Shown: positions 1 through 52,919 of the stretch, piece after piece
Layout: every line of letters starts with the position of its first letter
Position numbering within the stretch: position 1 is the first letter of the stretch
IMG/VR virus record: IMGVR_UViG_3300025018_000187
Location: 1 to 52,919 of that record
Reading direction: 5' to 3' (one strand)
Source: a virus
Taxonomy: Duplodnaviria > Caudoviricetes
Length of the DNA stretch: 52,919 nt
Translations under genes and position numbers: made by a program
Notes under the pieces: generated by a model
Told to the model about the DNA's origin: nothing
What the model saw: only the letters and a program-made list of their open reading frames with translations
Database searches by the model: none

Positions 1-1
1 A

Positions 2-2053
2 GCAATGGGTAATGCCGACACAAATGGTAATATTTCTTCAACAGGTAGTGGCTCATTAGCTATGGGTAATGCCGACACAAATGGTAATATTTCTTCAACT
101 GGTATCGGTTCATTATCAATAGGTAATAGTACAAACTCAGGTAATACAATATCGACATGTCATGGTTCAGTAGCAATCGGATATAATACTAATTGTGGCA
201 CTATTTGTTCTTCGGCTAGAGGTTCACTTGCAATAGGTAATGTAAACAATGGTTTAATTTTTTCAGAATGTAGTGAATTTGTAGGCATTGGTGGGGGTTC
301 AATAGCTATGGGGTTTGCGTGTGGTGGTGGTAATATTAGAACCAAAGGTAGTGGTGCAATAGCAATGGGTAAATCAACTAGTTTAGGTATTATTTGTGCA
401 ACAGGTAATGCTTCATTTGCAATGGGTTTTACTGATAATAATAATATCATATCATGTAACACATCATTTGCATTTGGTAAAAACGGCATTAATTCTACAG
501 GTCAAACATCATTCTCATTTGGTTCAAATATATTTAACGGTGCTAACTGTGGTATTGCATTAGGTTATAATTTAACTTTACCAAATAATTTATATTCAGG
601 TACAACTGCTGTTAACAAATTAGCGATATTTAATACGCCTGCAACTTCTTCTTGTGTATCAGCATTAGTTTGGGATGCAGCAGATAAGAAAGTAAAATTA
701 AATAGTTCATTAGGTGGTGGAGGTGGTATATCTACTGCAAATAATGGATTAACAACAAATGGCAGTAATGTAGTATTAGGTGGTACTTTAACAGGTAATA
801 CTAAAATTAATACAAATAATTTTGGTATCGCGATGGGTAGTGGTACTGGTTTAACAGCGAGTAATAATTCAGTGGCTATTGGTGTTACAAATATAAATTC
901 AACTATAACGTCATCTGGTGCTGGTTCACGAGCAACAGGTTATGTGCGTTGTTCAGGAACAATTTGTTCAACGGCTCTTGGTTCACAAGCAATGGGTTAT
1001 GCGAGTTTTTCATCATGTATTCATTCATCTGGTAGAGGTTCACAAGCAATGGGTAATGCATGTAATAATTCATGTATTTTGACAATGGGTAATGGTTCAA
1101 TAGCTGCTGGTAATGCATGTATTAGTTCAACTATTTGGAGTAGACTTAATGGTTCACAAGCAATAGGTGTCTCTCTTTCTTCATCATGTATTTTTGCGTT
1201 TGATACTGGTTCAATAGCAATGGGTTATTCACGTTTTGGGTCGTGTATTTATTCAAAAGGTAAAGGTTCACAAGCAATAGGTTATGCACGTTGTGTAGGA
1301 ACTATTTATTCATTAGGTATTGGTTCACAAGCAATGGGTAATGTATGTAATACATCTAATATTTGTGCAATCGGTACTGGTTCAATAGCAATGGGTTCTG
1401 CGTGTATTACATCTAGTATTCTTTCATGTGGTAATGGTTCAATAGCTGCTGGTAATGCATGTAATTCAACTAACATTATTGCAAATAACACTTCATTTGC
1501 GATGGGTGGTAATAATGTTATATCTACTGGTATTACTTCAATGGCAATGGGTTCTAATATAGTTAACCGTGCTAACTGTGGTATTGCATTAGGTTATAAT
1601 TTAACTTTACCAAATAATTTATATTCAGGTACAACTGCTGTTAACAAATTAGCGATATTTAATACACCTACAACATCTACCTGTACATCTGCTTTAGTTT
1701 GGGATAATACTGATAAGAAAGTAAAATTAAATAGTTCATTAGGTGGAGGTGGAAATAACAATATTTACACGATAAGTGGAATATCAGCAAACGCAACAGG
1801 GACAACGAATGAATATGTGGTTGTTGTTGATACAACAAGTTCAGCAATAACATTTACTCTTCCTGCTGCTCCTGCAACAGGACAAGCATATAAGATTAAG
1901 GACAATGGTAATGGATTAACAAATAATATTACAATTGATGGTAACGGTAATAATATTGATGGTGCAAGCACTGCTACTATTAATACCAACTACGGTGCAT
2001 TTGAAATTGTATTTGATGGAACTGAATGGTGGACGTTATCATTCATAAATTAA
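2..2053 (+). CDS. Tail fibre/adhesin with YadA-head-like Cys-containing repeats (5' truncated by window edge)
   Basis: Open frame from the window start. ~19-aa GSxAxG repeats; two LGYNL...VNKLAIFNTP...LVWD...KKVKLNSSLGGGG modules; C-terminal VDTTSSAITFTLP...IKD...NNITIDG...DGTEWW domain typical of phage fibre/baseplate proteins. Confidence 0.75.
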   Translation, partial: AMGNADTNGNISSTGSGSLAMGNADTNGNISSTGIGSLSIGNSTNSGNTISTCHGSVAIGYNTNCGTICSSARGSLAIGNVNNGLIFSECSEFVGIGGGSIAMGFACGGGNIRTKGSGAIAMGKSTSLGIICATGNASFAMGFTDNNNIISCNTSFAFGKNGINSTGQTSFSFGSNIFNGANCGIALGYNLTLPNNLYSGTTAVNKLAIFNTPATSSCVSALVWDAADKKVKLNSSLGGGGGISTANNGLTTNGSNVVLGGTLTGNTKINTNNFGIAMGSGTGLTASNNSVAIGVTNINSTITSSGAGSRATGYVRCSGTICSTALGSQAMGYASFSSCIHSSGRGSQAMGNACNNSCILTMGNGSIAAGNACISSTIWSRLNGSQAIGVSLSSSCIFAFDTGSIAMGYSRFGSCIYSKGKGSQAIGYARCVGTIYSLGIGSQAMGNVCNTSNICAIGTGSIAMGSACITSSILSCGNGSIAAGNACNSTNIIANNTSFAMGGNNVISTGITSMAMGSNIVNRANCGIALGYNLTLPNNLYSGTTAVNKLAIFNTPTTSTCTSALVWDNTDKKVKLNSSLGGGGNNNIYTISGISANATGTTNEYVVVVDTTSSAITFTLPAAPATGQAYKIKDNGNGLTNNITIDGNGNNIDGASTATINTNYGAFEIVFDGTEWWTLSFIN
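540..1665 (+). repeat. 97-bp identical direct repeat (540-636 and 1569-1665) in the fibre gene; diverged third copy near 6749-6930
   Basis: gtgctaactgtggtattgcattagg...gcgatatttaatac is identical at offset 1029 bp. Confidence 0.9.
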
Positions 2054-2068
2054 TGAATGGGTTTACAT

Positions 2069-2104
2069 AAAAAGGAGATTCGAAAATTTCTCCTTTTTTT
2101 TTTT
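2069..2104 (+). terminator. Intrinsic terminator
   Basis: AAAAAGGAGA/TCTCCTTTTT stem followed by a long T run, just after the fibre stop codon. Confidence 0.8.
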
Positions 2105-2137
2105 ATATAAAAACCTAACTTTTAAAAATTTTATAAC

Positions 2138-2145
2138 TATTTATA
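2138..2145 (+). promoter_or_regulatory. TATTTATA putative phage promoter
   Basis: Recurrent motif; ends 23 nt before ATG 2169 and follows a terminator. Confidence 0.55.
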
Positions 2146-2168
2146 TAAAACTATAAATTTTTATAAAT

Positions 2169-3026
2169 ATGAATAAACAACCTATATTTTTTATGTCTGG
2201 TTTTCCAAGAGCAGGAACGACATTATTAATGAACATTCTAAATCAAAATCCAAAATTACACGGTACACCAACTTCTGGATTAATTGGTAGTGTTATCAAT
2301 TTAAGAGATAACTGGCGTAGTAGCGATATTTACAAATCAAACACAGAAGAATATGTTTATCCTAGAATAAAAGGGTTATTACGTGGTATGATGATGGGTT
2401 TTTATAATGAAGAATTAATTAACAACATCACTCCAATTGATAAAAATCGTAGTTGGTCAGGCCAATTAGATTTATTGGATGAAATTTTTGGAATGAAGGT
2501 TAAATTTATTTATCCTGTTAGACATGTAGTTGATTGCTGTATATCAATAGAAAAAAAGAATAGACAAAGCACATTAACTAATCACGGTGATAATGGTAAT
2601 TGGTTAAATGAACAGTCAACTATTGGTAGAGCAGAAAATTTTATTAAAGATGATGGTGTTTTTGGGATGCCTTTATTATTATTACGTGAAATTATCTACA
2701 GAGGTGAGGAATCTCGATTAATTATTGTACCTTATGATGATTTATTAACATATCCTAAAGAAATGTTAAAAGGAATATATGGTAGATTAGAAATAGATAG
2801 TTTCGAACACGATTTTGAAAATATTAAACAAAGTATTGTTGAACATGACTTAATGCATGGTTTTGCACCACATTCATTACATAAAATAAAAGAAGGAAAA
2901 CTAACAAAACCAAAACCAAGAGATATGACAATTTATAAAGAAGATTATATGAATCAAATTGAAAAAAATAGATTTAAAGACATAACCGAATTTATAAATA
3001 AATATTCAGTAATAAATAAAAGATAA
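2169..3026 (+). CDS. PAPS-dependent sulfotransferase
   Basis: N-terminal FFMSGFPRAGTTLL (5'-PSB loop GxPRxGTT); IDKN; KFIYPVR...S (3'-PB); YDDL..P motif. Confidence 0.85.
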   Translation: MNKQPIFFMSGFPRAGTTLLMNILNQNPKLHGTPTSGLIGSVINLRDNWRSSDIYKSNTEEYVYPRIKGLLRGMMMGFYNEELINNITPIDKNRSWSGQLDLLDEIFGMKVKFIYPVRHVVDCCISIEKKNRQSTLTNHGDNGNWLNEQSTIGRAENFIKDDGVFGMPLLLLREIIYRGEESRLIIVPYDDLLTYPKEMLKGIYGRLEIDSFEHDFENIKQSIVEHDLMHGFAPHSLHKIKEGKLTKPKPRDMTIYKEDYMNQIEKNRFKDITEFINKYSVINKR

Positions 3027-3028
3027 TT

Positions 3029-3934
3029 ATGAATAAACGAATTACTAAAGAAGATTTTTCTAAAAAAGCAAATTTGATACAAGGTGATAAATATGATTAT
3101 TCTTTGGTTGTATATAAAAATAGTTATTCTAAAATAAAAATTCTTTGTAAAGAACATGGAGAGTTTGAACAAACACCAAAAAATCATTTAAAGGGTCAAG
3201 GCTGTCCTAAATGTGGGATTATTAAAAAAAATCTTTCTAATAGAAAAAATACGTCATGGTTTATAAATAAAGCAAAACAAATACATTCTGAAAAGTATGA
3301 TTACTCTTTAGTTGATTATGTTATTTCTAAAACAAAAATAAAAATTATTTGTAAAGAGCATGGTGAATTTGAACAAATAGCCAATGACCATTTAAACGGT
3401 TATGGTTGCCCCAAATGTGGAAAAAATAAAAAATTAACCACAAGTGAATTTATTAAATCTGCAAATAAAATACATAATAATAAATATGATTATTCTCTTA
3501 TTATGTTTTCTAATGCAAAGAATTGTATTGAAATTGTTTGTAATAAACATGGTATCTTTAAACAAAGATTAGACCATCATCTAAACGGTTGTGGTTGTCC
3601 TATTTGTAGAGAATCTAAAGGTGAAAGAAAAATAAGAAATTGGTTAGAATTAAATAATATTAAATTTGAATTTCAAAAAACATTTAAGGATTGTAAAAAT
3701 AAAAAAGTATTACCTTTTGATTTTTATTTACCTGAAAAAAATATTTTAATAGAATATGACGGTATTCAACATTTTAACGAAAAAAACAATTTTGGTGGTA
3801 AAAATAATTTAAGTAAAATTCAAAAAAACGATAAAATTAAAAATAATTTTGCAAAAGAAAATAATATTAATATGATAAGAATATCATATACCTTATTTGA
3901 TGAAATTGAAAAACTATTGTCTTATAAATTATAA
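3029..3934 (+). CDS. Homing-endonuclease-like protein: 3 Zn-binding KYDYS..C..HG..GCP.C repeats plus Vsr/PD-(D/E)XK nuclease
   Basis: Repeats followed by ESKGE...LPFDFY...LIEYDGIQH. Confidence 0.8.
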   Translation: MNKRITKEDFSKKANLIQGDKYDYSLVVYKNSYSKIKILCKEHGEFEQTPKNHLKGQGCPKCGIIKKNLSNRKNTSWFINKAKQIHSEKYDYSLVDYVISKTKIKIICKEHGEFEQIANDHLNGYGCPKCGKNKKLTTSEFIKSANKIHNNKYDYSLIMFSNAKNCIEIVCNKHGIFKQRLDHHLNGCGCPICRESKGERKIRNWLELNNIKFEFQKTFKDCKNKKVLPFDFYLPEKNILIEYDGIQHFNEKNNFGGKNNLSKIQKNDKIKNNFAKENNINMIRISYTLFDEIEKLLSYKL

Positions 3935-3936
3935 AA

Positions 3937-4872
3937 ATGATTATGAAAATTACAGAAGAAATGGAAAAAATTTTAAATAAACAAAGAAATGGAAATGGTC
4001 CGTATATAATATTCGAAATCCAAGGTGGTATGGGAAAATCAATTATGTCAACAGCAGTAATAAGAGCAATAAAAAAACAATACCCCAATCATAAAATTAT
4101 TGTTGTTACCGCATATGATGCACCATTCTTTTTTAATCCCGATGTTTACAGAGTGTATAATTTTGGTCAAATGCCATATTTTTATGATGAATTTATGTTT
4201 GATGATACTAAAGTTTTTAGAATAGACCCATATCATACAGAAGACCATATAATGCAAAGAAAACATTTGGTTAAAACTTGGTGTGATTTATATGGTATTC
4301 CTTTTGATGGTGAAGAACCTAAAATATACTTAAATCCAAGAGAAATTGAAATAGCAAGAGATAAAATTAAACCAGATGGTAGACCAATCATGTTACTTCA
4401 AACACATGGTGGTTCAAACCAACAATATTCTAAGAAATCTTGGGCAAGGGATATGCCTATTGAGATAGCACAAGGATTAGTAAATTATTATGCTAAATCA
4501 TACAGAATATTACATATTAGAAGAGAAGACCAGCCACAATTAAAAAACGTTGAACCTTTGATTTTGCCACATAGAGAATTATATGCTGTTTTTACATTAA
4601 GTAAAAAAAGATTATTTATTGATAGTTTCTCACAACACGCAGCAGCAGCATTAGGTTTACCTTCTGTTGTTACTTGGATAGCAAATAAACCAGAAGTGTT
4701 TGGATATGATATGCATAAGAATATATTACCTAATGTAAAAGTTGTTAATGAATTTAATAAATATTCATATGTAGAAAAATTCGATATATCTGGACAAATA
4801 CAACAATTTCCATATAACACAGTTAATTTGTTTGATACAAAAGAAATAATTAATGCTTTGATAAGTATTTAA
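3937..4872 (+). CDS. GT9-like (heptosyltransferase-like, GT-B) glycosyltransferase
   Basis: GGMGKSIMSTAVIRAIKKQYP N-terminus; KSW; FIDSFSQHAAAALG motif. Start may be 3943. Confidence 0.75.
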   Translation: MIMKITEEMEKILNKQRNGNGPYIIFEIQGGMGKSIMSTAVIRAIKKQYPNHKIIVVTAYDAPFFFNPDVYRVYNFGQMPYFYDEFMFDDTKVFRIDPYHTEDHIMQRKHLVKTWCDLYGIPFDGEEPKIYLNPREIEIARDKIKPDGRPIMLLQTHGGSNQQYSKKSWARDMPIEIAQGLVNYYAKSYRILHIRREDQPQLKNVEPLILPHRELYAVFTLSKKRLFIDSFSQHAAAALGLPSVVTWIANKPEVFGYDMHKNILPNVKVVNEFNKYSYVEKFDISGQIQQFPYNTVNLFDTKEIINALISI

Positions 4873-4939
4873 TTTTGTATATGGTTAGCGAATTATAACT
4901 TATTTTATACAGTAAAGATGAAAAATTTAATATAAAGAT

Positions 4940-4972
4940 AACCTCAAGTTAATAGTTGGGGTTTCTTTTTTT
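4940..4972 (+). terminator. Intrinsic terminator
   Basis: AACCTCAA/TTGGGGTT stem followed by TCTTTTTTT. Confidence 0.6.
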
Positions 4973-5060
4973 AAAGAAAAATAGAAAACTATGATGTTAT
5001 AAAAATTATTTGATTTAAAAATGTTTTTATAATAAAATTAATTATATTAAATACATATTA

Positions 5061-5420
5061 ATGTCATATAATGAGAAACACACATTAAGTTATCCAAGAC
5101 ACTCTACAGACCCATCAACATCAGGAAAAACAGAATTGGATTCATGGGTAAATAATGGTGGTGTTGATATTGTAAGATTGCCAGAAGTTGGACTAAGTAT
5201 GGCAAATATTTTTTACCAAGAAAAAAAGCTACAAGATATGTACTTAAATGTGGTAGGGCATAAATATTCTAGTACTATGAATATACCAGCATATGAAGGG
5301 TTAAAATGGGGTGGTTCAATTGGTCAGTTACCAGCATTTCCATTTATGATGTATAATATGGAAACAACAATACAAGGATTATATGTATCAAGGAGTTTAC
5401 GTAAATCTTTAATGGGATAA
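5061..5420 (+). CDS. Hypothetical protein
   Basis: 119-aa ORF with an A/T-rich leader; no motif recognised. Confidence 0.6.
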   Translation: MSYNEKHTLSYPRHSTDPSTSGKTELDSWVNNGGVDIVRLPEVGLSMANIFYQEKKLQDMYLNVVGHKYSSTMNIPAYEGLKWGGSIGQLPAFPFMMYNMETTIQGLYVSRSLRKSLMG

Positions 5421-5490
5421 ATCGTCTAATATGTATGTCTATTAAATAGATAATAAAGATAAGTATAATGTAATTATGTTTATTTAGAAG

Positions 5491-5498
5491 TATTTATA
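5491..5498 (+). promoter_or_regulatory. (G)TATTTATA putative phage promoter
   Basis: AAGTATTTATA ending 12 nt before ATG 5511. Confidence 0.6.
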
Positions 5499-5510
5499 TA
5501 AAAAAGAAAA

Positions 5511-8066
5511 ATGAATAGAAGTACATTAAATCTTATAGGCTCAGAATTATCTGGTGAAAATGTTGGTGGTGCATGTGCCATCTTTAAAGATAAAACAACG
5601 GGTAATAATTTACGTTTCTACACCATTTCAGGTGGAAGTAATATACAATTAACTCAAGCTGGTGATGTAATTACAATTTCTGGTGGTTCTGGTGGCATAT
5701 CTGCTGTTGATAATGGATTATCAATAAATGGTGGTGGTGAAATAGTATTAGGTGGAACATTAACAGGTAATACTAACATTAATACAAGTAATTTTGGTAT
5801 AGGTTTTGGTTCAGGAGTAACATCTACATGTAATTCAGTAGCAATAGGTTATGGTAGTGTTGTTGCTAATGGTAATGGTTCAGTAGCAATAGGTGTTGGT
5901 AAAAGTACATCTTGTATTCATTCAAATGGTGTTGGTTCACAAGCAATGGGTTATGGATTTAATTCATCAATTATTTGTGCAAATGGTATTGGTTCACAAG
6001 CAATGGGTTATGGATTTAATTCATCAATTATTTGTGCAAATGGTATTGGTACACAAGCAATGGGTGGTGGGGTACATAACTCATGTGTAATATCATGTGG
6101 TGTTGGTTCAATGGCAATGGGTACTGCATTTTCTGGTTCTACTATTTGTGCAAATGTTACTGGTACACAAGCAATGGGTTATGCTAGTTGTTCTGGAAGT
6201 ATTGGGTCGTTTGATTGGGGTTCACAAGCAATTGGATTTGCATTTTGTAATTCATCTATTCATGCAAATGGTACTGGTTCACAAGCAATAGGTAGTGCTT
6301 CTAGTAGTTCATCTATTCAATCAAATGGTTATGGTACACAAGCAATGGGTAGAGTATCTATTGGTTCATCTATTCAATCAAATGGTGGTGGTTCAATAGC
6401 AAGAGGTCGTGCTATTTCTGGTTCGTCTATTTGTTCTTTTGGTTATGGTACTTTAGCAATAGGTAATGCTGTAAATACATCCAGAATTTGTGTAACTAAT
6501 ATTGGTTCATTTGCAATGGGTAATGTATGTAATACATCTTGTATTGTTTCAACAGGTTTTGGTTCATTAGCAATGGGTAATATATGTAATTCATCTTGTA
6601 TTATAGGAAATAACACATCATTTGCAATGGGTAATGTAAGTGGTTCATCTTGTATTATAGGAAATAACACATCATTTGCAATGGGTAGAAATGGTGTTAT
6701 ATCTACTGGTATTACCTCAATGGCAATGGGTTCTAATATAAATAACGGTGCTGATTGTGCAATAGCTTTAGGTTATAATTTAACATTAAATAATTTTATA
6801 CATTCAGGTACAACAGCAGTCAATAAATTAGCAATATTTAATACACCAGCAACTTCTACATGTACAAGTGCATTAGTTTGGGATAATACAGACAAGAAAG
6901 TTAAATTAAATTCATCATTAGGTGGTGGAGGTGGTGGAATAACTACGGCTAATAATGGATTAACAACAAATGGTACTAATGTAGTATTGGGTGGTTCACT
7001 TACTGGTAATACTAATGTTAATACAAATAACTTTGGTATTTCATTTGGTACGGGAACAACAGCAACAGGTAATAATTCATTTGCAACAGGTATATATACT
7101 TGTGCAACTGGTAATGGTTCGGTAGCATGGGGTAATGGTGGTTATGTTGGGTCAGAAGATTATTTAGAGGCAAGTGGTAATTATTCTATGGCTGGTGGTT
7201 ATAAATCATGTTCAGTAGGAAATGCATCAATTGCATTGGGAACTTTTGCTAAATCATATGGTGAGTACTCAATTGCATTGGGTCATGCTGCTCATGCATC
7301 TGGTAATACATCAATAGCATTAGGGAAGAATGCTTGTGCAGAGGGTAATTATTCAGTAGCATTTAGTTATTCTCTTGCAACAGGTAATAATTCATTTGCA
7401 TTTGGTAATAGTGAAGCAAATGGTAATTTTTCTTTTGCAGGTGGATTTTCATTAGATGGTTTTGAACCTAACTGTGCTGGTGGTTTTAACTCATTTATAT
7501 TTCAAAATTCAAATGGTTTAGTATCTAATGGTGGTGCACTTGGCAATAATACTGCAATATTAGGTGGTAATGATAATAGTATTGCTGCTTCAAACACAGG
7601 TACTACTATTATTGGTGGTAATAATATTAATATAACATCATCAGGGTTTGACAATTTTGGTGTAGTAAGTAATTTAGCAATATGGAGTACGCCAGCAACT
7701 GGTGCTGCAAGTGATTCAGTATTAACATGGGATGCAACAAGTAAGAAAGTTCGTGCTGTTGCATATGCAAGTCCATCAGATTGTAGATTAAAAACATGTA
7801 TAGAACCAATAAATGGTATTAATTTAGGTGGTTTTAGTGGGGTACGATTTGAATATAATAATTTAACACCTAATGAAGGTAAAAAAGCATATGGTGTTTT
7901 AGCACAGGAAGTTGAAAACACATTTCCGTTAATCGTTAATGAAAATTATACTGGTACAGATGGAAATAAATATAAAACTGTTGATTATAAACAATTAGTT
8001 CCAATATTACTTGAAAAAATAAAGGAACTTGAACAAAGAATAATTCTATTAGAAAATAATAGTTAA
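5511..8066 (+). CDS. Tail fibre/spike with YadA-like repeats and C-terminal intramolecular chaperone (peptidase S74-like)
   Basis: 19-aa and 14-aa SxAxG repeats; C-terminal SDCRLK...YGVLAQEVE...VDYKQL...IKEL chaperone/autocleavage domain. Confidence 0.85.
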   Translation: MNRSTLNLIGSELSGENVGGACAIFKDKTTGNNLRFYTISGGSNIQLTQAGDVITISGGSGGISAVDNGLSINGGGEIVLGGTLTGNTNINTSNFGIGFGSGVTSTCNSVAIGYGSVVANGNGSVAIGVGKSTSCIHSNGVGSQAMGYGFNSSIICANGIGSQAMGYGFNSSIICANGIGTQAMGGGVHNSCVISCGVGSMAMGTAFSGSTICANVTGTQAMGYASCSGSIGSFDWGSQAIGFAFCNSSIHANGTGSQAIGSASSSSSIQSNGYGTQAMGRVSIGSSIQSNGGGSIARGRAISGSSICSFGYGTLAIGNAVNTSRICVTNIGSFAMGNVCNTSCIVSTGFGSLAMGNICNSSCIIGNNTSFAMGNVSGSSCIIGNNTSFAMGRNGVISTGITSMAMGSNINNGADCAIALGYNLTLNNFIHSGTTAVNKLAIFNTPATSTCTSALVWDNTDKKVKLNSSLGGGGGGITTANNGLTTNGTNVVLGGSLTGNTNVNTNNFGISFGTGTTATGNNSFATGIYTCATGNGSVAWGNGGYVGSEDYLEASGNYSMAGGYKSCSVGNASIALGTFAKSYGEYSIALGHAAHASGNTSIALGKNACAEGNYSVAFSYSLATGNNSFAFGNSEANGNFSFAGGFSLDGFEPNCAGGFNSFIFQNSNGLVSNGGALGNNTAILGGNDNSIAASNTGTTIIGGNNINITSSGFDNFGVVSNLAIWSTPATGAASDSVLTWDATSKKVRAVAYASPSDCRLKTCIEPINGINLGGFSGVRFEYNNLTPNEGKKAYGVLAQEVENTFPLIVNENYTGTDGNKYKTVDYKQLVPILLEKIKELEQRIILLENNS

Positions 8067-8080
8067 ATTTAATTTTAAAT

Positions 8081-8497
8081 ATGCAAACATATCCAATATA
8101 TAACAATCTAAACTTTTTTATTAAAAAGAATAGTACTTTACCAAAAATTAAGTATCCATTAAAACAACGTCTATTAGAAAAATATGACATTACTCATGAA
8201 ATGCTTGAAGATGTAGCCGTTACATTTTCAATGATAGATGAAAATACTGGTTTATATAAGATAGCAAACGTTGAGGCAGAATTGGTTATAAATAATAACC
8301 GACCTGAATACCCAGATGAAAAAACATATACCTTAACATACCAACTATCGGTTAAACAAACCTCAAAGGGTGGTAGATTTGCAGGTGAATTTGCTATAGA
8401 TTTTTTAGGAAACAACTGTGGTAAGATAAAAATGCCTGTGGATGGACAAATATCTATCATAATTGAAGATTCTATTACTAAAACGGACGTAGTTTAA
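8081..8497 (+). CDS. Conserved phage protein, possibly BppU-like Ig fold
   Basis: FFIKKNSTLP...VTFSM...Y...T...G.F.GEF.I.F pattern. Confidence 0.45.
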   Translation: MQTYPIYNNLNFFIKKNSTLPKIKYPLKQRLLEKYDITHEMLEDVAVTFSMIDENTGLYKIANVEAELVINNNRPEYPDEKTYTLTYQLSVKQTSKGGRFAGEFAIDFLGNNCGKIKMPVDGQISIIIEDSITKTDVV

Positions 8498-8528
8498 TTG
8501 CAACTCCAATAAATTTTATTTACATTTG
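8498..8528 (+). promoter_or_regulatory. Bacteroidota-type primary-sigma promoter (-33 TTG / -7 TAnnTTTG)
   Basis: TTG at 8498-8500, 20-nt spacer, TACATTTG at 8521-8528, just upstream of helicase ATG 8534. Confidence 0.65.
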
Positions 8529-8533
8529 CACCT

Positions 8534-11374
8534 ATGGATAATTATATCTTTACGGTGACCTGTGAACGTATTAGCAAGCAAGCTAAATATCGTGTATCAT
8601 TTCCTTATAACGACCAGTTATACGGAAGAGTAACACTATTGCCTAAAGAGCAAAGAAAATATTTACAAGACTATCGTTGTTGGGAGATAACCACCAAAGG
8701 ATTGTATACATTAATTAAAATGTATAAGGGTTCAAATAAAATAAAATTTGATTTTGGTAGCGATGTAGGTAGATTAGTATTTTCAGAACAAATACGAAAA
8801 ATTGATGATGAACAAAGGGAAAAAGAAAGACTATTAAAAGAACTAATAGTAAAAAAAGAGCATTGGATAAAATTAAAAGAACATTTAGATAAAAACGGGT
8901 TAAATTATCTTGAAAAAGTACATAAAAATTTAAAAGAGGGAATAAAACTATACGATTACCAAATTGGTGGTGTATTATTTATAAATGAGGCTAGAAATGT
9001 ACTGCTTTCACACGAGATGGGTCTTGGAAAAACCATTCAAAGTATTGCGTATGTTGAAATGAATGACTTTTCAAAAGTATTTGTTATAACACCTAATTCA
9101 TTAAAATTTAATTTTTATAATGAAGTAAATAAATTCACTAACTCAAAAGCACATATAGTAAATTGGAAAAAGAATCAATATAGTATTGAAGAGGCCAAAT
9201 ATATAATAGTAAACTACGAATATTTTAACCCAAGCGATACAAGGAAAATGAATACTAAGTTCAAAAAACTTGGTATTGATGTTATTGATTGCTTGATTTG
9301 TGATGAATCGCACAAAGTTAAAAACACTAAATCAAATACGTTTAAAAATTTTAAAAGAATTTTTAATGAAAAAATATTTAGAAATGGGAATGTTAGTAAG
9401 GTATTTTTATCTGGTACTCCAATGCCTAATAGAGTGCAGGAATTATATACGGTGCTTAATCAAATATCTCCGATAGAATTTCCAACAAAAAGACATTTCT
9501 ATGAGTATTATTGTGGGATGGGTTATGACCCTGCTGCTTTTGGTGGCTGGACTACTCAACCAAATATGGCAAAGTTAGAAGAACTATATAATAACATTTC
9601 TCCATATACCCATAGGAAGCGGAAAGCAGATGTTCTAAAGGACTTACCTGATAAGATATATCAGAAGATTATACTAGAGCTAAACCCCAAGGAGCAAGCC
9701 TTATATGATGAAATAGAGGCGGGTGTTGCCAATGAGTTTATTGCCGAAGAATCTGAAAATATGTTAACTATTATGTTGCGTTTAAGACAATATACTTCTT
9801 CATTAAAAACAGCAGCAATAGTTGAGTTTATAGATAGATTACTCGAAGAAGGACAGAAGGTAGTTATAGTTGATTATTTTAAAGATTCATTGGGTGAGTT
9901 GAAAGAACACTATAAAGATATTGCTTGTCTTCATACTGGTGATTATGCTGTAGAAGACAGAGCGGAAATGGTAAGAGAATTCCAAGACTCTATGGGTAAA
10001 ATACAAATATTTTTAGGTTCAATACAAACTTGTAATTATGGTTTAACGTTAACAGCAGCTAATAGAATCTTTGTGTTGTCATTGCCATATTCGGTTGGTG
10101 AGTTTGACCAAGTAATAGATAGGTGTGTATTAAAAGGAGAGTTGGTTTTAACAAAGGAAGGATACACACCAATAGAGAATGTAAATATTGGTGATTTAGT
10201 ATATACACATAAGGGTAACTGGAAGTCTGTAATTAACACAAAAAATAAAATAGAAAAAAAGAAGGAGTTTTATGATATTAAATATCATGGTTTCCACAAA
10301 CCACTTAGATGTACTGGTGACCATAAAATCTATGTATATAATATTAATACTAATTGCTATGAATGGACAGAAGCAAAAGATTTAAATATATTTAAACATT
10401 ATATGGTTTTTTCTAAATTAAATGTTAACAACTATACGAAAAAGTTTAATGTTTTAGAACATAAAATAAATAACAAAACCCCTAATAGATTAATTAAAAT
10501 AAATAAAAATATTAGTTTAACCGATGAATTGTTGTATGTTTTTGGTAGGTTTGTTGGTGATGGTTGGGTATCTGATAATGATGTTTCTATTTGTGGTCTT
10601 ATTAAAGAATATGAGACAGTTAAAAAATGCATAAACGTTTTAAAAAGAGAATTCAATATAGATAACTATGGAGAACGATTAGAACCTAACCATAATAGGT
10701 GTAGCTGTTATGTCTATAGTAAAGAACTGACGGTTAATTTTGAAAATTGGTTTGGAAAACGTGCTGAGAACAAAAAAATACCTGATTTTATTTTTCATTT
10801 GGAAAGGGGTAAGATAAAATCTTTTTTGGATGGATATTATGGTGCTGATGGATATAAAAGAAAAAATACTCAACAAGCAAGTACAGTATCACGATTTTTA
10901 TCATACCAGTTAGTTTTATTGGAAAATATGTTAGGTAATTCATCAACATTAAAATATAATGAAATGGCAAAATGTTGGTCTTTTGAATATTCATTACAAG
11001 ATAAAATCAAAAGGAAAACACTAATGATAAACGATAATGGGAATGGTTTATATCCCATTCAAGAAATATTTAAATACAAACCAAAAAGGCAGGATGAAAG
11101 GGTTTATGATTTGGAGGTGGAAGATGATAGTTCTTTTGTTGTTGGGCTAAGTAGTGTTCATAACTGCCACAGAATAGGGCAGAAAGATGTGGTTAACGCA
11201 TATTCTTTAATATACTTAAACACAATTGATGAATATGTGTTCAATTCAATTGAGGCAAAGAGAGCACAAATTAATAAAGTAATGGATAATGAGGACTATG
11301 TTTCTAATGTATCTGAATCGGTAATGGGTGAAGTAATGAAAATGATAGGAAATAAATATGGGAAGACAAATTAG
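8534..11374 (+). CDS. SNF2-family (HARP/SMARCAL1-like) helicase containing an intein
   Basis: HEMGLGKT (I), DESH (II), LSGTP (III), GLTLTAA (V), QVIDR|CHRIGQ (VI, split by the intein); N-terminal SFPYN HARP-like segment. Confidence 0.92.
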   Translation: MDNYIFTVTCERISKQAKYRVSFPYNDQLYGRVTLLPKEQRKYLQDYRCWEITTKGLYTLIKMYKGSNKIKFDFGSDVGRLVFSEQIRKIDDEQREKERLLKELIVKKEHWIKLKEHLDKNGLNYLEKVHKNLKEGIKLYDYQIGGVLFINEARNVLLSHEMGLGKTIQSIAYVEMNDFSKVFVITPNSLKFNFYNEVNKFTNSKAHIVNWKKNQYSIEEAKYIIVNYEYFNPSDTRKMNTKFKKLGIDVIDCLICDESHKVKNTKSNTFKNFKRIFNEKIFRNGNVSKVFLSGTPMPNRVQELYTVLNQISPIEFPTKRHFYEYYCGMGYDPAAFGGWTTQPNMAKLEELYNNISPYTHRKRKADVLKDLPDKIYQKIILELNPKEQALYDEIEAGVANEFIAEESENMLTIMLRLRQYTSSLKTAAIVEFIDRLLEEGQKVVIVDYFKDSLGELKEHYKDIACLHTGDYAVEDRAEMVREFQDSMGKIQIFLGSIQTCNYGLTLTAANRIFVLSLPYSVGEFDQVIDRCVLKGELVLTKEGYTPIENVNIGDLVYTHKGNWKSVINTKNKIEKKKEFYDIKYHGFHKPLRCTGDHKIYVYNINTNCYEWTEAKDLNIFKHYMVFSKLNVNNYTKKFNVLEHKINNKTPNRLIKINKNISLTDELLYVFGRFVGDGWVSDNDVSICGLIKEYETVKKCINVLKREFNIDNYGERLEPNHNRCSCYVYSKELTVNFENWFGKRAENKKIPDFIFHLERGKIKSFLDGYYGADGYKRKNTQQASTVSRFLSYQLVLLENMLGNSSTLKYNEMAKCWSFEYSLQDKIKRKTLMINDNGNGLYPIQEIFKYKPKRQDERVYDLEVEDDSSFVVGLSSVHNCHRIGQKDVVNAYSLIYLNTIDEYVFNSIEAKRAQINKVMDNEDYVSNVSESVMGEVMKMIGNKYGKTN
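10124..11164 (+). mobile_element. Intein with LAGLIDADG homing endonuclease in helicase motif VI (347 aa)
   Basis: Starts CVLKGELVLT; block B TGDHKI; GRFVGDG and FLDGYYGADG; ends VYDLEV...VHN followed by Cys. Confidence 0.93.
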
Positions 11375-11720
11375 TTATAATGAAAACCCTTTAGGGTCTA
11401 TAGTATTAGAAGTAATGATGTTGATGAATAAGAAAGTTAAGACGGACAGCATTAAAAATCTTATAAGATTAAAATGTATTGAAACCCTTAAAGAAATTCT
11501 TTATGAACCACAACAATTGATTTACTTGGATTTTACGGTAAACTTCGATAGCTTTGGCGATAAATGTGAAATAATATCAAATAACATAGTTACAGCACTA
11601 TGGTTTTGTGGTATATTTCCAGTGTATGTTGAAGATATTATAGTTGAAAATAAATTTTATTTTGAATACGGATACTACAAATACTATGACAAAATAAAAA
11701 AATTGAAATTATTTAAATAA
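11358..11720 (+). CDS. Hypothetical protein
   Basis: 120-aa ORF overlapping the helicase stop, between helicase and polymerase. Confidence 0.7.
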   Translation: MGRQISYNENPLGSIVLEVMMLMNKKVKTDSIKNLIRLKCIETLKEILYEPQQLIYLDFTVNFDSFGDKCEIISNNIVTALWFCGIFPVYVEDIIVENKFYFEYGYYKYYDKIKKLKLFK

Positions 11721-11725
11721 TCCAC

Positions 11726-14700
11726 ATGAGTAATATAAATCAAAAAGAAATAATAATTAAGGAAATACAAAATTTCCTTGAAGGTCACAACACAGAAGTT
11801 AAATACCTTGTAAACGTAGAGGTAAGTCGTGACAAAAAAGAAGCAACTTGCTTCTTTCAAAAACCAAACGGTGAGTCGTGGATTGAAATGATACCGTTTA
11901 CTCCATTCATATATATAAAAGATTTAAAAGCAGAGGGTTATCAGTTATATGGTGGTGACAAAGGGTTACAATCATCTATGATGTTAAAATATGGTATTAG
12001 TATTACCAAAATGAAAACTGGTAATCAACCAAGATTAGAAAATGGATATAAATATAAAGTAACAACCACTGGTACTATTAACGATATATTCAATTTCTTC
12101 CAACAGGGTGGTATGTATCCATATGAAAAAAAATACGGTGCTGATGGTAATCCTATACAAGATAAGAAAAGTAGTAGGTATGCATATAGATTTATGCATT
12201 TATTTAACATACCTAAACCAGACGAACAATTCTTTATTTCCACTGGTATTAGATTATTTAAAGGTCTTGAAGAATATAAAGATGTTCATAGACTAACCTT
12301 CGATATTGAGACAACTGGTTTAAGACCTGAAATTTCACGTGTCTTTGCCATTGGTGTAAGAGATAATAGAGGTTTTGAAATTGTGTTAGAAGCTGATAAA
12401 CTGGACGATGATGATTCTGAACGTAGATTAATACAAGATTTTTTTAACATAATTAAAGTAATTGAACCTGCTGTAATTACTGGTTACAACTCTGAAAATT
12501 TTGACTTTTATTATTTATTTGGTAGAGGTAGTAAGGAATATCTTAATATTGATTGGAAGAAAATACCTACAAGTCGTAACGAAAAAATTCAGTACAGACG
12601 TAATAAAAACGCAACGTTAAAAGTAGGTAACACCAAAGAAGATTATGTTTCAACAATCATGTGGGGTTATAATGTAATTGACACACAACATGCTGCTAAA
12701 AGAACTGCTGCTGTAAACACTGATTTGAAAAACACTAAGTTAAAGTACGTGGCTAAATTCGAAGGTATTGCCAAAGAAAATCGTATGTACATAGAGGGTG
12801 ATTTTATTGGTAAAATGTGGCGTAATAATAAAATACATATAATTAACCCATTTAACAACAACTATATTCAAGTACCTGAAAAACATCAAGAAATTGCTAG
12901 TAAATTGTTATTATTGCAACAAAATAAACCCGATTTATCAGAGGTTGATTATATTACATATAGAAATGCTTTCTTAAAAGAAGATGACGAATTTGTTAAA
13001 TGGTTTAGAACAAATGTTATTCGACTATTCATTGACGATGAATCAGAAAAACCAGTTATCAATTTTATTGAGGGTAAAGACATTTTAAGAAGATATTTGC
13101 TTGACGACCTTTGGGAAACTGAACAAGTGGATAATCTTTATAATCAATCGTCATTCTTATTAGCTAAATTAGTTCCTACTAATTTTGCACGTGTATCTAC
13201 TATGGGTAATGCTGCTGTTTGGAATCTATTAATGACAGCATGGAGTTACGAAAACAATTTGGCAATACCTCAACCAGATGTTGCTGAAAACTTTTCGGGT
13301 GGTTTGGCACGTTGTTATAAAAAAGGATGGACGAACAGATTGGTCAAGATTGACTTTGCCTCGCTATATCCAATGATTCAACTTACTTGGGGTGTATTCC
13401 CAATGTTTGATATTACAGGTGTAATTGAGAAGATGCTTACATATATGACAACCATTCGTAACATCTATAAGAAACTTGCAAATGGTGATAGTTTATTAGA
13501 AGAGGAAATTTCATTAATGGAAACAATCGACCATGAAACATATGATAAATACATTAATAATTCATTTACTAATGAAGAACGTAAAATGTATAAAACCAAA
13601 CAGTTACCAATTAAGATATTGAACAACTCATTATTTGGTGCTTTGGGTTCTGCATTCGCATTTAACTGGTCTGATAATACTTGTGCAGCACGTATTACTT
13701 GTACAGGAAGAATTTATTTACGTCATGTTATTACTTGGTTTAAACAATTTGGTTGTGAGGCATTATTGGCTGTAACTGATGGTGTTAACTTTGGTATTCC
13801 AGATTATACAAATCTAATAGTTACCGAAGAAGGTGTTACAAAGGTTAGGGGTATGGTTAAAATAGAAGAAGCATGGAAATATAATGGTAAGATTGGTGTA
13901 TCAGCATTAATCGAGAAGTTTAATATTGAAATAGAAACCAAACATGAAGAAGAATCTGTAACGTATGATAGTCCTATCTATATATTAGACAGTAATAATG
14001 AAATAGATATAATACCTATTTGTGAAATGTTTAATGATAATTCAGATGATTTGGATTTAACAAAAGAAAGAGATTTCTCAGAAAAAAATTATAAGGTATT
14101 AACAAAAAGTGGTTGGTCTAAAGTTAATTATGTTTTTAAACATAAAACAAACAAAGCTATTCATAGAATAGAAACAAAAGACAGATTAATAAATGTTACT
14201 GAGGACCATTCGATTTTTCAAAACAATATTGAGATAAAACCAAAAAACATAAAAAAATATGATAATATTGATGTTGTTAATATACCTAAATTTAGTGGTA
14301 ATGTTAGTGTAGATATTGAAGAGGCTTGGTTGTTTGGGTTTTTCTTTGCTGATGGAAGTTCTGTATTTTCAAAAAGAAATAACATTAAATTAAAATCAGG
14401 GAAAGAAAGTAATTTAATTAGAAAATCTTGGAAAATTTCAAATACTGATGTTGAATTACTCAAACAAGCTAAAAATATTTTAGAAAAAAAATATAAAGTT
14501 CATTCCAAAATAAAATCAAGAAAAGAAAGTCAAAGAAAATCAAACAATGTTAAAGAATTATTTGAACTCACCTGCTTTGATAGTGAGTTGTCAAAAAAAT
14601 ATTCAAACATATTTTATACTACATATAGAGAAAAAAGAATACCAAAAACTATTTTAAATTCGGGTGATGATATAAAAAGAGCGTTTTTAAGGGGTTCGTT

Positions 14701-16573
14701 TGATGGCGATGGATATTATTTGTCTCTTTTTGATGTTGATGGGTTTGGTAATAAGACATATATAGGAATGGCAGGAATTGCTTACTTATTAAATAGCATT
14801 GATGTTGAATTTCGAGTATCAACAAGAAAAGACAAAGAAAGTTTTATTAATTTTAGATTTGATAAAGAATATAATGAAAAATATAGAAATTTTATATCGT
14901 CTAATATAAAAACAAATATTGTATCAAATAATAAAATAATTAATAAATATCAAAATACGTATGTATATGATATTTCAACAGAAGATGAAACATTTGTTTC
15001 TGGAATTGGGGGTATATTATGTCATAATACATCTACAAAGTGTTTCATTTCTGTCGATAACGATGGTGAGTTTTTAGCTTGTCTTAACCTTTCAAGAATT
15101 AACTATGCTTTGCTTATTGAAGATAAAGATAAGAAAACAGGTAAAATAAAAAATAAGGTTAAACTTACTGGTAATACAATTAAATCTAAAACCATGTCTG
15201 AATACATTGAAGACTTCATTGAAAAGGGGTTTGAATTAATTTTGAATGGTAAAGGTGCTGAATTCGTAGAATATTACTATCAATATGCCGAAGATATTTA
15301 CTATATGCAAATACCGTTGAAAAAAATGGCTTCTAAAAATAAAATGAAAAGAACCATTAAACAATATTTGAATCGTGGTAAGGATAAAACTGGTAAGCAA
15401 AAAGCAAGTCAAGCACATATGGAACTCATAGTTGCTGACCGTCTTACAAAAGCTAGAGAAATTTTTAAACAAAAGTTTGATGAATTACTTGCATCAGATA
15501 AGATTAAGAAGAAAGATATTGAAAAATATTCTGAGGTTGAAATATTAACTGCTGTTGATGTATGGATGCCACCAGAACCTGAATTAGATTCGATGTTGTA
15601 TCATATTAACATAGGTGAACGTAAATCACACGGTGATGTTAAGAAAGACCCAATAACTGGTGAAATGATATTCAGAGCAAAATTGATTGACATTAAAGAT
15701 TTAGAAGAAAATCCTGATTTGAAGGGTAATTATAATGTTGAAAAATATCTTGATGCTTTTAACACACGTGTTAAAGTACTTTTGGATGGTTTTGATGTGG
15801 ATGTACAAAAAAATATTTTAGTTAAAATTGTTGTTAAAACAACCGAAGATGCTTCTGGTAAGAAAATTAAAATCAGAGAATTGAAGAAGGAAACATTCAC
15901 AAAAGAACAAATGCAATTGAGAAATTTCGATTTAGATGATTTTGATGAATCAATGCATTTAGAAAGAAAAGAAATTATCTTTTGGAATAGATATGGTTAT
16001 GACCCATATATGGTTTGGAATGGTTTTAAAACCGTTGATGATGAAAAACATGGAATATTAACACCTGAAATATATAATAATGCATTAAAATATCTTTCAG
16101 ACCAAATGGAAAAATCTGGAAAACCTAGATTAAAATCTGTTAATGATAAATATGGTAAGGGTGATTATGTTTTATTTAAAAATGCTAACATTACCAAAAC
16201 ATATCGAGAAATAACTAATCATATATTTAGTATTGGCTATCATAATGGTGAACATATTGAAATATTACGTGAAAATGTATCAGTTCCAAAATCACAAAGT
16301 GAAATAGAAATGGAGGTTAAATTAGAAAAACTTAGAGTACAGGATAGTGATTTGTTAGATGATAAACAAAAAGAATATCTTAATGCAAAAGAAGAAAGAA
16401 AACAATTATTCACTGCTTTTAAAAAGAAATGGGGTATTCCTGATGAATATACAGAAGAAAGATTGTATAACGAAGCACCCAAGTCTAAATTAGCTTTTGA
16501 TGATTTTGTGACAGAGCATTCGAATGTGGTGGAAGATGTAGAATATTTGAATATAGATGATGGGGATTTTTAA
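11726..16573 (+). CDS. Family B DNA polymerase with 3'-5' exonuclease, containing an intein
   Basis: ExoI FDIETTG, ExoII GYNSENFD, ExoIII YLLDD; motif A IDFASLYP; motif B KILNNSLFG; motif C AVTDG. Confidence 0.93.
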   Translation: MSNINQKEIIIKEIQNFLEGHNTEVKYLVNVEVSRDKKEATCFFQKPNGESWIEMIPFTPFIYIKDLKAEGYQLYGGDKGLQSSMMLKYGISITKMKTGNQPRLENGYKYKVTTTGTINDIFNFFQQGGMYPYEKKYGADGNPIQDKKSSRYAYRFMHLFNIPKPDEQFFISTGIRLFKGLEEYKDVHRLTFDIETTGLRPEISRVFAIGVRDNRGFEIVLEADKLDDDDSERRLIQDFFNIIKVIEPAVITGYNSENFDFYYLFGRGSKEYLNIDWKKIPTSRNEKIQYRRNKNATLKVGNTKEDYVSTIMWGYNVIDTQHAAKRTAAVNTDLKNTKLKYVAKFEGIAKENRMYIEGDFIGKMWRNNKIHIINPFNNNYIQVPEKHQEIASKLLLLQQNKPDLSEVDYITYRNAFLKEDDEFVKWFRTNVIRLFIDDESEKPVINFIEGKDILRRYLLDDLWETEQVDNLYNQSSFLLAKLVPTNFARVSTMGNAAVWNLLMTAWSYENNLAIPQPDVAENFSGGLARCYKKGWTNRLVKIDFASLYPMIQLTWGVFPMFDITGVIEKMLTYMTTIRNIYKKLANGDSLLEEEISLMETIDHETYDKYINNSFTNEERKMYKTKQLPIKILNNSLFGALGSAFAFNWSDNTCAARITCTGRIYLRHVITWFKQFGCEALLAVTDGVNFGIPDYTNLIVTEEGVTKVRGMVKIEEAWKYNGKIGVSALIEKFNIEIETKHEEESVTYDSPIYILDSNNEIDIIPICEMFNDNSDDLDLTKERDFSEKNYKVLTKSGWSKVNYVFKHKTNKAIHRIETKDRLINVTEDHSIFQNNIEIKPKNIKKYDNIDVVNIPKFSGNVSVDIEEAWLFGFFFADGSSVFSKRNNIKLKSGKESNLIRKSWKISNTDVELLKQAKNILEKKYKVHSKIKSRKESQRKSNNVKELFELTCFDSELSKKYSNIFYTTYREKRIPKTILNSGDDIKRAFLRGSFDGDGYYLSLFDVDGFGNKTYIGMAGIAYLLNSIDVEFRVSTRKDKESFINFRFDKEYNEKYRNFISSNIKTNIVSNNKIINKYQNTYVYDISTEDETFVSGIGGILCHNTSTKCFISVDNDGEFLACLNLSRINYALLIEDKDKKTGKIKNKVKLTGNTIKSKTMSEYIEDFIEKGFELILNGKGAEFVEYYYQYAEDIYYMQIPLKKMASKNKMKRTIKQYLNRGKDKTGKQKASQAHMELIVADRLTKAREIFKQKFDELLASDKIKKKDIEKYSEVEILTAVDVWMPPEPELDSMLYHINIGERKSHGDVKKDPITGEMIFRAKLIDIKDLEENPDLKGNYNVEKYLDAFNTRVKVLLDGFDVDVQKNILVKIVVKTTEDASGKKIKIRELKKETFTKEQMQLRNFDLDDFDESMHLERKEIIFWNRYGYDPYMVWNGFKTVDDEKHGILTPEIYNNALKYLSDQMEKSGKPRLKSVNDKYGKGDYVLFKNANITKTYREITNHIFSIGYHNGEHIEILRENVSVPKSQSEIEMEVKLEKLRVQDSDLLDDKQKEYLNAKEERKQLFTAFKKKWGIPDEYTEERLYNEAPKSKLAFDDFVTEHSNVVEDVEYLNIDDGDF
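13955..15028 (+). mobile_element. Intein with LAGLIDADG endonuclease in DNA polymerase (358 aa)
   Basis: Starts SVTYDSPIYI; block B VTEDHSI; LFGFFFADG and FLRGSFDGDG; ends YVYDIST...LCHN followed by Thr. Confidence 0.9.
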
Positions 16574-16587
16574 AATCCCCATTTTTT
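16560..16587 (+). terminator. Intrinsic terminator overlapping the polymerase stop codon
   Basis: ATGGGGATTTT-T-AAAATCCCCAT inverted repeat followed by a T run. Confidence 0.8.
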
Positions 16588-16591
16588 ATAG

Positions 16592-16599
16592 TATTTATA
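16592..16599 (+). promoter_or_regulatory. (G)TATTTATA putative phage promoter
   Basis: AGTATTTATA directly after the terminator, ending 15 nt before ATG 16615. Confidence 0.6.
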
Positions 16600-16614
16600 T
16601 AAAAAAGTATAATT

Positions 16615-17130
16615 ATGAATATTACTAAAAAGAAAATACAAGAAATAATTGACGATGATGGTAATATTATTGGTACTGATGATTTACCACAAACAGGTGG
16701 AAACAAAGAATCAGAAGCAAGTCATACCACAGATTATAACGTAGCAGTTCATGGACAAAATTTTAAGAACGATTTTCTCGGAAGATTTGGTTTTTATTTT
16801 TATGAAGCAGAACAAAAAGAAATACCACCAGTGGTTCTTGAATTAATGGATGAATTGGGTTCAGAAGAATTAGCATGGAAAGTAATGAATGTTATTAAAC
16901 CACATCTTGAAGCTACATTAGATGAAATGCAAATTGGTGAAGGGATTGTATCTGAATCTAAGGTTGTTGAAGATAAAATAACCAAGAAAAAAACAGATAA
17001 TACAATAGTCAAGAAAAATAAAAAAGATATGACTCAGAGAATGGAAAAGGTTGCTGATTTATTGTCAAAACTACCGTCTAATGATTTGGGCAAGCTAATG
17101 GATTTACTTGAAGTAAAGAAGAAAAAATGA
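16615..17130 (+). CDS. Hypothetical protein, possibly head-internal
   Basis: 171 aa, acidic then basic; several hydrophobic-x-E motifs (FYE, LDE, IGE, VSE, VVE). Confidence 0.7.
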   Translation: MNITKKKIQEIIDDDGNIIGTDDLPQTGGNKESEASHTTDYNVAVHGQNFKNDFLGRFGFYFYEAEQKEIPPVVLELMDELGSEELAWKVMNVIKPHLEATLDEMQIGEGIVSESKVVEDKITKKKTDNTIVKKNKKDMTQRMEKVADLLSKLPSNDLGKLMDLLEVKKKK

Positions 17131-18974
17131 CAAAAATATGTGGTTTAATTGGTTTCATTGAAAAAGCAAAGAAAATTAATGGTGATAAATACGATTACTC
17201 ATTGGTTGAATATGTTAATAATCACACAAAAATAAAAATAATTTGTCCTGAGCATGGTGTTTTTGAACAGACACCGGGAAATCATATAAACCGTAAATCT
17301 GGTTGTCCTAATTGTAAAAACACATTAACAACCATTGATTTTATAGAAAAGGCTAAGAAAATACATGGTGATAAATATGATTATTCTTTAGTTAAATATG
17401 TTGACACTAAAACCAAAGTAAAAATAATTTGTCCTAACCATGGTATTTTTGAACAGACACCGATGGGGCATTATAACTCTGGATGTGTTAAATGTTCATA
17501 TGAAAAAAGAAGTAATAACAATAAACTAACAACCATTGATTTTATAGAAAAGGCTAAGAAAATACATGGTGATAAATATGATTATTCTAAAACAAAATAT
17601 TATGGTAATAATTTATCATTAAAAATAATATGCCAAATTCATGGAGAGTTTGAACAAGAAGCCAATAGCCATTTACAAGGAGCAGGGTGTAAAAAATGTG
17701 GAATTGAACTAAGAAGTAAAAATAGAAAGTATAATAATCCCCAATATATTATAAAAGCAAAAAGAATACATGGTGACAAGTATGATTATTCAAAAACTAA
17801 ATATTTAGATTCAAATACAAAAATAAATATTGGTTGTTTAAAACATGGGTATTTTATGCAAACACCGAGTGACCATTTATTAGGAACTGGATGTCCAAAA
17901 TGTAAAAATGATTCATTGTCATTGGGATTAGAAACTTTTGTTTTACGGGCAAACGAAAAACACAATAATAAATATGATTACTCATTAGTTAAATACGTTA
18001 ATTCCTATAGTAATGTAATAATTACTTGTCCAGAACATGGAAAGTTTGAACAAACACCACATTCTCACTTAAAGGGGTATGGTTGCATGAATTGTGGTAA
18101 ATTTATATCTATTTCTGAAAGAGAAATTTTTTGTTTTATTGAAAATGAACTTAAAATAACTAATATAATAAAAAATGATAGAACAATTCTAAATGGAAAA
18201 GAATTAGATATGTATTTTCCTGAGCATAACTTAGCAATCGAATTTAATGGGTTGTATTGGCATTCAGAACTATTTAAAGATAAAAATTATCATCTTAATA
18301 AAACGGAAGAATGTAAAAAACAAGGAATAAATTTAATTCATATTTTTGAAGATGAATGGATACATAAACAAATGATTGTTAAATCCATGTTAAGAAATAA
18401 ATTTGGATTAAATATAAATAAAATTTATGGTAGAAAAACAATTATTAAAGAAATTAACGATAATGACTTAATACGAAATTTTCTTGATAATAATCACATA
18501 CAAGGATATGTTGGGTCAAAATATAAAATTGGTTTGTTTTATGAAAATGAATTGATTTCACTAATGACTTTTACCAAATCACGCAAAACAATAAGTAATA
18601 ATGAATTATCTTATGAATTAAATAGATATTGTAATAAATTAAACACAAGTGTTATTGGTGGAGCGTCTAAGTTATTTAACTTTTTTATTTTAAATTTTAA
18701 TTATGGTGAAGTGGTAAGTTTTGCCGATAGAAGATATTCAAATGGTGAACTATATTTAACTTTAAAGTTTAAGAAAACAAAAACAAATAAACCGAGTTAT
18801 TCATATTTTAATAAAAATGGGACTAAAAGATATCACAGGTTTGGATTTAGAAAAGATAATTTAAAAAAAATGGGAAAAGATATAATTAATAAAAATGAAC
18901 ATGAAATAATGTTGGATATGGGATATTTTCGTATTTATGATTGTGGAACAATAAAATATATTTATAATGAATAG
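17127..18974 (+). CDS. Hef-like homing endonuclease: 5 Zn repeats, PD-(D/E)XK domain and C-terminal GNAT/Mom-like domain
   Basis: Five KYDYS repeats; ELDMY...AIEFNGLYWHS nuclease; FLDNNHIQG...ELNRYC...GGASKL...SFADRRYS.G..Y...IYDCG tail. 62-bp exact internal repeat at 17326-17387 and 17527-17588. Confidence 0.75.
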   Translation: MTKICGLIGFIEKAKKINGDKYDYSLVEYVNNHTKIKIICPEHGVFEQTPGNHINRKSGCPNCKNTLTTIDFIEKAKKIHGDKYDYSLVKYVDTKTKVKIICPNHGIFEQTPMGHYNSGCVKCSYEKRSNNNKLTTIDFIEKAKKIHGDKYDYSKTKYYGNNLSLKIICQIHGEFEQEANSHLQGAGCKKCGIELRSKNRKYNNPQYIIKAKRIHGDKYDYSKTKYLDSNTKINIGCLKHGYFMQTPSDHLLGTGCPKCKNDSLSLGLETFVLRANEKHNNKYDYSLVKYVNSYSNVIITCPEHGKFEQTPHSHLKGYGCMNCGKFISISEREIFCFIENELKITNIIKNDRTILNGKELDMYFPEHNLAIEFNGLYWHSELFKDKNYHLNKTEECKKQGINLIHIFEDEWIHKQMIVKSMLRNKFGLNINKIYGRKTIIKEINDNDLIRNFLDNNHIQGYVGSKYKIGLFYENELISLMTFTKSRKTISNNELSYELNRYCNKLNTSVIGGASKLFNFFILNFNYGEVVSFADRRYSNGELYLTLKFKKTKTNKPSYSYFNKNGTKRYHRFGFRKDNLKKMGKDIINKNEHEIMLDMGYFRIYDCGTIKYIYNE

Positions 18975-19758
18975 TAATTTATACGGCAATTATTATAGAA
19001 TTCCAACACCAATAATAATGAGACTAAACGCTTGGGTTATGAAAAATCCAAATAGTGATAATAAACGTCCAAAAAATTTATTAAAGGGTGGTATGGTGTC
19101 GTATTCTGAATTAAAACGACTAAAGCATGATTTAGAAAACTATGACCCTGCTACAGGTGATGATGCAAAATATGAAGCATCTGGTGGTAATGAAATGTTA
19201 AGTTGGGTTAACAGTATTTTGGGTTCGGAAAGAAGTAGTACGGATATTTCAAAGAAAACTAATAGTTCAATCGAAACTGCAAGTGATACTGAGAATTTGA
19301 AAGCATCTAATGGAATAGTTGATATCCATGAAACAGATGAAAAAGAAAAAAATATTGAAAGTTTAATTAAAAACGCATTAGCAGTAATTTTTAATCCAGA
19401 AAAAAGATTTTTATTGTTAAAACGTTCTTCGTTTCCTGACCAGTGGATGCCCAACAAATGGGGGTTGGTTGGTGGTGGTGTTGAAAAGGGTGAAGACCCT
19501 ATGGATGCTTGTAAGAGAGAAATTAAAGAAGAAACAGGGTTAGTAATTAATGCATTGATTGAAAGATGTGTAATGCAACGTAAAGTGGATTCAGTAGAAC
19601 ATATATTCGTTGGTAAATATGATGGTGACCCATTCAACATAAAATTAGATGACGAAAACCAAGGGTATGGATGGTTTGGTATTAAAGAAATTGGATTTCT
19701 TGATACAGTGCCAAATCTGATGGATTATATTAATATTACTCTTAAAGAATATGAGTAG
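18967..19758 (+). CDS. Nudix hydrolase with N-terminal extension
   Basis: Nudix box GGVEKGEDPMDACKREIKEETGL; LLLKRS...WGLVGG. Confidence 0.9.
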   Translation: MNSNLYGNYYRIPTPIIMRLNAWVMKNPNSDNKRPKNLLKGGMVSYSELKRLKHDLENYDPATGDDAKYEASGGNEMLSWVNSILGSERSSTDISKKTNSSIETASDTENLKASNGIVDIHETDEKEKNIESLIKNALAVIFNPEKRFLLLKRSSFPDQWMPNKWGLVGGGVEKGEDPMDACKREIKEETGLVINALIERCVMQRKVDSVEHIFVGKYDGDPFNIKLDDENQGYGWFGIKEIGFLDTVPNLMDYINITLKEYE

Positions 19759-19766
19759 TATTTATA
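19759..19766 (+). promoter_or_regulatory. (G)TATTTATA putative phage promoter
   Basis: AGTATTTATA overlapping the Nudix stop, upstream of ATG 19799. Confidence 0.55.
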
Positions 19767-19798
19767 AGAATAACTTTTATATTTAAAAAGAAAAAACA

Positions 19799-20068
19799 AT
19801 GGCAGCAGGACAAAACAAAAATGATACACCAAGTAACTTATCAAGAATAAGTGTAGATTATCGTAATAGAGAATTAGCACGTAATGAATATAACTTGGAT
19901 GATGAATATGTGAGTGGGCATAAAAATGCACTTTCTGATGGTGATGCAAAGGGTAAAGGTCAAACTAATAGTGGTGTTGGTAATAATACTGACATAGCAA
20001 AAAGATTTCAATCACAAGCTAGAAATAAATACAACCTTAACAATCCATATAACATAGATAATGCATAA
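19799..20068 (+). CDS. Hypothetical small protein
   Basis: 89 aa; ARNxYNLxxxY occurs twice; HKNALSDGD.KGKG motif. Confidence 0.7.
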   Translation: MAAGQNKNDTPSNLSRISVDYRNRELARNEYNLDDEYVSGHKNALSDGDAKGKGQTNSGVGNNTDIAKRFQSQARNKYNLNNPYNIDNA

Positions 20069-20927
20069 AACCGAAGACATATTACTCTTCGAAAAAATTA
20101 ATAATTTTCGTCAACTACTAAAGGAATATGTTAGTAGAACGGACTTGGTGGATGCAATTAATAATAATGAAATAATTAAAATTCGTTATGAAGGTTCTAA
20201 TACTGATGCAAGAGGATGGCGCACTGTTGAACCTTTTGTACTTGGTACACATGCAGATAGTGGAAATATGGTTTTAAGGGGTTGGCAACAAGCTGGTTCT
20301 TCTGAGTCAATGCACAAAAGAGGTAGAATGAACTGGCCTAAAGGTGGTAATGATAAATACAATATTTATGATGTTAATGGTATCGGTCCTGGTTGGAGAA
20401 TGTTTCGAGTAGATGGAATAAAAGAAATCAAATTTACCGATAAAAGATTTGACCCTAAAGAAGCACAAGCAACAGCAGGTTATAAATCAAATGATAGTGA
20501 CATGGTTAGTATAATTGCTTCCGCTAATCCAAGTGACCAACCTAGTATTAAAGCTGGTAATACCAAAATACCAGTTAAAACAGATGCATCTGTATTTGAT
20601 AAGCAAACACAAAACTTTAAAATGGATACTGCTAATAAAGAAATGGTGCTGAAAAATGCTATTCTTAATGCAAATAGACATATTACAGGTCGTGATGCTG
20701 GTTCACAAAAAGAAAAATTAGGTAATTGGATATTAGTTAGTAGACCAGACGGTAAATACGATTGGGTTAGAGATAATCCAAAAAATAATGCTACATATAA
20801 GGATAGAGTTGTGGGTAATTTACAAAATCTAAAAGATAAATATTTTGGAAATACTAGAGTTGATTTCATGAAAAGCAAAAGAGATTTTGAGAATAAAATC
20901 AATCAATTACAACAAAAATTAAGATAA
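20061..20927 (+). CDS. WYL-domain protein
   Basis: IKIRY...RTVEPFVLG...LRGWQ...WRMFRVDGI matches the WYL pattern; no HTH seen. Confidence 0.75.
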   Translation: MHKTEDILLFEKINNFRQLLKEYVSRTDLVDAINNNEIIKIRYEGSNTDARGWRTVEPFVLGTHADSGNMVLRGWQQAGSSESMHKRGRMNWPKGGNDKYNIYDVNGIGPGWRMFRVDGIKEIKFTDKRFDPKEAQATAGYKSNDSDMVSIIASANPSDQPSIKAGNTKIPVKTDASVFDKQTQNFKMDTANKEMVLKNAILNANRHITGRDAGSQKEKLGNWILVSRPDGKYDWVRDNPKNNATYKDRVVGNLQNLKDKYFGNTRVDFMKSKRDFENKINQLQQKLR

Positions 20928-20952
20928 TTAATAATTATTCCTAATTTTGTAG

Positions 20953-20960
20953 TATTTATA
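20953..20960 (+). promoter_or_regulatory. (G)TATTTATA putative phage promoter
   Basis: AGTATTTATA upstream of ATG 20996. Confidence 0.55.
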
Positions 20961-20995
20961 AAAAAAAATAAAATTTTATAGAAATTTATAGAAAC

Positions 20996-21706
20996 ATGGG
21001 AAATAATAAAATAGATTTAAATATCATTAAAGAACAAATAAGTAAAAGAAGACATGAAGTGGGTGCTACCCCAGAGCAAAAAAAACAGAATAGAGATTCA
21101 TTTTTAAATGAATTATTACATTCAAGAAACAATGGTGTCCCTACAAAAGCGTCTGAAAAAATTAAAATTGTTGAAAAGGTATCTGACAAAGTTGTTAATG
21201 GTAGAGTACCTGCTGAACACAGTGGTAAATATGTAGACCCTAATTTATTAGCACATGTCAATACACCTAAACAATCATCACAATATAATCCACAACCAGT
21301 GAATGAGGGATATGATGAAAGAGACAATAGATTTGATTCACAAATAAATAGTTTGTATGACCAATATAGAACAGGTGCTCAACCACAGCGACCACAACCA
21401 AATCAGTTTGGTATGCTTAGTGAACAACAAGTAGCACAATTAATGTCTGAACGTGGTGGTACTCAAGTACCACAAAATGGGTTAATCACAGAACAAGTAG
21501 GTAGTGCTATAAATAACTTTATAAATGAAAATATGGGTGTTATTGTAGAACAAGCAATGAAGAATGCAGTAATGGAAATGTATTCGATTGAAAGAATTAA
21601 AAAAACATTGGATGAAAACAGAGATTTGATACAAAAAATTGTAATTGACACAATAAAAATGTTAAGTGACCGTAAAAAAGCACAAGCAGCAAAAACTGAA
21701 AATTAA
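20996..21706 (+). CDS. Hypothetical protein (Gln/Pro-rich centre, helical C-terminus)
   Basis: 236-aa ORF; VNE, LSE, ITE, INE motifs. Confidence 0.7.
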   Translation: MGNNKIDLNIIKEQISKRRHEVGATPEQKKQNRDSFLNELLHSRNNGVPTKASEKIKIVEKVSDKVVNGRVPAEHSGKYVDPNLLAHVNTPKQSSQYNPQPVNEGYDERDNRFDSQINSLYDQYRTGAQPQRPQPNQFGMLSEQQVAQLMSERGGTQVPQNGLITEQVGSAINNFINENMGVIVEQAMKNAVMEMYSIERIKKTLDENRDLIQKIVIDTIKMLSDRKKAQAAKTEN

Positions 21707-21731
21707 TTAGTATTTATGTTTATAGCAGTTT

Positions 21732-21761
21732 AACCACAGTAGTTTCTGCTGTGGTTTTTTT
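21732..21761 (+). terminator. Intrinsic terminator-like hairpin immediately upstream of the polyvalent gene
   Basis: AACCACAGTAG-TTT-CTGCTGTGGTT followed by a T run. Confidence 0.75.
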
Positions 21762-21772
21762 ATTAAAAAAAT

Positions 21773-24700
21773 ATGGATTTACAAGAATCAAGCACAAGTA
21801 GAGAGTTAGATTTAAATGAAAATACAATCAATAATGTGATTAATAGAGAAATATGGACTATGAATGAAAATGCGGGTCAATTTAATATTAAGGAATTTGA
21901 AAACTTAAATTCGTTTGCAGCAAGAAAAAAGTATGCAGACCAAACACTACAAAAAATAGCCTCTGGTTCAGGTAGACACGTCTATGGTATAGACTCAACA
22001 AAAGTGTTAAAATTAGCAGCAAATCCAAAGGGTATTGCCCAAAATGAAGTAGAGAGAAACATGGGTATGAATGATTATTATGCCAAAGATTCTGTGGCAG
22101 AAGTTTTTGATGCTGATAAAAATAACCTATGGTTGGTTTCAGAAAGAGCAAAAAAAATAACACCTAATCGATTTTTTCAATTAACAGGTGTTAAAATACA
22201 AGAACTTGCACAATGGTTGGGTCATATGTATCGTTCAAATAAGCCAAGACGTTTTGGTGGATATATTCCAGCAAATGTATCACCTGAAAGGGATGCAGAA
22301 CTATGGGAAAATGAATTTGCTGTAAGTATTATGGATTTAATGAATACTTATGATTTACCAGATGGGGATTTAGGTAGAATATCTTCATATGGTGAGGTTA
22401 TTCGTGATGGTCAACCAGAAGTGGTTATGACTGATTATGGGTTAACTCATAATGTATGGGCTGCTAATTATGAAAAACCAAGTAGGTGGAATGAGGGTGA
22501 AGTAAATGAGTTGAGAGACACCAACATGGAAGATGAATTAACTAACTTCGTAGTGGGTAGAGAATTATATGATGGTGGTTATGGTGGTTTTGCTATTATG
22601 CTTCAAAGTGTTGGTGATGGTTTGGTATATGAAGCAAAAATTGAATCCGACATCGGTTGGTTTGACTATGATGAAAGATTAGCACCAGACCAAAACGATT
22701 TGTTTGTATCTCATTTGGAAGTATTTGACAAAGGACAAGGACACTTCAAAGAGTTAATGAGTGATATTGAAGAATTTGCCAGAACACATGGTAAAAAAAC
22801 AATAGTACTTGAACCAGATATTACACAAGGTAAAGAATATACAAAATTTTTAAATAAATTATACAGTGATTACGGTTTTGTACCATACGAAAACGACCCT
22901 TCTCTTTTAATTAAAACATTAGACGAAGGATTGGCTGATAGTTTGGTTGGTACTAATAAAATGGATTTACCTATTGGTAAAGCATTTACATTTGGAGAAA
23001 ATTTAAATGAATATACAGAAGACTATACAAATATTCCTGAAAAGGTATTAAATAGTGCCATTAGTTATATTGAAAATTTTGATAATTTGCGTGGTGATTT
23101 AAATAGTCATATTTCTGACTTATATAGAAACTATCTGATTAATGTTCAGAATTATCAAAAGGGTTTAGAAACGGCAAATGATGACGTTAAATATTATAAT
23201 AATTTAATGAAACTACAAGATTTCTTAAAGAGATTTGGTTTGGTTAGTGAAGATTTAGAATATAATTTTGTGTCAGATGCATCACCCGAATCTGATAAAT
23301 ATGTTATGGAAGATGGTACATCATTATATATGACTCAAAATGGTTCAGATGATGAATTAGTAGATGAAGACCAAACTTTGATTAATAAAAATGAGTTGGA
23401 TGGTCTTATGAATATTATTAGTAGTGTATTTGGTATTATTTCACCACATAGTTTAAGCAACAACAAAAAAAATAATAAAAACAGTAAAATTTTAGGTGAT
23501 TTTTTTAATAAAGGAGATTTTGAATATGTTATTGGAATTGGTGAATGGGATGGTAATACAAGCACACAAGAACAATCTTACATCGTAAAAAAACCTGATA
23601 GGTTGGATAACGGTCAATTTATTAGATTAATGAAAAAAATATCTGATAAATTTGAACAAGAAGCATTTATTGTTGGTGAAAATAAGAATGCTTTTCTTAT
23701 TAGTAAAGATGGTAGTATTGAGGAATTGGGGAGTATTGAATTCAATGATAATGAATATGTTGGTTTTGATTTTGTTGGAACTAATAAAGAAGAAATAGAC
23801 GAAGCAGGTATTAACCGATTGACCAATCACATGAAAGGTGATTTTGCTATAATGTCGGCAAATAGAAATGAAAATACTCTTGCTCAAAACAAAATAGCAA
23901 ACGATACTTTGTCAAGAGAATTACAAGCAAAAAAAGCTGGTTTTACTCCACTAATAGGTCATTGGGAAGAATTATCAACAGGTCAACAAGGTACTGTACC
24001 AGTTAGAGAACAATCATTTTTTATTCCTAGACCAGAATTTATGACATCCGAAACATTTAAGAATTGGATAATTGATTTGGGTAAAAAAAACAAACAAGAC
24101 GCTGTGTTAATTGGAATTAATGGTGAAGCTGCATTATATTATATGAATGGTAATATTGAAAAGAAAGGTAAACCAACATTCACAAACATAGGTAAAGCAT
24201 ATTCACAAATAAGAAGAAAACCAGATGCAACGTTTGTGTTCGAAGAAAGAATTAAATCTTGGATGCCTAAAATGACAGAACCTGTCATTAAAAAATCTTG
24301 TATGTTGGGTGGTAAGGCAGATGGTACTTCTGAACCATGTAGTCAGGGTGATACTGGTGCTGTATCATATAAAAAATTACAAGATGGGCACTCACATAAA
24401 CCAAATACTGTTAATGTAGCAGAAGGGTATATTAGTGATATGACTTTGAAGATTGCGGCTGAAAAAAACATGCCTGTTGTAGAAAGAGACGGTAAGAAAT
24501 TCGTTAGTGTGTGGCACGGAACAACACCAGCAAATTACAAAAAAATATTAAAATCTAATAAATTTTTAGCTGGTAGTTATTTTTCTACAGACGAAAAAAC
24601 CGCAACAACATATGGTAATATGTTAATGGGTAGAGGTAAACCAGTAATAATGAATGTGTATATTGATGCAGATAAATTATATTGGGATGGTAACTATTTC

Positions 24701-27700
24701 TCAACTAATCAAGAGATAGAATATGTTAATGGATTGTATGAGCAAGAAAACCTAAATGAAATTGGTGAAGCAAACATTGAACCATATAGATTAACTGTTG
24801 ATTTAGTAACAAAAGAAGGTGTGGAGTTTTCATTTACAACTAATGATGGTGGTGAATATGTAATTCAAACAGCTTTTAATGTATTACCTAAAAGATATTT
24901 TCTTAATAACGAAACTTTAAGTGAACCAGACAAGTCTTTCTTTTATAGTGAAATGCCATTAAATATGTTAGTTATGTCGGTTAGTTATACACTACGAGAG
25001 TATCATGAAAAAATGCGTGATGGGACACCAGCAACACATAAAGATAATGTTAAAAATAGATTCAGTAAAAATATACCAGATAATTATCCAACACTTAATA
25101 CAGGTGAACCATTAAAAATATTATCTACTGTTGCGTTAGCAACAAAAGCAGCATATAAAAAAGCAGCAGAATTATATGGAACTGTTAACATGGTTTCTTA
25201 TATTCCTAAAAAGGATAATGCGGAAGACCAAAGACGTGCAAATATAAATCAAATGTTTATTGAAAAGGGATTACAGAAAAATGGTATTCCAGTTAAAAGA
25301 ACAATTAAAGATGGTGGAATAATATATTATGTGATAAGTGACGGTGAAATTAATAAAGGTGTCGAAGAAGGTGTTGGTGATAAGTTCTTACAAAACAGAG
25401 GGATTATGCCTGATGAAGAAGATGAATTCAACAAAGAATATTATGCAGCACAAGAAAATATCATTACTAATTTAAAAACATATCCAGAACAGAAAGATAA
25501 TTTTTTAATAAAAAATCCTAAAAATATATATAATTTACAATGTGATGTAAGGGGTGTTATTGATAGTAAAGGAAATTTATATGTTGCATCAAGAAGTGAC
25601 CAAAAATGGTTTACACATATAAATTTAGTCGATGCTTTAATTGATGAAAAATTATTAGTACAACAATACCAATGGTGGCTTAAATTACCAGAGAATTTTG
25701 TAACAGTACAAAGAAACGGTTGTACTAATGAATTCATGGTTGGTGAATCTAACGAATGGTATAGTATGAGTCCAGAAAAAATAGAAAATAGAAAATATTT
25801 TGATAGATTTTTAGATTTAGCAAAAAAAATAAATCCTAAATTAGAGTTTCCACATAAAAAAATAACAGAATTATCTGAAATGGGTGTTGAAGAAGGTGTT
25901 GGTGATAAATTCTTACAAAATAGAGGGGTTATGCCTGATGAAGAACAAGAATTTAACAAACAATATGATATTTTAAATCAAGAAAATGTTGTTGCTGATA
26001 TTACAAGGTATGATAATATTCCTAACTATATTATAAAAAACCCAAAAAATTTAAAAGGGTTTAAATGTGATGTTAGAGGAATTATAGATAATAAAGGGAA
26101 TCTGTATGTTCAAACTAATAGTGAAGATGATTTGTTACATGATAATATGATTGAAGAGTTAAATCATTTAGGTGTTTTAAAATCTGTCGATGAATGGTGG
26201 AAAAAACCACCCGTTGAATTTATAACTGTTCATAGAGAAGGATGCACCAACCAATTTATGGTTGGAGAATCACAATTTTTATATGGTCATGATGCAGACA
26301 CATCAATTTTAGACAAATTTGGGTTATCTCAGGAAGAATCGAATTTAATATTTCATACATTTTTAGATAGAGCTAAAATGATTAATCCTAAGTTATCTTT
26401 TCCATATAAAAAGATTAGTGATTACAATAGAAAAATTGTTTCACCATCAATGAATGAAGAAATGAGTTCTAATAAAGAAAGTGTTATTCAACATTTTATT
26501 AATTGGGCAACGAAGAGAATTGGTCTTGAAGTAGCACCTGAAATAGTTTTTGTAGATGGTGATGAATATAGTAAAGAAAAAGCATCATTAGGTACGTTTT
26601 ATGGTGATTTGGATAAAATTGAGGTGTCTGTACACCAAAGATTGACAGCAGATATTCTTAGAACGTTGGCACATGAGTTGGTACATAAGAAACAACAGTT
26701 GGATAATCGTGATATGGATAATAGTGTTGGTTCGGAAGTTGAAAATGAAGCAAATGCAATTGCAGCAATTTTAATGAAAGATTATGCTAAAATAAATAAA
26801 GAAATATTTAGTGAGTCTATCAATGTTAAAAACATAATTACTGAGGCAATAAAAGGAATCTTAAAAGAAGAAAAAATTAACTACGGTTGGTTAATGGCAT
26901 ACTTTGATATTCCAAAATGGGATAGTATTATTGGTAAGATTAAGGACGAAGATTTATATGATGATGGTTCAGGAACATTCGGAAAAGAAGATGAACCCCA
27001 TATTACCATTCTTTATGGTTTCCATAAAGAAATCACGGCAGATAGTTTTAAAGATGTTATAGAAAACATAAAAGAACCCATTGAAGTAGAATTAGAGGGT
27101 ATTTCTATGTTTGAGAATCCTAATTTTGATGTTGTTAAGATAGATGTACGTCCAACAGCAGAAGTGTTAAAATTACGTAAACAAGTTGAAACCTTTCCTG
27201 CAACCCTTACGTATAAAGATTATCATCCACACATGACAATTGCTTATGTGAAAAAGGGTGAAGGTAAAAAATATGTACATAAATTTAAAAAACCAATAGT
27301 AGTGAAAAGCGATTTGTTAGTGTTTTCAGATAAAAATAAAAATCAAACACAGTTTCCTGTGAGACAAAAATTACTTGATGAAGGTGAAATGAATATAAAT
27401 GAGAATCCAAAAATAACTCAATTTATTGAAGAAATGAGAAATAAACCTTTTATGAAAGCAATTATGAGTCAAGGAGGTGAGGTATATGCTGTTGGTGGTA
27501 TAGTACGTGATATTTTATTGGGTAAACCAAATAAAGATATTGATTTGGTGGTTAGACTAATACCATTTGAAAAGCTGCTTAACATACTTAGAAATTTTGG
27601 TAGAGCTAATTTAGAAGGTGAATCGTTTAGTGTTATTAAGTTTATTAATAAACAAGATGGTCTTGATTACGATATAGGGTTACCTAGAACTGAACAAGCA

Positions 27701-29026
27701 ACTGGTGGTGGTCACAAAGATTTTGATGTAAGTAGTGATGAAAACTTACCAATTGAGCAAGATTTGACTCGTAGGGATGCTAAAATAAACTCTATGGCAA
27801 TCAATATAAACACAGGTAGTTTCATAGACCCATTAAATGGTCTTGAAGATATTAAGAATAAAGTCATGTCTATGACTAATTCACAAGCGTTTATTGACGA
27901 CCCATTACGTATGATGCGTATGATTCAGTTCGCAGCTAGATTTTCCTATGACATTGAACCAGAAACTATGAAGTTGATTCAAGCCAATGCTGGTAATATC
28001 AGCAAAATGGCGAAGGAGAGAAGTTTGGGTGAAATTATGAAAATTATTGATAAGAATGGTGATAAAAGAAAAGGTGCTCAACTATTAAAGGATAGTAAAA
28101 TATTTAAAGAATTATTTGGTTTCGAACCAAAACAATCTACTTTTGATAGAAATCCTTTTGAAGCAGTTAAAACACTTGGAGAATACTTTTACTTATTAAC
28201 AAGTAATGCTCAAAGCCCTTCTGGGTTATTTATAAACACGTTTATGACTGAAAAATCAACAGGAAGTCCAGTTTATCGTGAAATATTAGCTTTGGAAACA
28301 GCATTTAAAAACGTTAGTAATAATAAACCCAAGAATAGATTGGTGGTGAATTTAATGGCAAAAACTGCTCCGCAAACTTTAGACAGTAAGATATTACCAC
28401 AGGAATTGCAAGTAGCGGTTAAAGAATTGAAGTCACCTAAGTACCCATTGAATGTTGGTGAGTTAGAGATTAATGGTAATGATTTAATTGCAATGAATAT
28501 ACCACCAAAAAATAGGGGTGTTATACTAAATGAAATAATAAGAAACATATATAATGATAGATTAAATAATAATAGAGAAGAACTTTTAAACTTTGTTAAG
28601 CAAAATAGTTCTTCTCTTAATGAATCTGAAATGAAAAATAAAAAAAGAAACATTACATATAGTGCAGTGGTTTTGGATGAAAGTTCTAGGTCAATGTTGC
28701 TTGCGAATCTTGCTGGTAATATTCCTAATGGTTGGGAAAAAATAGCACATCATATGACTATTAATATGGGAAAAATAAAACCTGAATGGGAAAAATATTT
28801 AGGTGAAAAAGTATTATTAAAAGTAAGAACAGTAGGATATAATGATAAAACAATGGCAGTTGGTGTAGAAACTGTTGTTCCTAGTGTTACTGAAATACCA
28901 CACATTACTATTGCTATTAATAGAAAAAATGGTGGTAAACCCTATGATTCTAATAAAATAACAAATTGGAAATCAATTGCTTTTGGTTTAGAATTAACTG
29001 GTGAGGTGGTTGAAGTACCTTGGTAA
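21773..29026 (+). CDS. 2417-aa polyvalent multi-enzyme protein (kinase, GNAT, 2x SAM-lyase-like, ART, duplicated unknown domain, zincin, Acb1-like 2H, CCA-adding enzyme, 2H CPDase)
   Basis: One continuous ORF; catalytic motifs of about nine enzyme domains recognised (see sub-features). Confidence 0.9.
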   Translation: MDLQESSTSRELDLNENTINNVINREIWTMNENAGQFNIKEFENLNSFAARKKYADQTLQKIASGSGRHVYGIDSTKVLKLAANPKGIAQNEVERNMGMNDYYAKDSVAEVFDADKNNLWLVSERAKKITPNRFFQLTGVKIQELAQWLGHMYRSNKPRRFGGYIPANVSPERDAELWENEFAVSIMDLMNTYDLPDGDLGRISSYGEVIRDGQPEVVMTDYGLTHNVWAANYEKPSRWNEGEVNELRDTNMEDELTNFVVGRELYDGGYGGFAIMLQSVGDGLVYEAKIESDIGWFDYDERLAPDQNDLFVSHLEVFDKGQGHFKELMSDIEEFARTHGKKTIVLEPDITQGKEYTKFLNKLYSDYGFVPYENDPSLLIKTLDEGLADSLVGTNKMDLPIGKAFTFGENLNEYTEDYTNIPEKVLNSAISYIENFDNLRGDLNSHISDLYRNYLINVQNYQKGLETANDDVKYYNNLMKLQDFLKRFGLVSEDLEYNFVSDASPESDKYVMEDGTSLYMTQNGSDDELVDEDQTLINKNELDGLMNIISSVFGIISPHSLSNNKKNNKNSKILGDFFNKGDFEYVIGIGEWDGNTSTQEQSYIVKKPDRLDNGQFIRLMKKISDKFEQEAFIVGENKNAFLISKDGSIEELGSIEFNDNEYVGFDFVGTNKEEIDEAGINRLTNHMKGDFAIMSANRNENTLAQNKIANDTLSRELQAKKAGFTPLIGHWEELSTGQQGTVPVREQSFFIPRPEFMTSETFKNWIIDLGKKNKQDAVLIGINGEAALYYMNGNIEKKGKPTFTNIGKAYSQIRRKPDATFVFEERIKSWMPKMTEPVIKKSCMLGGKADGTSEPCSQGDTGAVSYKKLQDGHSHKPNTVNVAEGYISDMTLKIAAEKNMPVVERDGKKFVSVWHGTTPANYKKILKSNKFLAGSYFSTDEKTATTYGNMLMGRGKPVIMNVYIDADKLYWDGNYFSTNQEIEYVNGLYEQENLNEIGEANIEPYRLTVDLVTKEGVEFSFTTNDGGEYVIQTAFNVLPKRYFLNNETLSEPDKSFFYSEMPLNMLVMSVSYTLREYHEKMRDGTPATHKDNVKNRFSKNIPDNYPTLNTGEPLKILSTVALATKAAYKKAAELYGTVNMVSYIPKKDNAEDQRRANINQMFIEKGLQKNGIPVKRTIKDGGIIYYVISDGEINKGVEEGVGDKFLQNRGIMPDEEDEFNKEYYAAQENIITNLKTYPEQKDNFLIKNPKNIYNLQCDVRGVIDSKGNLYVASRSDQKWFTHINLVDALIDEKLLVQQYQWWLKLPENFVTVQRNGCTNEFMVGESNEWYSMSPEKIENRKYFDRFLDLAKKINPKLEFPHKKITELSEMGVEEGVGDKFLQNRGVMPDEEQEFNKQYDILNQENVVADITRYDNIPNYIIKNPKNLKGFKCDVRGIIDNKGNLYVQTNSEDDLLHDNMIEELNHLGVLKSVDEWWKKPPVEFITVHREGCTNQFMVGESQFLYGHDADTSILDKFGLSQEESNLIFHTFLDRAKMINPKLSFPYKKISDYNRKIVSPSMNEEMSSNKESVIQHFINWATKRIGLEVAPEIVFVDGDEYSKEKASLGTFYGDLDKIEVSVHQRLTADILRTLAHELVHKKQQLDNRDMDNSVGSEVENEANAIAAILMKDYAKINKEIFSESINVKNIITEAIKGILKEEKINYGWLMAYFDIPKWDSIIGKIKDEDLYDDGSGTFGKEDEPHITILYGFHKEITADSFKDVIENIKEPIEVELEGISMFENPNFDVVKIDVRPTAEVLKLRKQVETFPATLTYKDYHPHMTIAYVKKGEGKKYVHKFKKPIVVKSDLLVFSDKNKNQTQFPVRQKLLDEGEMNINENPKITQFIEEMRNKPFMKAIMSQGGEVYAVGGIVRDILLGKPNKDIDLVVRLIPFEKLLNILRNFGRANLEGESFSVIKFINKQDGLDYDIGLPRTEQATGGGHKDFDVSSDENLPIEQDLTRRDAKINSMAININTGSFIDPLNGLEDIKNKVMSMTNSQAFIDDPLRMMRMIQFAARFSYDIEPETMKLIQANAGNISKMAKERSLGEIMKIIDKNGDKRKGAQLLKDSKIFKELFGFEPKQSTFDRNPFEAVKTLGEYFYLLTSNAQSPSGLFINTFMTEKSTGSPVYREILALETAFKNVSNNKPKNRLVVNLMAKTAPQTLDSKILPQELQVAVKELKSPKYPLNVGELEINGNDLIAMNIPPKNRGVILNEIIRNIYNDRLNNNREELLNFVKQNSSSLNESEMKNKKRNITYSAVVLDESSRSMLLANLAGNIPNGWEKIAHHMTINMGKIKPEWEKYLGEKVLLKVRTVGYNDKTMAVGVETVVPSVTEIPHITIAINRKNGGKPYDSNKITNWKSIAFGLELTGEVVEVPW
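21869..22495 (+). other. Domain: protein-kinase-like
   Basis: Gly loop ASGSGRHVY; VLK Lys; NEVE helix-C Glu; DGDLG..S catalytic loop; DYG as DFG equivalent at 22433. Confidence 0.75.
22634..22927 (+). other. Domain: GNAT acetyltransferase
   Basis: LFVSHLEV..KGQG (motif A), then L...LY..YGF (motif B). Confidence 0.75.
23369..24247 (+). other. Domains: two tandem SAM-lyase-like (T3 SAMase/DUF3293-like) units, 23369-23803 and 23804-24247
   Basis: FAIMSANR...N...L...G.WEE...EQSFFI...LG...QDAVL parallels T3 SAMase VSAFR..N..G.Y.E..EE..EQDCVL. First copy: FGIISPH...GEW...EQSYIV...FEQEAFI. Confidence 0.65.
24425..24760 (+). other. Domain: ADP-ribosyltransferase (H-Y class)
   Basis: VWHGT (His at 24515), GSYFST, A..Y pattern. 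Confidence 0.7.
25358..26416 (+). repeat. Tandemly duplicated ~175-aa domain of unknown function (copies start at 25358 and 25883)
   Basis: Both copies have GVEEGVGDKFLQNRG.MPDEE.EFNK.Y, IKNPKN, CDVRG.ID.KGNLYV, H, WW, F.TV.R.GCTN.FMVGES and FLD.AK.INPKL.FP.KKI. Confidence 0.92.
26462..26815 (+). other. Domain: zincin metallopeptidase
   Basis: LRTLAHELVH (HExxH at 26672-26686) with downstream ENEA third ligand. Confidence 0.85.
26873..27382 (+). other. Domain: 2H phosphoesterase resembling T4 Acb1 (gp57B)
   Basis: EPHITILYG and YHPHMTIAY HxT motifs with Acb1-like context. Confidence 0.8.
27404..28624 (+). other. Domain: class II tRNA nucleotidyltransferase (CCA-adding/poly(A) polymerase family)
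   Basis: YAVGGIVRDILLG..KDIDL; DLTRRDAKINSMA; DPLNG..D; DDPLRMMR..FAARF; ER; C-terminal LEINGNDL...G.IL. Confidence 0.9.
28625..29026 (+). other. Domain: second 2H phosphoesterase (tRNA-ligase CPDase-like)
   Basis: HHMTI and PHITI motifs; GGKPYDSN.I..W ending. Confidence 0.75.
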
Positions 29027-29045
29027 AATAATAAATTTAATTTTG

Positions 29046-29900
29046 ATGATGATAACAAGAATAGCATTTTACGATTTTGATGGTACATTGGTTGATTCAC
29101 CGATGCCAGATACTGGTAGAGAAATATGGAAACAGAAAACTGGTAAGGCATACTCACATGAAGGATGGTGGGGCATACCTGAGAGTTTAAATTTAGATGT
29201 ATTTGACATAAAAGTATTTCCCGATACTGTAAGGAGATTAAATGCGGATATGGCAAGGCCAGATACGTATGTGGTAATTCTTACTGCTAGAGTTACTAAA
29301 ATCATACCAGCTATCGAGAAGATATTACAAAAATATAATATAAAAGTAGATGAAATCTCGGCCAATAGTGGTGCTGATAAAGATAAGGATTTAAGAATTA
29401 AACGTTTCTTACAAAAATTTCCTAATGTAAAGGAAGTTGATGTTTATGATGATAGAGAGAAAGAATTTAAAATTTTACTCCCATTAAGGGATGAACTAGC
29501 TGACGTAGTTCGAATTAATGTTTATGCTGTTGATAATGGTTCAATACGATTATTGGAAACAGTCAACAGCATTAAAACATTGATATATGAAGAAATTTAT
29601 AAAATAATTACAGAGGGTAAATCACCAACAGAATCTTTAAAAGCATCCAAGAATATTCCTAAAGAAATGAAGGAGAAAATACTACAATACGGTATTGGTG
29701 AATATAAGGAAGGTGGTTTTGTTAAGGGGATATCAATACCAGAAGAATTAAAAAATAAATCACCTAAAACAGATGGTATAAGTTTGGGTGCAGATAAGAA
29801 TGGTTTTTATGTTTATACACATAGAGCCAGAAGTAAATCATATGATACACCTGAAAAAATACCTGTAAAAGATATTGAATTCATAGAGAGCACAGGATAA
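29046..29900 (+). CDS. HAD-family phosphatase (RNA-repair/PNKP-like) plus C-terminal unknown domain
   Basis: FYDFDGTL (I), LTAR (II), K (III), YDDR (IV). ATG 29046/29049 preferred over the overlapping GTG at 29001. Confidence 0.85.
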   Translation: MMITRIAFYDFDGTLVDSPMPDTGREIWKQKTGKAYSHEGWWGIPESLNLDVFDIKVFPDTVRRLNADMARPDTYVVILTARVTKIIPAIEKILQKYNIKVDEISANSGADKDKDLRIKRFLQKFPNVKEVDVYDDREKEFKILLPLRDELADVVRINVYAVDNGSIRLLETVNSIKTLIYEEIYKIITEGKSPTESLKASKNIPKEMKEKILQYGIGEYKEGGFVKGISIPEELKNKSPKTDGISLGADKNGFYVYTHRARSKSYDTPEKIPVKDIEFIESTG

Positions 29901-29916
29901 AATTCACAATCCAGAG

Positions 29917-29924
29917 TATTTATA
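29917..29924 (+). promoter_or_regulatory. (G)TATTTATA putative phage promoter
   Basis: AGAGTATTTATA ending 19 nt before ATG 29944. Confidence 0.6.
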
Positions 29925-29943
29925 AAAAAATACGATATTTATT

Positions 29944-30798
29944 ATGATAGATTTACGTTACAAACCAAAATGGCTTCCTCAGATTTCTGCACCCTTCACA
30001 TACGTTTTAAATAAACTAAATGATGATGGTATTGGTTATCGTAAAATAAAATTACCTGCAAGTGAATTTAAACCACTCCAAGGACTTGTTTCTTTGGAAA
30101 AGATTTCCGATATTGCAGACGATAATATTCAACCATCGTGGTGTGCTAATGATAATTCAGTTTTAGATGGACACCACAGGTTAGGTAAAGCAATAGCAAA
30201 GCAAAAACCATTTACCGCATTTCAAGTAAATTTGAATGTAAAAGATGCTGCAAGGGTTTTAAATAAAATACAAGATATTTGGGAATATGAGAACCAAACA
30301 GGAATTGAAGAAGTTGTGGCACAAGACCAAATAAATGCAATGAACGAACCCGATTCAGGCGTTAGCACTTCTGAATTTTTAGCTGCATTAGAAAGCGAAA
30401 TGATGGGTGACGATGATGATAGAGGGTATTTGCACGATGATAGTGTTATAAACACAAAAAAAAGAAAAATAAAAGCATATAGAAAAAAACCTATAACTGA
30501 AAAATCTAAAGTAGGTAATTTCTTTGCTTTAAAACCAGATAATGGTTATAAAGCATATGATATTGAGTTTGATAATTTATTGGATACGGATGATATGAAA
30601 ATTTCTTTTCATAGAGAACCTAATCCAGTTGCAGTGTTGGCAAGATATTGGTTTCCAAATGTTGATTTTAAGAAGGTTGGTGAAAAATATGGTGTAGCAC
30701 CTGAAAGTATTATGAACAGAGCGATAAGTGAAAAAGCACGTCAAATGGGTTACGATGGAATTAAATATAGTGATATCATGGTGCAAGGATTAGATTAA
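29944..30798 (+). CDS. ParB/Srx-like domain fused to a degenerate ART-like domain
   Basis: FKPLQ...P....DNSVLDGHHRL; C-terminal AYR...GNFFA...DNLLD...GYDGIKY. Confidence 0.6.
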   Translation: MIDLRYKPKWLPQISAPFTYVLNKLNDDGIGYRKIKLPASEFKPLQGLVSLEKISDIADDNIQPSWCANDNSVLDGHHRLGKAIAKQKPFTAFQVNLNVKDAARVLNKIQDIWEYENQTGIEEVVAQDQINAMNEPDSGVSTSEFLAALESEMMGDDDDRGYLHDDSVINTKKRKIKAYRKKPITEKSKVGNFFALKPDNGYKAYDIEFDNLLDTDDMKISFHREPNPVAVLARYWFPNVDFKKVGEKYGVAPESIMNRAISEKARQMGYDGIKYSDIMVQGLD

Positions 30799-30814
30799 AT
30801 TTAAATTTACATAT

Positions 30815-31198
30815 ATGGGATATTTTAAAATAAAAAACATTACCAATTCATTACCGAAAAGACACGTAAAAAAAGATTCGATGGTTGAAATCGAATATTC
30901 TGGTGGTTTTATAAAAAAATCATTTAAATTAAATTCAGGTGCAGAAGCATACATTGAGGCAGGTAATTTACCAATAAGTATTCACAAATTAAGAATGAAA
31001 GGTATGATTTCTATCGTTGAAGTTTCCAAAAATGATTTCTATAAAAAACAAAAACCAGAACCACCAAAGGTAACAGCACCAAAAAAAGGGGAAATTATAG
31101 ATGGTGCAGTTGAAAAAGATACTTCAATAAAGAAAATAAATAGAAAGAAAAGGGATATAAATCCAACAGTAATTTCTACACCAGAAACAGAACAATAA
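30815..31198 (+). CDS. Hypothetical basic protein
   Basis: 127-aa ORF; no motif recognised. Confidence 0.7.
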   Translation: MGYFKIKNITNSLPKRHVKKDSMVEIEYSGGFIKKSFKLNSGAEAYIEAGNLPISIHKLRMKGMISIVEVSKNDFYKKQKPEPPKVTAPKKGEIIDGAVEKDTSIKKINRKKRDINPTVISTPETEQ

Positions 31199-31222
31199 AA
31201 TTTTATAATAATTTTTAGTGTT

Positions 31223-31255
31223 AGCCAAAACTTTTGGTTTTTTTTAGTATTTATA
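31223..31255 (+). promoter_or_regulatory. Short terminator-like hairpin followed by (G)TATTTATA motif (31248-31255)
   Basis: AGCCAAAA/TTTTGGTT plus T run, then AGTATTTATA upstream of ATG 31293. Confidence 0.55.
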
Positions 31256-31292
31256 ATAAATTATAAAAAATTATAATAAACACAACATATAC

Positions 31293-32252
31293 ATGGAAGA
31301 CAAGATTACTTTAATGATTAATGACTATATTGAACATGGTAAAATTTCTTTACTTAAAAAAAAATATAATTCTTCAAGAAATACTATTCGTAAATTGTTA
31401 GATGAATATGGTATTTCTATTCCCAAAAGAAATAATTATTTTTCTAATAAATTATTAAACGAAGAAATTATTAGAAATTATGGTGTTGATAGAAATTTAA
31501 TTAATTTATCTAAAAAATATAATATTCCTGTATATTCACTAAGAAATTTTTTAAAAAAAAGGAATCTTTTTAAAAAACACCATAAGGATTTTCAAACAAG
31601 AAGAAAATTTATGCTTAATGAAAATTTTTTTGATATTATTGATTGTGAAGAAAAAGCATATTTTTTAGGATTTTTATATGCTGACGGAACAAATTCAACA
31701 AAAAAGACTGAAATATCATTAAGGTTAAATGGTGATGAAGATTCTTATATATTATATGAATTAAAAGATTTGTTAAAAACAAATAAACCTATATCAACAT
31801 ACCAAGGAAAGGGTGGTAGAAAATTAACCTATAGAATGACAATTAATTCAAAATATATGTCATATAGGTTAAATGATATTGGTGTTATTCCAAATAAAAC
31901 GTTTAAGTTAAAGTTTCCAAATTGGTTAAATGAAAATTTATATTCTCATTTTATAAGAGGATATTTTGATGGAGATGGTGGAGTACAATATTATTATAAA
32001 AATGGATTATCTGTTGATTTTACTGGTACAGAAAATATGATACTATCAATTCAAGATATTTTAATTGAAAATTGTAAGTTAAATAAAACAAAATTAAGAA
32101 TTAGACATCCTGAAAGAAACAATAATATAAGAAGTTTAAATTATTGTGGAAATGGTAATACAAAGAAAATATATGACTATATTTATAATGATGCCTCATT
32201 ATACTTAAAAAGAAAGAAAAATAAATTTGAGAAATATTTAAATAAAAATTAA
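31293..32252 (+). CDS. Free-standing LAGLIDADG homing endonuclease with N-terminal HTH-like repeats
   Basis: KAYFLGFLYADG and HFIRGYFDGDG; L.RK..KF ending; its stop abuts the next ATG. Confidence 0.88.
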   Translation: MEDKITLMINDYIEHGKISLLKKKYNSSRNTIRKLLDEYGISIPKRNNYFSNKLLNEEIIRNYGVDRNLINLSKKYNIPVYSLRNFLKKRNLFKKHHKDFQTRRKFMLNENFFDIIDCEEKAYFLGFLYADGTNSTKKTEISLRLNGDEDSYILYELKDLLKTNKPISTYQGKGGRKLTYRMTINSKYMSYRLNDIGVIPNKTFKLKFPNWLNENLYSHFIRGYFDGDGGVQYYYKNGLSVDFTGTENMILSIQDILIENCKLNKTKLRIRHPERNNNIRSLNYCGNGNTKKIYDYIYNDASLYLKRKKNKFEKYLNKN

Positions 32253-34787
32253 ATGAACAATAACGATAAAATTAAAATATTATTTGTAAATTTTGATACG
32301 GCAGGTGTAAACTATTTTCGTACACAAACCCCAGCTACTCAATTAGAACGTGACCATTCGGATAAATTTAGAGTTGAATTTAATTCAGAATTGGATTTTA
32401 ATAATCCTAAAACTATTGATTATTTGAAATCGTTTCATATTATTCACTATCACAGACAATTAGTGGGTGGTACTCCTAATATGCTAAGATTAGCAAATGA
32501 ACTTAAAGAAGCTAATGTTACGCTTGTAATGGATATTGATGATTATTGGTACTTAGATAAGTCTCACCCTTATTATTCTATTTCACAAGAAAGAAGATTA
32601 TGGGAAGAGATTTTAGATAACCTAAAAATTGCTGATTATGTAACAACTACATCTGACTATTTTGCGGAAGAAATAAGAAAAGTAACTGGTAAAGATAATG
32701 TGGTTGTATTGCCTAACTCTGTTGACCCAACATGGATGAAACAATTTAAAAATAATTGGAAACCAGACCCTGACGGATTAGTTCGTATTACATATATGGC
32801 TGGGTCCAGCCATAAAGGTGATGTTGAACAATTAAAAGGCGCAATTGCCAGATTAAATAATGATAAACAAACCAAAGGTAAATTTAAGATACAATTAGCT
32901 GGTTGGGATACAGAAGGTAATACCACAGACATTACATTCAATCAAGAATTTAGAAAGGTTCTTCAAAGAATTGGTATTTGGGATAAAGATATGGTTAATG
33001 CTGTGAATAAATCAAGAGGTAATGTAGATGTATTGACAAGAGTACCTAATGATGTTAAAGAAGCGTTTAGAAATAAAGTATTCACTACTAAAGAAAGACC
33101 TATTGATTCTGAACAATCAATATATTTAGTTTATGAAAATATCCTTACTGATAATCATAGTATTATTGAAGATGATGAATATATAAAATGGTTGAATAAC
33201 TACGAACGTAATACGTATCCGAATGAGGGTAATTTTGCACGTAGATGGACTCGCAAAGCAAATATATATGCAGAAGTATTAAATGAAACTGACATTGCAA
33301 TAGCACCATTAGCAGACCATGAGTTTAATCATATGAAGTGTGTTGTTGGTGATACATTAATAAACACAAATAAAGGTATTATTAAAATAAAAGATTTGGT
33401 TGAAAATAAATATGATGACCTGAAAATATTAAATAATGATGTTATATCATATTTTAAATATGATAATGAAAAAACGTTAAAATTAAAAACAAATATTGGT
33501 GTTGAGTTAGAAGGTACACCAACACATAGAATTTTTGTTGATGATAAATGGAAACCAATGTCTGAATTTGGTGTTGGAGATAAAATAGAATTAACATCTT
33601 TTGATTTCGAATCAACTGAATATCAAAAAATTCATTACCCTATGTTGTTAAGTAAAAGGGTTGATGACATTACACTTGAATGTGCAACAAAAGAAATGAT
33701 GCCATCAATAACCATCAATGAAGACTATGGTAGATTTTTTGGATATATGATTGGTGATGGTCATTTTTCAACAAATTATTTAAGAATTTCATGTGATAAA
33801 AGATATGATGATGTAGTGAAAGATATAGTTAAATTATCCAATAAAATGGGGTTACATCCAAAATTAATTTATGACAAAATTGATAAAAGATGTAAAACTA
33901 CAATTAGTAAAGAAGGATATGGTGTTGATATAAATTTAACATCAAAACATTTGGCAAGTATTTGTATTCAAGAAAACCTAAAAAATGAAAATGGTAAAGT
34001 ATTTGAAATTCCCCATTTTATTCTTAAATCACCTAAATCAGTGATAAAAGAATTTTTACGTGGTTTGTTTGAAGCAGATGGTACAGTTTCAACTGATGGT
34101 TCATTTGTTTCATTAACAAGTAAAAGTTTAATATTAATGAAACAAGTACAAACATTATTACTTGGATTTGACATAATAGGTAAGATTGATGTTGCACCCA
34201 ATAAACGCTATAAGAAAAATTATTATAATTTACGTCTTACAAGAGCAGCATCGGATATGTTTTATAAAGAAATTGGTTTTGTCTCAGAAATTAAACAAGA
34301 AAAACTTAAACTACTAACAGAAAAACCACATAGTAATAGGTTTCAAGAACAAAATTTCGAGATTATAGTTACTGATATTATTGAAAATACAAATGATGTA
34401 TATGATGTGGAAGTAGATAATATACATAAATATAATGGTAATGGCATTATAAACCATAACTCTAATTTGAAACAAGTTGAATGCTGGTCACGTAAATTAC
34501 CAGTTGTTTGTACTGATGTGATACCTTATAATGTTGATGGTCGTCATATGGAGAATTGTGTATTGATTCCTACTTCGAATAGTAAAGGTGATAAAAGAAA
34601 GGAAAAGAATTTAGATAAGTATTGGTATAAGTATCTTAAACAACTTATTCTTAATCCTGTTTTACGTAAAGAATTAGGTGAAAATTTACATAGAGATTTT
34701 TCCGAAAAATATAACCTAAAAAATGTTACTAATAAACGTGCAGAATTTTATGAATCTGTAGTTATGGAACAATTGAATATTGTATAA
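32253..34787 (+). CDS. GT-B (GT4-like) glycosyltransferase containing an intein
   Basis: GVNYFR..P; DIDDYW; ADYVTT; LPNSVD; GSSH..D; DIAIAPL...FNHMK|SNLKQVE...PVV.TD..PY. Confidence 0.8.
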   Translation: MNNNDKIKILFVNFDTAGVNYFRTQTPATQLERDHSDKFRVEFNSELDFNNPKTIDYLKSFHIIHYHRQLVGGTPNMLRLANELKEANVTLVMDIDDYWYLDKSHPYYSISQERRLWEEILDNLKIADYVTTTSDYFAEEIRKVTGKDNVVVLPNSVDPTWMKQFKNNWKPDPDGLVRITYMAGSSHKGDVEQLKGAIARLNNDKQTKGKFKIQLAGWDTEGNTTDITFNQEFRKVLQRIGIWDKDMVNAVNKSRGNVDVLTRVPNDVKEAFRNKVFTTKERPIDSEQSIYLVYENILTDNHSIIEDDEYIKWLNNYERNTYPNEGNFARRWTRKANIYAEVLNETDIAIAPLADHEFNHMKCVVGDTLINTNKGIIKIKDLVENKYDDLKILNNDVISYFKYDNEKTLKLKTNIGVELEGTPTHRIFVDDKWKPMSEFGVGDKIELTSFDFESTEYQKIHYPMLLSKRVDDITLECATKEMMPSITINEDYGRFFGYMIGDGHFSTNYLRISCDKRYDDVVKDIVKLSNKMGLHPKLIYDKIDKRCKTTISKEGYGVDINLTSKHLASICIQENLKNENGKVFEIPHFILKSPKSVIKEFLRGLFEADGTVSTDGSFVSLTSKSLILMKQVQTLLLGFDIIGKIDVAPNKRYKKNYYNLRLTRAASDMFYKEIGFVSEIKQEKLKLLTEKPHSNRFQEQNFEIIVTDIIENTNDVYDVEVDNIHKYNGNGIINHNSNLKQVECWSRKLPVVCTDVIPYNVDGRHMENCVLIPTSNSKGDKRKEKNLDKYWYKYLKQLILNPVLRKELGENLHRDFSEKYNLKNVTNKRAEFYESVVMEQLNIV
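33339..34460 (+). mobile_element. Intein with LAGLIDADG endonuclease in glycosyltransferase (374 aa)
   Basis: Starts CVVGDTLINT; block B GTPTHRI; FGYMIGDG and FLRGLFEADG; ends VYDVEV...NHN followed by Ser. Confidence 0.93.
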
Positions 34788-34866
34788 ACAAAATATGTTG
34801 GAAAAGATTTTAAATAAAATTAAGAAAGGTTTTAGTCTTTAATAAACTTTTTTTTAAATAAGTTAG

Positions 34867-34878
34867 TATTTATAAATA
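34867..34878 (+). promoter_or_regulatory. (G)TATTTATA motif, here part of palindrome TATTTATAAATA
   Basis: Directly before ATG 34878, following a weak hairpin and T run at about 34822-34856. Confidence 0.5.
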
Positions 34879-35807
34879 TGAGAAAAAGATTAAATACGAT
34901 TTTTTTTATAAAAAAAGCAAAAGACATACATGGTAATAAATATGATTATTCGTTGATTAAATATAATCATAGTCAAATAAAGGTAAAAATTATTTGTCCA
35001 GAACATGGTGAATTTGAACAAACACCCAATAGACATTTATTGGGTTGTGGTTGTAAATTTTGCGGGATTGAAGAAGCAAGAAAACAAAAATTTCTAACAA
35101 ATTTTTCTTTTATAAAAAAAGCAAAAGACATACATGGTAATAAATATGATTATTCTAAGGTTAGTTATTTGAATTCCAAAAGAAAAGTAATTATTATTTG
35201 TCCAGAACATGGTGAATTTGAACAAACACCTTCAATGCATTTAAATGGGCAAGGATGTCCAAAATGTGCTTATGTGATAAAAAGTAATGAATATACAAAA
35301 AAGACAGATGTATTCATAAAAGAATCTGTGGTAATACATAACAATAAATATGATTATTCTAAGGTTAGTTATTTGAATTCCAAAAGAAAAGTAATTATTA
35401 TTTGTCCAGAACATGGTGAATTTGAACAAACACCTTCAATGCATTTAAATGGGCAAGGATGTCCAATTTGTAGAGAGTCTAAGGGTGAGAAAATAATAAG
35501 AAATATTTTAATGGAAAGGGGTATTACTTTTGAATATCAAAAAACGTTTGAGGACTGTAGGGGTAAGAAAAATAAACTACCTTTTGATTTTTATTTATGT
35601 AATAATAACACATTGATTGAATTTGATGGAATACAACATTATAAACCCATAAATACGTTTGGTGGTGTTGGTGCATTTAATTTATTAAAAAAAACAGATA
35701 AAATAAAAAATAATTATTGTGAAAGAAAAAAAATAAAACTAATTAGAATTAAATATAATAATATTAATAAAATAGAAAAAATATTGGAGAATGAAAAAAT
35801 ATTTTGA
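34878..35807 (+). CDS. Homing-endonuclease-like protein: 3 Zn repeats plus Vsr/PD-(D/E)XK nuclease
   Basis: Three KYDYS repeats; ESKGE...LPFDFY...IEFDGIQH. 124-bp exact internal repeat at 35139-35262 and 35343-35466. Confidence 0.8.
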   Translation: MRKRLNTIFFIKKAKDIHGNKYDYSLIKYNHSQIKVKIICPEHGEFEQTPNRHLLGCGCKFCGIEEARKQKFLTNFSFIKKAKDIHGNKYDYSKVSYLNSKRKVIIICPEHGEFEQTPSMHLNGQGCPKCAYVIKSNEYTKKTDVFIKESVVIHNNKYDYSKVSYLNSKRKVIIICPEHGEFEQTPSMHLNGQGCPICRESKGEKIIRNILMERGITFEYQKTFEDCRGKKNKLPFDFYLCNNNTLIEFDGIQHYKPINTFGGVGAFNLLKKTDKIKNNYCERKKIKLIRIKYNNINKIEKILENEKIF

Positions 35808-36840
35808 AAAAATATTCCTATGGTTTATTGGTGTATGGTATAAAATTATCATTAGTTTATCATTAGTTTTATATAGAAGTGAAGACGATATATTTAGAAC
35901 AAAACCAGACAACATAAACGAGAAAAATAAGTATAATATTAGAATGCAGCACAGAAATTCTTTTATTGAAATGATTTTAAGTGGTATAAGACAAGAAAAA
36001 ATAATCAAAGATTATTATGAAATCTTAAAGAAAGCAGACAAATTCATGCGTAATTCTACACCAGAACAAATAGAAATGTCAGCAACTAAGTGGGGTTTAA
36101 ATAACTACGGTAAAACTGATGATGAAGTTAAAAACATAGGTAAGGTTGCGAAGAGAATACAAAGAGATAAAGACGGTAAAATAATTAAAAGTAAGGACGA
36201 TAAATCAAAATCTAAAACCAGAAAAGATAAGTTTGGAAGAAGGTATGAACATTATGGTTTCTTTGACCCTAAGAGTAGAAATTATGGTAAAACATTAGGT
36301 GATGTTATTCGCAATGAAATAACAGAAAGAGTAACAACAGACGACACATACCCAATTGAATTTATGTTTACTAACAAATCAGTTGAAAATGGTATTGCCA
36401 AAGTAAATGAAATTGTTGAAACTAAGACAGATAAATCTAATACAGGTTTTGAATCTATGAATGAATATGAAAAGGCACTTAATAAAAAATACCCATTAAA
36501 AGTAATACGTGAAAACGAAACAGCTATTAATAAAATTGAACAGTTAACTGAATTTTTACATGTTAAACAAATAAACTCAAAACATAGAGTATTGGAATTT
36601 TTTATTCCTGCTAAGTATAAAACCTTTGAATTGTCAGAAGAAAGTGATATATTTGTTGAGTTAATTAATATAAAGCAAGTTTGGATAAATGACGAATATG
36701 GTGAGTTATATGGTTTTAAAATAAAAAACTTTAGAAAAAGAATCCTTCAAAAAATCGAAATTACTGAAAACAACGAAAAAATTGAGAAACCGATTTTTGA
36801 AGTAATAAAATTAAATGGTGAAAAAATAGAAAAAATTTAA
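35791..36840 (+). CDS. Hypothetical protein with N-terminal hydrophobic segment
   Basis: IFLWFIGVWYKIIISLSLVLY is a possible membrane anchor. Confidence 0.7.
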   Translation: MKKYFEKIFLWFIGVWYKIIISLSLVLYRSEDDIFRTKPDNINEKNKYNIRMQHRNSFIEMILSGIRQEKIIKDYYEILKKADKFMRNSTPEQIEMSATKWGLNNYGKTDDEVKNIGKVAKRIQRDKDGKIIKSKDDKSKSKTRKDKFGRRYEHYGFFDPKSRNYGKTLGDVIRNEITERVTTDDTYPIEFMFTNKSVENGIAKVNEIVETKTDKSNTGFESMNEYEKALNKKYPLKVIRENETAINKIEQLTEFLHVKQINSKHRVLEFFIPAKYKTFELSEESDIFVELINIKQVWINDEYGELYGFKIKNFRKRILQKIEITENNEKIEKPIFEVIKLNGEKIEKI

Positions 36841-36841
36841 A

Positions 36842-37333
36842 ATGAGTGATTTCCTAAAAAAAATGCAACAAGCCTTAGTAACTGGTAAAAAAGACGAAGA
36901 GCTAACAGAGTATATGAAAACCATCGAAGAAAAGGCAGAAAAGGTTATAGAACCTAATAAAGCAATCGAAAATAGACTTAAAGATGCTGGTGAGAAAATT
37001 CTATCTGATAAAGAAATAGAAGAACTTTCAAGCGTTGAAAAAGTAGCACATAACAAAGAAATTATGGATGAAATTAAACAAGAAGACGAAAAATGGGCAA
37101 TGCTTGCTATCATAGAAAATATGAAGAGTGAACTCAATAAACTGAAAGTTGATTTTGAAAAATTAAAAGAGAAGTATGAAGACAATATTTCTAAAATAAC
37201 AGAAAATATTGAGAAGTCAGAAAAGAAATTTGAAGAAACGTATGGTGTTGTAGAAACAACTAAAACTCCTTACGAAAAATTGGTTGAAAATTTCGAAGTC
37301 AATAAAAAAGAAAAAAAGAAGAAGGTGGATTAG
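36842..37333 (+). CDS. Coiled-coil hypothetical protein
   Basis: E/K-rich heptad pattern. Confidence 0.7.
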   Translation: MSDFLKKMQQALVTGKKDEELTEYMKTIEEKAEKVIEPNKAIENRLKDAGEKILSDKEIEELSSVEKVAHNKEIMDEIKQEDEKWAMLAIIENMKSELNKLKVDFEKLKEKYEDNISKITENIEKSEKKFEETYGVVETTKTPYEKLVENFEVNKKEKKKKVD

Positions 37334-37396
37334 CAAGTAATTCCGATTTTTATTGGAGATGTCAAGATTAAATATTATTAACTTAAATACAATTAT

Positions 37397-37858
37397 ATGA
37401 CAAATTTTAGAGAAGTTTCAGATGAAACAAAAGCCCTGTTTAACAAAGCATTAGATAACACATCAATACCTAGTTGGGTAGAATTTAGATTGGTTGCCAA
37501 TGATGATTTGAAAAAAAGACCAGTACAGATTGAAAAGCAGAATGTTAAAGTAGAATACATTACTGACGGTGTACAAGCAATCGTTTTTATTAACGAAGAG
37601 ATTTTAGATGGTCTTGTAGAAGAAGATATTCAAATAAAGGTTATTGATGAAGAATTAACACGACTACAAGTTGACCTTGAAAAGGGTACTATTAAAGTAG
37701 AGCCATTTGATTTTACTACTAATAGTGGTTTCTTGGAAAAGCATGGTGCTGATGAAGTATTATTATTAAAAATGTCAATTGAATCTTTATATGAACAAAA
37801 GAAACAAAAAGAGGACGAGAAAAAAGCACAAACAAAACTAGATAAGAAGAAAAAATAG
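37397..37858 (+). CDS. Hypothetical protein, possibly a degenerate phage metallopeptidase-like fold
   Basis: IVFINEEI..L...IDEELTRL...PFDF..F..KHG resembles small phage metallopeptidases but has no HExxH. Confidence 0.45.
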   Translation: MTNFREVSDETKALFNKALDNTSIPSWVEFRLVANDDLKKRPVQIEKQNVKVEYITDGVQAIVFINEEILDGLVEEDIQIKVIDEELTRLQVDLEKGTIKVEPFDFTTNSGFLEKHGADEVLLLKMSIESLYEQKKQKEDEKKAQTKLDKKKK

Positions 37859-37904
37859 TTCCATATTCGAGTTTTTATTTAAAACTCAAACTATTTATTA
37901 GTTG

Positions 37905-37938
37905 AAAAATCCACTCAATTCGGGTGGATTTTTTTTTA
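37905..37938 (+). terminator. Intrinsic terminator
   Basis: AAAAATCCACTC-AATTC-GGGTGGATTTTT followed by a T run. Confidence 0.8.
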
Positions 37939-37944
37939 TGTGGG

Positions 37945-37952
37945 TATTTATA
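37945..37952 (+). promoter_or_regulatory. (G)TATTTATA putative late promoter of the baseplate operon
   Basis: GGGTATTTATA ending 13 nt before ATG 37966. Confidence 0.65.
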
Positions 37953-37965
37953 AAAAACATATTTA

Positions 37966-38367
37966 ATGAAATCAATCAACATAAAATTCCCTTTAACAGA
38001 TGATACTGAGAAGAATCAGTATTTTCAAATGAATGAGGTAACTAAAGATGCATTAACATCTAATTTACTTTTTTTGTTATTAACACAAAAAGGAGAAAGA
38101 TATTACAATCCGAACTTTGGAACAAATTTAATACAGTATGTTTTTGAACCAAAAGACACTTTAACTATTAGTGAGATTGAGAGAGAAATAAAAATAACGG
38201 TAAAAGAATTTATACCAGAACTCACCATCAACAAAGTATCTTTCTATTCAGAGGGTTTAGATGATATAGGGGAATCAGTAGGTGATAATGAAATTCGAGT
38301 AGTTATTAATTTTGTTTATTCAGAAGATACGTTTAGTGAAGCTGGACGTTTGACAATAAACTTTTAA
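37966..38367 (+). CDS. Baseplate wedge protein, T4 gp25-like
   Basis: IKFPL...NL..LLLTQKGER..PNFGT.L...FEP motif. Confidence 0.88.
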   Translation: MKSINIKFPLTDDTEKNQYFQMNEVTKDALTSNLLFLLLTQKGERYYNPNFGTNLIQYVFEPKDTLTISEIEREIKITVKEFIPELTINKVSFYSEGLDDIGESVGDNEIRVVINFVYSEDTFSEAGRLTINF

Positions 38368-38384
38368 TTTGAAATAATAAAAAC

Positions 38385-40238
38385 ATGGCAGACAATATAA
38401 TATCATATAACAGAAGAACCTTCACTGAAATTAAGGCAGAGTTAATTACCTTTATAGAGCAATATTATCCCGAAATATTACAAGATTTTACTGACTCTTC
38501 AATTGGTTCTTTATTAATTGACCTTAATGCTGGTGTAACGAATAACCTTTCTGTCAACACCGATAGAGCGTTTCAGGAAACACAGATTGATTATGCACAA
38601 CAAACAGCAAGTATATACCAAATAGCAAAAAATTTAGGTTTTAATGTTGGTGGTAAAACACCATCAATAACCCTTGTTGATTTTACGGTAACAGTTCCAG
38701 TAAAGGGTGACACGCCAGATGCTGATTATTATCCACAACTATTGGTGGGTTCACAAGTAGTAGGTGCTGGACAGACTTTCGAAACACAAGAAGTAATTGA
38801 TTGGAATAGCCCTATAAGTAATCAAGGACAAGCAAACAGGTCAATTATACCTAATTATGATTCTAATGGTATCATTCAAAGTTATCAAGTAACTAAGCGT
38901 GAATTAGTTAAGAATGGTAGAACTAATATTTTTAAAAGAATTATTCGTGATGCAGAAACAGTACCATTCTATGAATTAACATTACCAGACCCTGACGTAT
39001 TGGAGATACAAGATATGATTGTTCTTCAAGGAACTAATTTTACTGGTAATCCAACAGAAGCAGAATGGAATAATCCTGACAATAAATGGTATGAAGTTAA
39101 TTGGTTGGCACAACAAAATGTATTTGTTGAAGACACTAACGGTGGTACTAACGTATTAACAACAGGTAATACAGGAATTAAAGCAGGTGTTTGGTTAAAA
39201 ACTACCAAGAAATTTTTAAAAGAGTTCACACCTAATGGGTTTTGTACTCTTAATTGGGGTTCTGGTGACCAAACATTAGTAAATGCTGAAAATTGTTTCT
39301 TAAAAATACCAGTAACTAATCAAGAATTTTTAAATAATTTATTAGGTAATAGAGCATTGGGTGATATTCTACCAAAAGGTAATACATTGTTTATACGATA
39401 TCGTACTGGTGGTGGTAGCCAATCAAATGTTGGTACTAATGTACTTACGTCATTAGGTAATTTTAATATGTCAGTACAAGGTCCTCGCCAAGATTTTAAT
39501 ACACAAGTAAGAAGAAGTATTACGGTTAATAATCCTATACCTGCTATTGGTGGTAATGATGCATTGAATGTTGAAGAGGTTAGAAATTTAATAAAATATA
39601 ATTTTTCCTCACAAAATAGGGATGTCACCATCAATGATTATCTATTTCAAGTGTTTAAAATACCCGGTAAATATGGTTCTCCATTTAGAGCGAATGCCTA
39701 TAGAGAAAACAATAAAGTGGTAATACCAATACTTAGTTTAAATAGTGCTGGTAAGTTGAGCAATACATCAAATACTGTATTGAAAAACAATATTGCCGAA
39801 TATTTAACTGAATATAGAATGGTTAATGACTATATTGAGATACGTAACGGTAGAATATTTAATTTGGCTTTTGATATTGATGTGTATGTGACAGATGGTA
39901 GTAATAAAGAAGTAGCAAACTCAATTATTACCACAGTGACAAATTATTTTAATATTAATACTCATAATATGAATGAAGACATTTATTTAGGACCGCTTAT
40001 CGAAGCAATAAATAATGTAACAGGTGTAATAAATGTTTTGAATATAATAGTATATAATAAAATAAACGGTCTTTATTCAGTCAACGTAATACCACAAGAA
40101 ATATCTAACACAGTAACTGGTCAAATAGTGTTACAAAATCAAACTATTTATTCTTCGGAAAATTCCATGTTTGAGATAAAATACCCAGAAAAGGATATTC
40201 GTGTCTTCCTTCGTAAGCGTACAAACCTAAATATTTAA
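38385..40238 (+). CDS. Baseplate wedge protein, T4 gp6/P2 J-like
   Basis: R.F.EIK.EL...YYP...DF; YRTGGG...NVG; AIGGND...EEVR; QNRDVT..DY. Confidence 0.85.
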   Translation: MADNIISYNRRTFTEIKAELITFIEQYYPEILQDFTDSSIGSLLIDLNAGVTNNLSVNTDRAFQETQIDYAQQTASIYQIAKNLGFNVGGKTPSITLVDFTVTVPVKGDTPDADYYPQLLVGSQVVGAGQTFETQEVIDWNSPISNQGQANRSIIPNYDSNGIIQSYQVTKRELVKNGRTNIFKRIIRDAETVPFYELTLPDPDVLEIQDMIVLQGTNFTGNPTEAEWNNPDNKWYEVNWLAQQNVFVEDTNGGTNVLTTGNTGIKAGVWLKTTKKFLKEFTPNGFCTLNWGSGDQTLVNAENCFLKIPVTNQEFLNNLLGNRALGDILPKGNTLFIRYRTGGGSQSNVGTNVLTSLGNFNMSVQGPRQDFNTQVRRSITVNNPIPAIGGNDALNVEEVRNLIKYNFSSQNRDVTINDYLFQVFKIPGKYGSPFRANAYRENNKVVIPILSLNSAGKLSNTSNTVLKNNIAEYLTEYRMVNDYIEIRNGRIFNLAFDIDVYVTDGSNKEVANSIITTVTNYFNINTHNMNEDIYLGPLIEAINNVTGVINVLNIIVYNKINGLYSVNVIPQEISNTVTGQIVLQNQTIYSSENSMFEIKYPEKDIRVFLRKRTNLNI

Positions 40239-40963
40239 TGGAATTAATTAAGAAGAAGTTTTTACAGATAACCACAACAGGTGCAACTACTGGTTGCACT
40301 GGAAACTGTTATGTGATAATTCCAGATACTGGTGTAACATATTGTGTTAATTTTTTGTTGACACAAAATATGAATGATTTGGGTTTTTTTAATACTATTA
40401 CTTCTGATTTCTACGTACAGGGTAATTTAGATTGTGCAGCACTATCAGCAGCAACATCTGGTGAAACTGTTTGTCAAACATCATATAATTTCCCAACTGG
40501 TTCAACGTTTCCAATAGAAGTGAATACAATTACTGGCACTTCCTCATCTAGACTTAGCGAACTTAAAAAATATGCAAGGTCGGGTACGTTAAATAAATTA
40601 TATTATACTTCAACAACACCAGCTATAGATGGTGTAAATACTGGTTTAACAACCACAGGTATTACATATACCTATTATATTGGTGGTATTACGTATGTTG
40701 ATAATGTAACTGGTGGTACAACAACATATACTTTTACATCTTCTGGTTATTCAGATACTAATAATTTTTCAAATTTACCTTATATTAAAGATGAAAATTT
40801 GCAAAATGTTATTGCTAAACCATTAGTTGATAATAACGTATTTATAATAAGAGAAGAACAACAAATTTTAGATAAAAATTATAGATTAAGAAACATTGGC
40901 AACTTAACTGAGTTAACTTATTATGCTGGTGGTGCATACTATAATATAATAAATAATACATAG
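40238..40963 (+). CDS. Thr/Gly-rich putative virion structural protein
   Basis: Within the baseplate operon (TAATG overlap); many (S/T)GxT motifs. Confidence 0.6.
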   Translation: MELIKKKFLQITTTGATTGCTGNCYVIIPDTGVTYCVNFLLTQNMNDLGFFNTITSDFYVQGNLDCAALSAATSGETVCQTSYNFPTGSTFPIEVNTITGTSSSRLSELKKYARSGTLNKLYYTSTTPAIDGVNTGLTTTGITYTYYIGGITYVDNVTGGTTTYTFTSSGYSDTNNFSNLPYIKDENLQNVIAKPLVDNNVFIIREEQQILDKNYRLRNIGNLTELTYYAGGAYYNIINNT

Positions 40964-41036
40964 TGATATTATTAATAAATAGAATATCATTTTTTGAATA
41001 TAATAACATTGAACAAATACTAAATAAGAAAATATA

Positions 41037-41921
41037 ATGGCAACCGGTATTTATGGAAATATACGCCCGTCAGATGTAGCAATTACTGATATGGAGGTTT
41101 TTTATACGTATTCTGCGGATAGAGAAACACCATCAAACACAACAACACGTATTGATGCAGAGCAAATAATAACAGAATTAAAATTACCAGATGGTGATAA
41201 TTTATTAGAAGGTATGTATAATCTTACATTACCAGCAACTATTTTTAATGTGTTAGGTATATATACAATATATATTAGACCAAAAGGAATAGAAACTATT
41301 ATTGTGGATTGTGGAGTATTATCTTCATTACCAACAGTTAAAGGTATTGTCCTCAATGCTAATAGCTTAGATGAAAATTTACAAAGCAATAATGCCTTAC
41401 AAGGGTATAGAATTGAATATATTAATTCAGATGGGTCGAAGTTAAGAAACACAGCAAGATACGTTGTAACGTCTAATAAATGTATTGCTGTTACTGAAAA
41501 TATTGGCAATACTTCTCAAACTGCTGTTCGTTATCGTTTTGATGATTCTGGTAATTTATTGTTTTTACAATTAACACCCGCATCTGCTTCTAATGTTAAG
41601 CCAAATGTGAAACCATTCATTGGTGTTCCTAACCAAACAATATTAATGTATAACACTAATTTTAATCCTATTGCAATGGAAGTTGAGTTAGTTGAAAATG
41701 ATATTGACACTGTTGTTAATTATGTTGGAAATAATCAGCTTAAAGACGTAGATAATGGTATATTAACTAACTTTGACAAAGATGGTAACATATTAAATCA
41801 ATTTGACCTATATGAGATTAAGGACGATGTAGGAAACGTACCTTTATATGAAGTTAAACAAAAACGAGAAGTAATTGACTCAAGTCAAACAATAGAAAAT
41901 GCTACAGAGAATATAAACTAA
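41037..41921 (+). CDS. Putative virion structural protein
   Basis: 294 aa, beta-rich, within the baseplate module. Confidence 0.6.
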   Translation: MATGIYGNIRPSDVAITDMEVFYTYSADRETPSNTTTRIDAEQIITELKLPDGDNLLEGMYNLTLPATIFNVLGIYTIYIRPKGIETIIVDCGVLSSLPTVKGIVLNANSLDENLQSNNALQGYRIEYINSDGSKLRNTARYVVTSNKCIAVTENIGNTSQTAVRYRFDDSGNLLFLQLTPASASNVKPNVKPFIGVPNQTILMYNTNFNPIAMEVELVENDIDTVVNYVGNNQLKDVDNGILTNFDKDGNILNQFDLYEIKDDVGNVPLYEVKQKREVIDSSQTIENATENIN

Positions 41922-42847
41922 TGAAATATAATAATGATATTTTTATTGAAAAAGCTAAACATAAACACGGAGATGTGTATGATTATTCATTAACTAAATA
42001 CATATCTTCTAAAGAATGTGTTTTTATTGTATGTAGAGAACATGATGTTTTTAAAATGCTACCTGCTAAACATCTAAATGGTAGAGGGTGTCCAATTTGT
42101 GGTAGAAATACATCTCACGAACAAAAAAGAAAAAGTTCTAAAAATGTTATCATTTCCTTTAAAAATAAACACGGTGACATATATGATTATTCCGAAGTTA
42201 TTTATTTTAATAGTAAAACAAAAGTAAATATAATATGTAAAAAACACGGTATTTTTGAACAAACACCAGATAACCATTTAAAGGGCAAAGGGTGTCCAAT
42301 TTGTGGTAATAAAAAAAAGGGTTTGAGTAATAGAATTGGGAATGTTATGTTTAAGAAAAGAGCAAATGAAAGACATTTAGATAAATATGACTATTCTATG
42401 GTAGACTATATTAATGTTAATGAAAAAATAAAAATAATATGTTCTATACATGGGTTATTTGAACAAACACCACATAATCATTTAAATGGTAAGGGATGCC
42501 CAATTTGTTGCGAATCTAAAGGTGAACAAAAAATAGGACAGGTGTTAGATTTTTTAAAAGTTAAATATCTTAAACAAAAAAAATTTAAAAATTGTATTAA
42601 TCAAAAACCATTACTTTTTGATTTTTATATACCCAATAATAATGTTTTAATTGAATATGATGGTATTCAACACTATAAACCAGTCAAACTGTTTGGTGGG
42701 GTTGAACAATATAAATTACAAAGTGTAATTGATAATATAAAAAATCAATATGCAATAAATAATAAAATAAAATTGATTAGAATACCATATTTTAATTATG
42801 ATTCTATAGAAGAAATATTAGTTAAAGAAATTGGTGCACAAGAATAA
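41921..42847 (+). CDS. Homing-endonuclease-like protein: 3 Zn repeats plus Vsr/PD-(D/E)XK nuclease
   Basis: Three YDYS repeats; ESKGE...FDFY...IEYDGIQH. Confidence 0.8.
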   Translation: MKYNNDIFIEKAKHKHGDVYDYSLTKYISSKECVFIVCREHDVFKMLPAKHLNGRGCPICGRNTSHEQKRKSSKNVIISFKNKHGDIYDYSEVIYFNSKTKVNIICKKHGIFEQTPDNHLKGKGCPICGNKKKGLSNRIGNVMFKKRANERHLDKYDYSMVDYINVNEKIKIICSIHGLFEQTPHNHLNGKGCPICCESKGEQKIGQVLDFLKVKYLKQKKFKNCINQKPLLFDFYIPNNNVLIEYDGIQHYKPVKLFGGVEQYKLQSVIDNIKNQYAINNKIKLIRIPYFNYDSIEEILVKEIGAQE

Positions 42848-42882
42848 TATAAAAAAGTATAGATTTTTATAATATTTTATAG

Positions 42883-42933
42883 TATTTATATTTATGAGAA
42901 TCCCAAAAATAATTGGGATTTTTCGTATTTATA
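42883..42933 (+). promoter_or_regulatory. Two (G)TATTTATA motifs (42883-42890, 42926-42933) flanking a hairpin at 42898-42921
   Basis: AGTATTTATA...AATCCCAA/TTGGGATT...CGTATTTATAGTTAAACA upstream of ATG 42949. Confidence 0.55.
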
Positions 42934-42948
42934 GTTAAACAAGTATAA

Positions 42949-44072
42949 ATGGCAAGAAGACTTACCACAGAAGTGTTTATTGAACGTTCAAATATAAGAC
43001 ATAATAGTGTTTATGATTATAGTAAATCTGTTTATGTGAATAGAAGAATAAATGTTGTGATTACCTGCAAAATGCATGGTAATTTTACACAAAGCCCATA
43101 TATTCATATGAATGGAAGTGGTTGTCCAAAATGTTATTATAATAAAATAACATATAAAAACACATCAAACACAAATGATTTCATAAAAAAATCAAAAGAA
43201 ATTCATGGTGATAAATACGATTATTCTAATGTAGACTATGTACATTCAAAAAAAAATGTAAAAATTATATGTTTGGAACATGGGAAATTTAAACAATCCC
43301 CATCTGCACATTTAACAGGACAAGGTTGTAAAATATGTGGATATTTAACATCTTCTGAATTAAGAAAAAAAAGTAGAGAAGAATTTATTGTTAAATCAAA
43401 AGAAATTCATGGAGATAAATATGATTATGACAAAATAGTTTATTTTAATAATAAAAACAAAATTAATATTATTTGTGATAAACATGGTGTTTTTGAACAA
43501 TCACCTGCTGCTCATTTGAAAGGTTCTGGTTGTAAAAAATGTTCAAACGAACATAAATCAAAACTAAAAATAAAAAGTCAAGCTAAATTCATTGATGAAG
43601 CAAAAAACATACATGGTAATTATTATGATTATTCAAAAGTAATTTATGTTCACAGTAAACAAAAAATAATAATTACATGTAAAAAACATGGTGATTTCAA
43701 ACAAAAACCAAACCATCATTTAATTGGTCAAGGGTGTCCAATATGTAAAGAATCTAATGGTGAAAAAAAATAAGGAGATTTTTAGAAAAAAATAATATTA
43801 AATATATTAAAGAAAAGAAATTTGGTGAGTGTAAAAATGTTAGGGGTTTATCATATGATTTCTATATACCAGAAAAAAATTTATTAATAGAATATGATGG
43901 AAAACAACATTTCCAACCTAATGATTTTTTCGGTGGTTTAGATGGATTTAAAAAATTGTATTATAATGATAAAATAAAAAACCAATTTGCAACAAAACAT
44001 AAAATAGAGTTACTTAGAATTCCGTATTATGAATATAATAACATTGAAAGTATATTAAGGAACGTAATATAA
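42949..44072 (+). pseudogene. Zn-repeat/Vsr-type endonuclease gene with a -1 frameshift at an A8 run (43763-43770)
   Basis: Frame 0 stops at GAA AAA AAA TAA (43773). The -1 frame continues IRRFLEKNNIKY...YDFYIPEKNLLIEYDGKQHF...LLRIPY...RNVI to a stop at 44070-44072. Confidence 0.85.
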
Positions 44073-47000
44073 TGCCAAGAATAAAGGTTATAAATAAGAG
44101 GGCAAACGGTGACCTTATAGGTCAAAATTTTACAAATGCTGCATCAGAAACAGTATTTAGCTTCGGGAATTTCAAATTAGAATCTAATTTCGTTGGTAAA
44201 ACCAATATTAACTATTCTAATGTATTGAGTTCTTTTGTAACACCTGTTACGTTAGAAACTCTTGATATTAATTCTATTGAATCACAAGAAATTTTTGATT
44301 TTACCACCAATGCTTCTTTGAATTTTGACCGTTCTGATTTAAAAAACTTTGTTAAATTTGGGTCTACTCGTGAATTTCTTCGAGTATCAACAGAACAAAT
44401 TATAACTAAATTTCCTGCTAGTTTATTTGTTGATGACCAAATTGGTTTTTCATCAAACCCCACCATATATGATTATGTATATAATCAATATACTGACATA
44501 TCTACTTTTAGAATACCAGCATCAATAATAGATAATAAATTTGGTTTAGTGTTTAATTATGGTAACACTTCACAACCAGATGGTAATGTATTAAAAAATG
44601 TTAACATTTCATATGGTAAATATGTTATTTGGAGAAAAGATTATTCAGAAGATAATTCGCATTATTTATTAGGATTTACAGGTGATACACCAAACATACC
44701 ATATGTTTATGTAAAAGTACAAGGTAATGCATTTCCAGAAGCATCTGGTGGTACTGCCAGTATTGATTATCACATTAAACCAGAACCAGTAATATATAAT
44801 AAATTTAGAGGAAATCTTAATCAAATTGAAAAATATTTAATCAAGAATAGAAACGCTGGTAATACAGGGTATGATGTATATTTCAAAGAACCGACTCTGT
44901 TAGAAACTGGTGAAATTATTTACACCGATAGAAGATTAACATGGGGTACTACCGATGGTTATAATATAGATTTTAGTGGTGCTAGATATCAAAGATTTTT
45001 AGATGCTTTGTTAATTATCGGTGAAAAATACGATAGTGTTAAAACAGATTTAATCGCAAGATTCTTAGTACCAGCATCAGTTAAGACATATGACTTAACA
45101 AACGAAGGTAAAATGACCAAGCTACTTAGAATTTATGGTAGGGAATTTGATGAAATGCGTCAATTTATAGATTCGTTAGTTAATATCAATACAGTTACCT
45201 ATGGCAAGAAAAATGATGTGCCTAATCAATTGGTTAAAAATTTAGCAAAATCTCTTGGTTGGGATGTATTCACAATTGTTAGTGAAGAACAATTAGCAAA
45301 TTCTTTCTTTAGTAATGAGGGTGAAGTTAGTAGTGATGATTTACTACCATCCGAAGTTGATTTAGAACTTTGGAGAAGAATAATTATTAATACTAATTAT
45401 TTTTTCAAATCTAAAGGTACTAGACAAGCATTGAAAGCAATGTTATTGTTAATTGGAATTCCAGAACCGTTCATTAATATTACTGAATACATATATACCG
45501 TTGAAGGTAAAATAAACCCAAATACTGTTACATTAAGTTTAGAAGATTTACCATCTGAATCGTATCCATTTGATAATGCTGGTTATCCAGCAGCACCTGT
45601 TGAAACAAATGATTTTTATTTTCAAATTTCGGGTAATGCTGATAGTGGTCAGGCATATATGGATAATTTTAGAAATGTTGGATTTGTTTTAAATAGAATT
45701 GTTGATAATAAGAAGTCATGGGATAGTGTAACAGGAACTACTTACAGAAATCACTATTCAACACCAGTTTATTTTCAAAATGAAAGTGAGTTAGTGTTGA
45801 ATACCAAAGAAATTGATGCAACATTAGATATTGCACGTGCTATTGAATATGATGTGTATTGTTATAATAAAAACGTGGATGACCCAATTAGTTCTAGTGG
45901 TGTAACCAAACCATATATATTTATCAACATACCATTTGAATATGGTGTGTCTACAAATACTTTTAGTATACCAGAAATACCTTTAACTGGTAGTGGTATT
46001 CAAGTAAACTTTAATGGTATTACACTTACTTCTGGTGGTACTGGTGTTGGCGATTATGTTAGAGTTAGTCCTACCGATGTGATATTAAATAACCAATTTG
46101 CAATCACTCATAGTAATGGTGAAAAAGATATAATAACCCTTACATATCTTTATGATAAATTAGGGTCAACTGGTTATACCACAGTAGAATATATAGTACA
46201 AAAACCAAGCATTACTACTAATGGTATTATAGTAGAATTAGGTGAAGAACCTAAAGGTGACGTGCAATTAGTTGTAGATGGTATAACCTTAACCAAAGGA
46301 ACATCATTATTTACTGGCGATTTCATAATAAACCCAACAAATCGTAAACAGATTTACATACAAAACGCAATATTACAACAATATTTGGATTCTGGTAATG
46401 CAATTATAAGAGTTTGGTGTATTAAAGATGGTACTATACCATCAAATGCTGAGAAAAGGTCAGAAGCACATAGAGTAGACTCAATACCATCATCAAAAGT
46501 TCAATATAATGCGGGTGCTAATCAATACTCATATTTCTTAGATTTTAAAGCATTCGATGTTGATTCGGTTAAGATAACCATAAACGGTATTACATTACAA
46601 AATACCACCGATTTTACATTGGACGGTACAGATAAAACTAAAATCAATTTTAAGGTGGCTACTCCTATCAATTATGGTGACATTATAGGTGCTTATTACA
46701 TTGTTGATGATGGTAGCTACACACCACCATTACTTCCACCAGACCCATTCTTTCCACCTATTGGAGAAATGAGTTTCTTGGAATATCTTGAATTAATTAA
46801 TATGAGGTTAATTAATGTTAAGAATCGCAAAACTATTTCAGATTTTAAAGGTGGTTATTACCCAACTGTATTAAAAATTTATGAAGAATATCTTAAACGA
46901 GCACATAGACCAGAAGGTGACCCTTTGAAGTCAAATGGTTATACATTTCAAATAGTATATCCATTTATTAATCGTTATGGTTCATTCTTTAGTAGGTTTG

Positions 47001-47809
47001 TGAGAGAATTATTACCAGCAACAATTATTCAACGTAAAGCAGGTGTCTTAATTAGAAACAATGTATTTACCAAACAGAAGTTTATGTATAGACGTGGGGT
47101 TAATTTCGACCCAAGTTTACAATATTATGGTGATAATGGTGTAGAATATATTAAAGCACAACCAAGTAGTGATTGTAATTGGACTGGTGATTATGTGTGT
47201 GTTGAAGAGATTGTACCTACAACCACTACTACTACAGTAGCACCAACAACCACGACAACAACAGTTGTACCTACAACCACAACAACTACCGTAGTTCCTA
47301 CTACGACCACTACAACTACTGAACCTACAATTGAACTAACTTGGATTCCATCTGGTTATACTGAAACAGATATTGGTGGGAATAGTCCAAATATTTTAGC
47401 CAATTGGAATTTAGGGTTAAGTCAACCACTTATAATAGGTCAATCTGTTGTGTTGACTATTAATTATGAATTAGATAATGCTGCTATTAATGCAACACAA
47501 CAATCATCGTATATTGCAGCATCAAGCGGAACTACAACAGGAACAATTATTGGTACTGGTAATGTTTATAACGATTTTAATATTGCTAATACTGGAAACA
47601 CAACTAATAGTTTTCAGTATGTGTTAAATAGCGATTCAGAAAGACAGAAATTTAGATTAGGATTAAATGTTGATATTGATGGTGATGAATTAACGGTTGG
47701 AACAACAAGAGCAAGAATTACTGGTATTAGTTTAGGATTTCAAATAAATGGGGTGTTTACATTTACAAACCCAACATTACCCAATATTGCTGTGACGGCA
47801 AATCCATAA
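44072..47809 (+). CDS. Large baseplate/tail protein (wedge gp7/P2 I-like core) with Thr-rich linker
   Basis: LAKSLGW...WRRIIIN..YFFKSKGTRQAL motif; repeated V..NGITL..G.D Ig-like units; VPTTTTTT tract at 47213-47326. Confidence 0.7.
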   Translation: MPRIKVINKRANGDLIGQNFTNAASETVFSFGNFKLESNFVGKTNINYSNVLSSFVTPVTLETLDINSIESQEIFDFTTNASLNFDRSDLKNFVKFGSTREFLRVSTEQIITKFPASLFVDDQIGFSSNPTIYDYVYNQYTDISTFRIPASIIDNKFGLVFNYGNTSQPDGNVLKNVNISYGKYVIWRKDYSEDNSHYLLGFTGDTPNIPYVYVKVQGNAFPEASGGTASIDYHIKPEPVIYNKFRGNLNQIEKYLIKNRNAGNTGYDVYFKEPTLLETGEIIYTDRRLTWGTTDGYNIDFSGARYQRFLDALLIIGEKYDSVKTDLIARFLVPASVKTYDLTNEGKMTKLLRIYGREFDEMRQFIDSLVNINTVTYGKKNDVPNQLVKNLAKSLGWDVFTIVSEEQLANSFFSNEGEVSSDDLLPSEVDLELWRRIIINTNYFFKSKGTRQALKAMLLLIGIPEPFINITEYIYTVEGKINPNTVTLSLEDLPSESYPFDNAGYPAAPVETNDFYFQISGNADSGQAYMDNFRNVGFVLNRIVDNKKSWDSVTGTTYRNHYSTPVYFQNESELVLNTKEIDATLDIARAIEYDVYCYNKNVDDPISSSGVTKPYIFINIPFEYGVSTNTFSIPEIPLTGSGIQVNFNGITLTSGGTGVGDYVRVSPTDVILNNQFAITHSNGEKDIITLTYLYDKLGSTGYTTVEYIVQKPSITTNGIIVELGEEPKGDVQLVVDGITLTKGTSLFTGDFIINPTNRKQIYIQNAILQQYLDSGNAIIRVWCIKDGTIPSNAEKRSEAHRVDSIPSSKVQYNAGANQYSYFLDFKAFDVDSVKITINGITLQNTTDFTLDGTDKTKINFKVATPINYGDIIGAYYIVDDGSYTPPLLPPDPFFPPIGEMSFLEYLELINMRLINVKNRKTISDFKGGYYPTVLKIYEEYLKRAHRPEGDPLKSNGYTFQIVYPFINRYGSFFSRFVRELLPATIIQRKAGVLIRNNVFTKQKFMYRRGVNFDPSLQYYGDNGVEYIKAQPSSDCNWTGDYVCVEEIVPTTTTTTVAPTTTTTTVVPTTTTTTVVPTTTTTTTEPTIELTWIPSGYTETDIGGNSPNILANWNLGLSQPLIIGQSVVLTINYELDNAAINATQQSSYIAASSGTTTGTIIGTGNVYNDFNIANTGNTTNSFQYVLNSDSERQKFRLGLNVDIDGDELTVGTTRARITGISLGFQINGVFTFTNPTLPNIAVTANP

Positions 47810-47824
47810 TAAAGTTTAAATAAA

Positions 47825-48676
47825 ATGGGACAAGCAAGAAGATATATATTACAATGTGATTGGATAAAACCAAGTGGTGTAACAACTGTAACAGGTACGT
47901 CTGAATATAGTTTATTGTCAGGTTTTACTGGTACGTCTATTTTTGATAGTGGGTCAACATTTTCATATTTAGGAATTACAGCAGCAGAACTTTCAGATTT
48001 AACTAATGATGATTATCAAACAAGAGTTACCGATTTTATTTCATATATTTCTCAATTTGAATATAGTTTTAATTTATATGAACTAACAACATTGATAGAT
48101 AATGGGGAATATAATGAAGTATTATGTATTGCCACAACCACAACAACTGTTGCACCTATAACAACCACAACAACCACTAATTCATTAACAAATTATACGG
48201 TAGCTTTAACAGATAAAGAAGTTAGTTCACCCTCACCTAACATTGTTGGTTGGACATATCAAATAGAAACAACACCACCATTGGTTTCTGGTGATGAAAT
48301 AGATGTTACATTTTATTTTAGTGGTTATACAGATGGAACTGATGCAGGAATTGGGTTAACAATAGAAAACGCATCCATCTATTTAATTAATAGTGGTGTT
48401 GGTGTAATTATACAAAATGTAAATAACACCGAATGGGCAAATTATCCGAATCCACCTCTTAATCCAATAACAGGTAGCGGTGTATTAACTTTGACAGGTA
48501 GCAGTAGTATATATGAGATTAGGGTATCTGCTGAGGCAATTGGTACTGCTGGTTCAACATATATTGCAGAAAATGAGTTTTATATGTTAGGTGCTGTTGG
48601 TTCAGCAGGTAATGTTGGAGTTGTTACCATAAACAATAGTGAAACATCTAAATTTAGTATATCAGGAACATTATAA
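47825..48676 (+). CDS. Putative virion protein with Thr-rich linker
   Basis: TTTTTVAPITTTTTT at about 48134-48178 separates two domains. Confidence 0.65.
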   Translation: MGQARRYILQCDWIKPSGVTTVTGTSEYSLLSGFTGTSIFDSGSTFSYLGITAAELSDLTNDDYQTRVTDFISYISQFEYSFNLYELTTLIDNGEYNEVLCIATTTTTVAPITTTTTTNSLTNYTVALTDKEVSSPSPNIVGWTYQIETTPPLVSGDEIDVTFYFSGYTDGTDAGIGLTIENASIYLINSGVGVIIQNVNNTEWANYPNPPLNPITGSGVLTLTGSSSIYEIRVSAEAIGTAGSTYIAENEFYMLGAVGSAGNVGVVTINNSETSKFSISGTL

Positions 48677-48704
48677 AAATAAAGATTAAAATTAACCGAT
48701 TCTA

Positions 48705-50000
48705 ATGGCATTTATATTAAAAAAGAAAATATTTATTAATATTACTACTACGACTACAACTGTAGCACCGACAACTACTACGACTACAACAGTAGCACCT
48801 ATAACTACGACTACAACTGTAGCACCTATAACTACGACTACAACTGTAACACCGACAACTACGACTACAACAGTTGCTCCTACAACAACTACGACTACTA
48901 CCGTTGCACCTATAACCACTACGACTACTGTAGCACCCCCAATGGGTTTTAATCAGCATGTTTGGGGTGGCATTGAAACAACCGATGGTAAATATATATT
49001 TACTGGTCAGTTTACTCAATATGATTTAACACCAATAAATAGAATTGCTAAAATTAACACAAATGGTTATATCGATAGCACGTTTAATGTTGGAAGTGGG
49101 TTTAATGTACTACCATATTTTATTATTAATACGGATGGAAAATATTTAGTGGGTGGTCAATTTACTTCTTATAGTGGTGTAACCACAAATGGTTTGATTA
49201 AATTAAACACCGATGGTAGTATTGATAATACATTAAATATTGGAAGTGGATTCGTAGGAATTCCATTTAACGGGATTGTTACTACTGATGGCAAGTATTT
49301 AATAGTTGGTAACTTTACTCAATATAGTGGTACAACAGCAAACAGAATAATAAAATTAAACACCGATGGTAGTATTGATAATACATTTGATTCGGGCACT
49401 CGTTTTAATAATGGAACTCAAAGCACTATTGAACCAGTTTCGGGTAAATATTTAATTGGTGGTTTCTTTACTCAATATAGTGGTGCAACAGCAAACAGAA
49501 TAATAAGATTAAATAGTGATGGAACCATTGATAATACGTTTGATTCGGGCACTGGTTTTAATAATGGTGTTTATAACGTAACACTAACAAGTGATAATAA
49601 ATATCTTATAACAGGTATATTCACTCAATATAGTGGTGTGACAGCAAATAGAATAATAAAACTAAATACTGATGGAACTATCGACAATACGTTTAATACA
49701 GATACTGGTTTTAATGGTGCTGTTTATTCAGTAGCATTAACGAGTGATAATGGATTCTTAATCGGTGGTGATTTCACTCAATATAGTGGTGCAACAGCAA
49801 ATAGAATAATAAAACTAAATACTGATGGAAGTATCGACAATACGTTTAATATGGGTACTGGTTTTAATGATATCACATATTATTCAATTTTTGAAACTAT
49901 TGATAATAAATATGTTATTGGTGGTTGGTTTACCTCGTATAATGGAGATACAAAAAATTCTGTTGTGAAGATTGAATTAGATGGCACACCTATTTGGTAA
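48705..50000 (+). CDS. Thr-rich N-terminus plus delta-60/DUF5122-type beta-propeller repeats
   Basis: (TTTTTVAP)n at 48744-48939; about six repeats of DGKY..GG.FTQYSG..ANRIIKLN.DG.ID.TF..G.GFN. Confidence 0.8.
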   Translation: MAFILKKKIFINITTTTTTVAPTTTTTTTVAPITTTTTVAPITTTTTVTPTTTTTTVAPTTTTTTTVAPITTTTTVAPPMGFNQHVWGGIETTDGKYIFTGQFTQYDLTPINRIAKINTNGYIDSTFNVGSGFNVLPYFIINTDGKYLVGGQFTSYSGVTTNGLIKLNTDGSIDNTLNIGSGFVGIPFNGIVTTDGKYLIVGNFTQYSGTTANRIIKLNTDGSIDNTFDSGTRFNNGTQSTIEPVSGKYLIGGFFTQYSGATANRIIRLNSDGTIDNTFDSGTGFNNGVYNVTLTSDNKYLITGIFTQYSGVTANRIIKLNTDGTIDNTFNTDTGFNGAVYSVALTSDNGFLIGGDFTQYSGATANRIIKLNTDGSIDNTFNMGTGFNDITYYSIFETIDNKYVIGGWFTSYNGDTKNSVVKIELDGTPIW

Positions 50001-50017
50001 TAAAAAAGATAATACTG

Positions 50018-50025
50018 TATTTATA
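50018..50025 (+). promoter_or_regulatory. (G)TATTTATA putative late promoter
   Basis: GTATTTATAGTTAAACA; core motif ends 17 nt before ATG 50043. Confidence 0.6.
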
Positions 50026-50042
50026 GTTAAACATAGAAAATA

Positions 50043-51380
50043 ATGGCATTTGCACAAGGACCAACAGTTATACATATTAAACTAACCGACAAGGGTAGAC
50101 AACTACTTTCTACTGGTCAATTAAATTTTACTAAATTTGCTTTGGGTGATAGTGAAATAAACTATGCTTTTAACGAAGAAATTAGCTTTGATACATTTGA
50201 ACAAAAGATATTAAGACCAAAAGATAACAACCCAAAAATAGTTAGTTTTCTTGAACAAACAGTAAGTGGATTAACTATGATTGATTTACCTACAGTGGTT
50301 TCAAATACTTCTGTAATTACAAACACTGCTCCTGAAAGAGGATTTTTTACTTCGGGTACAACAGCACCATATGCAATAAACAAACAACCTACATATACTA
50401 AAAACGCTGCTGGTAGAATATTTATATCTGGCGTAACTGGTGGTAATCAAGTAACTGTTAATCAGTCAGCAGATTATATTGGTGGTGAATATGAAGAACC
50501 AATTGTTGGTGATTTTTTATTAGTTAAGTGGGCAAACCCTGAATTACCTTCTGGAACAACTAATAATGAAGTTTCAGAACCAGTAGCATATGTCTGGTAT
50601 AAGATAGAAGAAATAATTTCAGGCACACTTGAAAATAATAATTTATTAATACAGGTGGATAAACCATTACCAAATTTTAATGGTAATGGTGGTGATTTTG
50701 CATCATTGGCATATACATACCCAAACTCAAATAATAGAGAGGTTTCTGGTGATTCAATACAACAATATTATGGTAAATTATATGTAACTGATTTTCTTAA
50801 AAATGCTGTGTTTTCTTTTATTGAAAATTGGGATTGTGCATTGGGCGACACTAAAGATGTGCCAGTATGGAATATGAGTCTTATATTTACTGATGAAATT
50901 GCTGGTGTTGACCCAATAAATGATAGAAATTATTCACAATATTACACTAAAGAAATAGGTGGTTTTGTAAGGTATATTCAACAAGTTCCAAATTGGATTA
51001 AGAAAATTGGTATTATACACTATACTAATCAAATACCTGCTAATACATATGGTGAGGGGTTAACTGGAATACCTACACTGGAATTACCAACAATTATGTG
51101 GCATAAAGCTACTGGTAGTACTATAGGCGTAACATTATCAATAACTGGTGTACAACAAACCTTAACAGGATTATCTACTAATTATTTTAATTTAGCAGAC
51201 CAATTTGGAAATGTAGTTGGTAAGGTTTTTACTGATTTAGAAGTGTTTGTTATAGAAGACCAAGAATTACTTTTTGCTATGAGTTATAAAGCAAATAGAA
51301 ACTGGACGTTACCAGAATTTACAGCAGCATTAAACGTATCGTTGTGCCCTGAAAGTGATATAACTGTAGAAATAGTATAA
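50043..51380 (+). CDS. Putative baseplate/tail-fibre attachment structural protein
   Basis: N-terminal LTDKGRQLL..G...FTKFALGDSEINY resembles the LT..GR N-termini of tail-fibre/baseplate proteins. Confidence 0.6.
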   Translation: MAFAQGPTVIHIKLTDKGRQLLSTGQLNFTKFALGDSEINYAFNEEISFDTFEQKILRPKDNNPKIVSFLEQTVSGLTMIDLPTVVSNTSVITNTAPERGFFTSGTTAPYAINKQPTYTKNAAGRIFISGVTGGNQVTVNQSADYIGGEYEEPIVGDFLLVKWANPELPSGTTNNEVSEPVAYVWYKIEEIISGTLENNNLLIQVDKPLPNFNGNGGDFASLAYTYPNSNNREVSGDSIQQYYGKLYVTDFLKNAVFSFIENWDCALGDTKDVPVWNMSLIFTDEIAGVDPINDRNYSQYYTKEIGGFVRYIQQVPNWIKKIGIIHYTNQIPANTYGEGLTGIPTLELPTIMWHKATGSTIGVTLSITGVQQTLTGLSTNYFNLADQFGNVVGKVFTDLEVFVIEDQELLFAMSYKANRNWTLPEFTAALNVSLCPESDITVEIV

Positions 51381-51390
51381 GATTATAAAT

Positions 51391-52224
51391 ATGGCAACAA
51401 TAAGTTATAAAGTACATAGTAGTTATCCACCATTTGCTGTGGAATTGAGAAGTGAAAGCAAAACAGGAACAGTAATACAATCAATGGTTGCACAATCAGC
51501 AGAAACAGTATATTCATTTACTGGTGTTCCTGATTATGGGGTTTTTTATGTGGTTGCATATGATACAGCATTTGGTAATGCCTTTGATAGTACTGGTTTA
51601 ACAACTACGACAACTACAACAGTAGCACCTACGACAACAACCACGACTACGGTAGCACCTACCACAACAACAACTACCGTAGTTCCTACGACAACAACGA
51701 CTACAACAGTAGCACCTACTACAACAACGACAAGTACTACGTTGCCAACAGTGACACTGACTTGGAATTTAACAGATTTTACACAAGATACTGATGGTTC
51801 GGATGGAGAAGCATTTAGAGAATATTTTTATAATTTAGAATATTCTTCACCATTAACTGGTGGACAAGAAATTGAATTAACCTTTGAATGGAGTTTACAA
51901 ACCGATGGTCAAGCTGGTGTAATTAAAGACGCAAGTGTTTCAATGTCAAGTGGTATAACCTCTGGTGGTATTATTGGAATAGGTAACGTTATTAATGATG
52001 CGGAAGTAAATAGCACTGCAACCCCTTCTACTAAAACTGGAACAACAACATATACAGTAACAAGTAGTGATAATTTATTACGTCTTGGGATATATGTGGC
52101 TGTGAATGGTATGGCGGGTGATATGGGAAATGCGGGGGTAAATCCGTTTACAATTTCGGCAGTAAATGGTATTGGTGTAAATGCAGTTCCAGCAGCAGCA
52201 ATAATATTAAGCAGTGGTATTTAA
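51391..52224 (+). CDS. Putative virion protein with long Thr-rich linker
   Basis: (TTTTTTTVAP)n at about 51601-51741; its C-terminal domain resembles that of 44072-47809 (LTW...LS.PL..GQ...LT..). Confidence 0.65.
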   Translation: MATISYKVHSSYPPFAVELRSESKTGTVIQSMVAQSAETVYSFTGVPDYGVFYVVAYDTAFGNAFDSTGLTTTTTTTVAPTTTTTTTVAPTTTTTTVVPTTTTTTTVAPTTTTTSTTLPTVTLTWNLTDFTQDTDGSDGEAFREYFYNLEYSSPLTGGQEIELTFEWSLQTDGQAGVIKDASVSMSSGITSGGIIGIGNVINDAEVNSTATPSTKTGTTTYTVTSSDNLLRLGIYVAVNGMAGDMGNAGVNPFTISAVNGIGVNAVPAAAIILSSGI

Positions 52225-52235
52225 AAATAAATAGA

Positions 52236-52919
52236 ATGAAAATATTAGTAGCATTTCCAGACGTACCATATTATAATTGGCAAGTACTTGTTCAAATTAA
52301 CAATTTAGTTAAATTTGGATATAGTAATCAAATAATTTATGTTGTTGGTAAACAACCAAATGTTGGTTTGAGTAAACAAATCAAAACCATATTAGACAAT
52401 ACACCTGTAGAATATTATGTTTATGATGATGAAAGAAGAAGAAATAGATATGCATCATCATTAAGACCACATATTTTAAAAAAATTATTTTATGAAAACA
52501 GTGGATTGAACAATGAATCTTTTTTCTATGTTGACCCTGATTTATATTTTGCTAAAACCATTGATTTCACTTCTTTATTATCTGGTAATACTTGGCATGT
52601 TAGCGATACAAGAAGTTATATTGATTCAGGTTACATAAAAAGTAAAAGTGAACAATTGTTTAATGAAATGTGTGAAATAGTAGATGTTTCTCCAACAATA
52701 ATCACTAATAATGATTTAAATGCTGGTGGTGCACAATATTTAATGAAAAATATTGATTGTAGATATTGGTTAAAGGTTGAATATGATTGTGAAACATTAT
52801 ATAGATGGCTAAAACATACAGAAAATAAATATAGCCCATCACACCCCATTCAATCGTGGACTTCTGATATGTGGGCAGTATTGTGGAATGGATGGTTTCA
52901 TAATCACAATATAAAAATA
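52236..52919 (+). CDS. GT-A glycosyltransferase (3' truncated, absent from the ORF track), reminiscent of HPAT/SGT1-type protein O-glycosyltransferases
   Basis: My translation: MKILVAFPDVPYYNWQV...RYASSLRPHIL...FFYVDPDLYF (DxD at 52533)...GGAQYLM...QSWTSDMWAVLW; open to the window end. Confidence 0.7.
   Translation, partial: MKILVAFPDVPYYNWQVLVQINNLVKFGYSNQIIYVVGKQPNVGLSKQIKTILDNTPVEYYVYDDERRRNRYASSLRPHILKKLFYENSGLNNESFFYVDPDLYFAKTIDFTSLLSGNTWHVSDTRSYIDSGYIKSKSEQLFNEMCEIVDVSPTIITNNDLNAGGAQYLMKNIDCRYWLKVEYDCETLYRWLKHTENKYSPSHPIQSWTSDMWAVLWNGWFHNHNIKI

Follow-up and report, generated by a model that had tools for sequence, protein, structure and literature searches.

A 2417-residue polyvalent phage protein with a recurrent phi-x-Glu motif at its module joints

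The window analysed here, a stretch of 52,919 nucleotides from a tailed phage, carries on its + strand at positions 21773..29026 a gene of 2417 codons plus stop, which is intact under translation table 11 and encodes a protein of about 277 kDa. Profile searches with Pfam and PHROG found domains along the whole length of this open reading frame, and Pfam cut-offs were exceeded by two S-AdoMet_lyase domains, a 2_5_RNA_ligase2/LigT domain, a PolyA_pol head with its RNA-binding domain and tRNA_lig_CPD. As judged from its sequence, the product is a polyvalent protein in which about fifteen predicted modules are joined in one chain. An identical protein is also encoded on a 67.7-kb contig.

The polyvalent gene is located amid replication and RNA-repair genes and outside any head module. 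Genes for a tail fibre, a baseplate wedge, a phage DNA polymerase and homing endonucleases are among its neighbours in the window, and neither head genes nor a head protease were found within these 52.9 kb. The sequence TATAAATA, which we take to be the T4-type late promoter consensus, occurs in 11 forward copies in the window, none of them upstream of the polyvalent gene. A GTATTTATA-like motif lies upstream of many window genes; as it precedes genes of every class, it is uninformative on expression timing. Megablast against a phage collection revealed no close DNA relative. In cultured phages, tblastn matches of the whole protein were confined to its CCA module, and the N-terminal half matched only through the kinase-like stretch, in two Xanthomonas jumbo phages; in no cultured phage was the N-terminal half found as a whole.

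All modules are described with their coordinates on the + strand. The N-terminal 32 residues (21773..21868) represent a candidate propeptide with the motif copies LQE5, LNE16 and MNE32, and their AlphaFold2 model showed pLDDT values below 50 at residues 1–16 and 23–34. All of the 10 relatives aligned here retain Glu32 in a phi-x-E triplet. The N-terminus M..REIWxLxE is shared with the relatives P0003, P0004, P0006 and P0014 and differs from the start MTY(E/D/A)EF of most relatives. The latter was not supported as a common capsid-targeting start, the pattern MTYx(E/D)F occurring once per genome in five of five genomes and always in the polyvalent gene. A protein-kinase-like module follows (residues 33–287, 21869..22633, end VYE287), which matched phrog_4301 (E 5e-14), gave no Pfam match in the profile search and was modelled with pLDDT above 90 over residues ~35–237. 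Foldseek matched this fold to MTR kinase, APH(2''), PRPK and CDK2 in the PDB (probability ~1, E 2e-3 to 1e-2). Residues 288–413 (22634..23011) comprise a GNAT-like stretch to LDE385 and a 28-residue spacer to LNE413; they were poorly modelled and without Pfam match in the query, and precomputed Pfam labels PF13508/PF00583 are carried by the relatives P0002, P0006 and P0007.

The helical module U1 (residues 414–513), to which no function was assigned, and the spacer behind it with VME513 and VDE532 occupy 23012..23368; confident helices span residues 417–494, pLDDT falls below 50 at residues 495–530, and homology blocks terminate at residues 509–512. Two SAM lyase modules of family PF23780 come next. 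Module 1 (residues 533–677, 23369..23803, end IDE677) reached 31.7 bits against a cut-off of 28 when excised at the motif sites, with Glu677 inside a low-pLDDT linker at residues 670–679. Module 2 (residues 678–824, 23804..24244, end VFE824) reached 43.7 bits and is followed by a linker with pLDDT below 50 at residues 823–837. A small two-Cys module (residues 825–884, 24245..24424) ends in NVAE884, where Glu884 is the exact end of six homology blocks; relatives show N[VI]AE at this place and unrelated sequence thereafter. The ART-like module (residues 885–996, 24425..24760) ends at LNE996, with LYE990 and IGE999 close by, and its PF18760 ART-PolyVal match of 22.9 bits stays under the cut-off of 31.2. 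For U2 (residues 997–1199, 24761..25369, end VEE1199), again of unassigned function and present in the relatives P0003 and P0005, a confident fold was obtained over residues ~1001–1190, followed by pLDDT below 50 at residues 1191–1199.

A tandem duplicate consists of R1 (residues 1200–1374) and R2 (residues 1375–1562), which together cover 25370..26458 and end at MNE1562. Both copies open with GVGDKFLQNRG directly after VEE (residues 1199 and 1374), exactly as the sequence-only reading of this DNA had stated for the duplicated unit. In relatives, [MIVF]-[ED]-E|GVGDK opens the R module regardless of which module precedes it. The HEXXH module (residues 1563–1699, 26459..26869, end LKE1699) carries HELVH at residue 1634, a Peptidase_M78 match of 19.5 bits, below the cut-off of 22, and weak similarity to Tox-MPTase3. 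A 2H phosphoesterase (residues 1700–1877, 26870..27403, ends LDE1870 and INE1877) was recognised by PF13563 (52 bits) and LigT_PEase (32.1 bits), with Acb1 at 25.8 bits under its cut-off of 27; its linker at residues ~1864–1874 has pLDDT below 50. The CCA-adding or poly(A) polymerase-type nucleotidyltransferase (residues 1878–2284, 27404..28624, end LNE2284) matched PF01743 with 76.5 bits and PF12627 with 33.2 bits and was modelled with pLDDT above 90. Stand-alone relatives begin at the position of P1', and Glu2284 remains in a phi-x-E triplet in 24 of 32 relatives. The second 2H module, similar to tRNA-ligase CPD (residues 2285–2417, 28625..29023), matched PF08302 with 25.3 bits against a cut-off of 23 and folds confidently from residue ~2294; its stand-alone homologues P0015–P0017 begin NI(A/S/T)YSAV. 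Among the domain names first proposed for this protein, those of the SAM lyases, both 2H modules and the CCA module are borne out above Pfam cut-offs and that of the kinase by fold match only, whereas GNAT comes from the Pfam labels of relatives only and both ART and peptidase stay under cut-off.

The sequence-only reading had placed (L/I/V/M)-x-E sites at the domain boundaries, and all 15 coordinates that it listed indeed coincide with the P1 glutamate of phi-x-E triplets in this one reading frame. It had also cautioned that a three-residue motif is common by chance and that the evidence is its position. Over the whole protein, [LIVM]xE occurs 63 times compared with 49.4 ± 5.8 in shuffled sequences and [LIVM][ND]E 16 times compared with 7.4 ± 2.7, only a mild excess; what stands out is where the motif lies. 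The triplet by itself is no joint marker, because 23 copies lie within confident folded domains. At module joints, the motif is found far above chance by three boundary definitions which agree with each other.

In the first definition, junctions were taken as the ends of BLAST blocks in relatives. In 11 relatives, 82 of 106 junction windows contained the motif where 42.8 ± 4.9 were expected, a count reached in none of 2000 permutations. For 55 relatives of at least 600 residues, the motif was present in 395 of 652 windows (expected 179.6 ± 11.9; none of 1000 permutations), a pooled statistic which treats related proteins as independent while their common ancestry makes the windows non-independent. 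The query alone showed the motif in 13 of 14 junction clusters; at the sole exception, 1543–1553, the nearest copy (MNE, Glu1562) lies 3 residues beyond the window. The triplets [LIVM]xD, [LIVM]xK, [LIVM]xN, [LIVM]xQ, [SAG]xE and [FYW]xE were not enriched at junctions. Glutamate alone was moderately enriched, as was the reversed Ex[LIVM] (260 of 652 windows, 171.1 expected). Shuffling of residues within windows of ±10 residues left an observed count of 590 against 283.5 ± 13.9.

In the second definition, natural N-termini of split or stand-alone relatives were projected onto the alignment; 62 of 84 unique cases fell no more than 5 residues from a motif glutamate, compared with a fraction of 0.25 at random. 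In the third, linkers were taken from the AlphaFold2 models, their limits being set after the models were seen, and the anticipated enrichment of linkers over domains was obtained: 13 sites in 159 linker residues against 23 in 1261 residues of confident domains (8.2 and 1.8 per 100 residues, respectively; Fisher p = 6e-5), with at least one motif in 7 of 7 linkers. Four modules were modelled poorly (GNAT-like, ART, HEXXH and the first 2H), and the structural test covers the joints other than those at residues 287, 385, 884–996, 1562 and 1699. A cruder test over all residues with pLDDT below 50, a fraction of 0.306, placed 22 of 52 sites there (p = 0.049).

The composition of the motif was determined from the glutamates in junction windows. 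P3 is L, I, V or M for 0.50 of them compared with 0.27 of glutamates elsewhere, L and I each being doubled (0.18 versus 0.09). At P2, N (0.19 versus 0.08) and E (0.15 versus 0.06) are raised family-wide and D is nearly unchanged (0.09 versus 0.08), so that enrichment is limited to L and I at P3 and to N and E at P2. The initial impression that NE and DE forms dominate holds for 9 of the 15 sites first listed and for asparagine in the family as a whole, but hardly for aspartate. In the query, P3 is often V or M, as in VYE, VDE, VFE, VAE, VME and, twice, VEE, which departs from the L or I favoured in T4. Glu32, Glu413 and, together with Ala883, Glu884 are invariant in alignment A1 of 8 full-length relatives.

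The order and content of modules vary among relatives and the joint motif persists, as predicted for plug-in cassettes. It is kept between unrelated flanks in the forms N[VI]AE|, x[ED]E|GVGDK and xxE|[ED]RIK. In fused relatives, the motif stands upstream of the module start in 54 of 57 reading frames, and only 14 of 57 stand-alone reading frames carry it within their own first 12 residues. The same modules are ordinary separate genes in related phages, and 31 of 46 stand-alone or split reading frames have the motif in their own last 15 residues; in two reading frames, the stop codon follows immediately after ILDE or LLNE. The motif thus accompanies the upstream module even where cleavage would release nothing. 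A relic Shine-Dalgarno sequence read as glutamate at fused gene borders was considered and rejected, as the genes of the window have A/T-rich leaders that lack GGAG and the preference at P3 would be left unexplained.

Related genomes were found among IMG/VR jumbo-phage records of 200–370 kb, which share with the window the gene order helicase, DNA polymerase, two small reading frames, polyvalent gene, PNK, glycosyltransferase and baseplate wedge; core proteins of the window and of these syntenic records are 57–63% identical. The 636-kb record LR756504.1, although the best tblastn match, was discarded as a guide: its modules are separate genes and its S77 match is sub-threshold (24.7 bits). The gp21-like protease gene to be expected from the sequence-only reading is absent from the 52.9-kb window itself, but 12 of the 15 related records encode a protein that scores above the Pfam threshold for Peptidase_S77, including 9 of 9 that are at least 90% complete. 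In one complete relative, the protease is a reading frame of 233 residues (L101:8026-8727). In record G002, the protease is 32% identical to T4 gp21, and its gene adjoins those of a scaffold-like protein (540 residues, 28 copies of the motif) and of a Gp23-family capsid protein. The cleavage consensus sought in the capsid protein was recovered in these relatives as well. At the place of T4 Glu65, phi-x-E|S is found in 9 of 9 gp23-like capsid proteins, seven times as MINE|S and once each as LLNE|S and LLTE|S, ahead of a conserved (V/I)RR block; the T4 capsid protein reads FLTE65|A at the same place.

We slightly favour the view that this is the gene for an effector polyprotein, that the phage is an uncultured jumbo myovirus with a T4-type head, and that the enzymes are freed by the head protease. 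On sequence grounds, the string of modules is probably cut apart into single enzymes within the head, and the original interpretation, a protein packaged whole and cut during head maturation, is partly supported, by circumstantial evidence. The motif with its position and conservation, the shuffling of cassettes and, in related genomes, the protease and the capsid-protein site are observed; that the protein enters the head, that it is cut, which protease cuts it and that the pieces are ejected are steps that we infer. The protein would consist of self-contained modules on short flexible linkers, each linker with phi-(N/E/D/x)-Glu. The precursor would be incorporated into the prohead core, where a gp21-family serine protease, the enzyme that also trims the capsid protein and takes the scaffold apart, would cleave after the glutamate of exposed linker motifs. 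The released enzymes of 60–410 residues would remain in the head, exit with the DNA and act early in the next infection, like T4 Alt and the internal proteins. Given the 23 motif copies in confident folded domains, we assume that cutting depends on exposure and that buried copies would remain uncut. New functions would be gained as cassettes made of a domain, its tail and phi-x-E. The setting of the gene among replication and RNA-repair genes, the V or M at P3 of many query sites and the N-terminus, for which no counterpart on other genes emerged, weigh against this view. Related phages also encode the same modules one by one in ordinary genes; the enzymes could therefore work inside the cell that makes them and never enter a virion.

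That the linkers are cut at the motifs, but not by the prohead protease in the head, appears unlikely to us. The cutter might be the embedded HEXXH module, acting before packaging or after injection, or a cytoplasmic Glu-specific protease of phage or host, and the gene would then be a means of making many enzymes in equal amounts. HELVH in a query module with weak Peptidase_M78 and Tox-MPTase3 similarity, the neighbourhood of replication and RNA-repair genes, the existence of the modules elsewhere as separate, presumably cytoplasmic, genes and the proposal that embedded zincin-like peptidases act as releasers (PMC5512222) all speak for such a cutter. It is weakened by the distribution of HEXXH, found in just 4 of the 55 relatives that reach 600 residues while the joint motif is family-wide, so that the peptidase module is not conserved together with the sites. 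Furthermore, zincins mostly read P1', whereas the information of the motif lies on the non-prime side (P3, P2 and P1). The motif is also the site conserved in the capsid protein of the clade itself, and a gp21-family enzyme was the protease sought in the related genomes.

We consider it similarly improbable that the protein stays uncut and that phi-x-Glu is a conserved C-terminal tail feature of the cassettes with another role, namely a repeated scaffold or core contact, an element that aids folding or serves as linker, or a signature retained through recombination of cassettes at these borders. The motif at the end of 31 of 46 stand-alone or split reading frames fits this explanation, although a natural C-terminal motif is equally compatible with C-terminal trimming as in T4 Alt. 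Precedents for uncut transfer are the N4 virion RNA polymerase and the plasmid polyvalent proteins ArdC/TraC1 (PMC5512222). However, glutamate alone is fixed, P3 may be any of L, I, V and M, and neither P2 nor the codons are constant, which indicates selection on the peptide rather than a DNA recombination signal. In addition, the sites fall within segments of low model confidence that are presumably flexible, and they coincide with the known cleavage rule of a protease family encoded by these phages. Chance or artefact, that is, a triplet recurring in a protein rich in E, N, L and I, or BLAST blocks ending on conserved residues, is very improbable: it would accord with the small whole-protein excess and with the enrichment of E alone and of the reversed motif, but the excess survives the within-window shuffle, the control motifs are flat, and natural gene ends and AlphaFold linkers, neither using BLAST block ends as such, agree.

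Returning to cleavage by the head protease, we see an even chance that the family, which comes from a widespread uncultured clade of 200–370 kb phages with T4-type heads, represents an effector polyprotein that is loaded into the capsid and whose cleavage code can be read. One precursor would then deliver at least 12 enzymes for counter-defence, host takeover and RNA repair in a fixed ratio, and any cassette ending in phi-x-Glu could be plugged in or swapped, which would explain the diversification of the injected arsenal. Tailed DNA phages would use a true polyprotein strategy in which the capsid protease doubles as the effector-releasing enzyme; a single targeting event would load many enzymes, and new effectors would be acquired through cassette exchange. 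The family offers a testable answer to how polyvalent proteins are processed, with a defined motif, defined residues and a named candidate enzyme. Moreover, the motif would permit prediction of mature injected proteins in hundreds of uncultured jumbo phages, flags U1, U2, the R repeat and the two-Cys module as independent effector candidates, and suggests, as a rule for design, how foreign proteins could be loaded into T4-type heads.

The polyproteins of RNA viruses provide an analogy: one translation product contains several enzymes which are released at short conserved linker sites. It is an analogy only, since host range, enzymes and protease type differ, and the cutting proposed here would take place inside the assembling capsid of a DNA phage. 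Among phages, T4 is a close model. Its head takes up enzymes and anti-defence proteins, which gp21 cleaves after L/I-X-E and which leave together with the DNA (PMC9026906). One such packaged and ejected protein is Alt, an ART whose two ends are both cut by gp21, and T4 propeptides double as capsid-targeting sequences (PMC9026906). The joint motif with its hydrophobic P3 and glutamate at P1 matches the gp21 rule, T4 preferring L or I, and the start MKTYQEFIAE of T4 IPII and IPIII resembles the MTY(E/D/A)EF of most relatives. However, T4 employs separate small proteins (Alt, IPI, IPII and IPIII), each with its own targeting peptide, in contrast to one 2417-residue precursor with about 15 modules and about 18 internal sites. 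In the giant phages SPN3US and phiKZ, an essential prohead protease cuts a large mass of ejection (E) proteins after glutamate, with several cuts per propeptide (PMC10052503). These cuts take off propeptides and do not separate the enzymes of a polyprotein, and the SPN3US rule A-X-E, with S, A or G at P3 (PMC10052503), is unlike the joints described here, where [SAG]xE is not enriched.

Polyvalent proteins of phages and conjugative elements, which unite 2 to 15 domains of disparate activity in one polypeptide, were described by Iyer et al. 2017 (PMC5512222), and a 2811-residue polyvalent protein was identified by mass spectrometry in virions of phi24B (bioRxiv 10.64898/2026.04.10.717836). Our family has in common with them many unrelated domains in one polypeptide, among them kinase-, ART-, GNAT- and metallopeptidase-like ones and enzymes that act on nucleotides or RNA, as well as domain shuffling (PMC5512222), and it may already be present in the supplementary architecture lists of that work. 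Iyer et al. proposed delivery with the DNA and proteolytic release of domains, made the analogy to RNA-virus polyproteins explicit and assigned processing to embedded peptidases, either a zincin MPTase or a C-terminal assemblin-like domain (PMC5512222). The excerpted text of that article describes no inter-domain cleavage motif and does not contain the word 'linker'. In contrast to their scheme, the embedded HEXXH domain is rare here, the joints carry a phi-x-E code and the candidate protease is a separate head-maturation enzyme. Polyvalent proteins and T4 head processing are both known, and the family of the 2417-residue protein is a fresh variant.

The open reading frame at 21773-29026 (+) encodes, without stop or frameshift in translation table 11, a product of 2417 aa whose domains were placed with Pfam and PHROG. 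When cut at the proposed sites, its two S-adenosylmethionine lyase modules scored 31.7 and 43.7 bits in Pfam (cut-off 28). A CCA-adding/poly(A)-polymerase head domain (76.5 bits) is accompanied by the RNA-binding domain of the same enzyme; of two 2H domains, the first is a 2H/LigT phosphoesterase (52 bits, with an Acb1 match slightly under the cut-off) and the second is of the tRNA-ligase CPD type (25.3 bits; cut-off 23). Weak Pfam matches were obtained to ART-PolyVal (22.9 bits; cut-off 31.2) and, around HELVH, to a Peptidase_M78-like domain (19.5 bits; cut-off 22). The N-terminal module had no match in the Pfam search, and its model (pLDDT >90) resembled the protein-kinase-like folds of MTR kinase, APH(2''), PRPK and CDK2 in Foldseek (probability ~1; E 2e-3 to 1e-2). 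A duplicated module of ~175 aa at 25370-26458 (+), with the pattern GVGDK..NPKN..CDVRG..GCTN..MVGE and one to four copies in relatives, matched no Pfam family. The product is what Iyer et al. 2017 (PMC5512222), in the parts consulted, call a polyvalent protein.

A sequence-only reading had proposed that its domain junctions carry prohead-protease-like sites, [LIVM]-x-E (phi-x-E) cut after Glu, as in a cleaved phage polyprotein. All coordinates which it listed are indeed the Glu of a hydrophobic-x-Glu triplet, and both copies of the duplicated unit start directly after VEE (aa 1199 and 1374). Among the 28 ORFs of the window, the polyvalent gene ([LIVM][NDE]E, z 3.5) and three small ORFs reached z of at least 3 on either motif measure. 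As the excess of [LIVM]xE over the whole protein is small (63 vs 49.4 ± 5.8 in shuffles), motif position was tested by three definitions of a module border.

The first definition used the ends of homology blocks shared with relatives, namely 11 longer and 19 shorter proteins from the protein database and 170 relatives from an alignment-based scan of IMG/VR, with 80 loci kept, many on contigs of 200-370 kb. Order and combination of modules differ among relatives, the usual layout having the kinase-like module first, CCA and 2H last and a variable middle. Where similarity ends, phi-x-E is usually present in both proteins, though the sequence beyond is unrelated. With ↓ marking the position after Glu, examples are, for the border behind the kinase-like module, ..SVSQG-GLNSDIDE↓N, GGLNE↓M and PGVINE↓R; for the border in front of the repeat module, x[ED]E↓GVGDK; and for the two-Cys module, xxE↓[ED]RIK in front and N[VI]AE↓ behind, where six blocks stop exactly at E884. 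The motif occurred in 82 of 106 junction windows of 11 proteins (42.8 ± 4.9 expected) and in 395 of 652 windows of the 55 proteins that, in a non-redundant set of 83, have a length of 600 aa or more (179.6 ± 11.9 expected), pooled counts which take related proteins as independent. The controls [LIVM]xD, xK, xN and xQ, [SAG]xE and [FYW]xE were at or under expectation, while Glu alone (520/652 windows vs 418.6) and the reversed Ex[LIVM] (260 vs 171.1) were moderately raised, indicating that the linkers are acidic. When junction and non-junction Glu residues were compared, only P3 and P2 differed: P3 was L, I, V or M in 0.50 vs 0.27 (0.18 vs 0.09 both for L and for I), and at P2 the share of N was 0.19 vs 0.08 and that of E 0.15 vs 0.06.

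Several relatives have the array distributed over two or three genes, or have stand-alone modules, and such natural ORF ends, projected onto a longer relative, served as the second definition. Of 84 unique projected first residues, 62 lay no more than 5 aa from a motif Glu (0.25 at random), and projected C-termini lay within 15 aa in 149 of 170 (0.56 at random). For 54 of 57 ORFs, the motif is found in the fused partners just 5' of the projected start; of the 57 stand-alone ORFs themselves, only 14 carry it within the first 12 aa. It is also found at 31 of 46 natural C-termini, and the cassette thus consists of domain, tail and phi-x-E. In two related IMG/VR loci a stop codon directly follows ILDE (L017:3244-5235) and LLNE (L026:9974-16036); these ORF ends are exactly the proposed cut points of fused relatives.

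For the third definition, aa 1-1199 and 1564-2417 were modelled with alignments made from relatives. The kinase-like module, U1, both SAM lyases, U2, CCA and the last 2H domain were well modelled, and the GNAT-like, ART, HEXXH and first 2H modules poorly. With linker and domain limits set after the models were seen, each of the seven short low-confidence linkers between confident domains (aa 1-34, 495-530, 670-679, 823-837, 1191-1199, ~1864-1874 and 2287-2291) contained a site, giving 13 sites in 159 aa vs 23 in 1261 aa of domains (Fisher p 6e-5); control motifs were flat. A cruder test on all residues with pLDDT <50 was marginal (22/52 sites, p 0.049) because unmodelled domains count as low. 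The placement of the motif at domain junctions thus stands under all three definitions, with the reservations that kin were pooled and that the triplet also occurs inside folded domains, where some copies are highly conserved (E124 in 44/44, E2137 in 35/35 aligned relatives).

The gp21-like protease expected from the sequence-only reading is not in the window; it was found in the IMG/VR clade to which the window is joined by synteny and 57-63% identity of helicase, DNA polymerase and baseplate wedge. Peptidase_S77 exceeded the Pfam cut-off in 12 of 15 related records, including 9/9 whose completeness is estimated at 90% or more, the three that lack it being 54-66% complete, and a Gp23-family capsid protein was present in 9 of 10 records searched. 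In one record (G002) the gene for the protease (233 aa, with 32% identity to T4 gp21) comes first, followed by those for an acidic scaffold-like protein (540 aa, 28 motif copies) and the capsid protein. In four other jumbo records (G004:C1:214260-215930, G007, G008 and G009) the Peptidase_S77 match is in two halves ~1.2 kb apart within one ORF of 598-653 aa; a large insert, which would be an intein or an additional domain, appears to be present in this head protease gene. A putative cleavage site is shared by 9/9 capsid proteins, which carry phi-x-E↓S ~20 residues before a conserved (V/I)RR block (seven have MINE↓S, one LLNE↓S and one LLTE↓S), where T4 gp23, which loses a propeptide of 65 residues (PMC9026906), has FLTE65↓A. 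Judged from this correspondence, the clade protease very probably keeps the T4 gp21 rule, L/I-X-E cut after Glu (PMC9026906). Asn occupies P2 in 8/9 capsid proteins and is likewise preferred there at the polyvalent joints. In contrast, the A-X-E pattern given for the SPN3US giant-phage protease in the consulted part of PMC10052503 is not enriched at these joints.

No head genes were found within the 52.9-kb window (G+C ~29%), where the polyvalent gene is flanked by replication and RNA-repair genes. Neighbours encode a tail fibre, an SNF2-type helicase, a 1615-aa DNA polymerase, a NUDIX hydrolase, a polynucleotide kinase, an intein-bearing glycosyltransferase and a baseplate wedge. The 53 kb contain five HNH homing-endonuclease genes (3029, 17127, 34878, 41921, 42949), the glycosyltransferase gene (32253-34787, +) contains an intein with a LAGLIDADG endonuclease, and the length of the polymerase (11726-16573, +), ~1230 aa in relatives, suggests an insertion. 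Near tail and baseplate genes, a possible receptor-binding component is encoded at 48705-50000 (+), a 431-aa protein in which the DUF5122 beta-propeller repeat occurs seven times (E 1e-73). Directly 5' of the polyvalent gene, a Q/N/E-rich ORF (20996-21706, +; 236 aa), syntenic in 46 of 80 related loci, shows the top motif excess of the window (11 [LIVM]xE vs 4.1 expected, z 4.1) and could encode another protease substrate or a core-associated helper. At ~21708-21772 a terminator-like hairpin (CCACAG..CTGTGG and a T run) separates a promoter-like AGTATTTATG from the polyvalent start codon, which comes immediately after, an arrangement which may allow regulated read-through. A (G/C)TATTTATA(A/T)-rich motif, a candidate phage promoter, recurs 10-60 nt 5' of many starts (2169, 5511, 16615, 20996, 29944, 31293, 34878, 37966, 42949, 50043), those of structural and non-structural genes alike. 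The promoter-like GTATTTATA motif precedes genes of every class and does not date expression.

By analogy with T4, we consider it somewhat probable that the precursor would be built into the prohead core, that a gp21-family protease would cut exposed linker motifs to release ~15 products, each of roughly 60-410 aa, along with short spacer peptides, and that the freed enzymes would exit with the DNA. Most relatives start with MTY(E/D/A)EF (e.g. loci L014:9971 and L072:9971), similar to the capsid-targeting peptide MKTYQEFIAE of T4 IPII/IPIII (from the T4 record), in which Tyr4 and Phe7 matter for targeting (PMC9026906). In 5/5 genomes searched no other gene had such a start; the query differs (MDLQE..LNE..REIWTMNE), and a targeting function is only a lead. 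That a different enzyme cuts these sites, or that they are cut elsewhere, appears rather unlikely: the scheme of Iyer et al. would point to the embedded HEXXH module as processing enzyme, but it is present in only 4/55 long relatives. We give similarly little credence to a motif that is never cut and serves the cassette tail in another role, a view favoured by its retention at natural C-termini. Placement by chance is highly improbable, as 590 motif copies were observed vs 283.5 ± 13.9 after residue shuffling within windows.

Cleavage in the prohead has its model in T4 Alt, an ART described in the consulted part of PMC9026906 as packaged, cut at both ends and ejected, and packaging has a precedent in the 2811-aa polyvalent protein of phi24B virions (bioRxiv 10.64898/2026.04.10.717836, part consulted). 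More distant relatives and LR756504.1 encode these modules in ordinary separate genes. Already in print are gp21 processing of packaged T4 proteins (PMC9026906) and, in the part of PMC5512222 consulted, polyvalent proteins, their shuffling, proposed injection and proposed proteolytic release; in the literature covered, no link between polyvalent proteins and a prohead-protease site code was found. New are the breadth of the family, with 170 IMG/VR relatives, the near absence of the embedded peptidase from polyvalent relatives, the explicit joint motif with statistical support and its match to the predicted capsid-protein cleavage site of the same clade.
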